DNA from: an uncultured Candidatus Saccharibacteria bacterium
GTDB lineage: Bacteria; Patescibacteriota; Saccharimonadia; Saccharimonadales; CAZVRA01
Assembly (NCBI GenBank): GCA_964630055.1
Contig: CAZVRA010000002.1
Coordinates: 207,021 to 271,020 of the forward strand
Direction: 5' to 3'
Length of the DNA stretch: 64,000 nt
Part shown: in pieces, positions 1 through 64,000 of the stretch
Numbering within the stretch: position 1 is the stretch's first letter
How the letters are laid out: each line of letters starts with the position of its first letter
Made by a program: the position numbers and the translations under genes
The notes under the pieces: model-generated
Told to the model about the DNA's origin: nothing
What the model saw: only the letters and a program-made list of their open reading frames with translations
Database searches by the model: none

Positions 1-500
1 TGCTCGGTGTCGATAGGCCTAAAAGCGTAGTGCTGAGTCCGACTAATTATTGTTTCGGGCAGCTTGTGAGCTTCGGTGGTGGCCAGAATAAAAATAACGT
101 GAGCCGGCGGTTCTTCGAGCGTTTTGAGCAGTGCATTAAATGCCTCTTTAGTAAGCATATGCACTTCATCGATTATATAAACTTTATAACGTGCGCTGGT
201 TGGCATGATATGGACTTTATCGCGCAGGTCTCGTATTTCGTCGATGCGCCGATTGCTGGCCGCATCAATCTCGATAATGTCTATATGGGAGCCGTCTTCG
301 TCGTATGGCAGATTATTGGCGGCGTAGGCCAAGATACGAGCAATACTGGTTTTGCCTACACCTCGTGGACCGGTCAACAAATAGGCGTGACTAAGCTTGT
401 TGTTGTCGAGGGCATTTTGCAGGGCCGTCGTAATATGATCCTGGCCGACAACTTCGGCCAGAGACTTCGAACGATACTTTCTATAAAAAGCCTTCCCCAT
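1..500 (-). CDS. dnaX: DNA polymerase III subunit gamma/tau, N-terminal part (gene continues beyond left edge)
   Basis: Absent from the ORF track because there is no stop in the window. Reverse complement from ATG (500..498) reads [58 protein letters not shown]...[27 protein letters not shown]. This shows Walker A, DEVH and the LKTLEEPP clamp-loader box. Confidence 0.85.
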
Positions 501-572
501 ACTTATGTATAGTATAGTTCAAAAGTAGCTCTAGTAGCTACAAAAAGTGTCTTTTACAACATGTTTTTGAGG

Positions 573-1082
573 CTAAAGAGCGGCTTCTAGGGCTGCCCAC
601 TCGGCGTTTTCATCGTCTTCGGGTACATTTACGCTAACTTGGTCGCCCGGCTTGGCTTTAAAATAAGTTACGCTGGCCAACAAAACTCGGTAAGCTCGTC
701 CGCTAACATTTACAGTGTAGTGGCCATCTTGTAGTTCCAAAACACCGACAAGCTGCTTACGAACTATCGGCCCAATTTGTTTGTATAAAAATGTGCCATC
801 ACCGGCAATTGTTAATTTTAAAATATCGCCTTGGACTAACTTAGATTTACTAGCGTAATTAGCTGGTACGGGGTAAGTTTTGCCATCGCTACCCATCATA
901 TTTTGGCCGTCAAAAACACCCTCTATAATTTTGCCTAGGCCATCGTCTTTGACAGCGGCAGTTATTACGGGGTCATCGCCAACTAAGCTAGTTAGCAGCT
1001 CTTTGGCGGCAGCTAAATTTGTTTCTGCCTCTTGAATAAGGCTTTTTAGCCTCTTGATTTGCTTTTCCGGAACGTCTGCCAT
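573..1082 (-). CDS. hypothetical protein (N-terminal coiled-coil-like segment, beta-rich C-terminus)
   Basis: 169 aa ORF with ATG start, co-directional between the sigma factor gene and dnaX. No motif I can name. Confidence 0.55.
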   Translation of the reverse strand: MADVPEKQIKRLKSLIQEAETNLAAAKELLTSLVGDDPVITAAVKDDGLGKIIEGVFDGQNMMGSDGKTYPVPANYASKSKLVQGDILKLTIAGDGTFLYKQIGPIVRKQLVGVLELQDGHYTVNVSGRAYRVLLASVTYFKAKPGDQVSVNVPEDDENAEWAALEAAL

Positions 1083-1159
1083 CTAGGCTCTCCTATACTC
1101 CAATGTGTTTGTCTTAAGTACACCTACTGGCTTAAACGTAGCACGATGTGTAGGCTGTG

Positions 1160-2167
1160 TCAAAATTTTAATGTGTTTGCCTGTGGAAAACTGCCGAGTT
1201 GTTTTAGTTCTGGTCGCAGTAATTCTATTATAGTATTTCTTATATGTTTTAACCGTCTTGATATAGTGACAATGCTTACGTTTCTCTCGTCGGCTAGTAG
1301 CTTATACTTTGGCGGCTCATCGTCTAGCGCATTAAGTCCGGTGCTTTGATAAAAAAGATCAAAATCTTCGGGGTCAAGAACGCGCTTAATGTGATTAATT
1401 AAGATATCAAAATCAAGCCGATCTTCGACGTGCTCTATCTCGTGCGAATCGACTACTGGCAGGAGGTCGGTCAAGGTGGTGGTTGTATCGTCAAAATTTA
1501 TTACGGGTTCGTCTAGCGAAATAGGTCGTCGCTGAGCCAAGTAAGCCTGTCTGACCGAATCGAGCTGGCGGACATTAATGTTGATTGTTGCTTGAATTGC
1601 CATCATTGACATGCCCTGCTCTTTAAGCTGCCTATAAGTTCTAAACAATTGCTGATTTTTAACATGCTCAGGCACATGAACACTGCTATTGTTGGCTCGC
1701 CAGCGCTTTATTGACTGACATATCCAGGGCGTGGCATAAGTGGTCAAACGAGTGGCGCGGTCGAGGTCGTATTTTCGGATGGCATGTTCTAGGCCAATAT
1801 TACCGCTGGATACATGCTCCATTAGCTCCTCTGGATCATGCGGGTCTAGCCTATAGCGAGAAGCTACATGGAGTACATAGGGTTGCATAGCCGACATTAT
1901 TATTTGTTTTGCAGCTCGCCCACGTACAATAATTTCTTTGACTTCGGGGTCCTGAGACGCTTGGTCGTAGTCGGGTGTGGACTGGAGTGCTTGAGCATCT
2001 TTTACTTGCCCAAGATAGAGCAGTTCTTGCTCGGCATTTAAACGGCGTGACTCTTCGGTTATTCTTTGCTTATAAAGAGCCACTACATCAGGCACACTGG
2101 TGGCGTCTGGGATGTCAGGAATATTAAGCGTATCAGGGATCCTCCCCTGTCGATTACTACTAGTCAT
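1160..2167 (-). CDS. RNA polymerase sigma-70 family factor
   Basis: 335 aa. Region 2-like HVASRYRL...GNIGLEHAIRKYD...TYATPWICQSIKRW and a C-terminal region 4 HTH-like VSIVTISRRLKHIRNTI. Confidence 0.85.
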   Translation of the reverse strand: MTSSNRQGRIPDTLNIPDIPDATSVPDVVALYKQRITEESRRLNAEQELLYLGQVKDAQALQSTPDYDQASQDPEVKEIIVRGRAAKQIIMSAMQPYVLHVASRYRLDPHDPEELMEHVSSGNIGLEHAIRKYDLDRATRLTTYATPWICQSIKRWRANNSSVHVPEHVKNQQLFRTYRQLKEQGMSMMAIQATININVRQLDSVRQAYLAQRRPISLDEPVINFDDTTTTLTDLLPVVDSHEIEHVEDRLDFDILINHIKRVLDPEDFDLFYQSTGLNALDDEPPKYKLLADERNVSIVTISRRLKHIRNTIIELLRPELKQLGSFPQANTLKF

Positions 2168-2228
2168 AGCCTCATATTAACTTTCGCCGGATTATACTGC
2201 AAGCATAACCAATTAATAATTTTTGTGT

Positions 2229-2268
2229 TTAAAAAACAATCACTCGCCCCTTGGTTGAGGCGAGTGAT
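2229..2268 (-). terminator. intrinsic terminator downstream of rplL
   Basis: The minus strand reads ATCACTCGCC-tcaaccaag-GGCGAGTGAT followed by TGTTTTTT. This is a 10 bp perfect stem, placed between the rplL stop and the sigma gene. Confidence 0.6.
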
Positions 2269-2328
2269 GTTTGCTTTTAGCCCGCGGGCTAGTTATGAGC
2301 TAGCAGTTAATCTACAGGAATCAGAAGA

Positions 2329-2712
2329 TTAGGCTAGTTCTACTGTAGCGCCAGCTGCTTCTAGAGCTTTTTTGGCTGCTTCGGCATCCTCGGTCTTAGC
2401 TTTTTCTAGGACAGTCTTAGGCGCTCCGTCAACTATAGCCTTGGCCTCGCCAAGACCCAAGTTGGTCAGTTCTTTTACAGCTTTAATAACTGCAACTTTT
2501 TGAGCACCGGCATCTTTTAGGATGACGTCGTATTCGCTTTTGCCTTCGTCGGCAGCAGCGGCATCGCCACCACCAGCTGGAGCAGCAACGGCCACAGCAG
2601 CGGCTGCGGGCTCAATACCGTATTCGTCTTTTAGTATAGTTCCTAGTTCGTTAACTTCTAGAACACTTAGGTTTACTAGCTCTTCGGCTAATTTTTTTAA
2701 ATCTTTGGCCAT
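2329..2712 (-). CDS. rplL: 50S ribosomal protein L7/L12
   Basis: 127 aa. Ala-rich hinge plus C-terminal [28 protein letters not shown], typical of L7/L12. Follows rplJ. Confidence 0.95.
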
Positions 2713-2778
2713 GATTTCTCCTTAATAATTTGTAAATTAAACTTAAATTTATGATCGAAGCCCGGGTGGCTTAGCTAC

Positions 2779-3300
2779 TTAGGCAGCCTTAGTTGCAATT
2801 GCGTCCAAAAGACCATGCAAATTGCCGCCCAGGGCGCTCATTGCGCCTCGCAGTGGTGACTGCAAAGTATTTACTACACCAGCAATTAGTTGAGTCTTGC
2901 TTGGTAGTTGCGACAATGTCTTAACTTCGTCGGCTGACATAAACTGACCTTCGGCGGTGATAGCACCTACAAACTCAAGCGTTGGCTGATTTTTGGCAAA
3001 CTCGGCTATAGTTTGAGCTGGAGCAACTTCGTCGTCATTGTTAAAAGCATACAAAAGCATGCCTTTTAAGGCACTAGCGTCTGCGTCTTTTAGGTCCTTG
3101 TTGGCCTGGACTGCTTTAATAACTAGGCGGTTTTTGATGACTTTTAGGGTGGTGCCATTTTGATAGCCCGACTGGCGCAAGGCTTGCATAGCCTTGACGG
3201 GTGTGCCTTGGTATTGGGCGACAACTGTCATGCGCGACTTTTCGAGCAGCTCAGATACTTCTGCTACCACATCATTTTTTTGTTGTTTGGTTAAAGCCAT
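2779..3300 (-). CDS. rplJ: 50S ribosomal protein L10
   Basis: 173 aa L10-like sequence located upstream of rplL. Confidence 0.93.
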   Translation of the reverse strand: MALTKQQKNDVVAEVSELLEKSRMTVVAQYQGTPVKAMQALRQSGYQNGTTLKVIKNRLVIKAVQANKDLKDADASALKGMLLYAFNNDDEVAPAQTIAEFAKNQPTLEFVGAITAEGQFMSADEVKTLSQLPSKTQLIAGVVNTLQSPLRGAMSALGGNLHGLLDAIATKAA

Positions 3301-3371
3301 AATGGATTCTCCCTAGATTGTTGATTGATTTGGCCAGCCGATCGACCATTTAGCGGCCTTGCCAAAGTACC

Positions 3372-3400
3372 AAAAAAACCTCTGTTGTTACCAGAGGTTT
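3372..3400 (-). terminator. terminator-like hairpin inside the rplJ 5' leader (candidate attenuator)
   Basis: The minus strand reads AAACCTCTG-gtaacaa-CAGAGGTTT running into a 7-T run. It lies about 75 nt upstream of the rplJ ATG and downstream of the predicted promoter. Confidence 0.45.
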
Positions 3401-3514
3401 GTGAGTTGTGCAAAAAATTAAAATAAAAGCTTGCACCTAGGCGACATAATTAAGGTTTGGCTTGGCATTGATTTTGCCGAGCTATTCCCGTCGCTGTCTT
3501 TGGTAACTGGGGTA

Positions 3515-3544
3515 ATTATACTACAGCCAACCGTTCAAGGTCAA
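3515..3544 (-). promoter_or_regulatory. candidate sigma-70 promoter for rplJ-rplL
   Basis: Minus strand TTGACC (3544..3539), 18 nt spacer, TATAAT (3520..3515). This leaves a leader of about 210 nt. Confidence 0.4.
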
Positions 3545-3626
3545 GTTTAGGCCTTGACTGAAGCGCTTGATTCGAGTATAAAGAATCTTTATGTATGCGT
3601 GTCGGTGGACACAGTAAATAACAAAA

Positions 3627-4646
3627 GTGACCACATATATGAATCAGTCAACTGTCTTTCGGCCTGTACCGCCACTAGTAGATCTAGAGGCTTTTTCGTT
3701 GAGAAGCGATCCGGGTAAGACATTAGCCGAGGCCGTTGATCAGATTGATCCACAAGATGACAGCGGCGATAAGCTGATGTCGATTGCCGGTTTGGTGCGC
3801 GATTGCGCTGATTTTGAGCCTGAGGCACGTTATTGGCACGGCGAAACAACCAGGGCTGATTGTATAGGCTTTACTTATGTAGTTGACGCGGCGGTTGAAC
3901 GTATAGGGCTGGATTCGCGAATAGCTTTTTGTAATTCGCACGCTTTTAATTTAGTAGTCGATAAATCTACTGAGGAAATTCATATGGTTAATACTGAGTC
4001 ACAAAGTTTGTGGCGAACAGATATCGCTCGCAATCTAACGACATTTGGCATGTTAGCTCCCTCGGAATTCGATGACATATTAGAAACTGATCGTGACATT
4101 AGCTATTATTCCCTGCAAACCCACCGCGTGATGGTTGAGCAGCACCGTTTGCCTTGGCTGAGGAATAATTTTCCGGTGTTGGCGGTCATGCAGGCAGAGA
4201 TTGGTCGTCGAGCGTTGTATTCTTTTTTGCATTTTTCAACGCAGCTATCTTGTGGGAGCGCCGAATCAATACAGGTATCAATAGATAACTTGCATGGTTG
4301 TAATCCGCAAATAGAAACACGGCCTCGGGTAAATGGTAATTTAAGGCAGTTTATTAGGCGGATTGATGCTTGGTCTAATGACGACTCTATGGAGACCGAG
4401 CAAATAACAAATACTATTAATGCTTATGACGAAATCATGCCATATAAAACTAAAAGCTGGTCGGTTTTTATTGGCGATTGCCTTAGGCGTATAGGTGCGG
4501 TGCGAGCTGAAGTGCCCTTGCTTGACGCGGCGCTCGATAATTATAGAACAGCCCAAGAGCGAAGTCGCAGTCTTGATGATCATACCTTGGCTGGCAAGGT
4601 TCAAAAAACTTACCGAGAACTTATGCGCTGTCGAAGTTATGGATAG
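3627..4646 (+). CDS. hypothetical protein with transglutaminase-like Cys/His core (putative)
   Basis: 339 aa. The segment DCIGFTYVVDAAVERIGLDSRIAFCNSHAFNLVVDKSTEEIHMVNTES resembles the C-x2-F...G(I/L)xxR...HA(W/F)x(E/L)V...D/N layout of the transglutaminase core fold. Opposite strand to its neighbours. Confidence 0.5.
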   Translation: MTTYMNQSTVFRPVPPLVDLEAFSLRSDPGKTLAEAVDQIDPQDDSGDKLMSIAGLVRDCADFEPEARYWHGETTRADCIGFTYVVDAAVERIGLDSRIAFCNSHAFNLVVDKSTEEIHMVNTESQSLWRTDIARNLTTFGMLAPSEFDDILETDRDISYYSLQTHRVMVEQHRLPWLRNNFPVLAVMQAEIGRRALYSFLHFSTQLSCGSAESIQVSIDNLHGCNPQIETRPRVNGNLRQFIRRIDAWSNDDSMETEQITNTINAYDEIMPYKTKSWSVFIGDCLRRIGAVRAEVPLLDAALDNYRTAQERSRSLDDHTLAGKVQKTYRELMRCRSYG

Positions 4647-7017
4647 ATTCGGTGCCACCCATTTGGTTTAGCTTAAATTGGGTGTAGCGCTCGGCAGCCA
4701 GCCGGCTAAGTTCTGGGTCTTCGCTTTGGTTTACAAAACGCATAGATGAGCCAATTAGCGGATGGACCTGGCACAGTTTATTGTGCATTTCTTGAACTAA
4801 TTTTCGATAACCAGGATGGCCCTGAGGACTGGTGCGGAGTTCGTGAAGATGAAAGGCTTCGCGGGCATTGTATGTGACTTTCCAGCGCATTTTGTGGCCC
4901 AGCAGCACCGCGTACTGTGCTTCTAGAGGATACTTTTGTGACTGCAAGTCACTATATAGCCGCAAGCTGATGTCAAAACATTTTTGAAATTTTTCCGTTA
5001 GGCCAGCTTGTTCTATGAGTTCTGGCATATCGTAACCATAGCGCGGCGTTAGCTGTTGCCATTCAAGGTCATCGACCATACGATGTCGTTGCAGGTCTCG
5101 GAATATACCGTAGTCACACACCAAATCCCAGCTGTAGTGAGCTTTTTCTAGTGCTCTACCCGGTTTATGGCGACGGTTTAGCCGCTCACCCATGTAGGTA
5201 GCAAATGCTTGGCTTTTAGTCTTGTAGCTAAGCTGATCTGTATGTTTGGTTATTTCTTGGAGCGACAAATGGCTATGCTCGTAAAGCATGTCTGGTAGCA
5301 ATTCTAGCTCGTTGCGCGGCCAAACGCTTGTTAAGCGTACTGCTTCCTGATATTGACCATAATCTGGCGGCAAAATAGTATCGGTCAGCTTTTGCATGTC
5401 TGACGCCGTTTGAGCTCGATAAGCAATAATAGCACCACCTCTATCTGGCTTGTCGGCGCGTTCCAAAAATGTTGGAATGACTTTTCTGGCTTGTTCTAAT
5501 AAGGCTTTTCCGGTATCGATAGCCTCCGGCAAAGTGTCGCTTAGAAGGTGCATAATAAGACTTTCTAAGGCTTGCCCAGAAGCATATATACCAACCGTAG
5601 ATTGAGTGGCCACTGGCAAAACTGCCCTGACTGCGTCGCAAGCTTGAGCCCGTGTTGCACCTTGCCAAGCGATATCTTGCTCCTCTTTTGGTACCGACGA
5701 TTGCTGTCTTACATAAGCGGTTAATTGATGGACCATATCAGAATATAAATCGAATATAGAATCCATGGCTGATGTGTACTTGGCTTTTAAATCGCTCGGC
5801 AGGTAGTTAGGCACATGGTATTTGTAGTGGCCATTATTGTCTTTTTGGTCGAAGTATATGTAGCGAGTTGACTGCTCCAAGTATGATGCTAGGCGACCCC
5901 ATTCTAGCTTTTTGGTTAACAGGTTGCTGGCCTGCTCGACCACCACATGCAAGCCAACCAGTTGCTGAACCGAATCATCGCCGTAGGCGGTTATAACCCT
6001 TTGCAGTAGCGCTTGGTCTTTGTCGGCCGCTGCCGCAAATTCGTCTAAGATGGTTATTCGCATGTCGTCGCCCCGGCGACTTAGTCTGGCCATAGCGGCT
6101 GCCACTGTGGTAGCGCTGAGCTCGTTAGTAAAAGCATAAACATTACTGCCAGAGCTGGTGACAGTTTTATTTAGGAATTCCAAGCCAGCGTCGGTTATGG
6201 TTATTTGAGACTTGGACTTGCCGGTTTGTGAATTATCCGATATAGATTTTACAATGTAGGGATTTGATTGGCTGGCTTTTTGAGGGGTTGGTGGGGCACT
6301 TTTTTTGGCAGGCAACAACGGTTGGATTGTTTCCCAGAGCATATCATTGACAACTGGTATAGGTAGTAGCTGTTGGTTGCGGACGCAATCGACTTGCTGG
6401 AAGTCTTTCGGAAACAGCTGGCAGAGATTGTCGTAAACCTCGACTGAGCGTTTAAGGTGATTAAGGTCTGCCTCGTGAAGATCGCGTTTTTTTGTGGTGT
6501 AGCTACGTTCGGCCTTTTGGTCGACCAAAGATTGGGCTACATCGGCCGGTACTCGCAGGACAATGCTCTTGGTTGGCCGGGGGACGCCCAGAAGCATGAA
6601 TTCTAAGTTATCGAGCCATATAAAATAGCCACGTCTTTCGTCGGGGTGGTTAAATTTGGTGCCCTGGTGGGCCATATTACTGCCAGTAAAACGGTTGCAT
6701 AGCACAACCTTGCCCTGCTCCAGAGCTTGACGAATAGCTGGAGCTGCTTCATAGCGATCTAGGGCGTAAAAAAGTGAGCCGGTATAAGGCCCTACTTGCT
6801 CGGCACTGCCATAATTGCCGTTTAGATATTGCCGAACAAAATAACTGCTCGGTTGGTCATACTGCGGGAAGTCAAAAACTACTACATCGTATCCATCGGC
6901 CACTAGACGATTGTGTAATAGTTTAAATTGGGTGCCTTTGCCCGAACCATCGGTGCCCTCCAGGACTATAAAGGCGCCACTGTATTCTTGAGTGTTTGGC
7001 AGGTTTGGCTTTTTCAT
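4621..7017 (-). CDS. tmk-thyX: fusion protein: thymidylate kinase (N-terminal) + long FAD-dependent thymidylate synthase ThyX-like region (C-terminal)
   Basis: Start moved to ATG 7017 (MKKPNLPNT...), which overlaps the dcd stop as ATGA. N-terminus FIVLEGTDGSGKGTQFKLL is the Tmk P-loop. The C-terminal ~530 aa carries the ThyX RHR signature (LQRHRM, nt 5080..5088) followed by QQLTPRY. An upstream degenerate ThyX-like half has AMARLSRRGDDMR. Confidence 0.8.
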   Translation of the reverse strand: MKKPNLPNTQEYSGAFIVLEGTDGSGKGTQFKLLHNRLVADGYDVVVFDFPQYDQPSSYFVRQYLNGNYGSAEQVGPYTGSLFYALDRYEAAPAIRQALEQGKVVLCNRFTGSNMAHQGTKFNHPDERRGYFIWLDNLEFMLLGVPRPTKSIVLRVPADVAQSLVDQKAERSYTTKKRDLHEADLNHLKRSVEVYDNLCQLFPKDFQQVDCVRNQQLLPIPVVNDMLWETIQPLLPAKKSAPPTPQKASQSNPYIVKSISDNSQTGKSKSQITITDAGLEFLNKTVTSSGSNVYAFTNELSATTVAAAMARLSRRGDDMRITILDEFAAAADKDQALLQRVITAYGDDSVQQLVGLHVVVEQASNLLTKKLEWGRLASYLEQSTRYIYFDQKDNNGHYKYHVPNYLPSDLKAKYTSAMDSIFDLYSDMVHQLTAYVRQQSSVPKEEQDIAWQGATRAQACDAVRAVLPVATQSTVGIYASGQALESLIMHLLSDTLPEAIDTGKALLEQARKVIPTFLERADKPDRGGAIIAYRAQTASDMQKLTDTILPPDYGQYQEAVRLTSVWPRNELELLPDMLYEHSHLSLQEITKHTDQLSYKTKSQAFATYMGERLNRRHKPGRALEKAHYSWDLVCDYGIFRDLQRHRMVDDLEWQQLTPRYGYDMPELIEQAGLTEKFQKCFDISLRLYSDLQSQKYPLEAQYAVLLGHKMRWKVTYNAREAFHLHELRTSPQGHPGYRKLVQEMHNKLCQVHPLIGSSMRFVNQSEDPELSRLAAERYTQFKLNQMGGTESIHNFDSA

Positions 7018-7727
7018 CGGGCTTTTAAACCTTGTATTACCTCCGGCAAGTGCCGCTTGTCTTTGTAGGCTTTGGGCAACATTTGCTCTGGCGTCCAATT
7101 GGCAATTAGCTCGCCTAGCGAAGTGCCACTTTGGTATTTACCGCTCATGCCATCATCGCGTCCCTCGCCGTAGTTGCCCTCTACCTCGCCAGTTTCTAGA
7201 AAAATAGCTTGAGCAATACGCTCGCCCACTGGCAGTAGGATTGTTTCGTGTTCGTTGAGGTTATAGATTTCGAGTGTTAGACGATTAATATACCCTGGGT
7301 CGACCCAGCCAGCATCAAAACAAACTGCAATACCATTGCGACCCCAACTGCTACGTGATTTTACCTCGTAAGCACCGGGTGGAATAATCCCAAAAAATTC
7401 ATGGGTATGCGCTAGTATCCGTTCGCCGGGTTTGAGTGGAATGACTGGATGCTCCAGTGGAATTCCGGCTAGCGGTTTAACGCCGTTTATGTTGCACCAA
7501 TCTCGATGGACTACGGCTTGCTGAACTTCGCCAAAATAGCGCCTAACATCAACTTCATCAAATGGGTTGTATACAAAGCCTCTGGTTGTTTGCCCGGTTC
7601 GGTAATAATAGTGGCCAAGTGTGACGTCAAGACTGGCGTGACTGATATGCCTGGGGTTAAAGGGGGTGCAAACAATGTGCCCGTCTTTGATTGCTTGCCG
7701 AATTTGTTTGTTGCTATAGACGCCCAC
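7014..7727 (-). CDS. dcd: dCTP deaminase family protein
   Basis: 237 aa. N-terminus MGVYSNKQIRQAIKDGHIVCTPF and SLDVTLG are typical of the Dcd/dUTPase superfamily. Confidence 0.8.
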   Translation of the reverse strand: MGVYSNKQIRQAIKDGHIVCTPFNPRHISHASLDVTLGHYYYRTGQTTRGFVYNPFDEVDVRRYFGEVQQAVVHRDWCNINGVKPLAGIPLEHPVIPLKPGERILAHTHEFFGIIPPGAYEVKSRSSWGRNGIAVCFDAGWVDPGYINRLTLEIYNLNEHETILLPVGERIAQAIFLETGEVEGNYGEGRDDGMSGKYQSGTSLGELIANWTPEQMLPKAYKDKRHLPEVIQGLKAR

Positions 7728-7850
7728 TAACCAATACCCTCCATGGATTTACCTTGGTATTAGCGTTGACCCCACCATCGCCGCTTATAACACTATTGTA
7801 GCATAGGTTCTAGGGCCGATTAAAGCCAAAAACCCAATTTTTAGAAACGA

Positions 7851-8870
7851 CTAATTGACACTTAAGCGGATGCTTGGGCCCATACTAGTTGTTAGGAATA
7901 TCGATTTAATGTAGACACCCTTAACTCCCGCTGGCTTGTTGGCGCGTATGCTGGCCATAACAGCGTCGACGTTGGCTTGTAGTTTTTCTACCCCAAAGCT
8001 GACCTTACCTACTCCTAGGTGGACAATACCGGTGCTATCGACTCGGTATTCGACTCGACCAGCCTTGGCCTCGGTGACGGCTTTGGCTACATCGGTAGTG
8101 ACTGTGCCGCTTTTAGGATTGGGCATGAGGCCTTTAGGACCAAGTACACGAGCATATTTACCAAGTTTGGCCATCATGGCTGGGGTGGCAATTAATACAT
8201 CAAAATCGGTTTGGCCTTTGTCTAGCAGCTTTATGACCGAATCGGTACCAGCTAGATCCGCCCCGGCTTTGGTGGCGGCTGCGGCATCATCGTTGTCGGC
8301 AAAAACCGCAATTTTAATTTTTTTACCCGTACCGCTTGGCAAAGTTAGGTTGTCGCGAATATTTTGGTCAGCATGGCGCGGGTCTACGTTAAGACGTACG
8401 TGCAGCTCTACGGTGGCATCAAATTTTACAGGGCTAGTTTTTACGACTAGCTCCAGGCCTTCTTTTAAATTGTGGTCTTTTTGGCTGTCGACCAATTTGG
8501 CGACTTGTTTAAACTTTTTGCCGCGCCGCTCCAGCAGACTGCGTGTTTTAGGCGCTGGCTTGGCTTTGGTGGCAGCTTCGGGGTCGTCGGCTGTAGCTTT
8601 GCGATCTTCTCTGGCTTGCTTTTCGGCCGATTCTCTTAAAGATTTCGTGCTTCTTTTGCCGGCTTTGGCTACTTTACCGCTAGCAGCTTTTAATGGCGAT
8701 TCAGCAACCGATTCCATTTTAGGCTCGGCCTTGGACTCGGCTACTTCTGCTTGATTACTTGTTTGACTCTTAGGCCGATTATTTTCTTTAGTAGTCCCAT
8801 CTTTTTGGGCCTCCTGTTTTACTTTTGTTGAAGCTACTGTTTCTTTACTGGCTTTTTTGGCTTCTGCCAT
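7851..8870 (-). CDS. rplA: 50S ribosomal protein L1 with ~107 aa Lys/Ala/Glu-rich N-terminal extension
   Basis: Start chosen at ATG 8870 (MAEAKKASKE). The canonical L1 core begins near RRGKKFKQVAKLVD. Follows rplK. Confidence 0.9.
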   Translation of the reverse strand: MAEAKKASKETVASTKVKQEAQKDGTTKENNRPKSQTSNQAEVAESKAEPKMESVAESPLKAASGKVAKAGKRSTKSLRESAEKQAREDRKATADDPEAATKAKPAPKTRSLLERRGKKFKQVAKLVDSQKDHNLKEGLELVVKTSPVKFDATVELHVRLNVDPRHADQNIRDNLTLPSGTGKKIKIAVFADNDDAAAATKAGADLAGTDSVIKLLDKGQTDFDVLIATPAMMAKLGKYARVLGPKGLMPNPKSGTVTTDVAKAVTEAKAGRVEYRVDSTGIVHLGVGKVSFGVEKLQANVDAVMASIRANKPAGVKGVYIKSIFLTTSMGPSIRLSVN

Positions 8871-8931
8871 AAATATTCCTTTCGTGGTCCAAGCGGCAAT
8901 TCTGGTTGCCTCCCACAATAATTAAATTATT

Positions 8932-9363
8932 CTATTCTACCTCTACACCCATGCTGCGCGCCGTGCCAGCTACCATTTTTTTGACGGAATCGACTTTGTC
9001 GGTGTTCATGTCTTTGGCTTTGGCCTCGGCAATTTCGGTTAGTGCTTGCTGACTAAGTTTTTTGGCGATTTTTTCGCTGTTTGGCTTGCCCGAGCCCTTT
9101 TTGATGCCTAATTTTGCCCTAATAAGGTCGTCTGTTGGTGCACCAACAACTCTAAATTCCATAGAACGATCATCATAAACTGTAATGTGAGCCGTAACTG
9201 TGGCGCCCTGCATGTCTTTGGTGGCTTCGTTAAAAGGATTGATAAAATCCATCATATTAACGCCATACTGACCCAGCGTGCTACCAACTGGTGGTGCGGC
9301 ACTGGCGCGGCCCGCTGGAATGCGCATTTTGAGGTTTGCTTTGACCTGTTTTTTACTTGCCAT
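8932..9363 (-). CDS. rplK: 50S ribosomal protein L11
   Basis: Start at ATG 9363 (MASKKQVKANLKMRIPAGRASAAPPVGSTLGQYGVN), a typical L11 N-terminus. Confidence 0.95.
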   Translation of the reverse strand: MASKKQVKANLKMRIPAGRASAAPPVGSTLGQYGVNMMDFINPFNEATKDMQGATVTAHITVYDDRSMEFRVVGAPTDDLIRAKLGIKKGSGKPNSEKIAKKLSQQALTEIAEAKAKDMNTDKVDSVKKMVAGTARSMGVEVE

Positions 9364-9500
9364 ATTTTCTATACTCCTGGTAACTAGTAAGATTGCTTGT
9401 GTGATGCCGGGGAAGCAAGCCGGCCGCACGTGCGTAACTTATACATTATATAACAGCTAGACCATTTTGTCACGCTCATTGATGCGTTTTAAAGCGCGGC

Positions 9501-10043
9501 TTAAACACGCTTTACTTGCAGGCTGTCTAGCTCGACTGGAGTTTCGCGGCCAAACATATTGACCAGTACTTTAAGCTTGCCTTTTTGTAGGTCTATTTCG
9601 TTGATTGTGCCATCGAAGCTTTTGAATGGTCCGTCGATAATGTTAACCACATCGCCAATTTTGTAGTCGATCTTGTGCTTGGGCTGTTCAAGGCCCATTC
9701 GCTTGTTGATTTTGTCCATTTCCTCCTGGCTGACCGGAGTTGGATCACTGCCGGTACCAACAAAACCGGTCACGCTTGGCGTGTTGCGGACAATATACCA
9801 GGCGTCTTCGCTGAGTTTCATTTCGACCAGTACATAACCTTGGAAAATGCGTTTTTCGACAACTTTGCGCTTGCCGTTTTTAATTTCGATCATTTTTTCT
9901 TTGGGCACGAGGACTTTAAAAATTTTGTCCTTCATGTCTAAGCTGTCGGCTCTTTGACGGATAGATTCGGCCACCTTTTCTTCGTAGCCACTGTAAGTGT
10001 GGATTGCGTACCAGTGGCGAGTTGTGTCGTATCTTTTGGTCAT
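9501..10043 (-). CDS. nusG: transcription termination/antitermination factor NusG
   Basis: 180 aa. WYAIHTYSGYE NGN start and a C-terminal KOW (GDVVNIIDGPFKSFDG). Sits in the secE-nusG-rplK order. Confidence 0.95.
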   Translation of the reverse strand: MTKRYDTTRHWYAIHTYSGYEEKVAESIRQRADSLDMKDKIFKVLVPKEKMIEIKNGKRKVVEKRIFQGYVLVEMKLSEDAWYIVRNTPSVTGFVGTGSDPTPVSQEEMDKINKRMGLEQPKHKIDYKIGDVVNIIDGPFKSFDGTINEIDLQKGKLKVLVNMFGRETPVELDSLQVKRV

Positions 10044-10066
10044 AAAATTCGCTCCTTATTTTTGCT

Positions 10067-10489
10067 TTACTTGAGAATGAATTGTTTAAATAGTTTGTCC
10101 AGGCCGTAGTCGACAACGGCAATTAACAGGCCAAAAACAATCGCAAAGGCAAAAACTGCCAAAGTTAGCTGGCGAGTCTCGCGGCGGTCTGGCCAAGTGA
10201 CGTCTTTGAGCTCTTGCCAGGCACTTATAAAGTAGTTAATTAGCAAAACTTTTGCCAAAAATCTGCCAACTGCTCGCAGGGCACGTGTTCTTAGCGGCCA
10301 AGTTACGATGCGCGCTACAGGTTTAAATGGTCTAAACACAGCTTTTACAAATCTTAATAGGTAGCGCCAAATTGTCATTGGCACAGTTGCGCTTGCCCTT
10401 AGGTGGCGCCTTTTGGGGCGAGCGTTGCCTTTTGACCGCTCGCGGACTGTTAAATCAGATTTCTTTGTCTTCTTCTGAGTTTGGTTCAT
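10067..10489 (-). CDS. secE: preprotein translocase subunit SecE with basic N-terminal extension
   Basis: The C-terminal ELKDVTWPDRRETRQLTLAVFAFAIVFGLLIAVVDYGL is SecE-like. The ORF-track start is TTG, so I chose ATG 10489 (MNQTQKK). Confidence 0.8.
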   Translation of the reverse strand: MNQTQKKTKKSDLTVRERSKGNARPKRRHLRASATVPMTIWRYLLRFVKAVFRPFKPVARIVTWPLRTRALRAVGRFLAKVLLINYFISAWQELKDVTWPDRRETRQLTLAVFAFAIVFGLLIAVVDYGLDKLFKQFILK

Positions 10490-10541
10490 TTTATACTTCT
10501 TGTAAGTGTTGATTGATCTTTGTAGAAAATTCAACTTTTAA

Positions 10542-10571
10542 ATAAAAAAGAACTATCAAATGAGATAGTTC
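10542..10571 (-). terminator. intrinsic terminator downstream of the histidine kinase gene
   Basis: The minus strand reads GAACTATC-tcattt-GATAGTTC followed by TTTTTTAT. Confidence 0.55.
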
Positions 10572-10646
10572 CGACACCTGTCAATATAACGTAAAAACGC
10601 GCATCAGTCAAGCGCTAACCCGTAGAGAGCCTTTTGCTGGCCTTTT

Positions 10647-11783
10647 TTAGCGGGCTGATCGTTGAATGTTGGGGACGTATATGCTAAAGCACGAGCCCTC
10701 ATTTAGCTGGCTTTCTATTTCTACTCTGGCTTTTATGATGCGCGAAAGTTTGGCGGTTACGTATAGCCCTAGTCCTGTACCACCAGTGGTGCGAGTCCGG
10801 TAGTCCTCGCTTCTAAAAAACTTTTCGAAGACCTTTTTTTGGTCAGCTTTACTTATGCCTATGCCTGTGTCACGAACAAAAATGGCTGCCCCGCCGCTGA
10901 ACGGCTTGGCTTCTATGGTGACGCTGCCTTTTAGAGTGTATTTAATGCTATTGGTTACAAAGTTTTGCAGAATTTCGCGAAGGTACAGTTCGCTGGTGTG
11001 CAAAAGCTCAAGTTTACGACTAACACTAGTAAATAGCTGCAAACCCTTTTTGGCAGCAACCGGCTCGTACTCGCTTTGCAGGCGATGAATCAGATCATGC
11101 AGGTTGATATCGGTGGTTTCTAGCGCCAATTGCCCACGTTCTGCGCGCGATAGCATAGATAAGTCGTTAATCATGCCAGACAAAAAAGCTATTTGGTCAT
11201 GGGCTTGTTTTATGGTGTTTTTTATTGCCTCAATATCCTGGTTTTTTTCGGCAATAAATAAGGCATTGCCCAGATTGCCCTCAGCAATAGCTACCGGTGT
11301 GCGCAGCTCATGGCTGACCACACTTATAAACTCATCACGCTCTTCTTCGAGTGACTTTTCGTGAGTTATGTCGCGCAGCACAACAACAAATCCTTGATTG
11401 GCACTTTTTCCGTAACCGGTATGCACCGGAGCAACACTTATATGTATATTAATAGCGCTACCGTCGGGATAGTTAAGCACGTAATCGCGCGACACCCAGG
11501 CCACCCGTATATTGCGAACTATTTTTTTGAGATCAAGTTTTTTGTTGTTATTGTCTACAAGATTAAGAACTTCGGTGATGGCAACGCCAGCTCTTAATAT
11601 GTTGGTGTTTAGTATGTTAAGCGCCGATCCGTTATAAATAATCACTTTTAGCTTATCGTCAAGTGCAATTACTCCGGCTGTCATGCTGTTGATTAGGCTA
11701 GTAAGCCGTTCGCGCTCCAGGCTTGCGGCATCGTAGCTGTCGGAAGATTTCTTGGAGCTATTGATAGTAGCTTGTTTTGCCAT
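10647..11783 (-). CDS. sensor histidine kinase (PAS + HisKA + HATPase_c), no cognate response regulator adjacent
   Basis: H-box VVSHELRTPV, N-box EILQNFVTNSIKYT, G-boxes VRDTGIGI and GGTGLGLYV. ATG 11783 preferred over the GTG at 11789. Confidence 0.88.
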   Translation of the reverse strand: MAKQATINSSKKSSDSYDAASLERERLTSLINSMTAGVIALDDKLKVIIYNGSALNILNTNILRAGVAITEVLNLVDNNNKKLDLKKIVRNIRVAWVSRDYVLNYPDGSAINIHISVAPVHTGYGKSANQGFVVVLRDITHEKSLEEERDEFISVVSHELRTPVAIAEGNLGNALFIAEKNQDIEAIKNTIKQAHDQIAFLSGMINDLSMLSRAERGQLALETTDINLHDLIHRLQSEYEPVAAKKGLQLFTSVSRKLELLHTSELYLREILQNFVTNSIKYTLKGSVTIEAKPFSGGAAIFVRDTGIGISKADQKKVFEKFFRSEDYRTRTTGGTGLGLYVTAKLSRIIKARVEIESQLNEGSCFSIYVPNIQRSAR

Positions 11784-11846
11784 GAGCACAGTATGTCATA
11801 ACGTCAACCAAACTTCTATACCATAAAAGGAATCAAGCTAATTTTG

Positions 11847-12560
11847 CTACAGATCGGGTGCGGCAAAAATGTTGGGCCTAAACTGTTTTAAGCGTTTTTT
11901 TAAGTTTTTAGAGTCTGGGCAGGCTATTTCTAGGCGTTCCCAAAAATCTGCATGGTGATGCATATGTTCGGTGTGGGTTAATTCATGGAGCAAAACATAA
12001 TCAATTAATCCCCAGGGCAGCTGAAGCAAAAAAATATTAATTGTTATGTGCTTTTTGCTGTCACAACTGCCCCACCTGGTCTTGAGTTTGCGCACTGAAC
12101 TGCTATTAAAACTAAAGCCATGCTGGGCGGCTAAACTACTCAAACGTGGTCGCAAGACAATATTGCTTTCTTTTTGCAGGATTTTTTCGGCAGCTTTTAG
12201 GGCGGTCGCCTGAACTGCCGGGCTGCTTGGAGCTTGGTTTTTGGGAACATTAATATTAAGTAAATTACCCGAAGCTCGGCTAGTTGGCTGGATGACTGAT
12301 TTGCCTTCGGCAAAGTTCAGCCTGTGAAGTTTGCCAATAGGCATGCCGGTTTTTAGTAGTTGAGTAATTGGTCGTTTTTGGGTTATCCATTGTTTTTGGC
12401 TTAGCACAAACTGCCTAGCAAAAATTAACGGTACCAGTGGCGGTAATGTGACGCGTAGCGAGCCATCGGGTCCAATACTAATACAGGCATGCTTGGCTCG
12501 GACGTTGTGTCTAACCAAAACCTGGCCAATGCCTTCGATATCGATATATTTTTTGGCCAT
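11847..12560 (-). CDS. YgjP/DUF45-like metal-dependent hydrolase
   Basis: 237 aa with C-terminal HELTHTEHMHH..FW (HExxH) in the arrangement typical of the DUF45/M48-like family. Confidence 0.7.
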   Translation of the reverse strand: MAKKYIDIEGIGQVLVRHNVRAKHACISIGPDGSLRVTLPPLVPLIFARQFVLSQKQWITQKRPITQLLKTGMPIGKLHRLNFAEGKSVIQPTSRASGNLLNINVPKNQAPSSPAVQATALKAAEKILQKESNIVLRPRLSSLAAQHGFSFNSSSVRKLKTRWGSCDSKKHITINIFLLQLPWGLIDYVLLHELTHTEHMHHHADFWERLEIACPDSKNLKKRLKQFRPNIFAAPDL

Positions 12561-12593
12561 AAAATTACTGCCAGATGTTTTTAGTAAACGCTA

Positions 12594-13259
12594 TTAACGA
12601 ATCATAATGTTGCGCCGAGACTGATCGACCCGACCCGCCATAGGAGTCGGCACCAAATTAACCATGCCCGGCTTAACAACATTAGCAGTGGTAGCGGCAG
12701 TATTAATAATGCCTAGCTCATAAAGTTTTTTGATTATGGCGCTGCGCTGGGTGTTAAAGGTGTGCTTGCCGCTAATAACCATAAAGTCTTCGTCGTGCGG
12801 GTTTTGCATGTAGCCAATTGCGCTATCAAAGCCAGCTCTATCATAGTTACGCGCATATTTATCTTCGGTGCGGCGTCGGTCTCGCTTTCCAAGCCGCGCG
12901 AAAGCACTATCAACATCTATTTGCAGCCAAACAAGCAGAGGCTGGGCTTTGCTTTTATGGGCAAGATTACGTAGCTCGCGGCGGACTGCTAATCGGTCGG
13001 TGTTGGTGTCAAAAATTACGCTCAAGCCAGCTCGCATAAATTCCTCGGCCATATAGACCATCAAATGATCAACCACTCTATCTTCTTCTTGGTCAAAACG
13101 GGGTTCATTAAATAATTCACCGCGCAAGCGGTCACTACTAAGGTGCGCGGCGGCAATGGTGTCGGCCAGCTGCTTGGCAACGTGTGTTTTACCTGCACCG
13201 GGGTAGCCGTAGAGCATAATAAAAACAGGTTTGGTGGTTGTTATGGGGTACTTTGTCAT
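12594..13259 (-). CDS. P-loop ATPase/kinase (AAA_33/zeta-toxin-like fold, function unknown)
   Basis: Walker A LYGYPGAGKTHVAKQL near the N-terminus, 221 aa. Confidence 0.65.
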   Translation of the reverse strand: MTKYPITTTKPVFIMLYGYPGAGKTHVAKQLADTIAAAHLSSDRLRGELFNEPRFDQEEDRVVDHLMVYMAEEFMRAGLSVIFDTNTDRLAVRRELRNLAHKSKAQPLLVWLQIDVDSAFARLGKRDRRRTEDKYARNYDRAGFDSAIGYMQNPHDEDFMVISGKHTFNTQRSAIIKKLYELGIINTAATTANVVKPGMVNLVPTPMAGRVDQSRRNIMIR

Positions 13260-13371
13260 AACGTCTTACTATTGTATATCAGATTATGGCAAAAATGAAA
13301 ACTTTGTTTTTATGACAGGCTGCAAAATTATAGTGACAATAGTTTTGTATACAAGTATAATGTACGTCAAT

Positions 13372-13448
13372 AGGGGTGTAGCTCAGTTGGCTAGAGCGTC
13401 GGTCTCCAAAACCGAAGGTCGCGGGTTCGAGCCCCTCCACCCCTGCCA
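13372..13448 (+). tRNA. tRNA-Trp (CCA)
   Basis: Acceptor AGGGGTG/CACCCCT, D-arm GCTC..GAGC, anticodon stem TCGGT/ACCGA with loop CTCCAAA, T-loop TTCGAGC, encoded CCA. One C:T mismatch in my T-stem fold. Confidence 0.85.
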
Positions 13449-13701
13449 TAACGACTGTGAAGCGTGCTGATAGATAGTATCCAACGGCTTTAACAGGTTA
13501 AAAGTATCTGTAGCTTACGTTGGTGGAAAACAAAATCGGCTTCCTATTTTTTTAAATTGTAGGTATTCTTCCTGAGTAATGACCTGCAACTCGGCTAGTA
13601 ATCGTGCTAAGTAATATAAAAAAGAGACAGTGAGTTAGACCTTTTGCTAACTGTGTTATAGAATTAGACCATTACTAACGTGGTGGGTTGGAGGTATCAA
13701 A

Positions 13702-14415
13702 ATGGCGGAATTACCAGCCCGAGAACGTATCATTTTAGCGATTGACACGTCTCGTGAAGAAGACGCAGAGCGACTTGCTACTGTTGCCCAAGAAGCAGGA
13801 GCACGCTTTGTAAAACTGGGTTTGGAATTATCAAGTGCCACTAGCTGGCGCTATTGTTCGGAGCTTGCTGCGTCGCACGGTTTAGACTGGGTTGCTGACG
13901 CAAAGCTAGACGACATACCCAATACAGTCGTTGGAGCAGTAAAGAACATTAAAGGACTAGAGCACCCGCCCTTTGGTATCACTATGCACACTACATCAGG
14001 CATTGAAGCTATGCGTGCCGCCCAAGAAGAAGCCGAAGGTATTAAAATGCTAGGTGTTACCGTATTAACCTCTATCAAAGAAGATGAGGTAGAAAAGCTA
14101 TACCGAGTGCCTGTAGGTCAGAAAGTTATGGAGCTTGCTCGTGATGCAGTCGGTGCCGGTGTTCTAGGTTTCGTTTCATCGCCTCTTGAAGTTGGAACAA
14201 TTAAAGGCGACCCTGAGACACAATGCCTATTCGCGATGATACCTGGCACACGCTCTGCAATGGCTGAACACGCAGACCAAGCTCGTGTTGGCACACCTGC
14301 AGCTGCGATTAAAGACGGTGCAGATTTGCTAGTAATTGGCCGGCAAATTACCCAAGCAGAAGATCCTGCTCAAGCCTATGAAGCTCTTGTGGCTGAAATT
14401 GAAGGGGCTATGTAA
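13702..14415 (+). CDS. pyrF: orotidine 5'-phosphate decarboxylase
   Basis: 237 aa. ILAIDTS...FVKLG...ADAKLDDIPNTV motifs and a GGAGG SD upstream. Confidence 0.85.
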   Translation: MAELPARERIILAIDTSREEDAERLATVAQEAGARFVKLGLELSSATSWRYCSELAASHGLDWVADAKLDDIPNTVVGAVKNIKGLEHPPFGITMHTTSGIEAMRAAQEEAEGIKMLGVTVLTSIKEDEVEKLYRVPVGQKVMELARDAVGAGVLGFVSSPLEVGTIKGDPETQCLFAMIPGTRSAMAEHADQARVGTPAAAIKDGADLLVIGRQITQAEDPAQAYEALVAEIEGAM

Positions 14416-15122
14416 TGGCATTACCTGAGCACCAAGAAGAACAAATAGCCGTAGGCATGTTTGATAGAGGCTTGCTTGGTTTTCCAGAAGGCGGTATTAA
14501 GCTAAAATCTGGTCGCCAGTCGCCGTATTATTACAACATGCGGGGCAGTTTATCTTTTAGCAAACAACTAGACCGGACTGGTCAAATGAGCCTTGAGCAG
14601 CAAGGTTATTTTAGGCGTGCCTTGGCGGCGGGCTATGCGGCCAAATTCTTTGAAATTAAACACCCAATTGACCACGTTTTTGGCAAGGCACAGGCTGCCA
14701 CCGCACCAGCTGCTGTAGCTGCCTACGAAGCCGGCTTGTCATACCTTTGGGAGCGAGTAGATGAGCCGCACAAAACATACGGTTATCATCAAAAAATTGA
14801 GGGCGATTATGAAGCCGATGATGCGGTTCTTATGGCCGACGATGTTGCGACTGACGGTAAATCAAAAGTAGAAGGTTCGCAGGTGTTGACCGCTGTCGGT
14901 CTTAAGCCTGTTGCTATAACTTTGCAGTTTGACCGCGAAGAAGGCGGCGTGCAAACACTTGAGAATGACTATGGCTTTGAGGTTAACTCAGTCACTACCC
15001 TGACAAAAGCGGCTCGCTTTTTGCTAGATAATGGGCGGATTAACAACGCCGCTATAGACGCCCTGCAGTCATACCACGCAGAGCTTAAGGCCAGTGGCCA
15101 GCCGACGACTTTTAGTTTTTAA
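14415..15122 (+). CDS. pyrE: orotate phosphoribosyltransferase
   Basis: 235 aa. LKSGRQSPYYYN and the PRPP-binding VLMADDVATDGKSK. Its start overlaps the pyrF stop (TAATG). Confidence 0.85.
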   Translation: MALPEHQEEQIAVGMFDRGLLGFPEGGIKLKSGRQSPYYYNMRGSLSFSKQLDRTGQMSLEQQGYFRRALAAGYAAKFFEIKHPIDHVFGKAQAATAPAAVAAYEAGLSYLWERVDEPHKTYGYHQKIEGDYEADDAVLMADDVATDGKSKVEGSQVLTAVGLKPVAITLQFDREEGGVQTLENDYGFEVNSVTTLTKAARFLLDNGRINNAAIDALQSYHAELKASGQPTTFSF

Positions 15123-15204
15123 TGCCCCAGATTAAAGGATTAGCCAGCCATTGCGCTTGCGCCTATAACGGCGTACAATAAATCTATATATAGGAAAATT
15201 GCGC

Positions 15205-16470
15205 ATGAGGGTATTAATGCTTGGTTGGGAGCTACCGCCTCATTATGTAGGCGGCATGGGTATAGTTTGCGATCAGCTGACTCGTCAAATGGCCAAAGAC
15301 GGTGTGGATATCGAATTTATCTTGCCTTTTTACGCCGATTATTCGCATATCAAGCACATGAAGGTTACGGCCGCCGTTGACCAAAACTATGACTCATTAG
15401 CTAATAGTGGTAGTACTTATGACTCAAATTTATATCAGCTAATCCAAGGTAGCCAACAAACTGGCAATTTTTTGTACGAGCAAGTCGAAAATTTTGCGAC
15501 CAGCGTTGGGCGAATTGTCAAGCGCGGCGAGTACGACGTTATTCATGCCCACGACTGGCTAACAATTCGGGCTGGGATTTTGGCCAAAAAAGTCAGCGGC
15601 TTGCCGTTATTTTTGCATGTTCACGCCACAGAATACGACCGCGCCGCTGGCCAGCCAGGCAACCCACTGGTTAGCGAGATCGAATACGTCGGCATGCAAA
15701 TGGCCGACCATATTTTTGCGGTTAGCCAGCGGACTAAGCAGGATATTGTCGAGCACTACGATGTTGCGCCAAGCAAAATCACAGTGGCCGAAAACGTGTT
15801 GAATATTTCGCCGGACATGATGGCCGAAGCTCACGACAGCTACCCGTATCTGGAGGCCATGCGCCAAGTCGGCTATAAAATAGTTGTCAATGCCGGCCGC
15901 ATGACTATTCAAAAAGGCATTATGCAACTTTTGGACGCTGCCAGGCTAGTTGTGGACAAGCGTCCGCGGACTCTGTTTTTGTTAGCTGGCGGCGGCGAGC
16001 AAATACCCGAATTGCAAATGAAGGCCGCAGCGCTGGGGCTGTCCGGCAACGTCATTTTTACCGGTCGTCTAGAAGGTGTTGGCAAACAGTGGCGCGATAG
16101 TTTTAGAGTGGCGGACCTGTTTGTGATGCCATCCGTTTCGGAGCCGCTGGGCATTACGCCGTACGAGGCTATTGCTTACGGTGCGCCGGCGCTGGTTAGC
16201 AAGCAGTCGGGCATTTCCGAGGTTCTAACCAATATTTTAAAGGTAGATTATTGGGACACAAACCAAATGGCTAATCAGATTTTGGCGGTCCTTGGCAACC
16301 AAGATCTCCACGACACGCTACTTGCTAACGCACGAGCCGAATATTCCAAACTGAGCTGGGCGCCCATTGCCTCTCGGATATACGATCGTTACCAAAAAGC
16401 TTGCCAGCGCCACGACATGCGCCTTCGCGGGGCCGGCAACCATAAGCATTTGCGTGGAGCACTAGCATGA
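15205..16470 (+). CDS. glycosyltransferase (glycogen/alpha-glucan synthase-like, GT-B fold)
   Basis: MRVLMLGWELPPHYVGGMGIV N-terminus and the C-terminal EPLGITPYEAIAYGAP motif of retaining GT4/GT5-type synthases. Confidence 0.8.
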   Translation: MRVLMLGWELPPHYVGGMGIVCDQLTRQMAKDGVDIEFILPFYADYSHIKHMKVTAAVDQNYDSLANSGSTYDSNLYQLIQGSQQTGNFLYEQVENFATSVGRIVKRGEYDVIHAHDWLTIRAGILAKKVSGLPLFLHVHATEYDRAAGQPGNPLVSEIEYVGMQMADHIFAVSQRTKQDIVEHYDVAPSKITVAENVLNISPDMMAEAHDSYPYLEAMRQVGYKIVVNAGRMTIQKGIMQLLDAARLVVDKRPRTLFLLAGGGEQIPELQMKAAALGLSGNVIFTGRLEGVGKQWRDSFRVADLFVMPSVSEPLGITPYEAIAYGAPALVSKQSGISEVLTNILKVDYWDTNQMANQILAVLGNQDLHDTLLANARAEYSKLSWAPIASRIYDRYQKACQRHDMRLRGAGNHKHLRGALA

Positions 16471-17675
16471 GCCGAGCGATTGTTTTGTACCTGCATGTTC
16501 ATCAGCCTTTTCGGGTACGCAGCTACAGTATTTTTGACGCCGGGGTTAACCATAATTACTTTGATGCGCCATCTGGCAGCCGAGAAAACAACGCCGATAT
16601 TGTTCGCAAAGTGGCCCAAAAATCGTACCTCCCAACCAATCGCTGCTTGCAGCGCATGCTGGACACTCACCCCGATTTTAAATTGTCGATGTCAATTAGC
16701 GGTGTGGCGCTAGAGCAATTCGAAAAATTCGCACCAGATGTGCTGGACAGTTTTAAGCAGCTGGTGGCCACTGGCCGGGTCGAGCTGGTCGCCGAGACGT
16801 ATCATCATAGCCTGGCCTTTTTTTACAATCGGGACGAGTTCGAAATTCAGGTAAAAATGCACCGCCAGAAAATCCAGGAAATTTTTGGTGTCACACCAAC
16901 GGCCTTTCGCGGCACCGAGCTAACCTACAATAACGAGCTGGCCCATTGGGCCGACCAGGCGGGCTACCAGGTGATTTTGAGCGAGGGCTGGGACCCAGTG
17001 CTGGGTTGGCGCAGCCCAAATTTTGTTTATCGCCCGGCGCACACCCAAAATATTAAATTGCTGTGCAAAAATTACAAGCTCAGCGACGATATCGCTTTTA
17101 GGTTTGGCAACAAACAATGGCCCGAATACCCGCTAACCATTAGCAAATACATCAGTTGGTTAAACGTCAGTTGGGATCAGCCGCTAATTAATTTGTTTAT
17201 GGATTACGAAACTTTTGGTGAGCATCAATGGGAAGACACCGGAATATTCGACTTTTTGGAGGCCCTGCCTGGCGCCTGGCTGCACGGCCAAGACCACATT
17301 TTTATGACTTTAACAGAGGCGGCCAACCATTTTGAGCCAGCCGACACTGTCGATTGCCCGCAGACAATAACCTGGGCCGACACCGAGCGCGATCTAACTG
17401 CTTGGCTTGGCAACCAGATGCAGCAAGGTGCTATTGCCTCGCTTTATGGCTTGACCGAACCAATCCTCAAAACTGGCGACCTGGGTCTGATCGAGGATTG
17501 GCGCAAACTCCAGACCTCGGATCATTTTTACTACATGTGCACAAAGTGGTTCAACGACGGTGATGTTCATGCCTATTTTAGTCCTTATGAGTCGCCGTAT
17601 ATTGCAAATATCAATTTTATGAATGCTTATCATGACCTTCGGGCGCGATTAATTGAGCATGGACAGGAGGTTTAA
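16467..17675 (+). CDS. glycoside hydrolase family 57 protein
   Basis: LYLHVHQPFRV N-terminus and the MDYETFGEHQW motif are typical of GH57. Overlaps the upstream gene as ATGA. Confidence 0.8.
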   Translation: MSRAIVLYLHVHQPFRVRSYSIFDAGVNHNYFDAPSGSRENNADIVRKVAQKSYLPTNRCLQRMLDTHPDFKLSMSISGVALEQFEKFAPDVLDSFKQLVATGRVELVAETYHHSLAFFYNRDEFEIQVKMHRQKIQEIFGVTPTAFRGTELTYNNELAHWADQAGYQVILSEGWDPVLGWRSPNFVYRPAHTQNIKLLCKNYKLSDDIAFRFGNKQWPEYPLTISKYISWLNVSWDQPLINLFMDYETFGEHQWEDTGIFDFLEALPGAWLHGQDHIFMTLTEAANHFEPADTVDCPQTITWADTERDLTAWLGNQMQQGAIASLYGLTEPILKTGDLGLIEDWRKLQTSDHFYYMCTKWFNDGDVHAYFSPYESPYIANINFMNAYHDLRARLIEHGQEV

Positions 17676-19637
17676 GTGGGCAGACCAGTAATTCTTAGCA
17701 ATGGCCAGATGTTTGTGGGGCTGGACGAGCACGGCTTGGTGCACGATTTTTATTATCCTTATGTTGGTCTAGAAAACCTGACCACGGCTCGCAGCATGCA
17801 GCACAAAATTGGTGTCTGGACCGATGGCCATTTTTCGTGGATCGACGACGGAACCTGGCAGGTAACTACCGACTTTGAGCCGGGTGCGCTAATTAGCGAT
17901 ATTCGTTTGCATAGCGATCAATTGCAGGTTGGCTTGCACCTAAAAGATTACATCGACCCCGAATTTAACGCTTTGGTGCGCCGGATTCAGATTACTAATA
18001 GTGCGCCTGGCGGCCGAGAAATTCGGCTGTTTATGCACCAGGTTTTCGAGATTTCGCGGGATGGCCGATCCGACACGGCACTTTACGTGCCCGACCAGCA
18101 TTACATCCTGGACTACAAAGGTCGCTACAGCTTGCTAATTGGCGGCAAAGACGACTCCGGCGAGACGTTCGACCAGTATGCCATTGGCAATTATGCAATC
18201 GAGGGCAAGGCTGGTACGTTTAGGGACGCCGAAGACGGCGACCTTTCTAACAATCCGGTAGAGCACGGCGGTGTCGACAGCGTGATTCGCTTTAGCTTGC
18301 ATGTGGAACCGGGCAATCCGCGAACCGTCGATTACTGGGTGGCTGCGGCTAGCAGTCAGGCCGATGCTAGCGTGGTTCATGCCGCATTTACAGATGGCGA
18401 TATGAGTGGCCGGATCAAATACGCCCGACGGCACTGGCAAAAATGGTTAAATAATAGCTCTGCCAAGCTAGCCAAAGTACCGGCAAAGTTAAAAGTACCG
18501 CTGCAAAAATCGCTAATGATTATAAAAGCCCACTGCGATGACCGCGGCTCGGTGCTGGCCAGCGGCGACTCCAGCATTTATAATTACGGCCGCGATTACT
18601 ACTGTTATTGCTGGCCGCGCGACGCTTGTTATGCCCTCAAGCCACTAATCCGTCTTGGCTACTACGATGAGGCCAAAGCTTTTTTTGCCTTTGCTCGCGA
18701 CACCATGCACCCCGACGGTTATCTAATGCACAAATACCAGCCCGACCGGTCAATTGGCAGTACCTGGCATCCGTTGGTGCACGGCAAAAATGTTGAGCTA
18801 GCCATTCAGGAAGACGAAACAGCCATTGTGCTACACACAATTTACCAGTTTTTGGTTGCTAGCGGCGACAAAGATTTTGTCGAAAATTTGTACAACAAAC
18901 TAATTTTGCCTTGCGCTAACTTTTTAGCCAAATATGTCGATAAAGAGTCGGGTCTGCCGCACGCCAGCTACGACCTGTGGGAGCAGGTATTTTTAACCAC
19001 TACCTACTCTACCAGCGTGACGATTGCCGGGCTCGAAGCCGCTAGCGCTATCGCTACCGAGCTAGAACACCCTTCGGAGGCTGCTCGCTGGAAAAAGGCT
19101 GCCGCCGGATTCCGCCGCAATTTAGACAAATTATTTATTGCCCCAAGCGACAAACAGGCCGGCTACTTTAGGCGCGGCCAGCTACTTTTGCCGGGCGGCA
19201 ATTGGCAAACCAACGACAGCGTCGATATCGCCAGCCTGTACGGGCTATTTAGTTATGCCAAGTTGCCAGCCGATGATTTGCGCATGCAAGAAACCCTGGC
19301 CGCTGTCGAGCGGGACATATACAATAAGGGGCCAATCGGCGGTGTTATCCGTTATTTTGGTGACGATTATTTTTTGGCCAAGCCACAATATGGCGGTAAT
19401 CCGTGGGCCGTTTGTACACTGTGGTTAGCACAGTACTATGTGCAATTAGGGCGCATTGCCGAAGCCAGCGAGCTAGTAAGCTGGGCCCTGGCTCGCAGTT
19501 TGCCATCTGGAATTTTGAGCGAACAATTTGACCCCGAAGATGGCCGTCAACTGGGTGTTGCACCCTTGGTTTGGAGTCACGCCGAACTAATTAATACCAT
19601 TTTAGATTTGGCCGAACAAGACCAAGAGCCTAGCTAG
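17676..19637 (+). CDS. glycoside hydrolase family 15 (glucoamylase/glucodextranase-like)
   Basis: 653 aa with an (alpha/alpha)6-type C-terminal region (CWPRDA, YDLWEQ, NPWAVCTLWLAQYY). GTG start immediately after the GH57 stop. Confidence 0.8.
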   Translation: MGRPVILSNGQMFVGLDEHGLVHDFYYPYVGLENLTTARSMQHKIGVWTDGHFSWIDDGTWQVTTDFEPGALISDIRLHSDQLQVGLHLKDYIDPEFNALVRRIQITNSAPGGREIRLFMHQVFEISRDGRSDTALYVPDQHYILDYKGRYSLLIGGKDDSGETFDQYAIGNYAIEGKAGTFRDAEDGDLSNNPVEHGGVDSVIRFSLHVEPGNPRTVDYWVAAASSQADASVVHAAFTDGDMSGRIKYARRHWQKWLNNSSAKLAKVPAKLKVPLQKSLMIIKAHCDDRGSVLASGDSSIYNYGRDYYCYCWPRDACYALKPLIRLGYYDEAKAFFAFARDTMHPDGYLMHKYQPDRSIGSTWHPLVHGKNVELAIQEDETAIVLHTIYQFLVASGDKDFVENLYNKLILPCANFLAKYVDKESGLPHASYDLWEQVFLTTTYSTSVTIAGLEAASAIATELEHPSEAARWKKAAAGFRRNLDKLFIAPSDKQAGYFRRGQLLLPGGNWQTNDSVDIASLYGLFSYAKLPADDLRMQETLAAVERDIYNKGPIGGVIRYFGDDYFLAKPQYGGNPWAVCTLWLAQYYVQLGRIAEASELVSWALARSLPSGILSEQFDPEDGRQLGVAPLVWSHAELINTILDLAEQDQEPS

Positions 19638-19644
19638 TTTGTTG

Positions 19645-19845
19645 TTAGCGCTTTGGCGCTTCGTTGCGACCCAAAGATTTTTTGGTCTCGCTGTACCAAA
19701 CATGCTTACGCACCACGGGGTCATATTTGCGCAGACGCAGTTTGTCCGGCGTATTCATGGTGTTTTTCATGGTGTAATAGTGGCGATGACCGGTTTCCTC
19801 GGACACCAAGCCCACAATCTTGCGTTTATCGGTTTTCTTTGCCAT
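19645..19845 (-). CDS. rpmG: 50S ribosomal protein L33
   Basis: Only the last 66 codons of the 150 aa track ORF are used: [56 protein letters not shown]. This is L33-like (Cys-less type). Confidence 0.85.
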
Positions 19846-19896
19846 AGGTAAATAGTTTAACAGATTGATTAGCATTTGGCAACAGCTGCGAAAGCA

Positions 19897-19923
19897 TATA
19901 TCACGGTTAGGCCGTGATATAAT
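19897..19923 (+). promoter_or_regulatory. perfect 10 bp palindrome overlapping an extended -10 promoter for mazG (near-leaderless)
   Basis: TATATCACGG-ttagg-CCGTGATATA (19897..19921). TGaTATAAT at 19915..19923, with the ATG at 19930. Confidence 0.45.
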
Positions 19924-19929
19924 TTGGTT

Positions 19930-20262
19930 ATGAAATTTAGCGATTACCAGCAAAAAGCACCAGATACTGCCATTCACCACCCCGACTCGCTTATGGACCA
20001 GAGCATTTGGGCAATGGGCATAGCTGGTGAGGCTGGCGAAGTGATAGAAAAATGGAAAAAAATTGTTGCCTACAAAGACGGCGTCGTGTCGGCCCAAGAC
20101 AAGCAGGAGCTGGCCAAGGAATTGGGCGATGTTTTATGGTACATATCTTTGTTTGCCGATAGCTTAGGCCTAAAGTTAGAGGACATTGCCAGCAAGAATT
20201 TAGAAAAACTAGCCAGCCGCAAAGCCCGCGGTGTAACTAAAGGCGCTGGGGATAATCGCTAG
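19930..20262 (+). CDS. mazG: MazG-like nucleotide pyrophosphohydrolase
   Basis: 110 aa. [17 protein letters not shown] and [17 protein letters not shown] EExxE/D-type motifs. Confidence 0.8.
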
Positions 20263-20279
20263 CTGTAAAAGTCGTATCC

Positions 20280-20521
20280 TGGAGCATTTCTACCGAAACG
20301 CTAGAACCCATTTTAGCAAAAACCAACAGATAAGAACAGATGTGAAGTGGAAGAAAGAGGACAACCTGCGAAACCAGCCACGCCGTTTGCCAGCCAAAGG
20401 CTGACCCGCCCCGCCAGCCCTGGATTTTGATTGTTTTTGGATTTCCCCCGCCGAATTTCTTTTTTTGCATTGGAAAAATCCATGTCTGTCGGGTCGGCTG
20501 CCCACAAGGGCAGAAACGGCT
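20280..20521 (-). repeat. 242 bp inverted repeat, left copy (X-L)
   Basis: I checked it base by base. It is the perfect reverse complement of 23190..23431. Confidence 0.97.
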
Positions 20522-20533
20522 GCGGTATTCAAG

Positions 20534-22018
20534 CTAGACTGGCAACTCATTCATTAACTTTATAAACTGTGGTTCGACTTTAGGTTTAATCATCATCAAC
20601 ATTGTGGATATACCATTGTCTAGCCCAATATCTTTGATGTACTGCTGGCGTAAATGTGCTAGATGACTGCTTGTAAATTCTTCACCTGATTGAAATCCAA
20701 AATAATTCTTAAACTGCGCCATTCGCGCAAGTAATTCATCAGGGTTGCGTAGGTAATTTGGCTGATTCACAGAATTTTCATCAACTAATTGGTTGTAGAT
20801 ATCCCAGTCAAAGCCACTCCTTACTTCTGTAACAGCCGAGCCCTTGACGTCAACCATGCCGTGATATGCTTCGTGTCCAGCGATAATATCTTTTTGTCTA
20901 TCTGTAAGCTGATTCCCAGCTTGATTGGCGGCATCAGAATAGATTGTTCCAGTTTTTCCTATCTTACCGTGTCCTAGACTACCTTGCGATTTGCCACTAA
21001 CATCTTGTGCTTTGCCATAGCCCACAGCAGAGTAAACTCTTGTGAGATTATCATCAAACTGATCTAATTGAGCCTGGTAGTGCGTCTGAAAGTTTTCAGG
21101 CTTGTCTAGCACCGACCGTGTAACCCCTGGCTCAAGTGAGTTAATGTGGTTAGAAATGAATCTGGTGAATTTTTCTCGAAAATCCGGTGACTGCATACGC
21201 TGGAGCTGCAAATTAAACCAGTTTCCTTGGTAGTTTGCTGTTTCGGCGACAGAAATCTGTTCAGTATCAAGATTCTGTGCGCTTGCTAAAATTTCCTGCG
21301 CTCTAGCTTCTATAGTTTGGCGGACAGTTGCTTCCATTGTTTCAGTAATCGGCATACCATAAACAGCGTGTGCAAAACCTTCCGAAAATGCTTCGTGGTC
21401 TTTGTTGTCGCTATGCCACTCATCGGCTTCTCGTCCATATCTTGTAGGGCTTTCACTAGCAGCGACACGATGATATGCCTCGCCAGTTTTTGTTTGTCCA
21501 TCTAGTACATGTCCGATTTCGTGTACCAGCGTATATTCTAACGCACCGCCAGATCGTTGCTCGTCAGGAAAACCAGCAAGTTCGTCGGCACTGTACGAGC
21601 CGCTTACTTGTTTCATTTCTGCAACGCTCAAAAGCATTTTTCTCCCGTTAAGCAGCACCTGATTTTCTTCTGCTACTGCTTTTGCGCCGCCCCCTGCAAC
21701 ATCCTCGCCGATTTTTATATGTAGTCCTGTAAAAATGTCAGTGGCTCTGCCGCCTGTAAAGCGGTCAATGGCTTCTAACGCGCCAGTCGTAGACGCAATA
21801 AGTTGTTGTTCTTCTTCTGGTGAATAGCCTGGCATTACCTCAACCAAAACCCTACACTCGCCAGCGCTAGACATACACATCAAAGCCTCACCGTTTTCGT
21901 GATGAACTTCAGAAAAATGTTCTGGGTGTTCTGGTCTGTTGAATGTCTCGGTGTAATTTCCGTCGTCTGTTGTATCGTGCGCTCTAAGCGCTGGATTATC
22001 CGTCAGCTGCTCACTCAT
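20534..22018 (-). CDS. hypothetical protein with two HExxH metallopeptidase-like motifs
   Basis: Start chosen at ATG 22018 (MSEQLTDNP), an 8 nt overlap with the upstream gene. LVHEIGHVLDG is at nt 21509..21523 and is followed by HEAFSEGFAHAV. A second AGHEAYHGM is at nt 20861..20875. No signal peptide is obvious. Confidence 0.7.
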   Translation of the reverse strand: MSEQLTDNPALRAHDTTDDGNYTETFNRPEHPEHFSEVHHENGEALMCMSSAGECRVLVEVMPGYSPEEEQQLIASTTGALEAIDRFTGGRATDIFTGLHIKIGEDVAGGGAKAVAEENQVLLNGRKMLLSVAEMKQVSGSYSADELAGFPDEQRSGGALEYTLVHEIGHVLDGQTKTGEAYHRVAASESPTRYGREADEWHSDNKDHEAFSEGFAHAVYGMPITETMEATVRQTIEARAQEILASAQNLDTEQISVAETANYQGNWFNLQLQRMQSPDFREKFTRFISNHINSLEPGVTRSVLDKPENFQTHYQAQLDQFDDNLTRVYSAVGYGKAQDVSGKSQGSLGHGKIGKTGTIYSDAANQAGNQLTDRQKDIIAGHEAYHGMVDVKGSAVTEVRSGFDWDIYNQLVDENSVNQPNYLRNPDELLARMAQFKNYFGFQSGEEFTSSHLAHLRQQYIKDIGLDNGISTMLMMIKPKVEPQFIKLMNELPV

Positions 22019-23147
22019 TATCAATCCCCAGAGACCGTCCCGATATAACACGAGCGTTTTTAACAAAGTCAATCACAGACGCCTTAGCTTGTTCGGTCGT
22101 CCCCACATATCTGCCAGGAGTAGTATTGGCATAAGCATCAAAAACGATAATTGTACTCTCGATTTTAGCAATAAATGGTGCTACGCCAATTACTTTTTGA
22201 TGATCCTTGTTAGGTTGTAAAATAGTTCGGCCATCAGACTGATAAACTACATTGCAAGGCAACAATGTCGGGGTGTCATATTGCTCTTTTTTCTTTTCGT
22301 ATTTTATTTTTCCCCAGACACCCGTATATTCACGTAGTTTCTCGTAATCACAGCTGCCAGATAAAATGAAAAGGTTCTCAATTACATCGTCATACTTTGC
22401 TTCTGCGAATCTGATAGTTCCCTGAGGTGTTTCGAATTTTGCATGGATGTACATAATACTTGAGTTGTCGTTCGGGTCATCTTGACGTGTATCAATACCG
22501 ACTTTATCAAAATAAGAGGTGTCTGGTGCATAAAGGTCAAAATCAAAACCTTTCTCTAAAGTTGAATTTTCTGGCACTGTAGCTGAGTTTGAGCTGCCAG
22601 TACTCTGGTTATTTGCAGTATAATTTCCTGAAAGCGAAAGCGCTAGTACTAACACGAATCCAGTACAAAGTTTGATTAAGATATTGTTGTTACTTGAAAC
22701 AAGCACATATGAACAGAAATATACGATTGCACAAATAATTATCAATACGGGTGTAAAAATGTAAGTAGTTATGCCTGCCAAAGCTGTCGCAATTGAACGC
22801 CACGCTATCATTACCAGTGCAGTTCCTAATATTGCCTGTACGAATGGTCGACGATAGTTCAATTGCTTCAGCAGCAGTCCACTTGCAACAGTAATCACTA
22901 CAGGCGTCACCACGGTGAGAATCATTCCGATTAAGTTGCTAAATGCAAGCGCCAATGCCAGGCCGGATAATCCATTGCTGAACGCATCCTCCGCTGAGCC
23001 AAATATGACTTTTACAACAACAAGGTTTAGCAAAAACATAGCAGGTATCTGTAAACCACCAATAATTAAGGGAGGATAAACGGAAGACTCCAAGTTGTAG
23101 TCGGTTATATTATTGTATTTTGGATTATAAAAGTTTGTATTTTTCAT
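22011..23147 (-). CDS. multi-pass membrane protein with ~190 aa soluble C-terminal domain, unknown function
   Basis: 378 aa. About 5-6 hydrophobic helices in the first ~190 aa, then an Asn/Ser-rich linker and a globular-looking tail. Lies in an AT-rich region. Confidence 0.7.
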   Translation of the reverse strand: MKNTNFYNPKYNNITDYNLESSVYPPLIIGGLQIPAMFLLNLVVVKVIFGSAEDAFSNGLSGLALALAFSNLIGMILTVVTPVVITVASGLLLKQLNYRRPFVQAILGTALVMIAWRSIATALAGITTYIFTPVLIIICAIVYFCSYVLVSSNNNILIKLCTGFVLVLALSLSGNYTANNQSTGSSNSATVPENSTLEKGFDFDLYAPDTSYFDKVGIDTRQDDPNDNSSIMYIHAKFETPQGTIRFAEAKYDDVIENLFILSGSCDYEKLREYTGVWGKIKYEKKKEQYDTPTLLPCNVVYQSDGRTILQPNKDHQKVIGVAPFIAKIESTIIVFDAYANTTPGRYVGTTEQAKASVIDFVKNARVISGRSLGIDNE

Positions 23148-23189
23148 CTTTTGTCCTAGTCATATCATATCATGTTTCATCGAAGCTTT

Positions 23190-23431
23190 AGCCGTTTCTG
23201 CCCTTGTGGGCAGCCGACCCGACAGACATGGATTTTTCCAATGCAAAAAAAGAAATTCGGCGGGGGAAATCCAAAAACAATCAAAATCCAGGGCTGGCGG
23301 GGCGGGTCAGCCTTTGGCTGGCAAACGGCGTGGCTGGTTTCGCAGGTTGTCCTCTTTCTTCCACTTCACATCTGTTCTTATCTGTTGGTTTTTGCTAAAA
23401 TGGGTTCTAGCGTTTCGGTAGAAATGCTCCA
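23190..23431 (+). repeat. 242 bp inverted repeat, right copy (X-R)
   Basis: Perfect reverse complement of 20280..20521. Ends in GCTCCA (23426..23431). Confidence 0.97.
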
Positions 23432-23562
23432 AAACCGGACTTAAATTGGAATTGTCGCCCTCTTGGGCGATTTTTTCTTTGGCGGTGCGAAGCACCAGCC
23501 AAAGATTTTCTTGGGGGGAATGAGATTTTGGGTCGCTGGAAGCGACCGCAATTTTGGTTTTG
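23426..23562 (-). repeat. 137 bp inverted repeat B' (inverted copy of the recombinase 3' end plus tRNA-proximal junction)
   Basis: Reverse complement of 25108..25244 with a single mismatch (23529 vs 25141, synonymous in the recombinase frame). Confidence 0.95.
23455..23476 (+). terminator. intrinsic terminator-like hairpin inside B' (plus-strand sense)
   Basis: TCGCCC-tctt-GGGCGA followed by TTTTTT. It is the mirror of the tRNA-Thr terminator in repeat B. Confidence 0.5.
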
Positions 23563-23582
23563 CCCGCCGTAGGCGGTTTTTT
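23563..23582 (+). terminator. short GC hairpin plus T-run just outside B'
   Basis: CCGCC-gta-GGCGG followed by TTTTTT. Only the plus strand has the U-tract after the stem. Confidence 0.4.
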
Positions 23583-23590
23583 GTTATAAT
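23582..23590 (+). promoter_or_regulatory. extended -10 promoter candidate for the recombinase gene
   Basis: TGtTATAAT, about 118 nt upstream of the recombinase ATG. Confidence 0.4.
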
Positions 23591-23597
23591 CGTAAGT

Positions 23598-23670
23598 GGA
23601 TACAATCAGCTCAAGAGAGGTCTTTTTTAATGGCCGTCCCAGACAAACAAGATTTCTCTTGATTGTATCC
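23598..23670. promoter_or_regulatory. imperfect inverted repeat in the recombinase 5' region
   Basis: GGATACAATCAgctcAAGAGA (23598..) pairs with TCTCTTGATTGTATCC (23655..23670). The arms are 11+6 bp and are separated by about 37 nt. Confidence 0.4.
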
Positions 23671-23707
23671 AACTGGGGCGGTCATTAAAATTATGGGGGT
23701 AATTTCT

Positions 23708-25303
23708 ATGAATCAAAATCGCTACATTTTGTATGCTCGTAAGAGTACGGATGTTGAGGACAAGCAAGTTTTGAGCATTGAAGCACAGTTAGCAGAACTT
23801 CGGAACTACGCCAGAGATAACGGTCTAGTCGTGGTGGACACTGTTATTGAGAAAAAGTCCGCCAAAACTCCAGGCCGTCCGAAGTTCGGCGATGTCCTAC
23901 AACGCATACAAAATGGCGAAGCCACCGCAATTTTGGCGTGGCACCCCGATAGACTTGCCAGAAATAGTATAGACGGCGGACAAATTATCTATTTACTAGA
24001 CCAAAAGCATTTAGCCGACTTGAAGTTTCAGACATTTTGGTTTGAGAACACATCACAGGGCAAGTTTATGTTGTCTATCGCTTTTGGTCAGAGCAAATAC
24101 TATGTAGATAATTTGTCAGAGAACACCAAGCGTGGGCTTCGCGCGAAAATTCGGCGTGGCGAGTTTCCTGGTATTGCTCCGTTTGGCTATTACAACAACA
24201 CCAAGAGTAAGACGGTGCATATAGATAAACGCCAAGCCAAATTAGTTGAAGCGATTTTTGTTTTATATTCTTTGGGGCAAAGCACTTTTCAAGATATAGC
24301 CGACTATTTGTTTGAGCGTGGCATAAAAACCAGCGGCGGCAAGCCATACAGCAAAGACAAGGTAAAGTATATCTTGAAAAACCCGTTTTATTACGGTCAT
24401 TTCATTTACGGCGGCGAGATTTACGCGGGCAAACATACGCCCATTATTAGCAAGAAACTTTTTGATAAAGTGCGGACCGTCATAAAACAGCGAAGCCACC
24501 CGACTAAAGGCTTGATAGAGCCACAAGCCTACTGCGGACTACTCCGTTGCAACTGCGGTATGATGATAACTGCCGAAAACAAAACGAAACGGCAGAAAAA
24601 TGGCAATACACACCACTATATCTATTACAGGTGTAGCCGTAAGAATAGAACTGTGAAATGTACTGAACCTGCCGTTCGTTCTGAACTATTAGATCAGCAG
24701 TTATCTGATTTGTTGGCTGGCTTCGCCATGCCCCAAGAATATGCGGACAAAATGCGTGAGATGGCTAGTGCTGACGAACTCACTGAAAAAGCCAAGATAG
24801 ACGGCAAAATTGACAGTTTGCGGACAGACATCACGCATTTGTCCGAGAAATTACAAAGACTGTTGGACGGCTTCCTTGATGGCGTTTTGGAGCGTGATAT
24901 TTACACCCAAGAAAAAGCCAAAATTATGAGCCACAAGAAAACCATTGAAGAACAAATGAGCGATTTGGCATTAGGCACTTTGGAATGGGTTGAACCGCTG
25001 AATAATTGGCTAGAAAAAGCCGTTTCTATCTGTAAAATCGCTCAATCTACTGACCAAAACGCCAAAAAGTCGTTGCTACTGGAAATCTTTGGGTTGAACC
25101 TGTTTCTCAAAACCAAAATTGCGGTCGCTTCCAGCGACCCTAAATCTCATTCCCCCCAAGAAAATCTTTGGCTGGTGCTTCGCACCGCCAAAGAAAAAAT
25201 CGCCCAAGAGGGCGACAATTCCAATTTAAGTCCGGTTTTGGAGCCACGAGCCGGGATTGAACCGGCGACCTCATGCTTACCATGCATGCGCTCTGCCAAC
25301 TGA
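23708..25303 (+). CDS. large serine recombinase
   Basis: MNQNRYILYARKSTDVEDKQVLSIEAQ (catalytic Ser motif). Also a resolvase core, a recombinase domain, a Cys-rich zinc ribbon (CGLLRCNCG...YYRCSRKNRTVKC) and a coiled-coil. The ORF has no stop until 25301..25303, so it reads through repeat B and antisense into the tRNA-Thr gene. Confidence 0.9.
   Translation: MNQNRYILYARKSTDVEDKQVLSIEAQLAELRNYARDNGLVVVDTVIEKKSAKTPGRPKFGDVLQRIQNGEATAILAWHPDRLARNSIDGGQIIYLLDQKHLADLKFQTFWFENTSQGKFMLSIAFGQSKYYVDNLSENTKRGLRAKIRRGEFPGIAPFGYYNNTKSKTVHIDKRQAKLVEAIFVLYSLGQSTFQDIADYLFERGIKTSGGKPYSKDKVKYILKNPFYYGHFIYGGEIYAGKHTPIISKKLFDKVRTVIKQRSHPTKGLIEPQAYCGLLRCNCGMMITAENKTKRQKNGNTHHYIYYRCSRKNRTVKCTEPAVRSELLDQQLSDLLAGFAMPQEYADKMREMASADELTEKAKIDGKIDSLRTDITHLSEKLQRLLDGFLDGVLERDIYTQEKAKIMSHKKTIEEQMSDLALGTLEWVEPLNNWLEKAVSICKIAQSTDQNAKKSLLLEIFGLNLFLKTKIAVASSDPKSHSPQENLWLVLRTAKEKIAQEGDNSNLSPVLEPRAGIEPATSCLPCMRSAN
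25108..25244 (+). repeat. 137 bp inverted repeat B (recombinase 3' coding end up to the tRNA 3' terminus)
   Basis: See B'. Its last 6 nt (TGGAGC) are the complement of the tRNA-Thr 3' end GCTCCA. Confidence 0.95.
25194..25215 (-). terminator. intrinsic terminator 24 nt downstream of tRNA-Thr(GGT)
   Basis: The minus strand reads TCGCCC-tctt-GGGCGA followed by TTTTTT. It is encoded antisense within recombinase codons (EKIAQEGD). Confidence 0.6.
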
Positions 25304-25314
25304 GCTATCGCGGC
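25239..25314 (-). tRNA. tRNA-Thr (GGT)
   Basis: GCCGCGA/TCGTGGC acceptor, GCTC..GAGC D-arm, CATGC/GCATG anticodon stem with loop ATGGTAA, GCCGG-TTCAATC-CCGGC T-arm, encoded TCCA. Confidence 0.92.
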
Positions 25315-25912
25315 ATTTCTGGACTTCGTTGACAATTATGTCTCTAAATTTTTTATTATGAAAGTAAACGGTAAGCACGCCATTTTTATTTTTGTGACGA
25401 TACGTTCCAACTTTCGTGGATATTGTAACAGTTATTTTGTAAAATTGCGAACTTTCTGCGCCAACTTTTGTCATCCAAAATTTTTTTGCAGATTCTGCAT
25501 CAACATCCGAAAATATTTGCAAGCCAAAACGAAGATCAGCAAAGGAAACATCATAAATTTCAATTAAGAACTTAATAAACACCTTTATTAGATCTGGATC
25601 TGTATTTCCTAGTCTGACCGAGTACTTATTGGCCTTATTACCTTCTCCCCAGTATAGTCCTATGCCAATGCCAAAAAGCAAGGCATTAGCCTCAAATATT
25701 TTAGGATTAGGATTAAATGGGTCTCCATGCGGGTTGTTCTTGCAATATAGGGCTTCACTCCTTGAGCGTCTTGGTATACCATACCTATCCATCCAGTATT
25801 GGACTTTATGAATCGAGCAGTTTAATGTGCTGGCAACCTCTTTCATAGAAAGTCTCTGCACAGTATACAATTCTTGAAGCTTCTTCTTCTCGATCTTAGT
25901 CATTTTGGGCAT
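25277..25912 (-). CDS. HTH + LAGLIDADG-like homing endonuclease family protein (putative)
   Basis: N-terminal HTH-like LSMKEVASTLNCSIHKVQYWMDRYGI. The single LLFGIGIGLYWGEGNK block resembles a LAGLIDADG motif. The last 38 nt overlap the 5' half of tRNA-Thr, and the stop TAA lies in the anticodon loop. Confidence 0.55.
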   Translation of the reverse strand: MPKMTKIEKKKLQELYTVQRLSMKEVASTLNCSIHKVQYWMDRYGIPRRSRSEALYCKNNPHGDPFNPNPKIFEANALLFGIGIGLYWGEGNKANKYSVRLGNTDPDLIKVFIKFLIEIYDVSFADLRFGLQIFSDVDAESAKKFWMTKVGAESSQFYKITVTISTKVGTYRHKNKNGVLTVYFHNKKFRDIIVNEVQKCRDSSVGRAHAW

Positions 25913-25958
25913 AGAGCGATTCTAACATACAAATCGATAGAACCTTGTAAACAGGTGA

Positions 25959-26267
25959 TTATAGTCCATTACGGTCCTGGTAGGACTCTAATATTCTGGC
26001 TGACCTTATTTCTGCTTGCCTGGCCTCGCTGTAGTCACTGATATTTATTTTGGTAATAATTCCGAGTAGTGCGGCGCTACCGAGGCTTATCGCTGCAGCT
26101 TGGTAATGTTCGGTGGCTACATTGATTACGGTCAGCGCTGCTTCTGCGGCTACACCAACAGATGTAAATACCAGCGCTCTGCCACATGCTTTACGCATTT
26201 TTTCATCAGCAACATTGTCTAACTGCCGTTGATGATATTCGTTAGAAAAATCGGAGGCTTCTGTCAT
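25959..26267 (-). CDS. small membrane protein, hypothetical
   Basis: 102 aa with two hydrophobic helices. AT-rich context between tRNA genes. Confidence 0.45.
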   Translation of the reverse strand: MTEASDFSNEYHQRQLDNVADEKMRKACGRALVFTSVGVAAEAALTVINVATEHYQAAAISLGSAALLGIITKINISDYSEARQAEIRSARILESYQDRNGL

Positions 26268-26357
26268 GTTACCGTCCCTGCGCTGTTTACTTAGTATTCG
26301 GTTTATTCGTATTATACATCTGTTGTGCTATATAATGATGACTTTAGGAAAATTATG

Positions 26358-26705
26358 TCAAGGTTTGACGTTGACCAGTCCGTAGATTGGTAGCAAGATT
26401 ATTTCAGAAATAATAAAAAATATCAGTGGCGATAAAACTAATGGGGTTATAAAAAATACTAATAACTGATTCCGCTTAGTTTGCTCTTTGATGGTGGTTT
26501 TGAAATAAGATAAAGCTGCAACCCCAGATAAAATAAGACCGATACCAATGCTAATAATTACCAAGGGCTGGTTGAATCCTATTGCTTGATCAGTATGCTG
26601 GATTTGAAGCTGTAGGACTTTACTGATTATCATTGCCTGACCAAAAAAGGCAATAATTGATACCAAAAATACGTAAAAATAAGGTGATTTTACATTTGGT
26701 TTCAT
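26358..26705 (-). CDS. small multi-pass membrane protein, hypothetical
   Basis: 115 aa with 3 hydrophobic helices. Confidence 0.5.
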   Translation of the reverse strand: MKPNVKSPYFYVFLVSIIAFFGQAMIISKVLQLQIQHTDQAIGFNQPLVIISIGIGLILSGVAALSYFKTTIKEQTKRNQLLVFFITPLVLSPLIFFIISEIILLPIYGLVNVKP

Positions 26706-26838
26706 CGTTCTTACTGTGACCTAGCCTTAGAATTATTAGTAATTGCCCAACGAACTTTGTACATTGACTTATTGCTTGCAGGACATTTCATATTATAACT
26801 ATATATAAAAGTTCTGACGTTCACAACGCGTCTATGTG

Positions 26839-26924
26839 TGGTGCAGGGAGAGGGATTCGAACCCCCGAAGGCGAATGCCAGCAGATTTACAGTCTGCCGT
26901 GTTTGACCGCTTCACTATCCCTGC
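26839..26924 (-). tRNA. tRNA-Tyr (GTA)
   Basis: GCAGGGA/TCCCTGC acceptor, anticodon loop CTGTAAA, long variable arm (bacterial class II Tyr), T-loop TTCGAAT, encoded ACCA. Confidence 0.9.
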
Positions 26925-26950
26925 AAATATTAAGAATTGTTAAGTTTGTT

Positions 26951-27027
26951 TGGAGCCGCCTGTCGGATTCGAACCGACGACCCTCGGTTTACAAAACCGA
27001 TGCTCTAACCAACTGAGCTAAGGCGGC
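26951..27027 (-). tRNA. tRNA-Thr (TGT)
   Basis: GCCGCCT/AGGCGGC acceptor, anticodon stem TCGGT/ACCGA with loop TTTGTAA, GTCGG-TTCGAAT-CCGAC T-arm, encoded TCCA. Confidence 0.92.
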
Positions 27028-27089
27028 AGATGCGCGCGACACTATATAATCGTTACATGGCGCTGCAAATTAGTGTAGCAAAACAGGGG

Positions 27090-27746
27090 TTAAATAACAA
27101 CCCGCCTGGTTGGGCGAATTACGCGTTTTGGCTTGCCCTTGGGCACTACCAGTTTGCGCAAACGCTGCTCGACTTGGTCGGCAGCCTCGGCCAGCCCGTT
27201 ATTGCGGTAGGCTCCCTCTAGTAATTGCAGCGTTTCTTTGTTGGGCTCCAGCTCGACGGCTCGCTCTAGTTCCTCTATCATGCGCTTATGGTTGCCTAAT
27301 TTTTCTTGGACTTTGGCATAAGCAATATGACGAGCGGCAAATTGGTCTTCGAGCTTAAGGGCTTGCTCAAAGGCAATAGCCGCTTTTTCGTAATTTTCGG
27401 TTTCGTAATAAATGAGCCCTAAGTTGTGCAGGCTGGAAGGCGTGGCCTCTATGCTGCTGGCAATTTCGAAGCAATCTATGGCGTCGCGGTACTCTTTTTG
27501 TTTGGCGTATAAAATGCCTAGGCGGTTGTAGGCGGCGGCGTTTCGTTGGTCGATTTTAAGAATTGTCAGCAAGGCCTTTTCGGCCCGCAAACTGCGGTTT
27601 TCGCGCATGCCCTGATGGGCAATGTCCCACAACTTCCCGACTTTGTCGGTTATTTTACGCGGAAATTCGGATAGTTCTTCGTTGCGAATCCGACTGTTTT
27701 TTATGGCTAGTAGCCCAAAGCCAAGGACCAATGCAAGTTCGTACAT
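27090..27746 (-). CDS. membrane-anchored tetratricopeptide repeat protein
   Basis: N-terminal hydrophobic helix, then repeated AxxYxxLGxxYxxxxxYxxAIxxFExAL TPR units. Confidence 0.75.
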   Translation of the reverse strand: MYELALVLGFGLLAIKNSRIRNEELSEFPRKITDKVGKLWDIAHQGMRENRSLRAEKALLTILKIDQRNAAAYNRLGILYAKQKEYRDAIDCFEIASSIEATPSSLHNLGLIYYETENYEKAAIAFEQALKLEDQFAARHIAYAKVQEKLGNHKRMIEELERAVELEPNKETLQLLEGAYRNNGLAEAADQVEQRLRKLVVPKGKPKRVIRPTRRVVI

Positions 27747-27799
27747 GTGCCTAATAGTATAGCATATTTATTGTTTTGCCCGAATTTTTGCGCTAGGCG

Positions 27800-28732
27800 T
27801 TAAAGGTTTAAAAACAGATTGGTCAGTAAAAGTTTAGAGTTTGGATTAGCTTGCAGCGAATCTTGGGACATAACTATGGCTTCTAGCCGTCTGTTCCAAG
27901 CTTTAATTTGGCCTGTTGGCTGATTTTTGGCCGATAAAGACGCCTGGGCTATTTGGCTAATAGCTGCCATAGAAATGCGCTGCAGAGCATCCAACAGGGG
28001 CGGAATTGTGTCTTTTTGCTTGCTAAAACTGTCTACGCTGCATAAGCGTTCAAATTTGGTTTGGCGCAGTAGCTTTTTGGCTTGCTCAATACTCTTGTTC
28101 AGCGACTCAGTGTCCTTGCCTTTTAGAATGTTCTCTAGCAAAACAGATTGGCCGCCGCTTAAATGGTATGCCTTTGTAATGTCTGCCTGTCTAAAGCCCA
28201 AAGCACCGAAATACTTTTGAGCATCAGGTAAGCCAATTGCCTGCACCAATAATTGCCTGCACCGCGAAGTAATAGTCGGCAGCATGGCTTCGGCTTGGGT
28301 AGCTATCAAAAAAAGTACTGTGTCATTTGGTGGTTCTTCCAAAAGTTTGAGCAGCGCATTCTGCGCTTCGGTGGTTTGCTGCTCGGCCTGATGCAGTATG
28401 ATTAGCCGTCTAATGTGGTCTGTGGCCGAGTTTTGGACTGAGCCTTTGGGTTCAGATCTGGGTATTTTTAATTTGGTGAAATTTATGGCACTGCGAATAT
28501 CATCGATGCCAGATGGTGACTTTTGCCCCAATATTAGGACGTAAGGATTTTTGCTCAAATCAATGGTGTTACTGGCCGCACTGCCTAGCAGTTGCCAAGC
28601 CAAATATTCGACTATTTGCCGACGGCCACTGCCAGCCGCCCCCGTCACCAGCAAGGCATGAGTGGGGTCACTTAAAAAAGAGTCAATTTGGGCTTTAGTA
28701 GCTTGATTAATGGCGAGTTTCGGCGTGCTCAT
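27800..28732 (-). CDS. holB: DNA polymerase III subunit delta'
   Basis: HALLVTGAAGSGRRQ P-loop-like, LLKLLEEPP box, and TITSRCRQL sensor motif. Confidence 0.8.
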   Translation of the reverse strand: MSTPKLAINQATKAQIDSFLSDPTHALLVTGAAGSGRRQIVEYLAWQLLGSAASNTIDLSKNPYVLILGQKSPSGIDDIRSAINFTKLKIPRSEPKGSVQNSATDHIRRLIILHQAEQQTTEAQNALLKLLEEPPNDTVLFLIATQAEAMLPTITSRCRQLLVQAIGLPDAQKYFGALGFRQADITKAYHLSGGQSVLLENILKGKDTESLNKSIEQAKKLLRQTKFERLCSVDSFSKQKDTIPPLLDALQRISMAAISQIAQASLSAKNQPTGQIKAWNRRLEAIVMSQDSLQANPNSKLLLTNLFLNL

Positions 28733-29619
28733 AGATCAGCCGTCTTAGTTTTTTTGGCCTGGGCCGATAGTTGCTGGTCGAATTCTGCTGGAATCTTGGC
28801 TTTAAAAACTTTTGTTGCACCATTAGGCAGAGTTATTGCTAGTTGACTGGCGTGTAAAAAAACTCGGCTAGACGGTGCGGCTCCATAAAGTGTGTCACCA
28901 ACAATTGGGTGTCCAAAATGCGCCATATGAACTCGCAACTGATGAGTGCGGCCTGTCTTTGGCATCAGCTGGACCAGACTGAGTCCGTTAGCTTGGCTAA
29001 TTGTCTGATAAATAGTTTCGGCTGGCTTGCCACCCGCTCCAACCCTAAAAGTTTGTGGTTTTTTGGGGTTACGCTCTATTGGCATATCTATTAAAGCAGC
29101 TTCGGGCTTGAGGTTTCCCTCAACAATGGCCACGTAAGTTTTTTGCACCTGGCGTTCGGCAAATTGTTTTTGTAGCCACTGGTAAGCCTCGGTCGTTTTG
29201 GCGCAAATAATTACGCCCGAAGTTATCCGGTCCAACCTATGCACAATTCCGCCTCGCTCTTTGCCGGGATCATCTATTTGTGGCTCGATAAAAGTCGCAA
29301 CTGTAGCCTCTGGGTTAAAGCCGCCTTTGCTATGTGTTAGCAGGCCAGCAGGTTTGTTGATGACTAGGCAGTCACTATCTTGGTACAAAATTGGTAAATC
29401 AATCTGAGGTATGTCGCTCGATGTTAATGGATTATAGTCGGCCTCTACAGTGTCGCCTGACTTTATTTTTGTGCCTGGCTTGGTGACGACTTTGCCGTTT
29501 AGCCTAACGGCGCCCTCCTTGCACAGGTGGCTGACTAATGAGCGGCTTAAGCCCCCTAGCTCGCGTAACACATAGGTATCTAGTCTTTCTGGATGGTCTA
29601 TTTGGACAACTTTTTTCAT
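28729..29619 (-). CDS. rluD: RluA-family 23S rRNA pseudouridine synthase
   Basis: N-terminal S4 domain, catalytic HRLDRITSGVIICAKT, and TGRTHQLRVH motif. Confidence 0.85.
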   Translation of the reverse strand: MKKVVQIDHPERLDTYVLRELGGLSRSLVSHLCKEGAVRLNGKVVTKPGTKIKSGDTVEADYNPLTSSDIPQIDLPILYQDSDCLVINKPAGLLTHSKGGFNPEATVATFIEPQIDDPGKERGGIVHRLDRITSGVIICAKTTEAYQWLQKQFAERQVQKTYVAIVEGNLKPEAALIDMPIERNPKKPQTFRVGAGGKPAETIYQTISQANGLSLVQLMPKTGRTHQLRVHMAHFGHPIVGDTLYGAAPSSRVFLHASQLAITLPNGATKVFKAKIPAEFDQQLSAQAKKTKTADL

Positions 29620-29633
29620 GGCTGTTACCGGCC

Positions 29634-30665
29634 TTAGCGCAGACCAACAGCTTTTTGGACGCGCAGTAAGGTTTGATTGGCCATCTGATTCATTTGGGCT
29701 TCGGAGCTTTGCAGTTTGCCGAGGATTATTTTATCGTCCACAGTAGCTAGCTTGGTTTGAAAGTCCTCCAAAAAGTCACTAACTGCTGTGGCTACCGCTT
29801 GCTTGAGTGGTCCGTATTGAGTCTGACCGTCATACTCGGCAGCTATGTCATTAACAGTTTGACTGCGCAGTAAAGCTAATATTTGTAGTAAGTTAGCAAT
29901 ACCAGGCTGATCTTTGGGGCTGTATTTAATACTGCCGAGGCTGTCGGTGGCGGCACTGATAATTTTTTTAGCAGCTAGCTCTGGGTTGTCGCTCAAAAAA
30001 ATTATGCCTTTGTCGCTGTCGTCCGATTTGCTCATTTTTTTGTTCGGGTCGGCTAAGTCTTTTATACGCAAACCTTGGTCATTACCAAAAAAGCTATGCT
30101 GCTTTTGAACTGGCTCAGGTATGGTAAAAAGTTCTTGGTCGAATTGCCGATTGAGCCGCAGCCCAATGTCGCGGGTAATTTCGAGATGTTGAGACTGATC
30201 ATCCCCAACTGGAACATAAGTTGCGCCGTAAAGCAAAATATCGGCGGCCATTAATACCGGATAGTCAAACAAGCCAACACTCACTCGATCCGATCCGAGC
30301 TTGACCGCTTTGTCTTTGAACTGAGTCATTCGCTCCATTTCGCCAATGCCAGTAAAGCAGTTGAGAATAATTGTCAGCTCGCTATGTGCTGGCACATAAC
30401 TTTGACGATAAATATGAACGTCTGGGTTGTCCAGCGGCAAGCCAGCAGCTGCAAAAATGCGCAAGTTCTGCATTATTTGATCTTGCAGCTTGGAATGGTC
30501 GATTGGTGTCGTAAAACTATGCAAATCCGGCACGAATAAATTAATCTGATACTCGCCGGCGCGATGCTTAGCCATATCAATTAGTGGCAACAACGCGCCA
30601 AAGTAGTTGCCAATGTGGAGGTCGTTGTTGGCTCTTAGTCCGGTTAAAATGATTGGCTTGCTCAT
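29634..30665 (-). CDS. trpS: tryptophan--tRNA ligase
   Basis: GLRANNDLHIGNYFGAL (HIGH-like) and KMSKS present, 343 aa. Confidence 0.9.
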   Translation of the reverse strand: MSKPIILTGLRANNDLHIGNYFGALLPLIDMAKHRAGEYQINLFVPDLHSFTTPIDHSKLQDQIMQNLRIFAAAGLPLDNPDVHIYRQSYVPAHSELTIILNCFTGIGEMERMTQFKDKAVKLGSDRVSVGLFDYPVLMAADILLYGATYVPVGDDQSQHLEITRDIGLRLNRQFDQELFTIPEPVQKQHSFFGNDQGLRIKDLADPNKKMSKSDDSDKGIIFLSDNPELAAKKIISAATDSLGSIKYSPKDQPGIANLLQILALLRSQTVNDIAAEYDGQTQYGPLKQAVATAVSDFLEDFQTKLATVDDKIILGKLQSSEAQMNQMANQTLLRVQKAVGLR

Positions 30666-30717
30666 ACTAATAGATATTATACGGTAATATTGGGTTTTTA
30701 TGGAACTGTTTATTCGT

Positions 30718-30909
30718 CTATTCGTCTATTCGTCCGGGGCTGTCGGCTATTATGATGTCCTTTTTTATAGACCTCTCCACTATAAGCTCGGCTATATCTA
30801 TTAAACTGCGTTTGTCGGTGGGATCTATGCTTATGCCTTCGCTTTGGATGATTGCAGCTGCCTCATGCGGAGATAGCCTGGGATTTTGCTCTGTTATTTT
30901 GTTTATCAT
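30718..30909 (-). CDS. hypothetical small protein
   Basis: 63 aa ORF only. No recognisable motif. Confidence 0.3.
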   Translation of the reverse strand: MINKITEQNPRLSPHEAAAIIQSEGISIDPTDKRSLIDIAELIVERSIKKDIIIADSPGRIDE

Positions 30910-30964
30910 TATTCCTCACTGTCTAGTTATTGCAAGCTATATAATAATATTATACAATTAGTTT

Positions 30965-31285
30965 ATGAAAAATACACCACAACTGCCTATGATATCGGTT
31001 CAAGAAGCAGTTCAAGCATTAGATACTGCTCCATTGGACTTTGAGCCAGATCCGAGCGAGACGGTTGCTGGTGGATATGCTGAGGTTTGCAGCAACGTTT
31101 GCCCCGCCAATTTAGAAGTGCGCCAGGAACTCAAAGGATGGGGCTGTCGGGTTATAGGTGCTGGTTGCTTGAGCCTGTGCGGCTCTCAAGGTGGGCGACC
31201 AGATAACGGGGCTTACGCACGAATTAATTATGCTCACGAAAATGCTTCGGCTACGGTCGTAGCCATATGTTTGCCTAAAAAATAA
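30965..31285 (+). CDS. hypothetical Cys-rich small protein
   Basis: 106 aa with 7 Cys. No recognisable family. Confidence 0.35.
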   Translation: MKNTPQLPMISVQEAVQALDTAPLDFEPDPSETVAGGYAEVCSNVCPANLEVRQELKGWGCRVIGAGCLSLCGSQGGRPDNGAYARINYAHENASATVVAICLPKK

Positions 31286-31295
31286 GACAAATAAT

Positions 31296-31703
31296 CTAGC
31301 GTTTTGTAAACTGTCGTTGTTTGCGAGCGCCCTTAAGACCAAACTTCTTGCGTTCTTTTTCGCGTGGGTCACGGCCCAGTAGGTCTGCTCGTTTAAGAGT
31401 GCTCTTGTAGTCTTCGTTTAAAACAACCAATGCCTTAGCTATGCCTAGACTGATTGCCTCTACCTGACCATTGTGGCCGCCACCGCTAACCATTATGCTG
31501 GCATCGTACTTATTGTTTTGCTCTAGGGCTGTAAACGGAGCGTCCATTTTAACCAACATAAGCTTACTGTCGCCAAAATATTCGTTAGCAGGCTTGCCGT
31601 TGATTGTAATATTGCCTTTGCCTGGCTGCAAACGCACTCGAGCTGTAGCGCTTTTGCGACGACCAAGTGCATAAAAATAGTTTTTGGAATCTTTTGTAGC
31701 CAT
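31296..31703 (-). CDS. rpsI: 30S ribosomal protein S9
   Basis: Ends ...GLKGARKQRQFTKR, the typical S9 C-terminus. Follows rplM. Confidence 0.95.
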   Translation of the reverse strand: MATKDSKNYFYALGRRKSATARVRLQPGKGNITINGKPANEYFGDSKLMLVKMDAPFTALEQNNKYDASIMVSGGGHNGQVEAISLGIAKALVVLNEDYKSTLKRADLLGRDPREKERKKFGLKGARKQRQFTKR

Positions 31704-32155
31704 TATTTACCTTTCTTTAGATGCTTTAGGACTGGCTTTTGAGCTTCGTGGTTGTGGTTGGCATCAACATAAACTTTGAGACGAGCTAAGCGCCCAGCAC
31801 GCAGCTTGTTAACTGGCAGCATTCCACGAATGGCTTGAACAATCACATCAGTAGAGTCTTTGTTCATTTTTTCTTGCAATGTCGCAGCTTTTAAACCGCC
31901 AGGATAGTTGCTGTGACGATAATAGATTTTTTTCTGTTCTTTGCCACCAGTTACAACTAACTTGTCGCTATTGATGACGATTACATAGTCGCCGCAATCG
32001 ACGTGCGATGTTACCATGGGCTTGTCTTTACCGATTAGCAGTCGAGCAGCAACCGTACTAAGACGGCCGAGCGGTGCTTCGGTGGCGTCTAGTATGTGCC
32101 AAGTACGGGTGACATCGGTTGGCTTAGCACTGTAAGTGCGTTGAGATTTATTCAT
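31703..32155 (-). CDS. rplM: 50S ribosomal protein L13
   Basis: WHILDATEAPLGRLST... is a typical L13 N-terminus. Confidence 0.95.
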   Translation of the reverse strand: MNKSQRTYSAKPTDVTRTWHILDATEAPLGRLSTVAARLLIGKDKPMVTSHVDCGDYVIVINSDKLVVTGGKEQKKIYYRHSNYPGGLKAATLQEKMNKDSTDVIVQAIRGMLPVNKLRAGRLARLKVYVDANHNHEAQKPVLKHLKKGK

Positions 32156-32688
32156 TATTTTGACTCCTTAGCAGCAGTAACTTTTTTGGCTGCTGGCTTG
32201 GCTGTCTTGGTTGGCTTAGCTGTCTTGGCAGATTTTGAAGTATCTTTTGCAGTAGGTTTGGTGACTGATTTGCTTGCTTTACTGCTGTCGGCCTTTGCAG
32301 GAGCTTCTTGTTTAGATTCTGCTTGCTTGATATCGTCGACAAAAACAATTTGGGCCATTGCTGCGTTGTCGCCGCGGCGGTTAGCTAGTTTTTCGATACG
32401 CAAATGACCACTGTTACGGCCCGTTAGTTTGGGCGCAATTTCGTCGACAAGCTTATGCGCGCTGTCGATTGTGCTAACTTTTGCAATAATTTGCCGTCGA
32501 TTATGCAAGTCACCTTTTTTTGCTTTGGTGATTAATTTTTCGACATATGGCACTAATTCTTTGGCTTTTGGCAAGGTTGTCTTGATTGATTCGTCGCGAA
32601 TCAGCGAATCAGCCAGACCTTTTATCAAAGCCCGACGCTGATCGCGTTCGCGACCAAATTTTCGTCCTTTATATCCGTGTCGGTGCAT
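32155..32688 (-). CDS. rplQ: 50S ribosomal protein L17 with Lys/Ala/Thr-rich C-terminal tail
   Basis: MHRHGYKGRKFGRERDQRRALIKGL is an L17 N-terminus. Follows rpoA. Confidence 0.93.
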   Translation of the reverse strand: MHRHGYKGRKFGRERDQRRALIKGLADSLIRDESIKTTLPKAKELVPYVEKLITKAKKGDLHNRRQIIAKVSTIDSAHKLVDEIAPKLTGRNSGHLRIEKLANRRGDNAAMAQIVFVDDIKQAESKQEAPAKADSSKASKSVTKPTAKDTSKSAKTAKPTKTAKPAAKKVTAAKESK

Positions 32689-32690
32689 GG

Positions 32691-33647
32691 TTACAGCTCC
32701 AGCTCGCTCATTTTATCTTTTACTTCGTCTAAGGCTTTGCTGCCAAAACCTTTTAGGTCACGTAGTTCGGCGTCGCTAAGACTAAACAGGTCCTTTAGGG
32801 TATGAATGTCGTTGTTGATTAACGCATTAGTGGTACGAGCTGACAAGTTAAGGTCTTCTATGGATGTTAATAGCTCGGTTGGTTCCTCGCCATCGTCGCC
32901 GGACATAGTTGAGTTATCGCGGTGATGGTCTGCGCCAGTCAGGGGTGCGCTAGCTTCAACTCGTGTTTGACCAGCTAAAGCGGTGTATTGGTTGACTAAA
33001 ATAGCGGCTGCTTCTTCGAATGCGTCTTGTGGTGATATTGTGCCATCAGTGTCTATGGTAAGCAGTAGTCTGTCGAGGTTGGTAACTTGCCCAACACGAG
33101 TGTTCTCTACTTTGTAGCGAACTCTAAGCACTGGGCTAAACACGGCGTCCACAGCGATAGAATCGCTAGTCTTTCTGTCGGCGCCTTCTTCGACGGTGTG
33201 ATAACCGCGACCGGTTTCGATATTTAGGTCCATGACGAATTTTGATTTATCGTCATCAAGTGTGGCAATAATATGATCGGGATTAACAATTTCGACATCA
33301 GCGTTCTTGGCTATGTCTTTGGCAGTTATTTTGCCACTGCCGGTTTTGCTAAGTCGCAGAGTATGGCTGTCGCCAGATAAAATTTTGAATCTGACGCCTT
33401 TAAGGTTTAGCATAATGTCTACAACATCCTCTTTAACGCCCTTTAGCGTTGTGAATTCGTGGGCAGCGCCCTCGATTCTAAAGGATGTAACAGCAGCACC
33501 AGCAATGCTAGATAGCAAAACTCGTCGCAATGAGTTACCCAAAGTCATACCGTAGCCAGTATGTAGTGGCTCTATAGTAAAGGTGGCCGATGTTTTGTCT
33601 TGGTTGTCGACTTTTACTAGTCCTGGTGTATGAATCATTTTTGACAT
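32691..33647 (-). CDS. rpoA: DNA-directed RNA polymerase subunit alpha
   Basis: 318 aa. NTD (GNSLRRVLLSSI) and CTD (LNLSARTTNALINNDIHTLKDL). Confidence 0.95.
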   Translation of the reverse strand: MSKMIHTPGLVKVDNQDKTSATFTIEPLHTGYGMTLGNSLRRVLLSSIAGAAVTSFRIEGAAHEFTTLKGVKEDVVDIMLNLKGVRFKILSGDSHTLRLSKTGSGKITAKDIAKNADVEIVNPDHIIATLDDDKSKFVMDLNIETGRGYHTVEEGADRKTSDSIAVDAVFSPVLRVRYKVENTRVGQVTNLDRLLLTIDTDGTISPQDAFEEAAAILVNQYTALAGQTRVEASAPLTGADHHRDNSTMSGDDGEEPTELLTSIEDLNLSARTTNALINNDIHTLKDLFSLSDAELRDLKGFGSKALDEVKDKMSELEL

Positions 33648-33662
33648 TATTATTCGCCTCCC

Positions 33663-34289
33663 TTAGCGTGAGTAGTATTCTACGATTAGTTGCTCATTAA
33701 TTTCGGGTTCGGCCTCTTCGCGAGTCGGAACTCCCGTAATCGAAACTGTGAATTTTTTGCGATCAACCTTCATCCAGGCTGGAATGGTATCGCTATTTGC
33801 TGGGCTGACATCGTCGATATGCTTAAAATACTGGTTTTGTTTGCTAATGTCCCTAAGCTCTATAGAGTCGCCAGCTTTGACGCGAATTGATGGTATGTCT
33901 ACACGGCGACCATTTAGTATAAAGTGACCGTGAGTAACTAGCTGCCTAGCAGCGCGGCGGCTTGGGGCCAATCCGCTGCGGTAAACTGCGTTATCTAGGC
34001 GTCGTTCCAAAAGCTCAAGCAATATCGCGCCCGACTGGCCTTCTTTGCGGTCGGCCTCGGTCATTAACCTAGAAAATTGTTTTTCTAGTAAGCCATAAAG
34101 TCGTTTAACTTTTTGCTTTTCGCGTAATTGCAGGCTATATTGGCTTGTTTTGCTACGCATACCGCCACGACCACTAGCAGCCTGACCAGGTGGCGTGCTT
34201 CGCTTTAGTAGTGCTTTGTGGGCCTTTGGATGAAGGGCGTAGCCTTCGCGTCGACTCATTTTAACAATCGATTGTCTGTCTCGTGCCAT
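33663..34289 (-). CDS. rpsD: 30S ribosomal protein S4
   Basis: Start at ATG 34289 (MARDRQSIVKMSRREG). S4 domain RLDNAVYRSGLAPSRRAARQLVTHGH. Confidence 0.93.
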   Translation of the reverse strand: MARDRQSIVKMSRREGYALHPKAHKALLKRSTPPGQAASGRGGMRSKTSQYSLQLREKQKVKRLYGLLEKQFSRLMTEADRKEGQSGAILLELLERRLDNAVYRSGLAPSRRAARQLVTHGHFILNGRRVDIPSIRVKAGDSIELRDISKQNQYFKHIDDVSPANSDTIPAWMKVDRKKFTVSITGVPTREEAEPEINEQLIVEYYSR

Positions 34290-34291
34290 GA

Positions 34292-34687
34292 TTAAATCCT
34301 CCGTGCCTTTCGAGGTCTGACACCACCATGGGGAACACCGGTCACATCGCATATGCTTGCTACTTGTACGCCGAGTGTATTGATGGTTCGAACTGCAGAG
34401 TCACGACCAAGGCCAATACCTTTGACAAAGACATCTACCTTTAATAGGCCGTATTGTTGTTTTGCTGCCTGACCAGCTTTTTCGGTGGCAATTTGAGCAG
34501 CGTAAGCTGTGCCCTTTTTGGAACCGCGGAAACCACAACCACCAGCACTGGCTGCTGTTAGTGCGCCGCCATTGGTGTCGGTAAATGTAACGATAGTGTT
34601 ATTAAAGGTTGCATAAATATGGGCTTGGCCAGCGGGAACTTGCCGTTTGGCTTTTTTGCGTTTAGGAGTAGTAGTTGTTTCTGCCAT
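34292..34687 (-). CDS. rpsK: 30S ribosomal protein S11
   Basis: GQAHIYATFNNTIVTFTD and the C-terminal DVTGVPHGGVRPRKARR. Confidence 0.95.
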   Translation of the reverse strand: MAETTTTPKRKKAKRQVPAGQAHIYATFNNTIVTFTDTNGGALTAASAGGCGFRGSKKGTAYAAQIATEKAGQAAKQQYGLLKVDVFVKGIGLGRDSAVRTINTLGVQVASICDVTGVPHGGVRPRKARRI

Positions 34688-34699
34688 ATGTTACCTTTC

Positions 34700-35086
34700 C
34701 TAGGTTTTAGAGGCCACCTTTTTGGCCGTGCCACCAACGGTGACTTTTTTGCCGCGTCTGGTACGGGCGTTGGTTTTGGTGCGCTGACCACGGCTTGGCA
34801 AGCCAGCTTTATGACGCATGCCGCGATAAGCGTTAATATCTTTTAAGCGCTTGATGTTACCGGCAACAATGCGCTGCAATTCACCTTCTACGGTATGTTT
34901 ATCGTTAATAATATCTTGGATGCTACCGATTTCGGCATCGGTCAAGTTTTTTACTCGCACGGTAGGCTCTACTTTAGCTGCTTTTAATATATCGACACTA
35001 GTTTTGGGGCCAATGCCAAATACATAGGTTAGAGCTATTTGAACCTGCTTTTCGCTAGGAATTGTGACACCTGATATACGCGCCAT
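34700..35086 (-). CDS. rpsM: 30S ribosomal protein S13
   Basis: MARISGVTIPSEKQVQIALTYVFGIG is a typical S13 N-terminus. Confidence 0.95.
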   Translation of the reverse strand: MARISGVTIPSEKQVQIALTYVFGIGPKTSVDILKAAKVEPTVRVKNLTDAEIGSIQDIINDKHTVEGELQRIVAGNIKRLKDINAYRGMRHKAGLPSRGQRTKTNARTRRGKKVTVGGTAKKVASKT

Positions 35087-35088
35087 AA

Positions 35089-35205
35089 CTAGCCTTGCCT
35101 CTGCTTATGCTTAGGTTTTAATTTGTTTATAACGTAAAGACGACCTTTACGACGAACGATCTTGTCGTCTGGACTGATTTTTTTGACACTTGCACGCACT
35201 TTCAT
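35089..35205 (-). CDS. rpmJ: 50S ribosomal protein L36
   Basis: Not in the ORF track because it is too short. Reverse complement translates [38 protein letters not shown]. Lies between infA and rpsM as expected. Confidence 0.9.
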
Positions 35206-35294
35206 GCGGATTACTGGCTCCTTTTCTGCTAGTAACACACTGCTTATTTTTTATAAAATATTAGTTTCGACGTATAAAACGCCACTAACCAAAC

Positions 35295-35516
35295 TCAGGT
35301 GCGTCTGTAGGTGATTCTGCCCTTTGAAAGATCATAAGGGGTCAACTCGACCGTGACGCTGTCGCCGGGTACTATGCGAATGTAATGTTTACGCATCTTA
35401 CCAGCAACGTGGGCTATAATCTGATGACCGTTTTCAAGTTCGACACGAAATTGAGTACCCGGTAGAGTCTCTACAATAGTACCTGTTAATTCGATTACTT
35501 CCTTGTTAGCTGCCAT
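35295..35516 (-). CDS. infA: translation initiation factor IF-1
   Basis: 73 aa S1-like OB fold, [33 protein letters not shown]. Confidence 0.95.
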
Positions 35517-35565
35517 AAGTATAACAAGGTTAGATTATAACAGATACGCATCTGTTCTGTAAAGC

Positions 35566-37074
35566 CTATTTTTTAAATTTCTTATTATTGCGACCCAATC
35601 GAGGCAAAAATCGCAGCCGCCGAGCGCCAGTAGCAGCCAAACCAGGCTCGTCGACATCGTAAAAGAAATCTGGCTGCTCGTACTGGTCGTATGTTACCAT
35701 TAGGGCCCTTGATTCTATCTGCCGCAGAGTTTCTAGTGCCACCGAGACCAAAATTAGGATACTGGTTCCGCCGATGCTCATATTGGTTTTGATAAATATT
35801 TGAGCAATGATGGGCAGTAATGCTAAAAGTCCTAACGACAGGGCGCCGAACAAAGTCAGGCGGTTGACGACGCGTGATAAATACTTTTCGGTACGCTTGC
35901 CGGCTCGCACTCCCTCGACAAATCCACCTTGCTTTTGCAGGTTTTCTGATATTTCTTTGCTGTCGAAGGTAATGCTGGTGTAGAAAAAGGTGAATATAAA
36001 AACTAGCAAGAAGTAGACTAACGGATAAATATATGGCTGCCATCCACCATTTTGAAATGATTCGGCCGTTGGTTGTTGAAACAGTTTAACCATATGTACA
36101 CCAAGCTCCCGGAGCCTTTGGCTAGAATTACTGCTAAGTATTTGACCAACAAAGCTAGGTGCACTTAAAAATGCCAAGGCAAAGATAATAGGTACAACCC
36201 CAGCGGTAATTAGTTTGACTGGCAAAATAGTGGTTATGCCGCCGTAAGCTCTGTTGCCTTGCACTCGTTTAGCGTAATTAATGGTTATTTTACGCGAAGC
36301 TTCGTTAAGTTTAACGATAAATATAGTAACTAATATAACTATGGCTGCAATTATTAAAGAATAGATCAGCCCAGTTTTACTGACGGGTAAATCTCGTCCA
36401 AAAATATGCCATCGATCTTGTTTGTTAAAGACGCTACTAACAATGGTCGAGAAGTTTTTGGGCAAGCTACTGACAATGCCGACGGTAATAATCAGCGATA
36501 TGCCGTTGCCGATGCTCTGCTCGGTTATAAGCTCTCCGAGCCACATTAGTATCATCGAGCCGCCAGTTAAAGTGGCTACCATTAGGACCCATTGCAGAAC
36601 TGAGGTGTTGGCGGTGATATCGCCCAGACCACCGATGCTGGCTGCCGATTGACGAACTAAATATATAGCACCTATGGATTGTATTATGGCTAGAGGTAGG
36701 GAGAGTATTCTGGTATATTGGTTGATCTTTTTGCGGCCAAATTCGCCTTCGTTATTGAGTGCTTCGAGCTTGGGTATGGCCTTGGACAGCAGCTGCATAA
36801 TAATGGACGCGTTAATGTACGGCCCCATGCCTACTAGCATAATCGAAAAGTTAGCTAGTGCTCCACCAGATAAAACATTAATAAAACTAAATATTTGCGG
36901 TGAATTACTTGAATTGAACAGGTTTTCTAAAATTTGCTTTAGAGTTTTTGGATCACTGAGCGGAACTGGAATGTGCGCCAAAATACGAAAAACTAGTAGC
37001 ATGCCAAGAACAGCCAAAATACGCTTGCGCATGTCGTTGTTTTTTAGTGATTGCCAAATTGTTTTCCAGCTCAT
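35566..37074 (-). CDS. secY: preprotein translocase subunit SecY
   Basis: Start at ATG 37074 (MSWKTIWQSL). 10-TM SecY pattern. Lies downstream of rplO. Confidence 0.93.
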   Translation of the reverse strand: MSWKTIWQSLKNNDMRKRILAVLGMLLVFRILAHIPVPLSDPKTLKQILENLFNSSNSPQIFSFINVLSGGALANFSIMLVGMGPYINASIIMQLLSKAIPKLEALNNEGEFGRKKINQYTRILSLPLAIIQSIGAIYLVRQSAASIGGLGDITANTSVLQWVLMVATLTGGSMILMWLGELITEQSIGNGISLIITVGIVSSLPKNFSTIVSSVFNKQDRWHIFGRDLPVSKTGLIYSLIIAAIVILVTIFIVKLNEASRKITINYAKRVQGNRAYGGITTILPVKLITAGVVPIIFALAFLSAPSFVGQILSSNSSQRLRELGVHMVKLFQQPTAESFQNGGWQPYIYPLVYFLLVFIFTFFYTSITFDSKEISENLQKQGGFVEGVRAGKRTEKYLSRVVNRLTLFGALSLGLLALLPIIAQIFIKTNMSIGGTSILILVSVALETLRQIESRALMVTYDQYEQPDFFYDVDEPGLAATGARRLRFLPRLGRNNKKFKK

Positions 37075-37184
37075 GAGACCCTCTTTATGCATCTTTATGC
37101 AATTACTGCCAGTATATCAGCTTATTTTATTGAATGCTGTTGTGTTTTTTAAATTTATCGAAGTATAGAGCCTGCTTAACTTGC

Positions 37185-37688
37185 TTATTTAGAGCCTGCT
37201 TTTTTGGTTTTGCGTGAACCAGTCACATCTTTGCCATTTGTTTTGGGCCTGGGTAGGCGCTCGGTGATTTTAAAGCTACCGCCGGCTGCCTCTAAAGACT
37301 TGATTGCACCTGCGGACGCAGCTTGCAGATTGACAGTGTGTTTCTGGGTTACAGGACTGCCTAGAATAAGCTTAATGCTTACATGCGGTGACGGCACTAA
37401 CCCGGCATCAGCAAGGGTTTGGCTGGTTATGTTTGCACCCAGACCGTTAAGCTGTTCGGTACGAATTGCGACTGGTGCGACTTTATGAGATGTAAAGCCC
37501 CGCAGTTTTGGTAATCGCTGAGACAAGGGGTTTTGGCCGCCTTCGAATCCATGGCGTGATTTATAGCCTGTTCGTGATTTTTGACCTTTAGTACCGCGGC
37601 CGGCTGTTTTTCCTTGACCGGCAGCAATACCACGACCAACTCGCTTGCCAGAAGTTTTGGCCGAGACTTGCAATTGGTTGTATTTCAT
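37185..37688 (-). CDS. rplO: 50S ribosomal protein L15
   Basis: KRVGRGIAAGQGKTAGRGTKGQKSR is typical of L15. Confidence 0.95.
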   Translation of the reverse strand: MKYNQLQVSAKTSGKRVGRGIAAGQGKTAGRGTKGQKSRTGYKSRHGFEGGQNPLSQRLPKLRGFTSHKVAPVAIRTEQLNGLGANITSQTLADAGLVPSPHVSIKLILGSPVTQKHTVNLQAASAGAIKSLEAAGGSFKITERLPRPKTNGKDVTGSRKTKKAGSK

Positions 37689-38299
37689 TATTTTGTCTCC
37701 TTTTTGGCTTTTTTGTCGGTCACCGTGGCGCTGCTTTTACCTTTTTTTGTGGTCTTTGCGGCTACTGTTGCTGTTGGCTTGTTCTGTCGGGTAATCCAGT
37801 TCTTGGCTGGCTCCATAGACTGCAAAGCTTTGACAGTGGCATAAGCAGTGTTGGTTTTGTTGGTAGAACCAAGCGATTTGCTAAGAGCGTTATTAACGCC
37901 TGCAACCTCTAGAACTGTTCTAACTACACCGCCGGCAATTAAGCCTGTACCCGGACTAGCTGGCTTGATTAATATGTTAGCTCCTCCAACCTTAGCTATG
38001 GCTTCATGAGGTAGTGTTCCCTTGTAAAGCTGAACGGTAATCATATTCTTTTTGGCAACTTCCATAGCCTTGGCTACAGCAGTGGTGACATCAGCTCCTT
38101 TGGCCGAACCAATTCCAAGTCGATTTTTCCTGTCGCCTACTGCTACAAGCGCTCGAAAACGAAAGCGACGGCCGCCTTTTACGACTCTTGCGACTCGGTC
38201 GATGTGCATAACGCGCTCATCGAACAGTTTTTCTTCTTGATGACCATCTCGGTGACCACGGGATTGTCTTTGTCGGTTGTTATGCTGCTTATTATCCAT
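37688..38299 (-). CDS. rpsE: 30S ribosomal protein S5 with Lys-rich C-terminal tail
   Basis: Start at ATG 38299 (MDNKQHNN). Core VARVVKGGRRFRFRALVAVGD. Its stop overlaps the rplO start, so no rpmD lies between them. Confidence 0.93.
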   Translation of the reverse strand: MDNKQHNNRQRQSRGHRDGHQEEKLFDERVMHIDRVARVVKGGRRFRFRALVAVGDRKNRLGIGSAKGADVTTAVAKAMEVAKKNMITVQLYKGTLPHEAIAKVGGANILIKPASPGTGLIAGGVVRTVLEVAGVNNALSKSLGSTNKTNTAYATVKALQSMEPAKNWITRQNKPTATVAAKTTKKGKSSATVTDKKAKKETK

Positions 38300-38300
38300 A

Positions 38301-38654
38301 CTAAAACTCCAATCCTGCTTCGCGAGCGGCATCGGCCAAAGCTTTTATGCGACCATGATATAATCGGCCGCCTCGATCAAACACCACCTTTTTAATTTTA
38401 ACCTTGGCAGCTTTTTTGGCAATGTCTTTGCCAACTAATTCGGCTTTTTTTGTCATATTACCATCCATTTTGGCGCCGACAGAAGTACTGTAGACAATAG
38501 TCTGGTGTTTTGTATCGTCAATAATCTGTGCAGTAACATGCAAATTGCTGACATTAACAGATAGGCGCGGTCGATCGCTGCTGCCGGTCAGGCCAGTACG
38601 AGTTCGGTGCTGGCGCCGCTTATAATTTTTTAGGGTGTGTGCTATACGGTTCAT
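38301..38654 (-). CDS. rplR: 50S ribosomal protein L18
   Basis: Start at ATG 38654 (MNRIAHTLKNYKRRQHRTR). C-terminal FDRGGRLYHGRIKALADAAREAGLEF. Confidence 0.93.
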   Translation of the reverse strand: MNRIAHTLKNYKRRQHRTRTGLTGSSDRPRLSVNVSNLHVTAQIIDDTKHQTIVYSTSVGAKMDGNMTKKAELVGKDIAKKAAKVKIKKVVFDRGGRLYHGRIKALADAAREAGLEF

Positions 38655-38655
38655 A

Positions 38656-39195
38656 TTATTTATCCTTGCCCGACTTTCCTGATTTACGAATAATGCGCTC
38701 GCCAACATATTTGATGCCTTTACCTTTGTACGGTTCTGGTTTCTTGAGCGCTCTAATGTCGGCAGCCACCTGCCCAACTTGCTGTTTATCAATACCGCTA
38801 ACGGTTATTGTGTTTTGCTCTACAGCGGCAGTAATGCCTGTAGGTATTTTAAAGATAACATCGTGCGACAAGCCAATGTTAAATTTTAAGTCAGTTCCCT
38901 GAGCCGCTACACGATAACCAACACCGTTAATTTCTAGCTTTTTGCTAAAACCTTGCGACACTCCAACCACCATATTGTTGATAAGAGCTCGCATTAAACC
39001 GTGGTTGGCGCGGTTTTTTGGCTCATCATTTTGTCTTTGGACGGCCAAGATTCCGTCCTTTTGTTCGAAGCTGACTCCGGGCACTACAAATTGTTTTAGC
39101 GTGCCTTTGCTACCACTAACGGTTACTTCGTTGTTGTCGACAGTGATTGTCACACCCGATGGTACTTGGATGGGTAGTTTTCCTACTCGACTCAT
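38656..39195 (-). CDS. rplF: 50S ribosomal protein L6
   Basis: MSRVGKLPIQVPSGVTITV is a typical L6 N-terminus. Confidence 0.95.
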   Translation of the reverse strand: MSRVGKLPIQVPSGVTITVDNNEVTVSGSKGTLKQFVVPGVSFEQKDGILAVQRQNDEPKNRANHGLMRALINNMVVGVSQGFSKKLEINGVGYRVAAQGTDLKFNIGLSHDVIFKIPTGITAAVEQNTITVSGIDKQQVGQVAADIRALKKPEPYKGKGIKYVGERIIRKSGKSGKDK

Positions 39196-39211
39196 TTTCC
39201 GTTCTCCTTAC

Positions 39212-39613
39212 TTAATAAACCTTACAAATTAATTCACCGCCAATACCATTTTGTTTGGCCTCGGCGCCGGTCATTAGACCGTGCGATGTTGAAACAATAA
39301 CAATTCCACGACCGCTTTTGACAGTTGGAATATCTTTGGCTTTAACATAATGGCGTCGGCCAGGCGTGCTGATACGGGCAATTTCGGTAATACGAGCATT
39401 GGCAGATGGGCCATTAATAACTATGCGTAGAGATTTACCAATTTCGGCTTTGTCTACATGGACGCTGTCGATAAAATTATTGGTCTGTAGCATCTGAGCA
39501 ACGGCCTGCTTAACACTAGAATGAGGCATTACCACTTCTTGTTTGTGTACGGCAATGGCATTGCGGATTCGTGTTAACATGTCTGCGATTGGGTCAGTTG
39601 ATGTTTTTGACAT
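39212..39613 (-). CDS. rpsH: 30S ribosomal protein S8
   Basis: DPIADMLTRIRNA is a typical S8 N-terminus. Confidence 0.95.
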   Translation of the reverse strand: MSKTSTDPIADMLTRIRNAIAVHKQEVVMPHSSVKQAVAQMLQTNNFIDSVHVDKAEIGKSLRIVINGPSANARITEIARISTPGRRHYVKAKDIPTVKSGRGIVIVSTSHGLMTGAEAKQNGIGGELICKVY

Positions 39614-39622
39614 ATTTGCTCC

Positions 39623-39892
39623 TTACCAGCTTGCCTTAGTTACGCCAGGTATTTCACCCTTGCTGGCGTGTTCGCGGAAACTGATTCTTGATAAGCCAAA
39701 GGTACGCATGTAGGCGTGAGGTCGGCCAGTTTCGATGCAGCGATTTTTCCAGCGAGTTGGTGAAGAATTACGGGGCAATTTATGCAAACCTTCTTGGTCG
39801 CCCAAAGCTTTTAGCTCGGCACGTTTAGCTGCATATTGCTTGATCATTTTTTGTCGCTTCAAATCACGAGCCACAATTGATTTTTTAGCCAT
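39623..39892 (-). CDS. rpsN: 30S ribosomal protein S14 (long, Cys-less form)
   Basis: 89 aa, ending [11 protein letters not shown]. Confidence 0.93.
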
Positions 39893-40542
39893 TAGTGCTT
39901 CTCCTTTTTGTGCGATTTCTCAAACGGCATATTAAATTTCTCGAGTAAAGCTTTGGCATGTTCTGGTTTCTCTGCCCGGATTACAAAAACTACCTGCAAA
40001 CCATGAACAGTAGTCGTTTCTTCAAAACTTAGTTCTGGAAAAACCGACTGGTCAACAAAACCAATGCTGTAGTTGCCGCTAGCATCAAAAGCTCCAGCTT
40101 TGACGCCATGAAAGTCGCGCAAGCGAGGCAATACAATATTAATTAAGCGGTCCATAAATTCGTACATTCTAATATCTCGCAGCGTGACCTTAAGGCCGAT
40201 GCGGTTACCATCACGCAGCTTAAAAGATGCGATGGATTTTTTGGCAATTGTTTCGATTGGTTGCTGAGCAGTAATTTTGCGCAGTGTGTTGGTGGCAACT
40301 TCGAAAAGCTTTTTGTCGTCTTTGCCACGGCCAAGACCAATGTTGACAACCACCTTTTCGAGACGTGGAACCTGGTGGATATTGGCTAATTTTAGCTCGT
40401 CTTTTAGCTCATTAACATACTGCTTTGCGTATAGGTCTTTAAGCCGAGCCGTAGTGGCCTTGGTGCTCTTAGAGGTAGCGGATTTTGTCTTGGCTGCCTC
40501 TGAAGTAGCAGTTTTTTTAGTAGCTGTTGTATTGGCAGTCAT
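39892..40542 (-). CDS. rplE: 50S ribosomal protein L5 with Thr/Lys/Ala-rich N-terminal extension
   Basis: The core starts near [15 protein letters not shown]. Position is between rplX and rpsN. Confidence 0.93.
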
Positions 40543-40892
40543 TATTTGATCTCCTTTTTGGAGCCAGCATAGACACGCTTTTTATTGCCGTCTTTGTCGA
40601 CTACGTATGCAATACGAGCTGGTTTTTTGGTGCTCGGGTCAATAACCGAAACTTTTGATACCCAAATAGGTTTAGTAATTTCGACAATTGCGCCTTGAGG
40701 GTTCTGACGGTTAGGCTTGACATGTTTTTTGACGATGTTAATGCCTTCGACAGTAACCTTGTTTAGGCTGGGATGAGTGGCCTGTATAGTGCCGGTCTGG
40801 CCTTTGTACTTGCCGGACCTGACAACAACTTTGTCGCCCTTTTGCAGACGAATTTTGTGAATAGTCCTGGTGTCTTGGAATTTTTTAAACAT
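40542..40892 (-). CDS. rplX: 50S ribosomal protein L24
   Basis: KOW motif KGDKVVVRSGKYKGQTG. Confidence 0.95.
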   Translation of the reverse strand: MFKKFQDTRTIHKIRLQKGDKVVVRSGKYKGQTGTIQATHPSLNKVTVEGINIVKKHVKPNRQNPQGAIVEITKPIWVSKVSVIDPSTKKPARIAYVVDKDGNKKRVYAGSKKEIK

Positions 40893-41260
40893 TATAGTAC
40901 CTCCGGAGCCAAGCTTATGATCTTTGCATAGCCCAAATCGCGTAGCTCACGCGGCACTGGGCCAAAGATACGAGTTGCCTTGGGGGTTTTGTCGTCGCCA
41001 ACAATAACCGCTGCATTGTCATCGAAGCAAATTGATGAGCCATCCTTGCGATTAATCTGCTGCTTGGTTCGAACAACTACTGCCTTGACTACTGACTTTT
41101 TCTTGACATTGCCCTGGGGGCTAGCTTGCTTAACAGTGGCCACGATAATGTCGCCAACACGGGCATAACGACGGCGAGTGCCGCCAAGGACACGAATGCA
41201 AAGGATCTCTTTAGCGCCACTGTTGTCGCAAATATTTAGACGGGATTCTTGCTGTATCAT
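40892..41260 (-). CDS. rplN: 50S ribosomal protein L14
   Basis: Start at ATG 41260 ([18 protein letters not shown]). Confidence 0.95.
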
Positions 41261-41261
41261 G

Positions 41262-41573
41262 CTATTTCTCCTCGTCCTTGGTTTCGTCCTCTTTGCTAGC
41301 AGTAACTGCATCAACCGACTGGTCTTTGCTAATTAGAGCTTTGTCGACAACTTTTACCAAAATAAAACGTTTGCGGGCACTTAGTGGGCGGGTCTCGGCA
41401 ATAATTACTTTATCGCCCTCTTTGGCCTGGTTTTTTTCGTCGTGAGCCATAAACTTCATGGTAGAAGAATAGGCCTTTTTGTAAATTGGATGCTTTTTAC
41501 GGGTGTGAACGGCTACGACAATAGTTTTGTCGGTTTTGCTGGAACTCACCACGCCAGTTAATGTCTTAGCCAT
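41262..41573 (-). CDS. rpsQ: 30S ribosomal protein S17
   Basis: [18 protein letters not shown]...[13 protein letters not shown], typical of S17, with an acidic tail. Confidence 0.93.
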
Positions 41574-41774
41574 TTAGGTGGTCTCCTTGGTTAGTTGTTC
41601 GGCTAGCACGGTTAGTACTCGAGCCAAATCTTTACGTTTACTGCGAATCAGCCGAACATTGGTTTGGTCACCCATATGAATGCTGCGTCTTAGTTCAGCA
41701 ATTTCAGTGCGCAAATTAGTGCTTTCGGTGGTTAGCTTGGCAGTTGATTGCTTGCGGATATCGGCAATTTTCAT
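41574..41774 (-). CDS. rpmC: 50S ribosomal protein L29
   Basis: 66 aa helical protein between rplP and rpsQ. Confidence 0.9.
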   Translation of the reverse strand: MKIADIRKQSTAKLTTESTNLRTEIAELRRSIHMGDQTNVRLIRSKRKDLARVLTVLAEQLTKETT

Positions 41775-41776
41775 GA

Positions 41777-42190
41777 CTATGCCTCCTCCTTAACTAAAAA
41801 CTTGGTTTTTACAGGTAGCTTGTGGCTAGCAAGTCGCATGGCTTCGCGAGCGACTTCTTCGCTGACGCCCTGCATTTCGAACATAATTGTGCCGGGTCTG
41901 ACTTTGGCTACAAAAAATTCGGGGTTGCCTTTGCCGCTACCCATTTTTACGTCTTGAGGTTTGCGGGTGACTGGCGTGTGGGGGAAAATCCGGATCCATA
42001 TTTTGCCACCACGCTTGATGTAACGGGTCATAGCCTGACGGGCAGCTTCGATTTGTCTAGATGTAATTCGGTCGGTTCCTTGGCACTGCAAGGCATATTG
42101 GCCAAAAGCAATATAATTGCCGCTAGTGGCGATACCAGTAATGCGGCCCTTTCGCACCTTGCGATACTTGGTTCTTTTAGGTAGTAACAT
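41777..42190 (-). CDS. rplP: 50S ribosomal protein L16
   Basis: [16 protein letters not shown] is a typical L16 N-terminus. Confidence 0.95.
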
Positions 42191-42819
42191 TACTGCGCCT
42201 CCCCTTTATAGATCCAGACTTTAACACCGATGATACCGGCGGGGGTCTGAGCACGAGCACCAGAGTAATCTATGTTGGCACGAACTGTGTGCAGTGGTAC
42301 GCTACCCTGAACTTCTTTTTCGCGACGTGACATTTCGGCGCCGTTTAATCGTCCGGCAACTTCTATACGAATGCCTTGGGCACCTGAACGCATTGTGGCA
42401 GCCGCAGTTGATTTAATAGCGCGCCTAAAGCTAATGCGTCGTTCTAGCTGATGAGCAATGTTTTCGGCGACCAGCTTAGCATAAAGTTCGGGCTTTTTGA
42501 TTTCTTCTATATTGACGCGAGTTGGCGTATCAAAGATTTTTTCTACGGCCGCTTTTAGCTCTTGTGCCCCTGAGCCACCGCGGCCAATAACTACGCCAGC
42601 CTTAGCAGTTGCAATTGTAACAGTCACCAAATTTGGGGAGCGTTCGATATCTACTGTATTGATGGCAGCGCGACTACCCAGCTTATCGTGGATGTGTTTG
42701 CGGACTTTAATGTCTTGCGCCAAATAATTTGCATAATCGCGACGATTGGCAAACCACTTACTGCGCCAATTCTTATTGACTTGCAAGCGCATGCTGATGG
42801 GGTTAACTTTTTGGCCCAT
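42190..42819 (-). CDS. rpsC: 30S ribosomal protein S3
   Basis: [24 protein letters not shown] and a KH domain. Confidence 0.95.
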
Positions 42820-43217
42820 TATTTGGCCTCCTTATTGCTTGACTTAGCCTTAGTGGCAGCGGTCGCTGGTTTTTTGACAGGACGAGACTCGCCATCGACG
42901 ACTACACGAATATGACTGGTGCGCCGCTGAAAAGGCAGGGCCCGCCCATGGGCAGCTGGGCGGAAACGCTTTAGTCGGGCGCCTGGTGTAACGCTGATTT
43001 CTGTAATAACTAAGGTTTCTGGCTTGATGCGATGGTTGTTGTCAGCATTGGCCTGGGCTGAACGGATGACTTTGATAACAGGCAACGCTGCTCGCCTTGG
43101 TGTGTGCTGCAAAATGGTCAGTGCATCTTCGACGCTGCGTCCACGCACCAGACTAGCCACAACGCCAACCTTGCGGGGGCTCATTCGGACACCTTTAGCT
43201 ACGGCTTTGACAGACAT
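42819..43217 (-). CDS. rplV: 50S ribosomal protein L22
   Basis: VRMSPRKVGVVASLVRG, typical of L22. Confidence 0.95.
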   Translation of the reverse strand: MSVKAVAKGVRMSPRKVGVVASLVRGRSVEDALTILQHTPRRAALPVIKVIRSAQANADNNHRIKPETLVITEISVTPGARLKRFRPAAHGRALPFQRRTSHIRVVVDGESRPVKKPATAATKAKSSNKEAK

Positions 43218-43492
43218 TATCGGCCTCCCTTAGCTAGCTTACCGCCATGACTGCGGAACTTGCGAGTTGGACTAAATTCGCCTAATTTATGACCAACCAT
43301 GTTTTCTGTAATAAACACCGGTACATGTACTTTGCCATTGTGAACAGCGATTGTTCGGCCAACAAAATCAGGGCTGATGGTGCTGGCCCTAGCCCAGGTT
43401 TTAATAATAGTTCGATCTTCGGAGCCAAGAGCAGAGACTTTCTTAGCCAGTTTAGGATCGACAAATGGTCCTTTTTTGAGTGATCGGCTCAT
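43217..43492 (-). CDS. rpsS: 30S ribosomal protein S19
   Basis: [12 protein letters not shown]...[13 protein letters not shown]. Confidence 0.95.
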
Positions 43493-43501
43493 AGTGACTC
43501 C

Positions 43502-44338
43502 TTATTTCCTCTTGGCCGCATGACGGCTTTTTACGATAAATTTATTAGTACTCTTACGAGTCCGGGTCTTGTAGCCAAGAGTTTTTTGGCCCCAAGGCGT
43601 ACGTGGCGCCTTGGCTGGACCGTGACGTCCACCATCACCACCACCGTGTGGGTGATCGGTTGCATTCATAACAACACCACGAACACTAGGCCTAATACCT
43701 TTGTGACGGTTGCGGCCAGCTTTACCAATTTTAATGTTTTGGTGCTGCTCGTTGCCAACTTTACCGATGGTAGCCATACACTCAAGAAGTGCTATGCGGA
43801 CCTCGCCGCTTGGCAGGCGCAGCTGGGCATGACTGCCTTCTTTGGCAACAATCTGAACACCAGTACCGGCTGATCGGGCAATTTGGGCGCCTTTGCCTGG
43901 TTGCATTTCTACAGCATAGACAGTTGTTCCCAGCGGTATATCGCGCAAAGTCAAGCGGTTGCCAACCTCAATAGCAATGTCTTCGCCGCTGGCAATTTTT
44001 TGGCCAACGCTCATGCTTTTTGCAGCAATAATGTAGTGATAAGTACCGTTATCTTCTTTAATTCGGGCTATGCGGGCACTTCGGTTTGGATCGTATTCGA
44101 TAGCTTCGACGGTGGCATTAGTGCCTGGAGCTAAGCGAAAGTTTACTAAGCGGTAAAACTTACGAGCACCACCACCTTTGTGTCTGGTAGTGATTCGGCC
44201 CTGGTTGTTACGACCGCTACCGCGTTTTTTGCTTACCAATAGTGAGCGAATTGGTTTTTTTGCGGTTATTTCGCTAGTGTCTTGGCTGGTCATGCCTCGG
44301 CGACCAGGAGTGGTGGGGTTATAGTAACGAATAGCCAT
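43502..44338 (-). CDS. rplB: 50S ribosomal protein L2
   Basis: 278 aa with VMNATDHPHGGGDG. Confidence 0.96.
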   Translation of the reverse strand: MAIRYYNPTTPGRRGMTSQDTSEITAKKPIRSLLVSKKRGSGRNNQGRITTRHKGGGARKFYRLVNFRLAPGTNATVEAIEYDPNRSARIARIKEDNGTYHYIIAAKSMSVGQKIASGEDIAIEVGNRLTLRDIPLGTTVYAVEMQPGKGAQIARSAGTGVQIVAKEGSHAQLRLPSGEVRIALLECMATIGKVGNEQHQNIKIGKAGRNRHKGIRPSVRGVVMNATDHPHGGGDGGRHGPAKAPRTPWGQKTLGYKTRTRKSTNKFIVKSRHAAKRK

Positions 44339-44688
44339 TATTTTTCTGCCTCTTTTTTAGTCTTGGACTTTTCAGCTGTAGCTGGCTTTGAATCGGTATT
44401 AAATATTGCGATTGAATCACCTTTTTTTAAAGTAACGTAAGCCTTTTTAAAGTCACGCCGTTTGGCAGTAATCGCACGTGAGCGCTTACGATAACTTTGT
44501 ACGCTTTTGCCCTTGGCGACAACAACATTAACAGATAGTACAGTAACGTCAAATTGTTTGGCAATAGCCTGGCTAATGCCATCTTTATTAAGGCTCATTG
44601 GCACTTCAAAAACATACACATTAGAATTTTCGGCCTTGGAAAAAGCCTTTTCGCTCATACGAGGCTTAAGTACTGCAGACAAACTCAT
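44338..44688 (-). CDS. rplW: 50S ribosomal protein L23
   Basis: VLKPRMSEKA... is a typical L23 start. Lies between rplD and rplB. Confidence 0.93.
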   Translation of the reverse strand: MSLSAVLKPRMSEKAFSKAENSNVYVFEVPMSLNKDGISQAIAKQFDVTVLSVNVVVAKGKSVQSYRKRSRAITAKRRDFKKAYVTLKKGDSIAIFNTDSKPATAEKSKTKKEAEK

Positions 44689-45386
44689 TATTTAGCCTCC
44701 GTTTTAGCTTTAGACTTTGTTGTAGGCTTTGCTTTTTTGCTGTCTTGGCCCAACCACTGATTAATTTGCTCGATACCGGCTTTGGAAATAACAATCGAGT
44801 CGGCATTAGTGATGTCAAAAACATTTAGGTTAGAAGCGTCGACTAAATTGATAAACGACAAGTTATTTACCGATCGCCGCGCCTCGGTGCTTGGTTTGGT
44901 ATCGACTAACAATATTCGATCGTTATCGTTAAGAGCCAATTTGCTTATAAGTGAAACGGCTTCGCTGGTTTTGCCTTTTAGGCTTTCAAGCGATTCAATA
45001 ATTACAATTTGTTTTTGGTTGGCGCTTAAACTTAACGCTTGACGTAGCGCTAGGCGCTTGGCGGAAGTAGATAATTTTTTACTGTAATTTTCGTTGCCGC
45101 TTGGGCCAAACACAACACCACCGCCTCGCCAGATTGGGTTTCGGCTAGAACCAAATCGCGCCCTACCAGTACCTTTTTGCTTCCATGGTTTGCGGCCACC
45201 ACCCCTTACTAGGCCACGAGTTTTGGTTGTGGCTAGATTGGGGCGACCGTTGGCCAAATATGTAACATAGGCTTGATGCAGTAGGATATGATCCTGAACG
45301 TCTAGACCAAATATGTCAGCATTTAGTTTAGCGCCCGTGGTTGCCTTGGTGCCAGATTTTGTAAAAGTTGCAGCAGAAAGGCTCAT
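44688..45386 (-). CDS. rplD: 50S ribosomal protein L4
   Basis: RGGGRKPWKQKGTGRARFGS, typical of L4. Confidence 0.95.
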   Translation of the reverse strand: MSLSAATFTKSGTKATTGAKLNADIFGLDVQDHILLHQAYVTYLANGRPNLATTKTRGLVRGGGRKPWKQKGTGRARFGSSRNPIWRGGGVVFGPSGNENYSKKLSTSAKRLALRQALSLSANQKQIVIIESLESLKGKTSEAVSLISKLALNDNDRILLVDTKPSTEARRSVNNLSFINLVDASNLNVFDITNADSIVISKAGIEQINQWLGQDSKKAKPTTKSKAKTEAK

Positions 45387-46030
45387 TATTTTGCACCCTT
45401 AATTATTACTAAACTTTTGCGGGGACCAGGTACGGCGCCGGTTACGCCAATAATGTTGTTCTTTGTATCTACCAACGCAATTTTGAGATTTTTGACTGTG
45501 ACTTGTACTCCACCCATTTGACCAGCCATCTTTTTGCCCTTAAAAATATGCTGTGGGTACATTGAGCCAATTGAGCCAACTTTGCGGGTGTTGCCTTTGC
45601 CACCGTGAGTTTTGCGCTGACGGTGAAAATTGTGCCGTTTGATTGTGCCGGCCCAACCCTTACCCTTGCTAGTACCGGTAACCTGAACTACGTCGCCAAC
45701 AGAAAAGACCTCGGCGGTTAGGGTTTTTCCTACTTCGAGGTCTTCGGATAGTTGGTGTTTGTCATTGTTGTTAATTAGGTTTTTGCCAAGACGAATCTCG
45801 CGCATAATTGGCGTAAAGACTTTGGCGGCTTTTAGATGCCCTAGAATTGGTTTGGCCAAATTCTTTTTTTCGCCATAACCTAATTGAACGGCTGTGTAAC
45901 CATCTGTTTCGGTATTTTTGATTTGTGTGACGGTGTTTGGGGTGGCAGCAAGCAACGTCACCGCGCTAAGCGTGCCGTCTTCTAGCATGACAGAAGCCAT
46001 ACCAATTTTTTTTGTAATAAATGCTTGCAT
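45386..46030 (-). CDS. rplC: 50S ribosomal protein L3
   Basis: KGKGWAGTIKRHNFHRQRKTHG, typical of L3. Confidence 0.95.
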   Translation of the reverse strand: MQAFITKKIGMASVMLEDGTLSAVTLLAATPNTVTQIKNTETDGYTAVQLGYGEKKNLAKPILGHLKAAKVFTPIMREIRLGKNLINNNDKHQLSEDLEVGKTLTAEVFSVGDVVQVTGTSKGKGWAGTIKRHNFHRQRKTHGGKGNTRKVGSIGSMYPQHIFKGKKMAGQMGGVQVTVKNLKIALVDTKNNIIGVTGAVPGPRKSLVIIKGAK

Positions 46031-46211
46031 ACTTCCCCTTTTTTAATTGCTCCGTCTTGGCATAAAAATGCTTGGTCTTCTAGCGGTTTTCGATAGAAAG
46101 CAATAACACTAACCCGTGTTAGCCATATGCGAAATTTGGTGGTTTTCGCAGAGAGCGCTTGCTAGCGAACCTGCTAAAGAGACCAAGAGCAGGAATTAAC
46201 TATACCGAAAG

Positions 46212-46240
46212 ATGATAACAAATCATCTAACATCTGTCAA
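46212..46240 (-). promoter_or_regulatory. candidate sigma-70 promoter inside the rpsJ-rplC gap
   Basis: Minus strand TTGACA (46240..46235), 17 nt spacer, TATCAT (46217..46212). Followed by a leader of about 175 nt with several hairpins before the rplC ATG. Confidence 0.45.
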
Positions 46241-46288
46241 TATGTTGTTTATTCTACAATAAGTAATTGCTAAATATTCGTCTATTGA

Positions 46289-46615
46289 CTACATTTTTAT
46301 TTCGGCATCACAGCCGGCTGGCAAACTGATGTTCATAAGGCTATCGATGGTGCGAGGCGTTGGGTCAATGACATCAATTAGTCGTTTATGCACGCGCATC
46401 TCGAACTGTTCGCGACCTTTTTTATAAACATGCGGACTTTTGACTACTGTAAAAGTAGTTCGTTTAGTTGGAAGCGGAATCGGTCCTGCAATGCTAGCTC
46501 CAGTCCTAAGAGCTGTGTCGACAATTTGCTTAGCTGCTTGATCGATTACTTTATGGTCGTAAGCTTTGAGGCGAATTCTTATACGCTGCTTACTGTCTTT
46601 TTTGGCCTCAGCCAT
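46289..46615 (-). CDS. rpsJ: 30S ribosomal protein S10
   Basis: [24 protein letters not shown], typical of S10. Confidence 0.95.
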
Positions 46616-46838
46616 ATTTACTCCTTGATCAACCTACCTTTTGATCGTAAGGGTGATGTAACATCTCTTTAACGCTATGTGTTTTAGCGCTAGCTACTTT
46701 TAATCATCACAATTAGTTTGCTCAATTATTATACAACAGTTACTGCTTTTTATAAAGCCTAATTAGCAAATTTTTTGCAAAAATAGTAACGACGCCGCAA
46801 ATTTTACGACGCCGTTAAATTTGTTGTAATGTTGTGGT

Positions 46839-48020
46839 TTATTTGTTGATTTTGGTCACAACACCAGCGCCAACTGTTCGGCCACCTTCGCGGATAGCAA
46901 AACGCAGACCTTGTTCCATGGCAATAGGAGCCAACAACTTAACCTTAAAGGTTACGGTGTCGCCTGGCATAACCATTTCTTTGTCGGCTGGTAGCTCAAC
47001 TTCGCCCGTAACATCGGTCGTACGGAAGTAAAACTGCGGCTTGTAGCCCTTAAAGAATGGAGTATGACGACCGCCTTCTTCCTTGGTAAGGATATAAACC
47101 TCGGCGTCAAACTCTGTGTGAGGTGTAATGCTACCTGGTTTACAAAGCACCTGACCTCGTTCGATATCATCGCGCTCGATACCACGAAGCAGAACACCAA
47201 CGTTGTCGCCTGCTTGGCCCTGGTCAAGGTTCTTTTTGAACATCTCAACACCAGTAACAGTTGATTTTTGAGTATCACGAATACCAACAATTTCGACTTC
47301 TTCACCGACCTTGACAACACCTTGCTCAATACGACCAGTGGCAACAGTACCACGACCTTTAATGCTAAAGACGTCTTCGATTGGCATTAGGAAGTTTTTG
47401 TCTAGTTCGCGCTTTGGCTCTGGCACGTTTTCGTCCATAGCCTTGACTAGTTCCATAATGGCATCTTCGTCAGAAGCAGAGCCTTCTAAAGCCTTAGTGG
47501 CTGAGCCCTTGATGATTGGAGCGTTTTCGTCAAAACCGTTCTTTTCGAGCAATTCGCGGATGTCCATTTCGACTAGTTCAACTAGTTCTGGATCGGCTAG
47601 GTCCATTTTGTTCATGAAGACCAAAATGTAAGGCACGCCAACCTGCTTGGCTAGCAGAACGTGCTCGCGGGTTTGAGGCATTGGGCCGTCGGCAGCCGAT
47701 ACCACCAAGATGGCTCCATCTACCTGAGCTGCACCGGTGATCATGTTCTTGACATAGTCGGCGTGGCCTGGCATGTCGACGTGAGCATAGTGACGCTTTT
47801 CGGACTCATACTCTTGGTGAGAGGTGGCGATGGTTATACCACGAGCCTTTTCCTCTGGGGCGTTGTCGATTTGATCGTACGCAATTGGTTTGTTGACATC
47901 GCTGGGAAGCTTTTTAGCTAATACAGCGGTAATTGCAGCTGTAAGCGTGGTTTTACCATGGTCAACGTGGCCCATAGTACCAACATTTACGTGTGGTTTG
48001 CTGCGGTCAAAATCTGCCAT
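46839..48020 (-). CDS. tuf: elongation factor Tu
   Basis: 393 aa with [18 protein letters not shown] and NKMD motifs. Confidence 0.97.
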
Positions 48021-48127
48021 TTAGATTTCTCCTTTTATTTACTAATTAGTTATTTTTATAAATTGTCACGCGGTCCATATCATTCGCACCCACATGCAAA
48101 CAACGCCCTCTCGCGAGATACTCTGTT

Positions 48128-48156
48128 AGTATACCTCAGTTTTTTGGTCATAGCAA
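48128..48156 (-). promoter_or_regulatory. candidate promoter for tuf
   Basis: Minus strand TTGCTA (48156..48151), 17 nt spacer, TATACT (48133..48128), followed by AACAGAG. Confidence 0.45.
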
Positions 48157-48216
48157 ACTAAACTTTGTATCAAGTTGTAGGATTATGGTTTTGGCTATTA
48201 AGCCCTGAAATGACAA

Positions 48217-50304
48217 TTATTTACTGCTTTTGGCAATGATAGCTTCGGCGACATTATTTGGCACGTCGGCGTAGTGGGCTAGTTCCATTGAACTACTGGC
48301 CCGACCCTGAGTCATACTGCGCAAATTAGTGGTGTAGCCGAACATTTCTCCCAAGGGGACAAAAGCGGTTATTTCTTTAACGCCAGCGCTGAGGTCTTCC
48401 ATGCTTTCGATGCGACCGCGTTTGCTGTTTAGATCGCCAATAACATCACCCATGAATTCTTCTGGCGTGACAACTACCACCTTCATGACAGGCTCCAGGA
48501 TTACTGGGCTGGCTTTTTTGACACCATCTTGCAGTGCCATGGAACCGGCAATTTTAAATGCCATCTCGGAAGAGTCAACTTCGTGGTAGCTACCGTCATA
48601 AAGTTCGGCTTTAATGTCTACCACTGGGTATCCGGCCATAACTCCATTGGCCATGGCCTCTTCGATACCCTGTTGAACTGGCTTAATGTATTCGCCAGGT
48701 ACGACACCGCCTTTGATACTGTTGATGAACTCAAAGCCTTTGCCGGCTTCGTTTTGGCTAAGGCGTAGCCAAACGTCGCCATATTGGCCACGTCCACCAG
48801 ATTGTCGAACGAATTTACCCTGGACTTCGACAGCGTCTTTACGGATGGTCTCGCGGTATGCAACTTGGGGCTGGCCAATATTAGCTTCGACATTAAATTC
48901 GCGCTTCATGCGGTCAACCAAAATTTCTAAGTGCAACTCACCCATACCGCTAATGATTGTCTGGCCAGTTTCATCGTCAACTTTTATGCGGAAGGTTGGA
49001 TCTTCTTCGGCCAATCGCTGAAGAGCTAATGACATTTTTTCTTGGTCAGATTTGGTTTTTGGTTCAATAGCTATGCTAACTGGCGGTTCCGGGAAGGTTA
49101 TACTCTCCAGAACAATTGGATTTGCTGGGTCGCACAATGTGTGACCAGTCGTTGTGCCTTTTAGACCAACAATGGCAGCAATATCGCCAGCACCAACTTC
49201 GGTGACGTCTTCTCGCTTGTCGGCTTGCATTCGAACAATGCGACCAATTCGCTCTTTTTCGCCAGTTGAACTATTTAGCACATAACTACCAGCTGTTAAT
49301 TTACCAGAATATACGCGGTAGTAAGCAAGTTTGCCCACAAATGGGTCGCTAGTGATTTTAAAGGCCAAACCGGCTAATGGTTCGGATTCGCTAACCTTGC
49401 GTTCAATTTCGTCGCCAGATTTAGGATTTGTGCCCCAACTGCTGCCACGATCCTCGGGGCTAGGCAGTAAATCGATTACTAGATCAAGAACTTTTTCTAC
49501 AATTACGCCGCGACCGTCGCCACCTGTGACCGGATAAAAATCGCCGCTTAAAGTTGCGCTGCGAATTGCTTGACGAATTTCGTCCTCGCTCAAGCCTTCT
49601 TCGCCGACTTCAAAGTATTTTTCGAGCATGGCTTCGTCTTCGGCGACAGCATTTTCGATAAGCAGGCTGCGATACTTTGCAACTTGGTCCACCATGTCAG
49701 CTGGAATTTCGCCTTCGACTAGTTCGTGGTCGGTAAAGTCTTTATAAGTGTAAGCCTTTTGGCTAACTAGATCTACCAAGCCAGTGATTGACTGCTCAAA
49801 ACCAATTGGCAAATGAATTGGAAAGGCCCGCTTACTTAAACGGTTATGTATTGAGTCGAGCGATTTATAAAAGTCGCCACCAGTTTGGTTGATTTTATTG
49901 ATAAAGCAGATGCGCGGAACACCGTATTTGGTGGCCTGTCGCCAAACAGTTTCCGATTGGCTCTCGACGCCCATTTTGCCGTCGAATACCACGCAAGCAC
50001 CGTCTAGAACTCGCAAGCTCCGCTCCACCTCGACGGTAAAGTCGATGTGTCCTGGGGTGTCGATAATATTTATCTGATGATCTTTCCAAAAACAAGTTAC
50101 GGCAGCAGATACAATAGTAATGCCTCGCTCGCGTTCCTGGGCCATCCAGTCGGTAGTTGTTTCGCCTTCGTGAACCGCACCAATTTTATGCTTTAAACCG
50201 GTACGATAAAGGATGCCCTCGGTAGTAGTTGTTTTGCCAGCATCAATATGAGCAATAATGCCCATGTTGCGGATTTTTTTAAGTTCGTACTTCTTGCCTG
50301 CCAT
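48217..50304 (-). CDS. fusA: elongation factor G
   Basis: 695 aa with [20 protein letters not shown] and NKIN motifs. Confidence 0.97.
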
Positions 50305-50403
50305 TATTGGTTTCGCCGTCCTTTTCTTTTGTTGACTTGTATCGGATTAATATATGTTTTGCCTGGGCCAAAGAAAACAGCCAGACACTTATCCTTCTCT
50401 GTT

Positions 50404-50432
50404 AGTATGACTTATTATGAAATAAAATGCAA
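50404..50432 (-). promoter_or_regulatory. candidate promoter for fusA
   Basis: Minus strand TTGCAT (50432..50427), 17 nt spacer, CATACT (50409..50404), followed by AACAGAG. Shares the 12-mer ATACTAACAGAG with the tuf promoter candidate. Confidence 0.4.
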
Positions 50433-50666
50433 TACCATTGCCCGGGGTCCAAGCATGACCATCGCCGCATATCTATTACAAGATTCCGCTGTTCGCTCCG
50501 CAGCTTGATTTGCCTCGACAGACTGAATTGAATATTCAAACCCCTTGAGAGCCCAAAAAAAATGAGCTGAAGCTTCGTGGTCTAGCGGCGTGCCAATTTC
50601 CATCAGATCTTGTTGGATTTGCTCGTGACTTCCCATTAATACACTATACCACTGAATTAACTTCAA
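50415..50666 (-). CDS. hypothetical small protein (insert between rpsG and fusA)
   Basis: 83 aa ORF. No recognisable motif. Overlaps the upstream ORF by 23 nt. Confidence 0.35.
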   Translation of the reverse strand: MKLIQWYSVLMGSHEQIQQDLMEIGTPLDHEASAHFFWALKGFEYSIQSVEANQAAERTAESCNRYAAMVMLGPRAMVLHFIS

Positions 50667-51162
50667 CAGTGCTACGTAATATTATTTTGCCCGAATAAAT
50701 TTGGTCTGCCAGCTCGCAAATGGTTGGAGTAGTATCACCAAATTTGTCTTTTGTGCCTGCCACCAATTCTTCCAGACTATAGGGTAATTCGTTATCTAGA
50801 GTACATAATTGTTCGTCAGGTGATTGCTCATGCTCTTTAAGCACTGCAAACAAAGCATTTGTGGCTATATCACCTGCTTCAGCCTCCGAACGAGGCATAT
50901 ATACGCCAAAATGTTCGGCCCTATTGCATAAAGAATCAAGCTGTTTATCTAAACGAGCGCAGAGGCGGCTTGCAGAACGCAGCTTAAGCCTGTCGACAAC
51001 ACTAAGCCTGCCAGATGGTTGGCTAAGAAAATGCATCAACCTGGCACTTTCTTGCCTGGTGTGCCTAAGACTTTTAATTGTTAAGCATACGATATCATTC
51101 GGGGTGGGCTCCATAACTGCCGACATGGAACAGGAAGATGAAAGCTCTGGTGATGGCTCCAT
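50644..51162 (-). CDS. hypothetical protein (insert between rpsG and fusA)
   Basis: Track ORF trimmed to ATG 51162 (MEPSPELSS...) to avoid overlap with rpsG. 172 aa, no recognisable motif. Confidence 0.4.
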   Translation of the reverse strand: MEPSPELSSSCSMSAVMEPTPNDIVCLTIKSLRHTRQESARLMHFLSQPSGRLSVVDRLKLRSASRLCARLDKQLDSLCNRAEHFGVYMPRSEAEAGDIATNALFAVLKEHEQSPDEQLCTLDNELPYSLEELVAGTKDKFGDTTPTICELADQIYSGKIILRSTVEVNSVV

Positions 51163-51232
51163 CGCTGAATAATAGCATAAGCAAAATGGTTTGACTATGT
51201 TTTTTCGACAACTTTTATGATTAAAAGTTAGC

Positions 51233-51712
51233 CTAGAAACGAGCAAAGTGAGCGAAGGCCCGGTTGGCTTCGGCCATCTTGTGAGTGTCTTCTTTTTTCT
51301 TGACTGCGGCGCCAGCATTGTTGTAGGCATCCATCAGCTCAGCTGCAATCCGATCGGCCATGCTCATTCCTTTGCGGGCGCGAGCAGCAGTAACAAACCA
51401 CATTATTGTAAGATGTGTTTGGCGCTGGCCCTTAACCTCAAAGGGGATTTGGTAGTTAGCACCACCCACACGACGTGAGCGAGTCTCGAGGTGGGGCTGA
51501 ACGTTTGACATAGCTTGATCAAAAACCTCAATAGGGTTGTCGACCTTGAGTTTTTTAGCTGCTTTTTCCATGCCGCCGTAAACTAGACGTTCGGCAATTT
51601 GCTTTTTACCGTCTCGCATTACTCGATTTATGACTTTTTGAACCATAATGCTGCCATGAACACGATCGGGCTGAATGCTGCGAACTAGTGATTTAGTGAC
51701 TTTACGTGGCAT
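51233..51712 (-). CDS. rpsG: 30S ribosomal protein S7
   Basis: [16 protein letters not shown]..., ending EANRAFAHFRF-like (AFAHFARF). Confidence 0.96.
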   Translation of the reverse strand: MPRKVTKSLVRSIQPDRVHGSIMVQKVINRVMRDGKKQIAERLVYGGMEKAAKKLKVDNPIEVFDQAMSNVQPHLETRSRRVGGANYQIPFEVKGQRQTHLTIMWFVTAARARKGMSMADRIAAELMDAYNNAGAAVKKKEDTHKMAEANRAFAHFARF

Positions 51713-52125
51713 TATTTTTTCTCCTTCTTGGAGCCGTACTTACTACGGCCACGCTTACGATCGGCTACGCCTTGAAGGTCTAGGCTGCCGCGAACAATAT
51801 GGTAGCGCACGCCTGGCAGGTCTTTGACTCTTCCACCGCGCACCAAAACTACAGCGTGCTCTTGCAAGTTATGACCCTCGCCGCCAATGTAGGCCCAAAC
51901 TTCGTAGCCATTTTGCAAACGTACACGAGCAACTTTGCGTAGTGCCGAGTTAGGTTTTTTGGGTGTTTTGGTGGTGACCTTAACACACACGCCTCGTTTA
52001 AACGGTGCGGCTTTTTCGTAGTTTTTGGTCTTTAGGTTGTTAACCACTCGCTGCAAAGCTGGCGACTTTGATTTAGTTGTCACCTTAACGCGCGGCTTAC
52101 GCACTAATTGGTTAATGGTTGGCAT
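51712..52125 (-). CDS. rpsL: 30S ribosomal protein S12
   Basis: [12 protein letters not shown]...[16 protein letters not shown]. Confidence 0.97.
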
Positions 52126-52232
52126 TGATGCCTTCTCCTCTTTTTTCTCGTCTCGAGTGTCACGGGCTAGAGGCCTGTTTACAGCCGACTTATCGGCTGC
52201 ATGACACCTACTGACATTAATGATGTAACACT

Positions 52233-52261
52233 ATTGTAACAGGTATGGCTGTAATCAGCAA
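52233..52261 (-). promoter_or_regulatory. candidate promoter for rpsL-rpsG
   Basis: Minus strand TTGCTG (52261..52256), 17 nt spacer ending in TGt, TACAAT (52238..52233). Sits at the rpoC stop. Confidence 0.4.
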
Positions 52262-52263
52262 AT

Positions 52264-55200
52264 TTATTTGTTTTCTGCTTTGATGGCAGGGTCTTTGCTG
52301 GTATCTTGGTCGTCTTCAGATTCGATAGGTATAGCTCCGGTACCAACTGGAATTCTGCGACCCAAGATGACGTTTTCTTTAAGACCAAACAAATGGTCTA
52401 CCTTGCCGCTAGTTGCAGCGCCAATCAGCACACGGGTGGTATCTTGGAAGCTAGCCGCACTCAGGAATGAATCTGTCGATAGCGAGGCTTTAGTAATACC
52501 AAGCAACAATTGCGTAAATTTAACTGGTTCTTTGCCTTTGGCAAGTAATTCTTCGTTAGCCTGACCAACAGCCAGCTTACTAACCACATCGCCAGTAACA
52601 AAGCCGCTATCGCCAGCGTCCTCGACCTGCACTCGACTAAACATCTGTCGAACGATGATTTCTAGGTGCTTGTCGGCAATGTTCTGGCCCTGACTAGCAA
52701 AAATTCTTAGAATTTCGTTCATGATATAGCGCTGAGTAGCTTCCACGCCCTGAAGTCGCATTAACTCGTGCAGATTGATTGAACCGTTAGTTAGTCTCTG
52801 GCCGGCAACAACTCTGTCGCCATCTTTGACCACTATTTGCTTAAATCCTGGAATTTCGTATTTGACCACGTTTTGCTTGGCGGGCGTTATGACTATAGAC
52901 TTTTTAGTAACCTCAGCCGTGCCAGCAATTGGCGAAATTAACGGGTTTGCTCCTTCTGCTTCGCTAGCTAGCACATCACCAATAGCCACATCACTGCCGC
53001 TGGCAATTTGAGCTTTGCGGGCATCGAGAGTTAGCTCGACCTTTGTCGTGTCATCGGCAGTCACCTGGATTATAGTGCGATCGTTGTCTTCCCAGGTATT
53101 AATAACACCTGCAATATCGCTTAGATAGGCCTGTCCTTTTGGAGCACGAACCTCAAAAAGCTCCTCAACACGCGGCAAACCAGTAGTTATGTCTTCACCG
53201 GCTACACCACCAGAGTGGAAAGTTTTTAGTGTTAGCTGAGTTCCTGGCTCACCAATACTTTGTGCCGCAATGACACCCACTGGATGATGATCGGCTACTA
53301 ACTCACCGGTTGCCGGATCGACTCCATAAGATTTACGTCCAATGCCACGAATGCTAGTGCAACTTAGGACGTTCATTATCTTGACTCCGTCGAGTTTGGT
53401 GTCGTCTTCTATGGCCTGGGCTATTTCTTCGGTAATTAGTTGGCCAGCTTTTATGTGCTTGCCAGCATCGGCAGCAGCAAAGCGACCTCGTAAACGCGAT
53501 GCATAAGGCACGCCTATTTCTTCGGCATCGGCCCGATAGATGGCAAAACCTGGATCATGCACCTCTTCGTCAAGTGTAAAGACATCTTGGCTAACATCGA
53601 CTAATCGACGTGTTAGGTAGCCAGAGTCGGCAGTTTTTAGGGCTGTGTCAATCATACCCTTGCGCGCACCCCTGGTGGCGGTGAAATATTCGAGCGGATT
53701 AAAACCATGTTTGTAGTTAGACTTAATTGGTAGCTCTATGGTTCGGCCCGTAGCATCGGCAACTAGACCAAACATACCTACGGCAGTGTTTACCTGGCCA
53801 ATGTTACCGCGAGCGCCCGAAAGCACAGCCGTAGACATAGCTGTATCCTGCTCGGTAAACTGCTCTGCTAGTGTTGTCTGAACATTATTGTCGACTGTTT
53901 TCCAGGCTTCGACCGTTAGTCGATACCTTTCGTCGTCGGTAATAAAGCCTTGATCAAATTGATCGCTAATCTGCGCAGCCTTAACTTCGCCAGCTTCGAT
54001 TAAACCTTTGAGTCCCTTAACTTCGCTAAAGTCATCCATTCCCATGCTAAGTCCAGAGCTGGTGGCATAGTAGAAGCCGGTGCGCTTTAATTCGTCAGCA
54101 ATTTGAGCTGTAATAGTTTGTCCATATTTTTGATAGATTTGGGCCATAACATTAGCCAATTTCTTTTTGGTCATGGCTTCGTTTTGGAATGGGAAATCTT
54201 CTGGCAAAATTTCGTTAAATAGAACCCGTCCAGTGGTAGTGCTTCTTACTTGACCACGGAAAGGCAGCCGTATTTTTGATTGCAAAGTAATCGAACCGCT
54301 GTCTAGCGCCATTAAGGCCTCATTTATGTCGGCAAATGGCAGCTGCTTGTCATCGGCTTGACCCCTGTCGTACGTTAAGTAGTAACAGCCAAGCACAATG
54401 TCTTGTTCGATATGCAAAATTGGCGATCCATCCGCTGGTTTAAGCAGGTTGCGGTTGGCAGCCATAATATTATGAGCTTCGGCCTGAGCGGCATCGCTCA
54501 GAGGCAAATGAACAGCCATCTGGTCGCCGTCGAAGTCGGCGTTAAAACCCTTACATACCAGTGGGTGCAGCTGAATAGCCTTACCCTCGATTAGAACTGG
54601 CTGAAAGGCCTGGATTGATAAACGGTGCAAACTAGGTGCTCGGTTTAGCAAAACGTATTTGCCTTTAATGACTTCATCAAGGGCATCCCAAACTGCCGCT
54701 TCGCGGGCTTCGATCATTCTGGTAGCAGCTCGAATATTATGCGCCAGTTCACAAGCAATCAGTTCGCCAATCACAAATGGTTTAAATAGCTCCAAAGCCA
54801 TCATTTTGGGGAGACCGCACTGGTTGATATTTAGCTCCGGTCCAGCCACGATAACTGATCGGCCAGAGTAATCAACTCGCTTACCAAGCAGGTTTTGTCG
54901 GAAACGGCCCTGCTTACCCTTGAGCATGTCGCTCAAGCTTTTTAGGCGCCGACGCTGACCAGTTGCTGCCACAGCGCGGCCAGAACGAGCATTATTGTTG
55001 TCTATTAAAGCATCGACAGCTTCTTGAAGCATGCGCTGTTCGTTGCGGCGAATTACTTCGGGCGCGTTGAGATCGATCAGTTTTTTTAGACGATTATTTC
55101 GGTTAATAACTCGCCTATAAAGGTCGTTTAGATCGCTAGTGGCAAATCGGCCGCCCGTTAGCTGCACCATTGGTCGCAGATCTGGAGGAATAACCGGCAA

Positions 55201-56091
55201 AACCGAAACACAAAGACTATCTGGTGTAATGCCAGCGCGGTGCATGCTTTCGAGCAATCGCAGACGCTTCATGATTTTCTTTTTGCGTTGACCCTTAGCT
55301 TCCTCGGCTTCTTTTGTTAAGTCACCAATTAGCTTGGCCAAATCAACTTGATCGAGCAAATCTTTTAGGGCTTGACCTCCCATGCCGACAGTAACCAAAT
55401 CACGAAATTCTTCGGGCAAGTTACGGTAATCGGTCTCGCTTATAAGCTGATTAACTTGCAATATTTCTAGTTGAGACTTTGTTTGTTCGTATTCTTCGCT
55501 CAGAGTTTCTTGTTCTTTGGTTTGAGCTTCGGCTAGAGCCTTGGCGTTAGCTTCGGGCGATTTGGCTTCTTGCTCGAATCTTAGTTTTATGGCTTCCTTG
55601 GCGGCGTTGAATTCTGCTTCCCGGTCGGTCAGCATCTGGTCTCGCTTAGCTTGATCGACAGTTTTTATGACATAACTAGCAAAATAAGCAATACGCTCCA
55701 AGTTTTTGACTGTCAGGCCCAAAACTAAGCCCATAGCACTAGGCGTGCCGCGCAAAAACCAAATATGCGCCACTGGTGATGCTAGGGTAATATGACCCAT
55801 TCGTTCGCGGCGAACAATTGACTTGGTGACAACTTCACCTTTTTTGTCGACAGCAGCCTCTCGGGATCTTACGCCCTTAAATTTTGCGTCATGTGGGCTA
55901 ATGTCCTTGACTGGTCCAAAAATACGCTCACAAAACAAGCCATCTCTTTCTGGCTTTTGTGTTCGATAGTTTATTGTCTCGGGCTTAGTTACTTCGCCGT
56001 TTGACCAATCTAGAATGTCAGCCGGACTAGCAACGGCCAACCTAACTGCATCGAAATCGGCAATATTAGTTCCAGATGAATAGCGTCTCAT
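52264..56091 (-). CDS. rpoC: DNA-directed RNA polymerase subunit beta'
   Basis: 1275 aa with the catalytic NADFDGDQMAVH motif. Confidence 0.97.
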   Translation of the reverse strand: MRRYSSGTNIADFDAVRLAVASPADILDWSNGEVTKPETINYRTQKPERDGLFCERIFGPVKDISPHDAKFKGVRSREAAVDKKGEVVTKSIVRRERMGHITLASPVAHIWFLRGTPSAMGLVLGLTVKNLERIAYFASYVIKTVDQAKRDQMLTDREAEFNAAKEAIKLRFEQEAKSPEANAKALAEAQTKEQETLSEEYEQTKSQLEILQVNQLISETDYRNLPEEFRDLVTVGMGGQALKDLLDQVDLAKLIGDLTKEAEEAKGQRKKKIMKRLRLLESMHRAGITPDSLCVSVLPVIPPDLRPMVQLTGGRFATSDLNDLYRRVINRNNRLKKLIDLNAPEVIRRNEQRMLQEAVDALIDNNNARSGRAVAATGQRRRLKSLSDMLKGKQGRFRQNLLGKRVDYSGRSVIVAGPELNINQCGLPKMMALELFKPFVIGELIACELAHNIRAATRMIEAREAAVWDALDEVIKGKYVLLNRAPSLHRLSIQAFQPVLIEGKAIQLHPLVCKGFNADFDGDQMAVHLPLSDAAQAEAHNIMAANRNLLKPADGSPILHIEQDIVLGCYYLTYDRGQADDKQLPFADINEALMALDSGSITLQSKIRLPFRGQVRSTTTGRVLFNEILPEDFPFQNEAMTKKKLANVMAQIYQKYGQTITAQIADELKRTGFYYATSSGLSMGMDDFSEVKGLKGLIEAGEVKAAQISDQFDQGFITDDERYRLTVEAWKTVDNNVQTTLAEQFTEQDTAMSTAVLSGARGNIGQVNTAVGMFGLVADATGRTIELPIKSNYKHGFNPLEYFTATRGARKGMIDTALKTADSGYLTRRLVDVSQDVFTLDEEVHDPGFAIYRADAEEIGVPYASRLRGRFAAADAGKHIKAGQLITEEIAQAIEDDTKLDGVKIMNVLSCTSIRGIGRKSYGVDPATGELVADHHPVGVIAAQSIGEPGTQLTLKTFHSGGVAGEDITTGLPRVEELFEVRAPKGQAYLSDIAGVINTWEDNDRTIIQVTADDTTKVELTLDARKAQIASGSDVAIGDVLASEAEGANPLISPIAGTAEVTKKSIVITPAKQNVVKYEIPGFKQIVVKDGDRVVAGQRLTNGSINLHELMRLQGVEATQRYIMNEILRIFASQGQNIADKHLEIIVRQMFSRVQVEDAGDSGFVTGDVVSKLAVGQANEELLAKGKEPVKFTQLLLGITKASLSTDSFLSAASFQDTTRVLIGAATSGKVDHLFGLKENVILGRRIPVGTGAIPIESEDDQDTSKDPAIKAENK

Positions 56092-59000
56092 TATAGTGCC
56101 TCCTTGTCTTCGGTGTTTGTTGTCTGAGCAGCCGTTTCCGCTATGTCTTGCGCGTCCTGATCATCAAGGTCGTCGTTATCGTCATAATCGGCGACTGCAG
56201 CCGTAGTGCCAGTCACACCACTTGAATGTACAGCATCGTCAAGTTCCATAATTTCGAACTCATCAGCTACAGCGTCTTCATTAACATCAACATCAGAAAC
56301 CTCGGGTGTTGGGACTTCTGTAGTTGCCTGATTGCTGGCTTCGTCCTTAATGTTCTGCGCCAAAATAGCTTCGGCATCAATTACTTTGTCTGATGCTACC
56401 AGATCCACCTTAAGACCCAAGCCTTGCAGCTCTTTAACAAGCACGTTGAAGCTTTCTGGTACTTTTGGCCCAACAATTTCGGTTTGCTTAATGATGGATT
56501 CATAGGCTTTGCTACGTCCATAAACATCGTCGGATTTAATTGTTAGCATTTCCTGCAAAGTATGAGCGGCGCCGTAAGCTTCTAGCGCCCAGACTTCCAT
56601 TTCTCCAAAGCGTTGACCACCGTTCTGAGCTTTACCGCCCAGTGGCTGCTGAGTGACCATGGTATATGGTCCAGTAGAACGAGCGTGAATTTTGTCGGCA
56701 ATCATATGATTAAGCTTAATCATATACATACTACCGACAGTAGTGCGCTCACTAAACGCTTCGCCAGTGCGACCGTCGTAAAGTTGCTGCTTGCCATCTT
56801 CGGGCAGACCGGCCTCTTTTAGTAACTGACGGATTTTGCTAATTGACACACCGTCGAACGAAGGGCTGGCAACTTTCATGCCCAAAGCGCGAGCGGCCAT
56901 CCCTAGGTGAGTTTCGAATAATTGGCCGACATTCATACGACTTGGCACGCCAAGCGGGTTTAGAATGATGTCGACCGGAGTGCCGTCTTCTGTAAATGGC
57001 AAATCCTCGACTGGCAGAACTCGGGCGATAACACCCTTATTACCGTGACGACCACCAAGTTTGTCGCCAACGGCAATTTTGCGCATCTGGGCGACAAATA
57101 TTTGAACCTGCATCAGCACGCCACTTTTTAGCTCGTGGCCATTTTCGCGGCTAAATATTTTTATGCCAACGACCTTGCCGTATTTACCATTGCTCATGCG
57201 TTGGCTGGTGTCTCGGACTTCTTTAGCTTTTTCACCAAAAATTGCTCGCAGCAAACGCTCTTCGCTGCTTAGTTCTTGCTCGCCTTTTGGTGTGATTTTA
57301 CCTACCAGAATGTCGCCAGGATGAACCTCGGCACCAATACGGACTATGCCGTCATCGTCTAGATGGCGCAGTGATTCCTCGCTAACATTAGGGATGTCAC
57401 GAGTAATTACCTCTGGGCCCAACTTAGTTTCACGAACTTCTGTCATGTAATCGACAATATGTACGCTGGTTAGAGTATCGTCTTCGACTAATTTTCGGCT
57501 AATGATAATCGCATCTTCGAAGTTGTAGCCAGCCCAGGGCATAAAGGCTACTAGCAGGTCTTTACCCAGAGCCAGTTCGCCGCCAGATATCGACATGCCT
57601 TCTATGAGCACATCGCCTTGCTTAATTTTGTCGCCAGTGCTTACAACTACTTTTTGGTTAATGCTTGTGCCTTCGTTGCTACGAACAAAATGTAGCGCTT
57701 CGTAGGTTACGCTGTCTTTGGCGTACTTTACGACAACTTCGTCGGCAGTAGCCTTTGCCACGACACCAGGACCCTCTGCTAGGACTACCTGGCCAGAGTT
57801 ACGGGCAGCCAAGCCTTCCATGCCGGTTCCGACAATAGGACTAACAGGGTTAATTAGTGGCACCGCTTGACGCTGCTGGTTGCTACCCATCAGACTTCTA
57901 TAAACATAGTTCTTTTCGATAAATGGAATTAGGGCGGCGCTAGAACCAATAATTTGCCGCCTGGAAGCATCCATATGTGTAACATCGTTAGCGTCGACTT
58001 CTGTCGATACCAAACGATTACGCACACTAACGCGTTCGTTGACAAAATTATTATTAGCATCTATGCCCTCGCCCGATCCGGCAATAACAGCGGCGTCTTC
58101 GGCTGCCGCGTCTAGGTAAACTATATCGCTCGTTACCACAGCTTTAACTGGCCAAGTGACTTTGTCTTCTACTTTTGCAAGTTTTTTGGCCTGGGCTTCG
58201 GTAATTTTGGAACCGGCTTTAACAATTACAACACCGTTGTTGTCTTCTAGATCTACGCTGGCTGTATGGCCAACAATATCTTTGGCGATAGCCGAATTGA
58301 TGACCTTTCTGTAGGGTGTTTCGATAAAACCATATTCGTTGATACGAGCGTAGCTAGCCAGGTTTAGCACCAAGCCAATGTTAGCGCCTTCTGGTGTTTC
58401 GACCGCACAAATACGACCGTAATGGGTAGCGTGCGCATCACGGACTTCAAAACCAGCTCGTTCGCGGCTCAAGCCACCAGGTCCCATAGAACTGAGTCGG
58501 CGTTTGTGAGCCAATTCGCTGAGCGGGTTGATCTGGTCCATGAACTGACTTAGCTGAGAACTTGCAAAAAATTCACGAACTGCGGCCACAATTGGGCGAG
58601 CGTTAATTAGCTGAGCTGGCGTGACGGTTTCGATTTCGCTCATGCTCATGCGGTCCTTGGTGTTGCGCTCCATGCGCAGCAAACCAATTCTAAACTGGCG
58701 CTGAACCAGCTCGCCAACCAACTTTACGCGCCGGTTGGCTAGACTATCGATATCGTCGGCCGGTTCTTGTGTATTATTAAGACGAATTATTTCTGAAATA
58801 ATTGCCGTTAAATCTTCTAGCCGCATAATCCGGTTTTCGGCTGTATTTGGTATGTCTAAGTTAAGGCGCTTGTTGATTTTGTATCGGCCAACACGGCTGA
58901 AATCGAATCGCTTAAAGTTATAAAACATGTTTTCGATTAAGCTACGTGCGTTGTCTACAGTCGCCAAATCGCCTGGTCGCAAGCGACGATAAACCTCTAT

Positions 59001-59735
59001 CAATGCGTCATTAACGCCCTTGGAGGGGTCTTTGTCTAGCGTTGCAGTAACATAATTTATTTTGCCTTGGTCAACGTGGGCAAAAGTGGCTTTTATTTGA
59101 GCTTCGCTCAGGCCAAGTGCCCTTAGTAGTGTGGTAACTGGGATTTTTCGCTTGCGGTCGATTTTTACATAAAGTGCGCCGTTGGCAGCGGTTTCGAACT
59201 CTAGCCATGCGCCACGTCCAGGTATAACCTTAGCACCATAAAGGTTGCGGTTGGCGCCAGTTTCGGCTGTAAAGAAAACGCCAGCCGATCGGATTAGCTG
59301 GCTAACAACGACTCTTTCGGCACCGTTAATGACAAATGTGCCACGGCTGGTCATCCATGGGTAGTCGCCAAGATATATTTCTTGCTCTTTGACCTCGCCG
59401 GTTACTTTGTTGGTTAGCTCAACCGTAGCTTTTAGAGGTGCGTCGTAGCTAATGTTGTTTTCGCGAGCTTCGCGTTCGGTAACTTTTGGGTCTTCAAAAC
59501 GGTAATGCTTAAAGCGTAGGCTAAGCTTTGTGCCGGTATAATCATCAATCGGGCTAACTTCTTGTAAAAGCTCGCCAAGCCCTTCTTCGACTAGCCATTG
59601 CCAGGATTTGTTTTGATGATCAACTAAATTTGGTAGGTCTAGTATCTCTTGTTGATTAGTGTAGAAAACTCGCTCGTTTGATTTATTGTTTTGCTTTTGA
59701 TTGGTTTTTTTGCCGACGGTGGTGTCATTGACCAT
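56091..59735 (-). CDS. rpoB: DNA-directed RNA polymerase subunit beta, with acidic C-terminal tail
   Basis: Start at ATG 59735 (MVNDTTVGKK). GRHGNKGV and GGQRFGEMEVWALEAYGA motifs. Confidence 0.97.
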   Translation of the reverse strand: MVNDTTVGKKTNQKQNNKSNERVFYTNQQEILDLPNLVDHQNKSWQWLVEEGLGELLQEVSPIDDYTGTKLSLRFKHYRFEDPKVTEREARENNISYDAPLKATVELTNKVTGEVKEQEIYLGDYPWMTSRGTFVINGAERVVVSQLIRSAGVFFTAETGANRNLYGAKVIPGRGAWLEFETAANGALYVKIDRKRKIPVTTLLRALGLSEAQIKATFAHVDQGKINYVTATLDKDPSKGVNDALIEVYRRLRPGDLATVDNARSLIENMFYNFKRFDFSRVGRYKINKRLNLDIPNTAENRIMRLEDLTAIISEIIRLNNTQEPADDIDSLANRRVKLVGELVQRQFRIGLLRMERNTKDRMSMSEIETVTPAQLINARPIVAAVREFFASSQLSQFMDQINPLSELAHKRRLSSMGPGGLSRERAGFEVRDAHATHYGRICAVETPEGANIGLVLNLASYARINEYGFIETPYRKVINSAIAKDIVGHTASVDLEDNNGVVIVKAGSKITEAQAKKLAKVEDKVTWPVKAVVTSDIVYLDAAAEDAAVIAGSGEGIDANNNFVNERVSVRNRLVSTEVDANDVTHMDASRRQIIGSSAALIPFIEKNYVYRSLMGSNQQRQAVPLINPVSPIVGTGMEGLAARNSGQVVLAEGPGVVAKATADEVVVKYAKDSVTYEALHFVRSNEGTSINQKVVVSTGDKIKQGDVLIEGMSISGGELALGKDLLVAFMPWAGYNFEDAIIISRKLVEDDTLTSVHIVDYMTEVRETKLGPEVITRDIPNVSEESLRHLDDDGIVRIGAEVHPGDILVGKITPKGEQELSSEERLLRAIFGEKAKEVRDTSQRMSNGKYGKVVGIKIFSRENGHELKSGVLMQVQIFVAQMRKIAVGDKLGGRHGNKGVIARVLPVEDLPFTEDGTPVDIILNPLGVPSRMNVGQLFETHLGMAARALGMKVASPSFDGVSISKIRQLLKEAGLPEDGKQQLYDGRTGEAFSERTTVGSMYMIKLNHMIADKIHARSTGPYTMVTQQPLGGKAQNGGQRFGEMEVWALEAYGAAHTLQEMLTIKSDDVYGRSKAYESIIKQTEIVGPKVPESFNVLVKELQGLGLKVDLVASDKVIDAEAILAQNIKDEASNQATTEVPTPEVSDVDVNEDAVADEFEIMELDDAVHSSGVTGTTAAVADYDDNDDLDDQDAQDIAETAAQTTNTEDKEAL

Positions 59736-59938
59736 ATTTAGACTTACTCCCGTTATAATCCCTAAGCAAGGGGCAAGCACAACCCATAAAGTAATCCAAC
59801 GGGTCGGCTTATAATATTGATAAATTGGTGCGCGCGAAGGTTTCTAAGTGCGACGACTTACTCTACTTCTTGAGTATATAGTGTGAAGCACTAACCAACA
59901 ATTGTCAAGCTAAAACCACACTTAAACGACGGGCCGGA

Positions 59939-60745
59939 TCAAGTGGCTCGATTAAGCTGCTGATGATACTGAGCGTTATCGACTGCTATTTGCATTTCGT
60001 AGGGCAAATACTCTAGTACGTTATCGAGCTTATTATGATCTGTTATTGGCCAACCGATATGCACTTGAGGCTGCCCAGATTGGTCATGATCCTTCCGAGG
60101 ATACCACAAACCAACTGGCACAACGGCTACATCCTGGTTGGCAGCCACTTCTCCGACAATACGACCTATGCCGGCTTGCAGAGGTTGAACTGTTTCGGGG
60201 TGAGCTTGATTACGCGTACCTTCTGGAAAGATAGCCAAGTTCATGCCAGACTTAAGCGTTAATATCGACAAATCTATAGCTTTTTTGGTAGACATGGTTC
60301 GCAGGGCTTGTTCTTGCGAGTCTGTCGATTTAGAATCCTTGGCCCTAAATGTGGGCACGGCGCCTATTTTATCGACAGCCGCTCGTTGCCAAGACAGCGG
60401 TAAAATAGGTGTCTGGCGAACCGCAAAAACATCTGGCTTGGCTAGCACCCTAGTGCTACCCGCCAAATGCTGCAATGGCTGGTAACGACGAGTAGCCCCT
60501 GCCAGCAAATACTGATCTTTGTTATTGATGTGGTTAATACTCAGTACCAATGGCACATCCCGATCTTTTAAGTAGCCAAGGCGAGCAAAAGTACCTGGAT
60601 TTTCCGACAAGCGCGGTTTCATTACAGCCGCAAAAGCCCGAAATGCAAAACGGGCAAAGGCCTCTGAAGGCAGTTGCTCCTGGTACCAGCTATAAAGTTC
60701 CGTTACCTGCTCAGGTGATTTTAATTGTATTGCTGGACGCTTCAT
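59939..60745 (-). CDS. lysophospholipid (1-acyl-sn-glycerol-3-phosphate) acyltransferase family protein
   Basis: HxxxxD box (SINHINNKDQ) and the FPEGTR motif. Confidence 0.75.
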   Translation of the reverse strand: MKRPAIQLKSPEQVTELYSWYQEQLPSEAFARFAFRAFAAVMKPRLSENPGTFARLGYLKDRDVPLVLSINHINNKDQYLLAGATRRYQPLQHLAGSTRVLAKPDVFAVRQTPILPLSWQRAAVDKIGAVPTFRAKDSKSTDSQEQALRTMSTKKAIDLSILTLKSGMNLAIFPEGTRNQAHPETVQPLQAGIGRIVGEVAANQDVAVVPVGLWYPRKDHDQSGQPQVHIGWPITDHNKLDNVLEYLPYEMQIAVDNAQYHQQLNRAT

Positions 60746-60746
60746 A

Positions 60747-61355
60747 TTATTTTACGACCTTGTCTGCCAAACCATAAGCTACAGCTTCGTCGGCGGTCAT
60801 CCAGTAATCTCGTTCCATGTCGGCATGAATTTTGGATGATTTCTGACCAGTGTTTTTGGTCATAATCTCGCGGAGTAAATTTTTTACACGCAACGATTCT
60901 TTAAGATCAATCTCTTGGTCGGTGACTTTGCCGCGAGTGCCACTGCTGGGCTGGTGGATCATGATGGTGCTGTGAGGCAATATAAAACGCTTACCTTTTG
61001 CGCCGCTACTCAGCAAAAATGCAGCAGCGCTCGCCTGAACTCCAATGCCAACGGTCTGAACATCATTTTTTATATGTTGCATGGTGTCATAAATTGCTAA
61101 AGCGTCATAAACACTACCACCCGGGCTATTTATATACAGCTGAATATCTTTTTTAGGGTCATCGGCTTGCAAAAAAAGTAGCTGAGCCACAACTAAGTTG
61201 GCCGTATGGTCGTTAACCGCATCTCCCAAAAAAATAATCCGCTCTTTAAGCAAACGACTATAGATGTCGAAGGCTCGTTCGACTCGGCCTTCGGTTTCGA
61301 TAACTGTTGGTATAATAGTACTCATATTAATTGTGCTCATATTGATGTTACTCAT
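60747..61355 (-). CDS. clpP: ATP-dependent Clp protease proteolytic subunit
   Basis: [30 protein letters not shown] and catalytic-triad context ([18 protein letters not shown]). Three in-frame ATGs lie at 61355, 61340 and 61325, and the third gives the canonical N-terminus. Confidence 0.93.
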
Positions 61356-61371
61356 TTTGGCTTTTTGGCCT

Positions 61372-62682
61372 TTAAACTTTCTTGGGCTGCTTACCCTTAC
61401 TATTATTGGCGTAACTCATAAGAAGATCTATGGTTTTTTCGGTCTGTATCCTAGAAGCAATGTCTCGTTCGGCCTCTGGTTTATCCAGCTCGGCCTGCAT
61501 TTTTGGATCTGGGTATTGACCTTTTAACAACTTAATTCTGATGGCGACTTCTTCTGGTGTGACGGTGATATTTTCGGCTTCGGCAATAGCTCCCAGCATA
61601 ACACCAACCTTGATTTGCTCAATAGCTCCGGGTCGTTGGCGCTGGCGATGCTCTTCTTGGCTGACACCTTCCGATTCTAAATGCTGCTGCCAGGTTTGGC
61701 CACGATAGACTACATTACGCTTTTCTTCGGCTTCCATGCTGTCGATCTGCTGCTCAACTAAGCTTTCGGCAATGGCGACCTTGGTTTTTTGAGCCAGCCC
61801 CAGTATCAAATCCTGTTCAGCCCGTGATTTAGCAGCCTGTTGGCGCTCTGCCGTAAGCTGTTTTTTGATATCTGCTTTTAAATCTTTTAGCGTCTTAAAA
61901 GGGCCGGCCTTAGCAGCCATAGCGTCGTCTGCTTTAGCTGGAGTAACTGACTCTAGTTTGTTTAGCGTGACCGAAAAAGTAATATTTTTGTTTTGCAGTG
62001 CTTTGACGTTGTAATCTTTTGGAAAAACGACATCAAATTTTTTGGTTTCACCCGGCTTCATGCCAACTACATTGGATTCGAAACCTGGTATAAAAGAGTT
62101 ACTACCCAGTGTTAGCGGGTAGCCTTTGCCCTCAGCTCCAGCCACCGGTTTGCCGTTATCGTCGGTGCCAGCAAAATCTATGGTGGCCATGTCCTGCTCT
62201 TTGGCTGGACGACTGACTTCCTTATGTTCACCCAGTTGCTGCCTAAGACGATCAATGACCTCTTTTACATCCTGCTCAACCACTGTGGTTTTGGCAACAG
62301 TAACTGAGTGCTTTTTATAATCTGGCAGCGTGACTTTGCCCAGGACATCGGATGTGATGCTGACTTCAAAGGTAGTAAAAGGAACAAACTTTTTTATCGA
62401 TACATCTGGCTGGCCAATGGTGCGGAGTTTATCTTGCCTAATAGCCGACATAAAACAATGGTTGATCGCCAGATCAATAAACTCTTGCTGCAAACTTTGC
62501 TGAGGAACATGTTTTTCTACTACACTAAGTGGTGCTTTGCCGGCTCTAAAACCATCTATTTTAAGTGACTGCGTGTTGAGTCTGTTCAGAGCAGTTTTTT
62601 TGATATCAGCCAAAGTGGCAGCATCAAAATCGCCGATAATTGTAACGTTGGTGTCGCTGTTATGTTTGATAATACACTTCAT
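61372..62682 (-). CDS. tig: trigger factor
   Basis: 436 aa. PPIase-like middle ([12 protein letters not shown]...[10 protein letters not shown]). Lies in the tig-clpP order. Confidence 0.9.
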
Positions 62683-64000
62683 TATTTGACTCCTTTTGTC
62701 TTTTTAGAAACTGTCTTTCTAGAAATTGTCTTTCTAGAAACTTCTGATTGTTTTTGGTAGGCCAGCTCTCCTCGCTTCACTGATACAGCAACTATATCAC
62801 CCTTGTCGTAAATACCACTAAGCAAACCTAGCGCAATATTGTCTTCTAGGGTGTCTTGGATCAGCCGTCTCATAGGCCGAGCACCGTTTTTTGCGTCGTA
62901 GCCTCTGTCTAAAAGCCATTGCTTAGCCGTCCGGCCGACTTTTATGCCCAGGCCTTTGCGGCGTAGTCGCTCGGCTAACTCTTCTAGTTGAAGGTCGAGT
63001 ATACTCAAAGCATCGTCGGGTGTTAAGGCTTCGAAAATTATTACCTTGTCTATGCGGTTAAGCAGCTCTGGCCGCATAACCTTTTTGAGCTCGTTTTCGA
63101 CCACCGACTTATTGCGCTCATGCAGCCGAGTCAAATCTTTTTGATCGGCAGACGATTCGACATTAAAGCCAAGCTGGGCTTCTTTTTGCAGCTTGTCGGC
63201 CCCAACATTGCTGGTCATAATGACAATTGTATTGGTAAAGTCGATGGTTCGGCCCTTGCCATCGGTTAAAACACCGTCCTCAAGCATTTGCAATAACATG
63301 TTAAAAATATCTGGATGCGCTTTTTCTATTTCGTCGAACAGCACCAAACTGTAAGGCTGGCGCCGAATCTTGTCCGTCAGTTGGCCACCATCGTCGTAGC
63401 CAATGTAGCCAGCGGGTGCACCAACCAACCTTGAACTAGTGTGCTTTTCGCTAAACTCGCTCATATCTATTTTTATGAGCGCATCTTTGCTGCCGTAGTA
63501 TTCGCGGGCTAGCACGCGAGCTAGTTCAGTTTTACCAACCCCTGTTGGCCCAAGAAAAATAAACGAACCAACCGGCCGTTTATCGCTGGCAATACCCGAA
63601 CGATTACGACGAATGGCTCCCGACACTACCTTAACGGCCTCTTTTTGACCAATTATATGCTTAGCCAGTTTATTTTCTAGATCCAGCAAGTACTTGGCCT
63701 CGGCGCGGATTACCTTTTGAACCGGCACGCCGGTAATGCGTGCCACTACTTCGGCTACGTTATCGCTAGTTAAATCAAGCTTCTTACCCCTATTTTGTTG
63801 TTGCAGCTGGCTTAGTTTTTTAATTAAACGACTGGCTTCTGTTTTTAGCTGAGCGGCTTTTTCGTAATTCTGATTATCGGCCGCTTCGTCACGACGAATA
63901 CCAAGCAACTTGATCTCTTTCTGCAAAGCTCTTGCCTCTGGCGAGGTACGGGCCTTGTCGACCCGTATATGTGCGGCGGCTTCATCAAGCAGATCTATTG
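62682..64000 (-). CDS. clpC: ATP-dependent Clp protease ATP-binding subunit (ClpC/ClpB-type), C-terminal part; gene continues beyond right edge
   Basis: UVR-like segment (QNYEKAAQLK), second AAA+ module GPTGVGKTELAR, LVLFDEIEKAH and GARPMRRLIQ. The reading frame stays open to position 64000. Confidence 0.9.
   Translation of the reverse strand, partial: IDLLDEAAAHIRVDKARTSPEARALQKEIKLLGIRRDEAADNQNYEKAAQLKTEASRLIKKLSQLQQQNRGKKLDLTSDNVAEVVARITGVPVQKVIRAEAKYLLDLENKLAKHIIGQKEAVKVVSGAIRRNRSGIASDKRPVGSFIFLGPTGVGKTELARVLAREYYGSKDALIKIDMSEFSEKHTSSRLVGAPAGYIGYDDGGQLTDKIRRQPYSLVLFDEIEKAHPDIFNMLLQMLEDGVLTDGKGRTIDFTNTIVIMTSNVGADKLQKEAQLGFNVESSADQKDLTRLHERNKSVVENELKKVMRPELLNRIDKVIIFEALTPDDALSILDLQLEELAERLRRKGLGIKVGRTAKQWLLDRGYDAKNGARPMRRLIQDTLEDNIALGLLSGIYDKGDIVAVSVKRGELAYQKQSEVSRKTISRKTVSKKTKGVK

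Follow-up and report, generated by a model that had tools for sequence, protein, structure and literature searches.

Patescibacteria have tiny genomes in which few mobile elements have been recognised. In the streamlined genomes of Prochlorococcus variable cargo is moved by Tycheposons, small tRNA-associated elements which mostly use tyrosine recombinases, are specific for one tRNA each, have att sites of about 40 nt and in many cases carry replication modules. The serine integrases of phages recognise attP through a motif that is shifted outward by about 5 bp relative to attB. For Mx8 and BPs it is documented that attP can lie within a gene so that integration alters the C-terminus of the protein, and the altered Mx8 integrase is still active with changed properties (PMC6070905, PMC4557955). 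The element described here belongs to a family that resembles the Tycheposons in size, tRNA association and variable cargo but falls outside them, with a serine recombinase, a core of 3-10 bp, several target tRNAs and an inverted attP that Tycheposons lack.

The locus was analysed within a window of 64,000 nt (contig CAZVRA010000002.1 positions 207,021-271,020) and all coordinates given here are window positions. The integrated element occupies 20280-25244 (about 5 kb with its tRNA target, 20280-25314), its cargo arc has a GC content of 0.41-0.46 versus 0.47-0.52 in the flanks, and no second family member was found elsewhere in the 64-kb window. Its features are as follows.

20280..20521, plus strand: X-L, left copy of a perfect 242-bp inverted repeat, the right arm of attP
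20280..20285, plus strand: core of site 1 (attL), TGGAGC, where the host flank meets arm X
20285-20401 (stop 20402-20404), plus strand: detached last recombinase codons in X-L, the coding tail
20522..23189, minus strand: cargo arc with two ORFs, both on the minus strand
20534-22072, minus strand: cargo ORF of 512 aa with a HEIGH motif
22011-23147, minus strand: cargo ORF of 378 aa, hydrophobic
23190..23431, minus strand: X-R, inverted copy of X, 242 bp
23307..23562, minus strand: spare intact recombinase 3' end comprising B' (about 45 codons), the core (Leu-Glu) and a 39-codon tail, stop 23307-23309
23426..23431, minus strand: core of site 2 (plus-strand letters GCTCCA), at the midpoint of P', the attP copy that is intact and inverted
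23426..23562, plus strand: B', inverted copy of B, 137 bp
23563..23707, plus strand: recombinase promoter and leader, a putative extended -10 followed by a conserved structured leader
23708..25303, plus strand: ORF of the large serine recombinase in its integrated form, 531 aa, with Resolvase, Recombinase and Zn_ribbon_recom domains
25108..25244, plus strand: B, 137-bp repeat, left arm of attP and approximately the last 45 native recombinase codons
25239..25244, plus strand: core of site 3 (attR), TGGAGC, complement of the tRNA 3' end GCTCCA
25239..25314, minus strand: tRNA-Thr(GGT), the integration target, ending in ...GCTCCA and intact after insertion

The repeats are as the original prediction had described them, pair X being free of mismatches on recheck, pair B differing at a single base (23529, T vs A) and the same hexamer lying at all outer repeat edges (20280, 23426 and 25239). 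Inner boundaries are sharp in both pairs. A perfect 242-bp inverted repeat together with a 137-bp repeat is beyond chance, and the two nested pairs are both explained by one duplication of a B-core-X unit of about 380 bp. The reverse complement of site 2 consists of the left arm of site 3, the core and the right arm of site 1 (30 nt compared on each side), and the earlier reading of the three junctions as attL, attR and an inverted intact attP is exact here and recurs in about 30 independent elements. The four att sites are thus related by simple arm exchange round a short core, the empty attB being seen in two relatives (L201, L203). The predicted 6-bp identity across the three sites stands within the window, whereas the minimal core shared across the family is only 3-5 nt, G-A/T-G, equivalent to acceptor position 72, the discriminator and C74, and may bracket the crossover point.

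That the block from X to B is an insertion follows from the empty '...TGGAGC-tRNA-Thr(GGT)' site in the same two relatives, which are syntenic and supply the empty site expected from the original prediction, and from three loci (L001, L047 and L056) in which an element separates two tRNA genes otherwise adjacent. The lower GC of the inserted DNA is in line with this. On the left the host flank at site 1 lies 17 nt past the mazG stop codon. The idea that B is native tRNA-downstream DNA and that X and the cargo are host DNA was ruled out, as elements at unrelated positions share conserved X and B sequences (85% for arm X) and relatives have empty sites. Target tRNAs across the family cover 14 amino-acid specificities, and close relatives (82-86% identity) are found at Thr-GGT, Thr-CGT and Lys-TTT. 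The aligned junctions show the family to insert at the last nucleotides of tRNA genes whatever the tRNA identity, with a predicted crossover at about position 72, the discriminator and C74. The target tRNA is kept intact and arm B gives it a predicted replacement, an intrinsic terminator formed by the complement of B (25216-25199, minus strand). X-L contains a mimic of the tRNA T-arm, GCTAGAACC. In 72 of 72 elements the GAAC of this mimic is displaced outward in X by 4 bp relative to its place in the tRNA, so that attP has the recognition motif at a greater distance from the centre than attB does.

The recombinase is of the serine type, as had been proposed, with a resolvase catalytic domain (PF00239, E 4.8e-24) that includes the YxRxS(T) serine motif, a Recombinase domain (PF07508, 7.2e-20) and a zinc ribbon (PF13408, 1.7e-07). 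Within YARKSTDVEDKQ the residues R, K, T and D do not vary among 31 homologs, and S is retained in 90% or more of them. The zinc-ribbon residues C276, C281, C283, C309 and C318 are invariant. A coiled coil, seen in the AlphaFold model only (helices 345-392 and 398-425, pLDDT 86-93), completes the predicted domain set of a large serine recombinase (LSR). Among characterised proteins it is most closely related to CcrB, XisF, SPbeta SprA and A118 Int, of which SprA and A118 Int are also PDB matches. P0001 is 100% identical to the window recombinase, and exact-sequence look-ups of the recombinase and of MazG matched no record. We read TGtTATAAT at 23582-23590, which has equivalents in other elements, as a putative extended -10. 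Terminator-like hairpins reading towards the recombinase are present in B' (23454-23471) and straddling its inner edge (23560-23576), and three such hairpins lie between the core and the recombinase promoter.

The crossover core lies within the recombinase ORF and the complete gene is present solely in the attP configuration. In the window the native sequence runs up to the core (25244) and the final 19 codons are antisense of the tRNA-Thr; integrated and excised forms are therefore predicted to encode different C-termini. In 94 of 97 elements the reading frame continues without a stop across B and the core, B encoding about 45 codons, the core Leu-Val or Leu-Glu and the start of X a conserved tail, typically of 14 aa (FYxxARTYF) and of 39 aa in the clade of the window. 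For 55 of 66 elements the stop codon of the tail is located at +12 to +14, and the variation in the tail codons for Arg (CGA46/AGA18/CGC2), Thr (ACC51/ACT14/ACA1) and Phe (TTT52/TTC14) is synonymous only. In the AlphaFold model the tail forms part of a terminal helix (residues 511-527, pLDDT about 80). As judged from sequence, attP (B-core-X) is the 3' end of the recombinase transcription unit, and the rest of X-L is presumably a 3' UTR or terminator. X was also considered as a protein-coding gene and as a known RNA gene. Once the roughly 14-39 codons of the tail have ended, no reading frame is kept, the same motifs being read in different frames, and X is non-coding from there on; it has no Rfam hit and its fold is not significant (z = -1.2).

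P' is a second full copy of about 380 bp, inverted between the cargo and the recombinase promoter. In the isomer of the window its spare 3' end is unattached to the gene body, the ORF at 23307..23672 (minus strand) ending ...SPVLEHFYRNARTHF... Synonymous changes make up 84 of 208 differences between B and B' versus 24% expected, which is compatible with constraint on B alone. Because the attP core lies within the recombinase ORF the two attP copies are not functionally equivalent, and the two equivalent attachment copies first envisaged for the circle have to be given up, as only one of them completes the gene.

The cargo ORFs had no Pfam, NCBIfam or PADLOC match, defence annotation included. 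Cargo is unrelated between elements and the recombinase is the sole conserved gene. No replication gene, partition gene or second conserved gene, as a possible recombination directionality factor (RDF), was found in the elements, and no replication function is present that would suit the 2-micron-like layout proposed originally. Cargo is on the minus strand in about 23 elements, on the plus strand in 9 and mixed in 5. Homologous cargo was not caught in opposite orientations, 9 related pairs having the same orientation; one cargo pair at 23% identity is opposite in orientation.

Homologous recombinases with the same repeat logic, the existence of which the original prediction had left for comparison with related genomes, were found in about 120 independent elements across Patescibacteria, and matches to the family exceed 586 in genomes and 589 in metagenomes, each figure being a lower bound. 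Nested X and B repeats occur in every element with sufficient flank, and the canonical site 2, with an X copy directly upstream of the recombinase, in 120. Arms are usually 99-100% identical within an element and at least 15% different between elements. Integrated copies with visible flanks (97 elements with an abutting tRNA, 120 with the inverted X copy directly upstream) represent a single isomer in which the recombinase reads into the tRNA and its tail is severed. No contig was found with the flipped integrated state, in which a plus-strand tRNA would adjoin B' and the recombinase would read away; the sole candidate (L157) proved to be a canonical element that runs the other way. Flipping of either arc, with as many as four isomers, had been predicted; only the cargo arc is seen in both orientations, and the recombinase arc has one orientation throughout these 97 and 120 copies. 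The full-length configuration is found in 8 of 120 database homologs (about 7%) and in contigs L119, L198-L200 and L205, with upstream context visible in a minority. Arm sequences diverge by 6-7% within L139 and within L205, so that for these two full-length contigs a mis-join through identical repeats is excluded. A literature search found no description of this family, in keeping with the earlier statement that no such architecture was known, and it is apparently an undescribed and widespread family of small gene-carrying elements of Patescibacteria.

The window holds an integrated cargo element mobilised by its LSR, and we think it probable, with some reserve, that loss of the tail controls the recombinase and that the inverted P' allows the gene to be rebuilt. 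When the element integrates through the attP copy that adjoins the gene, tail and terminator are cut off and the gene then reads antisense into the tRNA. By analogy with Mx8 IntP/IntX the loss of the tail would switch the recombinase off or reprogram it and would lock the element in, while P' would act as a stored intact 3' end plus attP. The complete gene would be restored in place if the recombinase arc inverted between B' and B, whether through homologous recombination of the host along the 100-150-bp arms or through action of the recombinase on sites 2 and 3. As standard LSR rules do not allow attP x attR recombination, flipping driven by the recombinase would be unorthodox. The rebuilt gene could then direct excision at sites 1 and 3 to give a circle with two inverted attPs that may re-insert, stable insertions being only those that sever the gene again, and the cargo would be flipped relative to the recombinase with each cycle. 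The more specific reading, a self-severing recombinase whose terminal helix is cut off and whose spare inverted 3' end restores the gene by inversion as a built-in reset, is one we offer tentatively; such a reset would mean that directionality is set by DNA topology and not by a directionality factor. It counts against the proposal that no flipped integrated contig and no homologous cargo in both orientations were seen, that the synonymous excess between B and B' is compatible with constraint on B alone, and that the altered Mx8 integrase is still active.

Other explanations for the inverted attP were weighed. On a 2-micron-like circle the two attPs would be equivalent and both arcs would flip freely through four isomers, possibly with copy-number amplification, and the quadripartite inverted-repeat layout, the cargo seen in both orientations and the existence of circle-like contigs are all in line with this. 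We regard it as unlikely, given that all integrated copies with visible flanks have the recombinase arc the same way round, that nothing but the recombinase is conserved and genes for replication or partition are lacking, that just one attP completes the gene, and that arm divergence in decayed elements indicates no continuous homogenisation while integrated. P' could also be a cis-acting site at which bound recombinase regulates the promoter or aids the attL-attR excision synapse, replacing a directionality factor. Its constant position directly upstream of the recombinase promoter and leader would suit such a role, as would the lack of a second conserved gene as RDF candidate and the fact that the related LSRs Ccr and TnpX function without a separate RDF. 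This too is doubtful, since about 50 bp would suffice for a binding site whereas identity extends over 250-500 bp and takes in about 45 codons, the tail and the stop, the three terminator-like hairpins separate the core from the promoter, and we know of no three-site LSR synapse of this kind.

A single-stranded intermediate, modelled on CTX phage attP(+) and integron attC, would have one strand circularise and P pair with P' as a double-stranded attP stem. The long arms are near-perfectly complementary, a strand-specific intermediate would explain the one isomer among copies with visible flanks, and Patescibacteria depend on DNA uptake that delivers single strands. Serine recombinases make concerted double-strand breaks, however, so that a hairpin stem recombined with attB should leave hairpin-capped chromosome ends; no gene for an HUH protein, Rep or a relaxase is present, and a severed gene is the simpler account of the single isomer, which leaves this route very improbable. 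Inverted repeats beyond the assembler k-mer are error-prone and many related contigs end at B', which might point to the internal X-R/B' block as an assembly or amplification chimera, the artefact that the original prediction had named as fatal to it. The chance of this is negligible, as about 120 elements in independent assemblies share the layout across samples, assemblers, phyla, tRNAs and cargos, and the arm sequences are element-specific and co-vary between both copies; at the family level these comparisons already refute it. Phage origin was considered separately, and the best viral-contig relative is 40% identical and the element has 5 kb without phage genes.

The detectable copies of the family number well over a thousand, genomes often contain several of them, and highly diverse cargo is moved between tRNA genes, which makes the family a plausible main route of gene flux in Patescibacteria. 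Three of its features have not been described together for serine recombinases, these being a generic target at the tRNA 3' end and T-arm, an attP in the recombinase's own coding sequence and an obligatory inverted spare attP. If the switch through tail loss is correct, the direction of recombination is controlled without a factor. If the reset is also correct, serine recombinases would be shown to have a control principle that is new for them, and the family would be a major system of gene shuttling in Patescibacteria, so far unrecognised, whose target, the end of any tRNA gene, is near-universal. The enzymes could become tools for DNA insertion at tRNA genes, including in hard-to-engineer Patescibacteria.

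Among known systems, SCC elements with CcrB/CcrC share the domain architecture of the family, CcrB being the best NCBIfam match with a full-length alignment, and are likewise small cargo cassettes at the 3' end of a conserved gene with no separate directionality factor evident. The CcrB score of 140 bits against a cut-off of 900 nevertheless places the family outside SCC, which targets rlmH and not any tRNA 3' end, and the attP within the recombinase ORF, the inverted second attP that is always present and the Patescibacteria hosts also set it apart. The attP x attB arm logic and short core are shared with the phage serine integrases A118, SPbeta SprA, phiC31 and Bxb1, but the family is not phage-borne or a prophage, has no RDF and is promiscuous in its target. 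Two long inverted repeats, two unique arcs and recombination sites in the repeats are common to 2-micron and plastid-type circles; in 2-micron, however, a tyrosine recombinase, FLP, flips a plasmid that replicates, whereas the family uses a serine recombinase, integrates, has no replicon and is seen with its recombinase arc in a single orientation, and so is not of the 2-micron type. Hin segments similarly hold recombinase and promoter inside an inverted-repeat-bounded segment whose outer ends are the crossover sites, but Hin is a small serine invertase which needs an enhancer and Fis, acts at 26-bp sites, is not mobile and does not target tRNAs. A comparable arrangement is known from Mx8 intP/intX and BPs, where attP lies in the ORF and the new C-terminus made by integration is a genetic switch (PMC6070905, PMC4557955); these are tyrosine integrases with a single attP and no inverted spare of the severed end, whereas the family described here keeps one.

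The island is bounded by two nested inverted-repeat pairs, X and B, present with the extents and the single mismatch given in the original prediction, and the inner edges of both are abrupt. Its claimed tRNA link also holds, the last six bases of tRNA-Thr(GGT) being the complement of the TGGAGC crossover hexamer (the core) that recurs at site 1 (attL), site 2 and site 3 (attR).

Features of the island in the window
20280-20521 and 23190-23431: X and its internal inverted copy X', 242 bp, perfect
23426-23562 and 25108-25244: internal inverted copy B' and B, 137 bp, one mismatch at 23529
25239-25314, minus strand: tRNA-Thr(GGT)
23708-25303: ORF of a large serine recombinase (LSR)
20534-22072, minus strand: cargo ORF, 512 aa, with a HEIGH (zincin-like) motif
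22011-23147: cargo ORF, 378 aa, hydrophobic, multi-pass

Comparison of the arms bore out the reading of site 2 as an inverted intact attP (P'): for 30 nt to either side of the core, its reverse complement joins the left arm of site 3 through TGGAGC to the right arm of site 1. Automatic extraction yielded all three junctions for approximately 30 elements, and in these site 2 is likewise the B arm of site 3, the core and the X arm of site 1. Cores range from 3 to 10 nt across the family, e.g. T(T)TGGTG, TGGAG(C) and TTGGCT, and shrink to GTG or GAG at tRNA genes without an encoded CCA, which puts the crossover near position 72, the discriminator and C74. In the X arm a short hairpin comes first and GCTCGAACCTATTTT next, and the GAAC of this arm lies 4 bp farther from the core than the tRNA T-arm GAAC in 72 of 72 elements, the '+9' cases in this count being a T-loop GAAT 5 nt upstream. 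In LSR sites, as seen in A118 integrase-DNA structures, a motif is displaced outward on attP relative to attB, and the outward GAAC shift follows this pattern. The host flank left of the core (window 20269-20279, aaaAGTCGTATCC) is similar to attP left arms in related elements (aaaAGTCGTATTC, AAGTTCGTT; L001 9725-9737 was among those compared) as well as to the flank ggAAGTTCGTTT of the empty site in the relative L201 (10902-10913), which suggests a left half-site motif common to attB and attP at equal spacing. Left flanks are unrelated in many other elements.

Searching for homologous recombinases with the same repeat logic was productive, and the first three homologous loci share the layout, at other tRNAs. 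Its recurrence across independent elements rules out an assembly artefact.

First homologous loci
L001: at tRNA-Thr(CGT)
L003: at tRNA-Lys(TTT)
L002: at tRNA-Thr(GGT), contig ending in X'

Relatives number at least 580 in species-representative genomes and at least 580 in metagenomes, and among the matches listed almost all are from Patescibacteria, including Saccharibacteria, Parcubacteria groups, Moranbacteria, Magasanikbacteria, Falkowbacteria and Doudnabacteria; the viral contigs searched contained no close relative (identity at most 40%). By self-alignment, a B-type repeat of 90-175 bp flanks the recombinase in most loci, and in the 49 elements with enough upstream sequence an X-type repeat of 100-414 bp, usually 99-100% identical, abuts B' and flanks 0.9-8 kb of cargo, while an X-arm profile identifies 120 elements in which an inverted X immediately precedes the recombinase. 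Both repeats are homologous between elements (column identity 85% for X and 81% for B among the closest) and form hairpins with compensatory changes, which makes them DNA of the element and not of the host. Several distinct family elements can share a contig or genome in either chromosomal orientation (L011 and L014, L008 and L044, L010 and L025, L012 and L017, L041, L157, L163), sometimes at consecutive tRNAs of one cluster; such co-residents belong to different subfamilies and differ in B length.

In 97 elements the outermost 4-6 nt of B also belong to an opposite-strand tRNA gene, with targets comprising Thr, Lys, Gly, Leu, Gln, Arg, Phe, Ile, Glu, Val, Cys, Asp, Tyr and His, and recombinases 82-86% identical to that of the window occupy three different tRNAs. 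In L001, L047 and L056 a distance of 3-12 nt separates the left junction from the 5' end of the following tRNA in the cluster, so that removal of X...B would restore an ordinary tRNA pair. The island-free tRNA-Thr(GGT) site was found in the relatives L201 and L203, which share the synteny GT5-GH57-GH15 ... TPR-holB-rluD with the window; L201 reads ...ggaagttcgttt-TGGAGC-cgtcatcg (tRNA-Thr GGT) with the native terminator next, and L203 reads ...atgtacg-TGGAGC. The gap from tRNA-Thr(GGT) to tRNA-Tyr is only 2-10 nt in these relatives, and in the window approximately 1.5 kb (25315-26838) separates the 5' end of the former from the 3' end of the latter. This stretch is a second insertion at the 3' end of a tRNA gene; neither a recombinase nor X/B-like sequence was found in it, and it has three ORFs.

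ORFs of the 25315-26838 insert
25277-25912, minus strand: weak HTH match
25959-26267, minus strand: ORF
26358-26705, minus strand: ORF

L002 has a comparable 1.3-kb insert. At the right junctions of L012, L017, L034, L168 and L180 there are truncated tRNA 3' fragments or non-tRNA sequence, which may be secondary or pseudo-target sites; L017 and L034 have CGGA(A/G)(T/C)TACAGAA(C/T)(C/T)TAC in common after the core.

The recombinase has Resolvase, Recombinase and Zn_ribbon_recom domains with conserved catalytic motif and zinc cysteines, and its nearest characterised relatives, CcrB (140 bits against a cut-off of 900), XisF and CcrC/CcrA, are distant, as are the nearest in the PDB, SPbeta SprA and the A118 integrase. 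In 94 of 97 elements its ORF reads through the whole of B and the core, the first stop lying within the tRNA gene or past it. In the attP context kept at site 2 (B-core-X) it runs on into a conserved tail, L-(V/E)-x-(L/F/I)-Y-x-x-A-R-T-(Y/H)-F-x-x-N-x-stop, and 55 of 66 elements have their stop 12-14 codons after the (L/F/I)-Y motif begins. Among the elements chosen by this motif (66 of 71 have it) the invariant Arg (CGA 46, AGA 18, CGC 2), Thr (ACC 51, ACT 14, ACA 1) and Phe (TTT 52, TTC 14) codons vary only synonymously, so that the tail is under protein-level selection, and in an AlphaFold model of the full-length homolog P0093 residues 511-527 form a terminal helix (pLDDT ~80) beside helix 489-503. 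The clade of the window has lost the usual stop and its tail is 39 aa long (…LEHFYRNARTHFSKNQQ…).

Copies of the 39-aa tail in the window
20285-20401: detached copy, at attL
23562-23307, minus strand: intact copy, with B'

Past the tail X is non-coding, without a family match in Rfam, and contains hairpins followed by T-runs that we read as the 3' UTR and terminator of the recombinase gene. The complement of B has an intrinsic terminator directly 3' of the tRNA; in B' this terminator points towards the recombinase promoter. Since B-core-X spans gene tail and terminator, the repeated unit is the 3' end of the recombinase transcription unit, a single inverted duplication of which upstream of the promoter gives rise to both nested repeats. 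Synonymous changes are over-represented where B and B' differ (84/208 against 24% expected), a pattern that confirms B as coding and fits constraint on B alone. Both repeat pairs are 99-100% identical within most elements, although even close relatives differ from each other by 10-15% in X. In other elements the arms have diverged (83-93%), so integrated copies are not continuously homogenised.

The recombinase leader (window 23590-23707) is strongly structured (RNA MFE -40 kcal/mol, z = -4.3) and has no match in Rfam. In alignment A6, of the window and the equivalent leader in 32 other elements, an 11-bp helix (AATRGCCGTCYYG...CRRGGCGGYYATT) just 5' of the RBS is conserved throughout the family: 9 of its 11 pairs show compensatory double changes and broken pairs are almost absent. 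We regard the leader as a candidate new cis-regulatory leader. The window also has, at 3363-3521 on the minus strand, an ordinary ribosomal protein L10 leader (RF00557) unrelated to the element.

GC content is 0.41-0.46 in the island versus 0.47-0.52 in its flanks, and neither cargo ORF matched Pfam, NCBIfam or PADLOC. Cargo is hardly ever common to two elements; relative to the recombinase it lies on the opposite strand in approximately 23 elements, while 9 elements have both on one strand and 5 have a mixture. The nine related cargo pairs each have the same orientation, so flipping of one cargo was not caught directly.

The original prediction was that either arc can flip, giving up to four isomers. 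Two equivalent attPs on a double-stranded circle should allow integration via either copy and hence two orientations of the recombinase arc, but in every integrated copy with visible flanks the recombinase reads into the tRNA, its tail severed by integration. L157, considered as a flipped exception, is a canonical element in reverse orientation. Among the best 120 database homologs an attP-type tail ends 8, all on 1.8-3.1 kb contigs, and antisense-tRNA sequence ends the other 112. The order recombinase, B, core, X, cargo is seen in L119, L198, L199, L200 and L205, L119 ending on the left inside B' and on the right inside X', as a quadripartite circle would assemble, and L139 is circle-like, with X-type sequence on either side of the recombinase. 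In L205 and L139 mis-joining through identical repeats is excluded, since their arms are 93% and 94% identical, respectively. The full-length contigs, whose upstream context lies mostly beyond the contig, are excised circles or alternative integrated isomers.

Two loci have further arrangements. L049 (3200-8260) reads X, about 150 nt, X', core, B', recombinase, B*, core, X*, cargo, B, core, tRNA-Ile, with the recombinase in full-length configuration and the cargo downstream, as if a one-attP cargo-only circle had inserted at attR, and may be an intermediate of cargo acquisition. At a non-tRNA site, L016 (5256-11524) has two X-cargo-X' modules in series upstream of a single recombinase, the first flanked by ~37 extra nt of inverted B-like sequence.

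We are highly confident of the identity of the element, its target, the junction logic, the gene-spanning attP, the inverted spare, the single integrated isomer and the full-length configuration. Beyond this we infer, tentatively and with somewhat less than even confidence, a specific switch. Integration would sever the terminal helix and terminator and run the gene head-on into the tRNA gene, inactivating or reprogramming the enzyme and stabilising the insertion; the altered Mx8 integrase (IntP/IntX) is still active with changed properties, and BPs gp33 is likewise cited as precedent (PMC6070905, PMC4557955). P' would store the intact 3' end and attP, and if the recombinase arc inverted between B' and B, the gene would be complete again, promoter and leader moving along, with the tRNA still terminated by the other B copy. 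The restored enzyme could then excise the element via sites 1 and 3 and re-insert it, insertion via the non-severing attP leaving the enzyme active and so being transient, and severing insertion persisting. Such a switch would account for the single isomer, for the universal P', for a repeat that covers the entire gene end where a 50-bp site would be enough for binding, and, as every cycle would flip cargo relative to recombinase, for both cargo orientations. Taken together, description and switch make an explanation that we consider reasonably probable.

Full-text literature on serine recombinases, tRNAs and inverted repeats in Patescibacteria, Saccharibacteria or CPR yielded no description of the family, and a tRNA-intron survey of Patescibacteria does not mention recombinases. 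Membership tests place it outside Ccr, phage integrases, tycheposons, FLP plasmids and Hin-type invertases. The family works like an LSR integrative cassette, nearest to SCC/Ccr elements and LSR transposons, to which it adds a repeat geometry like that of 2-micron and, apparently, an attP-within-gene switch resembling those of Mx8 and BPs.

Follow-up and report, generated by a model that had tools for sequence, protein, structure and literature searches.

Why does a 242 bp repeat unit with a long stop-free run lie, followed by terminators, upstream of a recombinase gene in a Saccharibacteria genome? The initial annotation of this DNA (a stretch of 64,000 nucleotides, here called the window) had read the unit, which we call X, as a possible structured RNA. 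Our best explanation of the whole, in which we place about even confidence, joins the architecture of a mobile island, a conserved fold inside X and an RNA, directed toward the crossover core, that would act in trans for the element.

The stop-free run of X

The repeat is real. Its two copies, X-R and X-L (Table 1), form a perfect inverted repeat that is identical at 242 of 242 positions, and the match stops directly past the hexamer GCTCCA. Homologous inverted X pairs were found in about 16 elements. The stop-free run is equally easy to see, with no TAA, TAG or TGA on the plus strand between 23189 and 23396. This gap of 207 nt is the longest in the 64 kb window (the runner-up on the plus strand is 177 nt), and the X-L copy has a gap of 216 nt on the minus strand. 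A run of equal or greater length had a P value of about 0.01 among 5,000 dinucleotide-preserving shuffles and was equalled in 0 of 5,000 mononucleotide shuffles, which makes it only moderately unusual. TA is scarce in X, with four in the 242 nt unit and five against about 15 expected in a 244 nt stretch. Forward stops number 4–12 in each of 12 homologous units, whose longest gaps are 50–153 nt. Judged by these relatives, the absence of stops is not a family trait, and in the window it would be a by-product of composition plus chance. Given the 4–12 stops of the homologues, the run fails as a clue to a structured RNA.

Other details of the annotation were borne out: three overlapping open reading frames (ORFs) of 64–90 aa at both copies, GGCTGG motifs at 23292, 23316 and 23332, and a GC-rich centre (55% GC in the folded domain described below against 46% in the window). 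A Pfam search of these ORFs gave 0 matches. We rejected X as protein-coding on this ground, and because homologues carry stops scattered in all frames and indels of 1–3 nt inside their helices.

Table 1 Features of the island and of repeat X, in window coordinates
Feature	Position	Strand	Description
X-L	20280..20521	-	X unit with the core at site A (X-core-host flank, attR-like); MazG stop codon 18 nt before
Site A	20280		X-core-host flank; attR-like; core GCTCCA
Folded domain, copy L	20374..20523	-	cmsearch 155.4 bits; begins 13 nt past the stop of the last cargo gene, same strand
Cargo	20534..23147	-	Two ORFs, 512 aa and 378 aa (the latter membrane-like), between X-L and X-R
Folded domain, copy R	23188..23337	+	Four-way junction; cmsearch 156.6 bits
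X-R	23190..23431	+	242 bp, ends in core GCTCCA; cargo-side (P) arm of the internal attP-like site B
P1	23191-97 with 23323-29	+	Helix of the fold
P2	23198-203 with 23208-13	+	Helix of the fold
P3	23214-25 with 23294-305	+	Helix of the fold
P3b	23230-36 with 23283-89	+	Helix of the fold
P4	23306-12 with 23316-22	+	Helix of the fold
Linker	23338..23395	+	Between fold and att arm; limited to close relatives and very conserved among them
TGcTAAAAT	23393..23401	+	Extended -10-like, aimed at the core, or possibly a portion of the recombinase binding site
Recombinase P arm	23403..23431	+	Adjoins the crossover
Site B	23426		X-core-Y; attP-like, inverted; core GCTCCA
Y-L	23432..23562	+	Inverted copy of the tRNA-Thr trailer and integrase 3' end
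T2	23560..23582	+	Terminator; then integrase promoter-like TGtTATAAT, 23582-23590 (read directly)
Integrase 5' leader	23598..23686	+	Two interleaved helices, pseudoknot
Leader helix A	23598-23619 with 23654-23670	+	Part of the pseudoknot
Leader helix B	23629-23642 with 23673-23686	+	Part of the pseudoknot
Large serine recombinase gene	23708..25303	+	531 aa; Pfam Resolvase, Recombinase, Zn_ribbon_recom
Y-R	25108..25238	-	Element-supplied tRNA-Thr trailer; site C is tRNA-core-Y, attL-like
tRNA-Thr(GGT)	25239..25314	-	Integration target; last six bases are the core; ARAGORN, Rfam tRNA 65 bits
Site C	25244		tRNA-core-Y; attL-like; core GCTCCA

X is an attachment arm of a mobile island

Comparison across loci shows that X is the cargo-side attachment-site arm of a small integrative island, which a large serine recombinase drives and whose insertion point is the 3' end of tRNA-Thr(GGT). 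The order of parts is host, X', cargo, X-core-Y, integrase, Y'-core', tRNA, and about 16 Saccharibacteria elements have this layout with different cargo and different tRNA genes. Because three sites share a common core, the cargo comes to lie between inverted X arms and the integrase gene between inverted Y arms. The attP-like junction that had been claimed next to X-R is site B of this scheme. Sites A, B and C follow one and the same scheme in 15 elements, namely the window and 14 loci. Integrase identity among these elements is 52–91%, and they have inserted into tRNA genes for Thr, Lys, Gln and Tyr; the integrase of L022, a more distant member, adjoins tRNA-Gly. In all 15, sites C and A stand in the relation attL = B-core-P' and attR = P-core-B', with a core of 5–6 nt that matches the last 5–6 nt of the target tRNA at every locus. 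The site A flank of one element, L005, looks like a native tRNA trailer. This element is 99.5% identical to that of L019 over 5,241 bp reaching exactly from site A to site C, and the two sit in different tRNA-Thr genes with unrelated flanks, a pair of sequences indicating that the unit bounded by attL and attR is mobile. The 3' end of the integrase gene borders the tRNA at every locus. If both attP copies were used in integration, the integrase would be expected in both orientations, and the opposite one was never observed.

The recombinase matches the Pfam Resolvase, Recombinase and zinc-ribbon families with E-values of 5e-24, 7e-20 and 2e-7, and its nearest solved relatives are SPbeta SprA/YokA and the A118 integrase. 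Its last 65 codons traverse Y-R, the core and the antisense of the tRNA. The leader of its gene has 85.5% of cells paired, against about 40% in slid controls, with both-sided changes in 22 of 31 pairs. No gene other than the integrase is common to the elements; directionality factors are too diverse to be excluded by sequence. The cargo differs in every related element and occurs in both orientations, and a cargo gene shared by L011 and L026 is flipped between the X arms. Across elements it includes metabolic genes, threonyl-tRNA synthetase, restriction-modification genes, a Gabija-like pair and a reverse transcriptase; the cargo ORFs of the window gave 0 matches in a Pfam search. No replication or transfer protein encoded by the element was found.

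The second repeat accounts for the terminators. Y-L is identical to the reverse complement of 25108-25244 at 136 of 137 positions, and it contains the terminator T1 (23454-23477), a conserved hairpin (23480-23507), a G run and a further hairpin (23536-23553). The Y hairpins recur with altered sequence in 20 loci, and Y gives the tRNA back its trailer and terminator. A terminator scan recovered both annotated terminators, on the plus strand only (23454-23471 and 23560-23576, each with a T run). Those 3' of X-R owe their position to the Y copy upstream of the integrase gene. As a clue to a structured RNA, the terminators are thus explained away by the copied tRNA-Thr trailer.

The outer approximately 45 nt of X is the recombinase-binding arm, with a T-arm-like motif. 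Within it GGTTCTAGCG (23403-12) is similar to the tRNA T-arm GGTTCRAnnCC, and there follow a small hairpin, GCGTTTC-GGTA-GAAATGC (23410-27), and then T-CCA, the core occupying 23426-31. The motif AAAATrGGTTCTAGCG is preserved in nearly all elements. Identity between elements across linker and P arm is 0.83–0.98, compared with about 0.72 at integrase third codon positions. TGnTAAAAT is maintained in most, though not all, elements, and a two-hexamer promoter scan misses the window copy. The annotation had weighed the chance that conservation would be confined to the DNA next to the hexamer, and for the 45 nt beside it that view was apt: this part is recombinase-binding DNA.

Searches for related DNA elsewhere returned little. 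Short integrase-bearing contigs, searched for free circles or alternative isomers, were all integrated or broken at repeats, and an exact look-up of the MazG protein for an empty site gave no record. Annotated phage and plasmid collections showed no similarity to the element. In a viral collection the att pattern had 0 matches and the fold pattern a single locus, L056; the 18 matches to a 17-mer of the att arm, which had neither fold nor recombinase context, were set aside as apparent chance or an unrelated phage intergenic region.

Inner X carries a conserved four-way junction

The inner part of X folds into a four-way junction with almost no unpaired bases at the junction and an apical loop that contains a nearly invariant, purine-rich motif, TTCGGCGGGGGAAATCC, at 23256-72. 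One of the two local helices that had been annotated, the hairpin CTGCCC-ttgt-GGGCAG (23198-23213), is real and conserved, and forms P2. The other, at 23229..23273, gave way on comparison to a pairing of GGATTTT (23230-36) with AAAATCC (23283-89). The same four-way junction arose in independent minimum-energy folds of at least ten homologues and from RNAalifold on MAFFT-only alignments. In 18 distinct sequences from a single phylum, 91.7% of cells in the fold are paired, compared with 35–48% in slid controls. The suggested covariation check on homologues was positive: changes on both sides occur in 29 of 40 pairs, although this main count comes from an alignment that was fitted to the model and so favours the structure. 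The covariation score was 0.52 against 0.17 in shuffles and was matched by 0 of 500 shuffles. Identity within the fold domain is 0.68–0.86, compared with about 0.72 at integrase third codon positions. Together these comparisons show five helices maintained by compensating changes while the sequence drifts at roughly the synonymous rate. Even in elements whose two copies have diverged (L008, L012, L013 and L050), both copies score along most or all of the model's length. The folding energy of X as a single sequence is ordinary (z = -1.3 on either strand).

A cmsearch against Rfam 15, a check that the annotation had proposed, matched no family to X; in window positions 17000-29000 and in L012, L021 and L054 it returned only tRNAs and chance matches at E ≤ 1. 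The fold is a conserved, previously undescribed structured module, separate from the att arm. The original inference that X is structured was therefore right, given a fold with compensatory changes, although the evidence first offered for it was weak.

Reading the fold as RNA or as single-stranded DNA

The part of the inference that concerned RNA identity fared less well than the part that concerned structure. An RNA read from one strand should show an excess of G-U in its helices, and those of the fold do not. Cells of the fold helices are 90% Watson–Crick, 1.7% G-U and 3.2% A-C. In the integrase leader of these elements G-U reaches 10.3%, with A-C again at 3.2% (Fisher p = 1.3e-4 against the fold); over half of the aligned T1 terminator stems contain a G-U pair, judged by eye without a tool count. 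RNAalifold gives the opposite strand a slight edge in energy (-50.1 against -43.8 for the core-directed strand), so that either strand may be the functional one, and the constraint looks two-stranded.

We nevertheless consider that the fold is most likely read as RNA toward the core. Transcription would come from the cargo, with the fold at the end of its transcripts, or, for X-R, from a weak promoter at 23141-23168, and the transcript would end at T1 at site B and at the native tRNA terminator at site A. In the window and in L008, L011, L013, L019 and L026, the last cargo ORF runs up to or into the fold with no terminator between them; in the window it terminates at 20534, next to copy L. The annotation had found no convincing promoter; a promoter-like TTTTCA-16-TATCAT does lie directly upstream of X-R, yet about one such match is expected there by chance. 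The terminator at which this RNA would end is common to the tRNA trailer repeat. Of the RNA of 300–400 nt that was imagined to span the junction, the attP-like junction and the plus-strand terminator stand, but the fold takes up only the inner 150 nt.

The product of the fold would serve the element in trans, because a single intact copy, whichever side of the cargo it lies on, is apparently enough: L011 has one copy only, at site B, and the only good copy of L026 is on the side of site A. Action in trans implies that the fold is not a cis leader of the integrase gene, a role that is also unlikely because two to three terminators intervene and the sole good copy can be beyond the cargo. Pairing of the conserved loop with the integrase leader was likewise rejected, as duplex energies equalled those of shuffled controls and the predicted sites were non-homologous between loci.

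The same helices could work as single-stranded DNA, providing a priming or initiation signal or an accessory recombination structure, and we see this as a real but lesser possibility. Such a signal might serve replication of an excised circle or completion of a strand gained by natural transformation, and two inverted copies would place one functional copy on each DNA strand. The origin of RSF1010, with ssiA and ssiB, has one initiation site per DNA strand. The scarcity of G-U in the fold, without strand bias, fits this reading in its contrast to the RNA leader and the T1 stems, and so do the nearly equal folding of both strands, the inverted pairing of the copies, a junction nearly free of unpaired bases, and the finding of no conserved promoter upstream of the fold across homologues. 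The reading presupposes, however, a process that renders this element single-stranded, and because the element lacks a recognised replication or transfer protein the signal would depend on host enzymes. With both copies on one strand, moreover, a perfect repeat of 242 nt would pair arm to arm instead of folding locally; L011 and L026 retain only one good copy; and very G+C-rich RNA helices can also be poor in G-U.

A functional RNA on the opposite strand, running inward from the core with the fold as a leader or an insulator where outside transcription enters the cargo bay, is quite unlikely. Read that way, the fold has more G-U (3.2%) than A-C (1.7%) and a better consensus energy, and X-R in the window lies upstream of the first cargo gene on that gene's strand; no terminator follows MazG, so that host transcription can run into X-L in the inward sense. 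On that strand neither the linker nor the att arm contains a conserved promoter-like motif, however, and the window cargo has an apparent extended -10 of its own (TGATATGAT, 23172-23164, minus strand). The orientation of cargo relative to the fold is also variable, and in L011 the only copy would run antisense to the cargo end. That X is instead a passive duplication, or double-stranded protein-binding DNA with palindromic sites and a chance stop-free run, seems very improbable. It would agree with the unconserved stop-free run, with the unremarkable single-sequence z score and with the outer 45 nt, which are indeed binding DNA, and gene conversion alone could hold the repeats at 98–100% identity. 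It does not agree with five nested helices, long-range ones included, that stay paired through both-sided changes, nor with diverged copies that still fit the model, and dimer binding sites do not yield nested long-range complementarity.

We assign the lowest probability to a guide or bridge-type RNA that steers the recombinase, or to a small protein, such as a directionality factor, encoded by X. Like the bridge RNAs of IS110 elements, the fold does lie beside the donor junction with the recombinase gene downstream, close integrase relatives target different tRNA genes, and ORFs of suitable length are present. When the guide proposal was examined in nine loci, the longest stretches of identity or complementarity between X and the target tRNA were 5–8 nt, no better than in shuffled controls, with the exception of the GGGTTC mimic, and the recombinase is a canonical large serine integrase; the ORFs, for their part, have no Pfam match and are broken in homologues by stops and small indels.

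A more specific role is doubtful, though less so than the inward transcript: the fold may be a nucleic-acid cofactor of a large serine recombinase element, either an RNA that replaces the missing protein directionality factor or controls the integrase, or a folded single-strand signal at which host enzymes would prime replication of an excised circle with two inverted attP sites. If priming were the function, the triple-site layout would amount to a device for amplification or cargo exchange like that of the 2-micron plasmid; bacteria of this kind are not known to have plasmids or conjugation.

Large serine recombinases are prized genome-engineering tools, thought to need only short DNA sites and a protein directionality factor. 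That a whole family of them has a conserved, unannotated fold of 150 nt and keeps an inverted attP inside the integrated element suggests a level of regulation, or a stage of the life cycle, that has gone unrecognised. The fold can be put forward as a possible new class of RNA or single-stranded DNA motif, and one that lends itself to testing. Saccharibacteria have very small genomes and few known mobile elements, and these elements are a simple cargo shuttle among them.

Comparison with known systems

The closest enzymatic parallels are the integrase systems of SPbeta (SprA), A118, Bxb1 and phiC31, which likewise combine a three-domain recombinase with a short identical crossover core. The logic by which attP and attB yield attL and attR is the same, and the arms have a roughly symmetrical motif about 17–26 nt from the core. 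Unlike the phage-type integrases, this family targets tRNA 3' ends, retains an extra, inverted and intact attP-like site, has no recognisable directionality factor gene and carries a conserved fold beside the P arm. Small size, insertion at tRNA 3' ends with restoration of the tRNA, variable accessory or defence cargo and a recombinase gene adjoining the tRNA are shared with Prochlorococcus tycheposons and Islander-type islands. Those islands, however, have direct repeats where ours have nested inverted ones, mostly use tyrosine recombinases, and in many cases carry replication genes. The terms non-coding and ncRNA are absent from the tycheposon preprint. Searches by title and abstract gave nothing on this arrangement or on any structured RNA next to the attachment site of a serine integrase, and no paper in the library searched combined Saccharibacteria, serine recombinase and mobile genetic element.

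A structure-conserved fold beside a recombinase site, flanking variable cassettes, recalls motifs of mobile elements that may function as RNA or as single-stranded DNA, such as integron attC sites and the Rfam families STAXI and HEARO. Here there is no Rfam match, and the 150 nt junction lies 65–110 nt from the crossover and is not itself the recombination site; the recombinase works on double-stranded DNA. The bridge or seek RNAs of IS110-type elements were rejected as a model, for target complementarity did not rise above shuffles and the enzyme is a serine integrase rather than DEDD/RuvC-like.

In geometry the island resembles the invertible segments Mu G (Gin) and P1 C (Cin), the latter with inverted repeats of 0.6 kb. 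They share long inverted repeats with crossover sites at the outer ends, a variable segment between the repeats and an adjoining recombinase gene, and cargo here occurs both ways round. Gin and Cin are small invertases with a C-terminal helix-turn-helix, unlike the large integrase of 531 aa found here, and in our elements the whole unit moves between tRNA genes and cargo genes are complete either way. An invertase switch of the Hin/Gin/Cin kind was therefore discarded on the size and large-integrase domains of the enzyme, the geometry alone being similar. In the yeast 2-micron plasmid, two inverted repeats, each with a recombination site, part two unique segments, and FLP is a tyrosine recombinase. 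Unlike that system, ours has a serine enzyme, a circle that is only predicted and an integrase segment never seen flipped. The layout of the 2-micron plasmid is nonetheless that of the predicted excised circle, in which X-core-Y would occur twice, inverted, between the integrase and cargo segments.

Att arms of a tRNA-targeting island

Two adjoining inverted repeat pairs, X and Y, lie in the region and overlap by the hexamer GCTCCA. The copies of X agree at 242 of 242 positions, identity ending directly after GCTCCA, and those of Y at 136 of 137. GCTCCA, the core, is the discriminator base plus the CCA end of tRNA-Thr(GGT). Beside this tRNA lies a gene for a 531-residue large serine recombinase with Resolvase, Recombinase and zinc-ribbon domains, whose closest solved relatives are SPbeta SprA and the A118 integrase; its frame crosses Y-R and then the core, and stops inside the antisense of the tRNA. 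Sites A and C are the expected products of recombination between attP (X/Y) and attB (tRNA/host flank). Site B is an intact attP-like copy, inverted, with the integrase gene on one side and the cargo, two minus-strand ORFs with no match in Pfam, on the other. That X is the att arm of a tRNA-targeting serine-integrase island is secure, as is the identification of its inner 150 nt as a new conserved fold.

Features of the integrated element and of homologous loci (L numbers)
Feature	Position	Strand	Remark
X-R	23190-23431	+	repeat arm
X-L	20280-20521	-	repeat arm
Y-L	23426-23562		tRNA-Thr trailer copy, upstream of integrase gene
Y-R	25108-25244		tRNA-Thr trailer copy, beside tRNA
Sites A to C	20280-25244		
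Site A			X, core, end of MazG gene (sense ending GCTCCA)
Site B			X, core, Y (same sense)
Site C			tRNA, core, Y (same sense)
Promoter-like site	23141-23168		points into X-R
Back-to-back -10-like boxes	23141-23172		
Stop-free run, all frames	23189-23396	+	207 nt
Minihelix-like hairpin	23410-23431	+	
Leader pseudoknot	23598-23686	+	
Integrase gene	23708-25303	+	
Last 65 integrase codons	25108-25303	+	
tRNA-Thr(GGT)	25239-25314	-	
Second L005 element	11149-14348		
LOOT RNA, L021	6694-6811	+	Rfam RF03000, 77.8 bits
Synthetase-like ORF, L020	6031-7869	-	612 aa, full length
L056 derivative	4777-10221		IMG/VR contig

Y copies the trailer with which the element provides the tRNA, and the two plus-strand terminators after X-R (T1 and T2) belong to Y; T2 sits just within the integrase gene's promoter-like TGtTATAAT. 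Flanking this gene on both sides, Y is at least a terminator block: one copy shields the gene against transcripts from the cargo, the other against read-through from the tRNA. The last 65 integrase codons consist of Y, the core and antisense tRNA-Thr, so the C-terminal tail would change on excision; compensating variation in the hairpins of Y speaks against a strong protein constraint on the tail.

In the integrase 5' leader two helices interleave to form a pseudoknot, whose end lies immediately ahead of the ribosome-binding site. In helix A, GGATACAATC..AGAGAG pairs with CTCTCTTGA..TTGTATCC; in helix B, AATGGCCGTCCCAG pairs with CTGGGGCGGTCATT. On a structure-blind alignment 85.5% of cells are paired and 22 of 31 pairs show double changes, with strong covariation across 14 loci and abundant G-U pairs. 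Probably the pseudoknot regulates how the integrase is expressed.

Toward its outer end, X is recombinase DNA. Its last ~45 nt, (TGn)TAAAAT-rGGTTCTAGCG-N7-10-core, are the most conserved stretch of X, and identity of linker plus arm between elements is 0.83-0.98, set against 0.72-0.75 at integrase third codon positions. Within the arm, GGTTCTAGCG resembles the T-arm GGTTCRAnnCC of target tRNAs, its distance from the core exceeding that of the T-arm in the tRNA by ~4 nt, and a related GGAAtT motif occurs in Y at the mirror position. TGnTAAAAT is a good extended -10 candidate directed toward the core; it is absent from three or four elements and may be no more than a piece of the binding site. 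About where a transcript driven by TGcTAAAAT would begin, a small hairpin, GCGTTTC-GGTA-GAAATGC followed by T-CCA, resembles a tRNA acceptor minihelix. Its 5' strand tracks the core type: AGC/GCU (Thr, Lys), GUGGG/CUCAC (Tyr) and CUCG/UGAG (Gln). Compensating variation is also seen in L048 and L053.

A conserved fold in the inner part of X

The initial annotation had proposed that X may be a structured RNA on the ground that it lacks stop codons and is followed by terminators. The run is indeed the longest in the window (runner-up, 177 nt), and the overlapping ORFs, three GGCTGG motifs, first hairpin and both terminators described there are all present. Runs of at least 207 nt arose with P of about 0.01 in dinucleotide-preserving shuffles of the TA-poor X unit and in 0 of 5000 plain shuffles. 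As a clue to structure the run proved fortuitous: homologous units carry 4-12 forward stops each, so that stop freedom is not conserved. The ORFs are not kept either, and we rejected them as coding. The single-sequence minimum-energy fold is ordinary on both strands (z about -1.3), and an Rfam search returned no family matching X.

Covariation among the homologous repeats, in turn, was borne out. Aligning 330 nt upstream of the core across elements, we found that helix sequences differ yet stay complementary, and when homologues were folded singly a four-way junction recurred in at least 10. Helix P1 closes the junction, P2 and P4 are hairpins, and P3 with P3b forms a long stem capped by an A-rich loop of ~50 nt bearing the nearly invariant motif UUCGGCGG(G/A)GGAAAUC. 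RNAalifold on MAFFT-only alignments gave a matching structure, with changes on both sides in 19 of 33 pairs. A covariance model built from eight sequences found both X copies (156.6 and 155.4 bits), nothing else in the 64 kb, and the domain in 15 related loci. In the alignment of 18 distinct sequences, which was fitted to the model so that its figures are somewhat inflated, 91.7% of cells were paired (35-48% after partners were slid 1-3 columns), double-sided changes occurred in 29 of 40 pairs with all five helices contributing, and the covariation score was 0.52 versus 0.17 when shuffled; none of 500 shuffles attained 0.52. This fitting bias does not touch the folds of single sequences or the result from MAFFT alignments. 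Domain identity (0.68-0.86) is near the synonymous level, so the constraint lies on pairing, not on sequence.

Elements seem to retain one intact copy, which may lie to either side of the cargo. In L008, L012, L013 and L050 the perfect repeat spans part of the domain only; the diverged 5' parts of both copies align to the model, one scoring weaker. L026 has a degenerate copy at site B (29 bits) and a good one only on the site A side, and L011 has a single copy, at site B. Many copies carry two more hairpins 5' of P1, so the full domain may be about 200 nt. These hairpins (GCGCGnAGCGCG, and GGCGGCTTTGCCGCC or TCGGCTCTGCCGA) occur, followed by AAAGC, in L008, L012, L013, L019, L021, L026, L050 and L054, and not in the window. 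The LOOT RNA in L021, 2.8 kb upstream of the fold, appears unrelated.

Strand and mode of action

Wherever a copy is co-oriented with the cargo, the last cargo ORF overlaps the fold or ends 0-50 nt before it with no terminator between, so cargo transcripts must run through the fold. At site B the core is followed by strong terminators. Inspection of flank sequences by eye revealed a terminator-like hairpin and T run after the site A core in most loci; in the window none was found there. We consider RNA read toward the core the single most likely mode, at an even chance or somewhat less. The promoter-like site pointing into X-R is of a kind expected once by chance. X-R and the first cargo gene are 42 nt apart, and in this gap -10-like boxes overlap back to back: TTTTCA-16-TATCAT (+, into X) and TGATATGAT (-, into the cargo).

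A role as single-stranded DNA ranks next, as a serious rival that we hold to be less likely than not. In its favour, the fold helices are 90% Watson-Crick, with G-U in 1.7% of cells and A-C in 3.2%, unlike the integrase leader of the same elements, where G-U reaches 10.3% against 3.2% for A-C (Fisher p = 1.3e-4); by eye, over half of the aligned T1 stems also contain a G-U pair. Consensus energy is, moreover, slightly better on the strand opposite the core-directed one. Together these make the constraint look two-stranded, which accords with a folded signal in single-stranded DNA, or with both transcripts being used, to about the same degree as with an RNA. Of the structured RNA first proposed, the conserved covarying fold stands, and its identity as RNA does not follow. 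A guide or bridge role is unsupported, complementarity or identity between X and the target tRNA being no longer than chance, T-arm mimic aside. Pairing of the conserved loop with the integrase leader was no better than for shuffled loops.

A family of mobile elements

Searched with the recombinase, a set of one genome per species yielded 26 loci, mostly labelled Saccharibacteria, a few having another taxon label or none. Every locus with enough sequence contained the nested repeat pair (L002, L003, L005 with two elements, L008, L010-L013, L015, L017, L019, L020 and L026; later L049 and L050), with X of 69-302 nt, Y of 56-165 nt and copies 88-100% identical within a pair, mostly 97-100%. Many contigs begin exactly at or within X, as expected of an assembler at repeats. 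The A/B/C scheme is kept, the core being the final 5-6 nt of a target tRNA that varies (Thr-GGT, Thr-CGT, Lys-TTT, Lys-CTT, Gln, Tyr); the L022 integrase adjoins tRNA-Gly. Integrated elements (the window; L002-L026, L049, L050) keep attR-like, inverted intact attP-like and attL-like sites, so that long, mostly near-perfect inverted repeats bracket cargo and integrase gene separately. The second L005 element, ~0.9 kb from the first, is more distant (integrase about 54% identical), and sits in tRNA-Tyr with core CACCA; here the four-way junction is replaced by a shorter hairpin module (TTCGGCGGGTCG..CGACCCGCCGAA).

L019 and L005 share one element: the 5241 bp bounded exactly by sites A and C are 99.5% identical, whereas the tRNA-Thr genes occupied differ and the flanking sequences are unrelated. 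The entire unit, with its internal site, therefore moves together. Excision via A and C would yield a circle in which two inverted attP copies separate integrase and cargo. Were both copies used for integration, the integrase would be expected in both orientations relative to the tRNA; its 3' end always adjoins the tRNA in one invariant orientation, whereas cargo orientation varies. L011 and L026 agree in their integrase region and left flank and share a cargo gene. This gene is inverted and has shifted from beside X-L to beside X-R, indicating that the cargo segment flipped between the X arms during evolution.

Cargo is otherwise unrelated from element to element. Translations suggested ribokinase-like, metallo-beta-lactamase-fold, adenylosuccinate-lyase-like fusion, acetyltransferase, short-chain dehydrogenase and threonyl-tRNA synthetase products; only two names, a reverse transcriptase and the methylase that accompanies it, are backed by Pfam matches. 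The putative synthetase, read from its translation, is cargo of an element targeting tRNA-Thr (L020). L056, a derivative without an integrase gene, adjoins tRNA-Gly; its two inverted X-type arms, 85% alike with the fold at the left arm only, bracket an HpaII-type restriction-modification pair and a Gabija-like pair (ATPase-TOPRIM protein, UvrD-like helicase). Its integrase segment was apparently lost by deletion between the Y arms.

No paper in the literature that we searched describes this layout, or a structured element next to the site of a serine integrase. Among described elements tycheposons come closest, and the predicted excised circle, with two inverted sites and two segments, has a layout like that of 2-micron.
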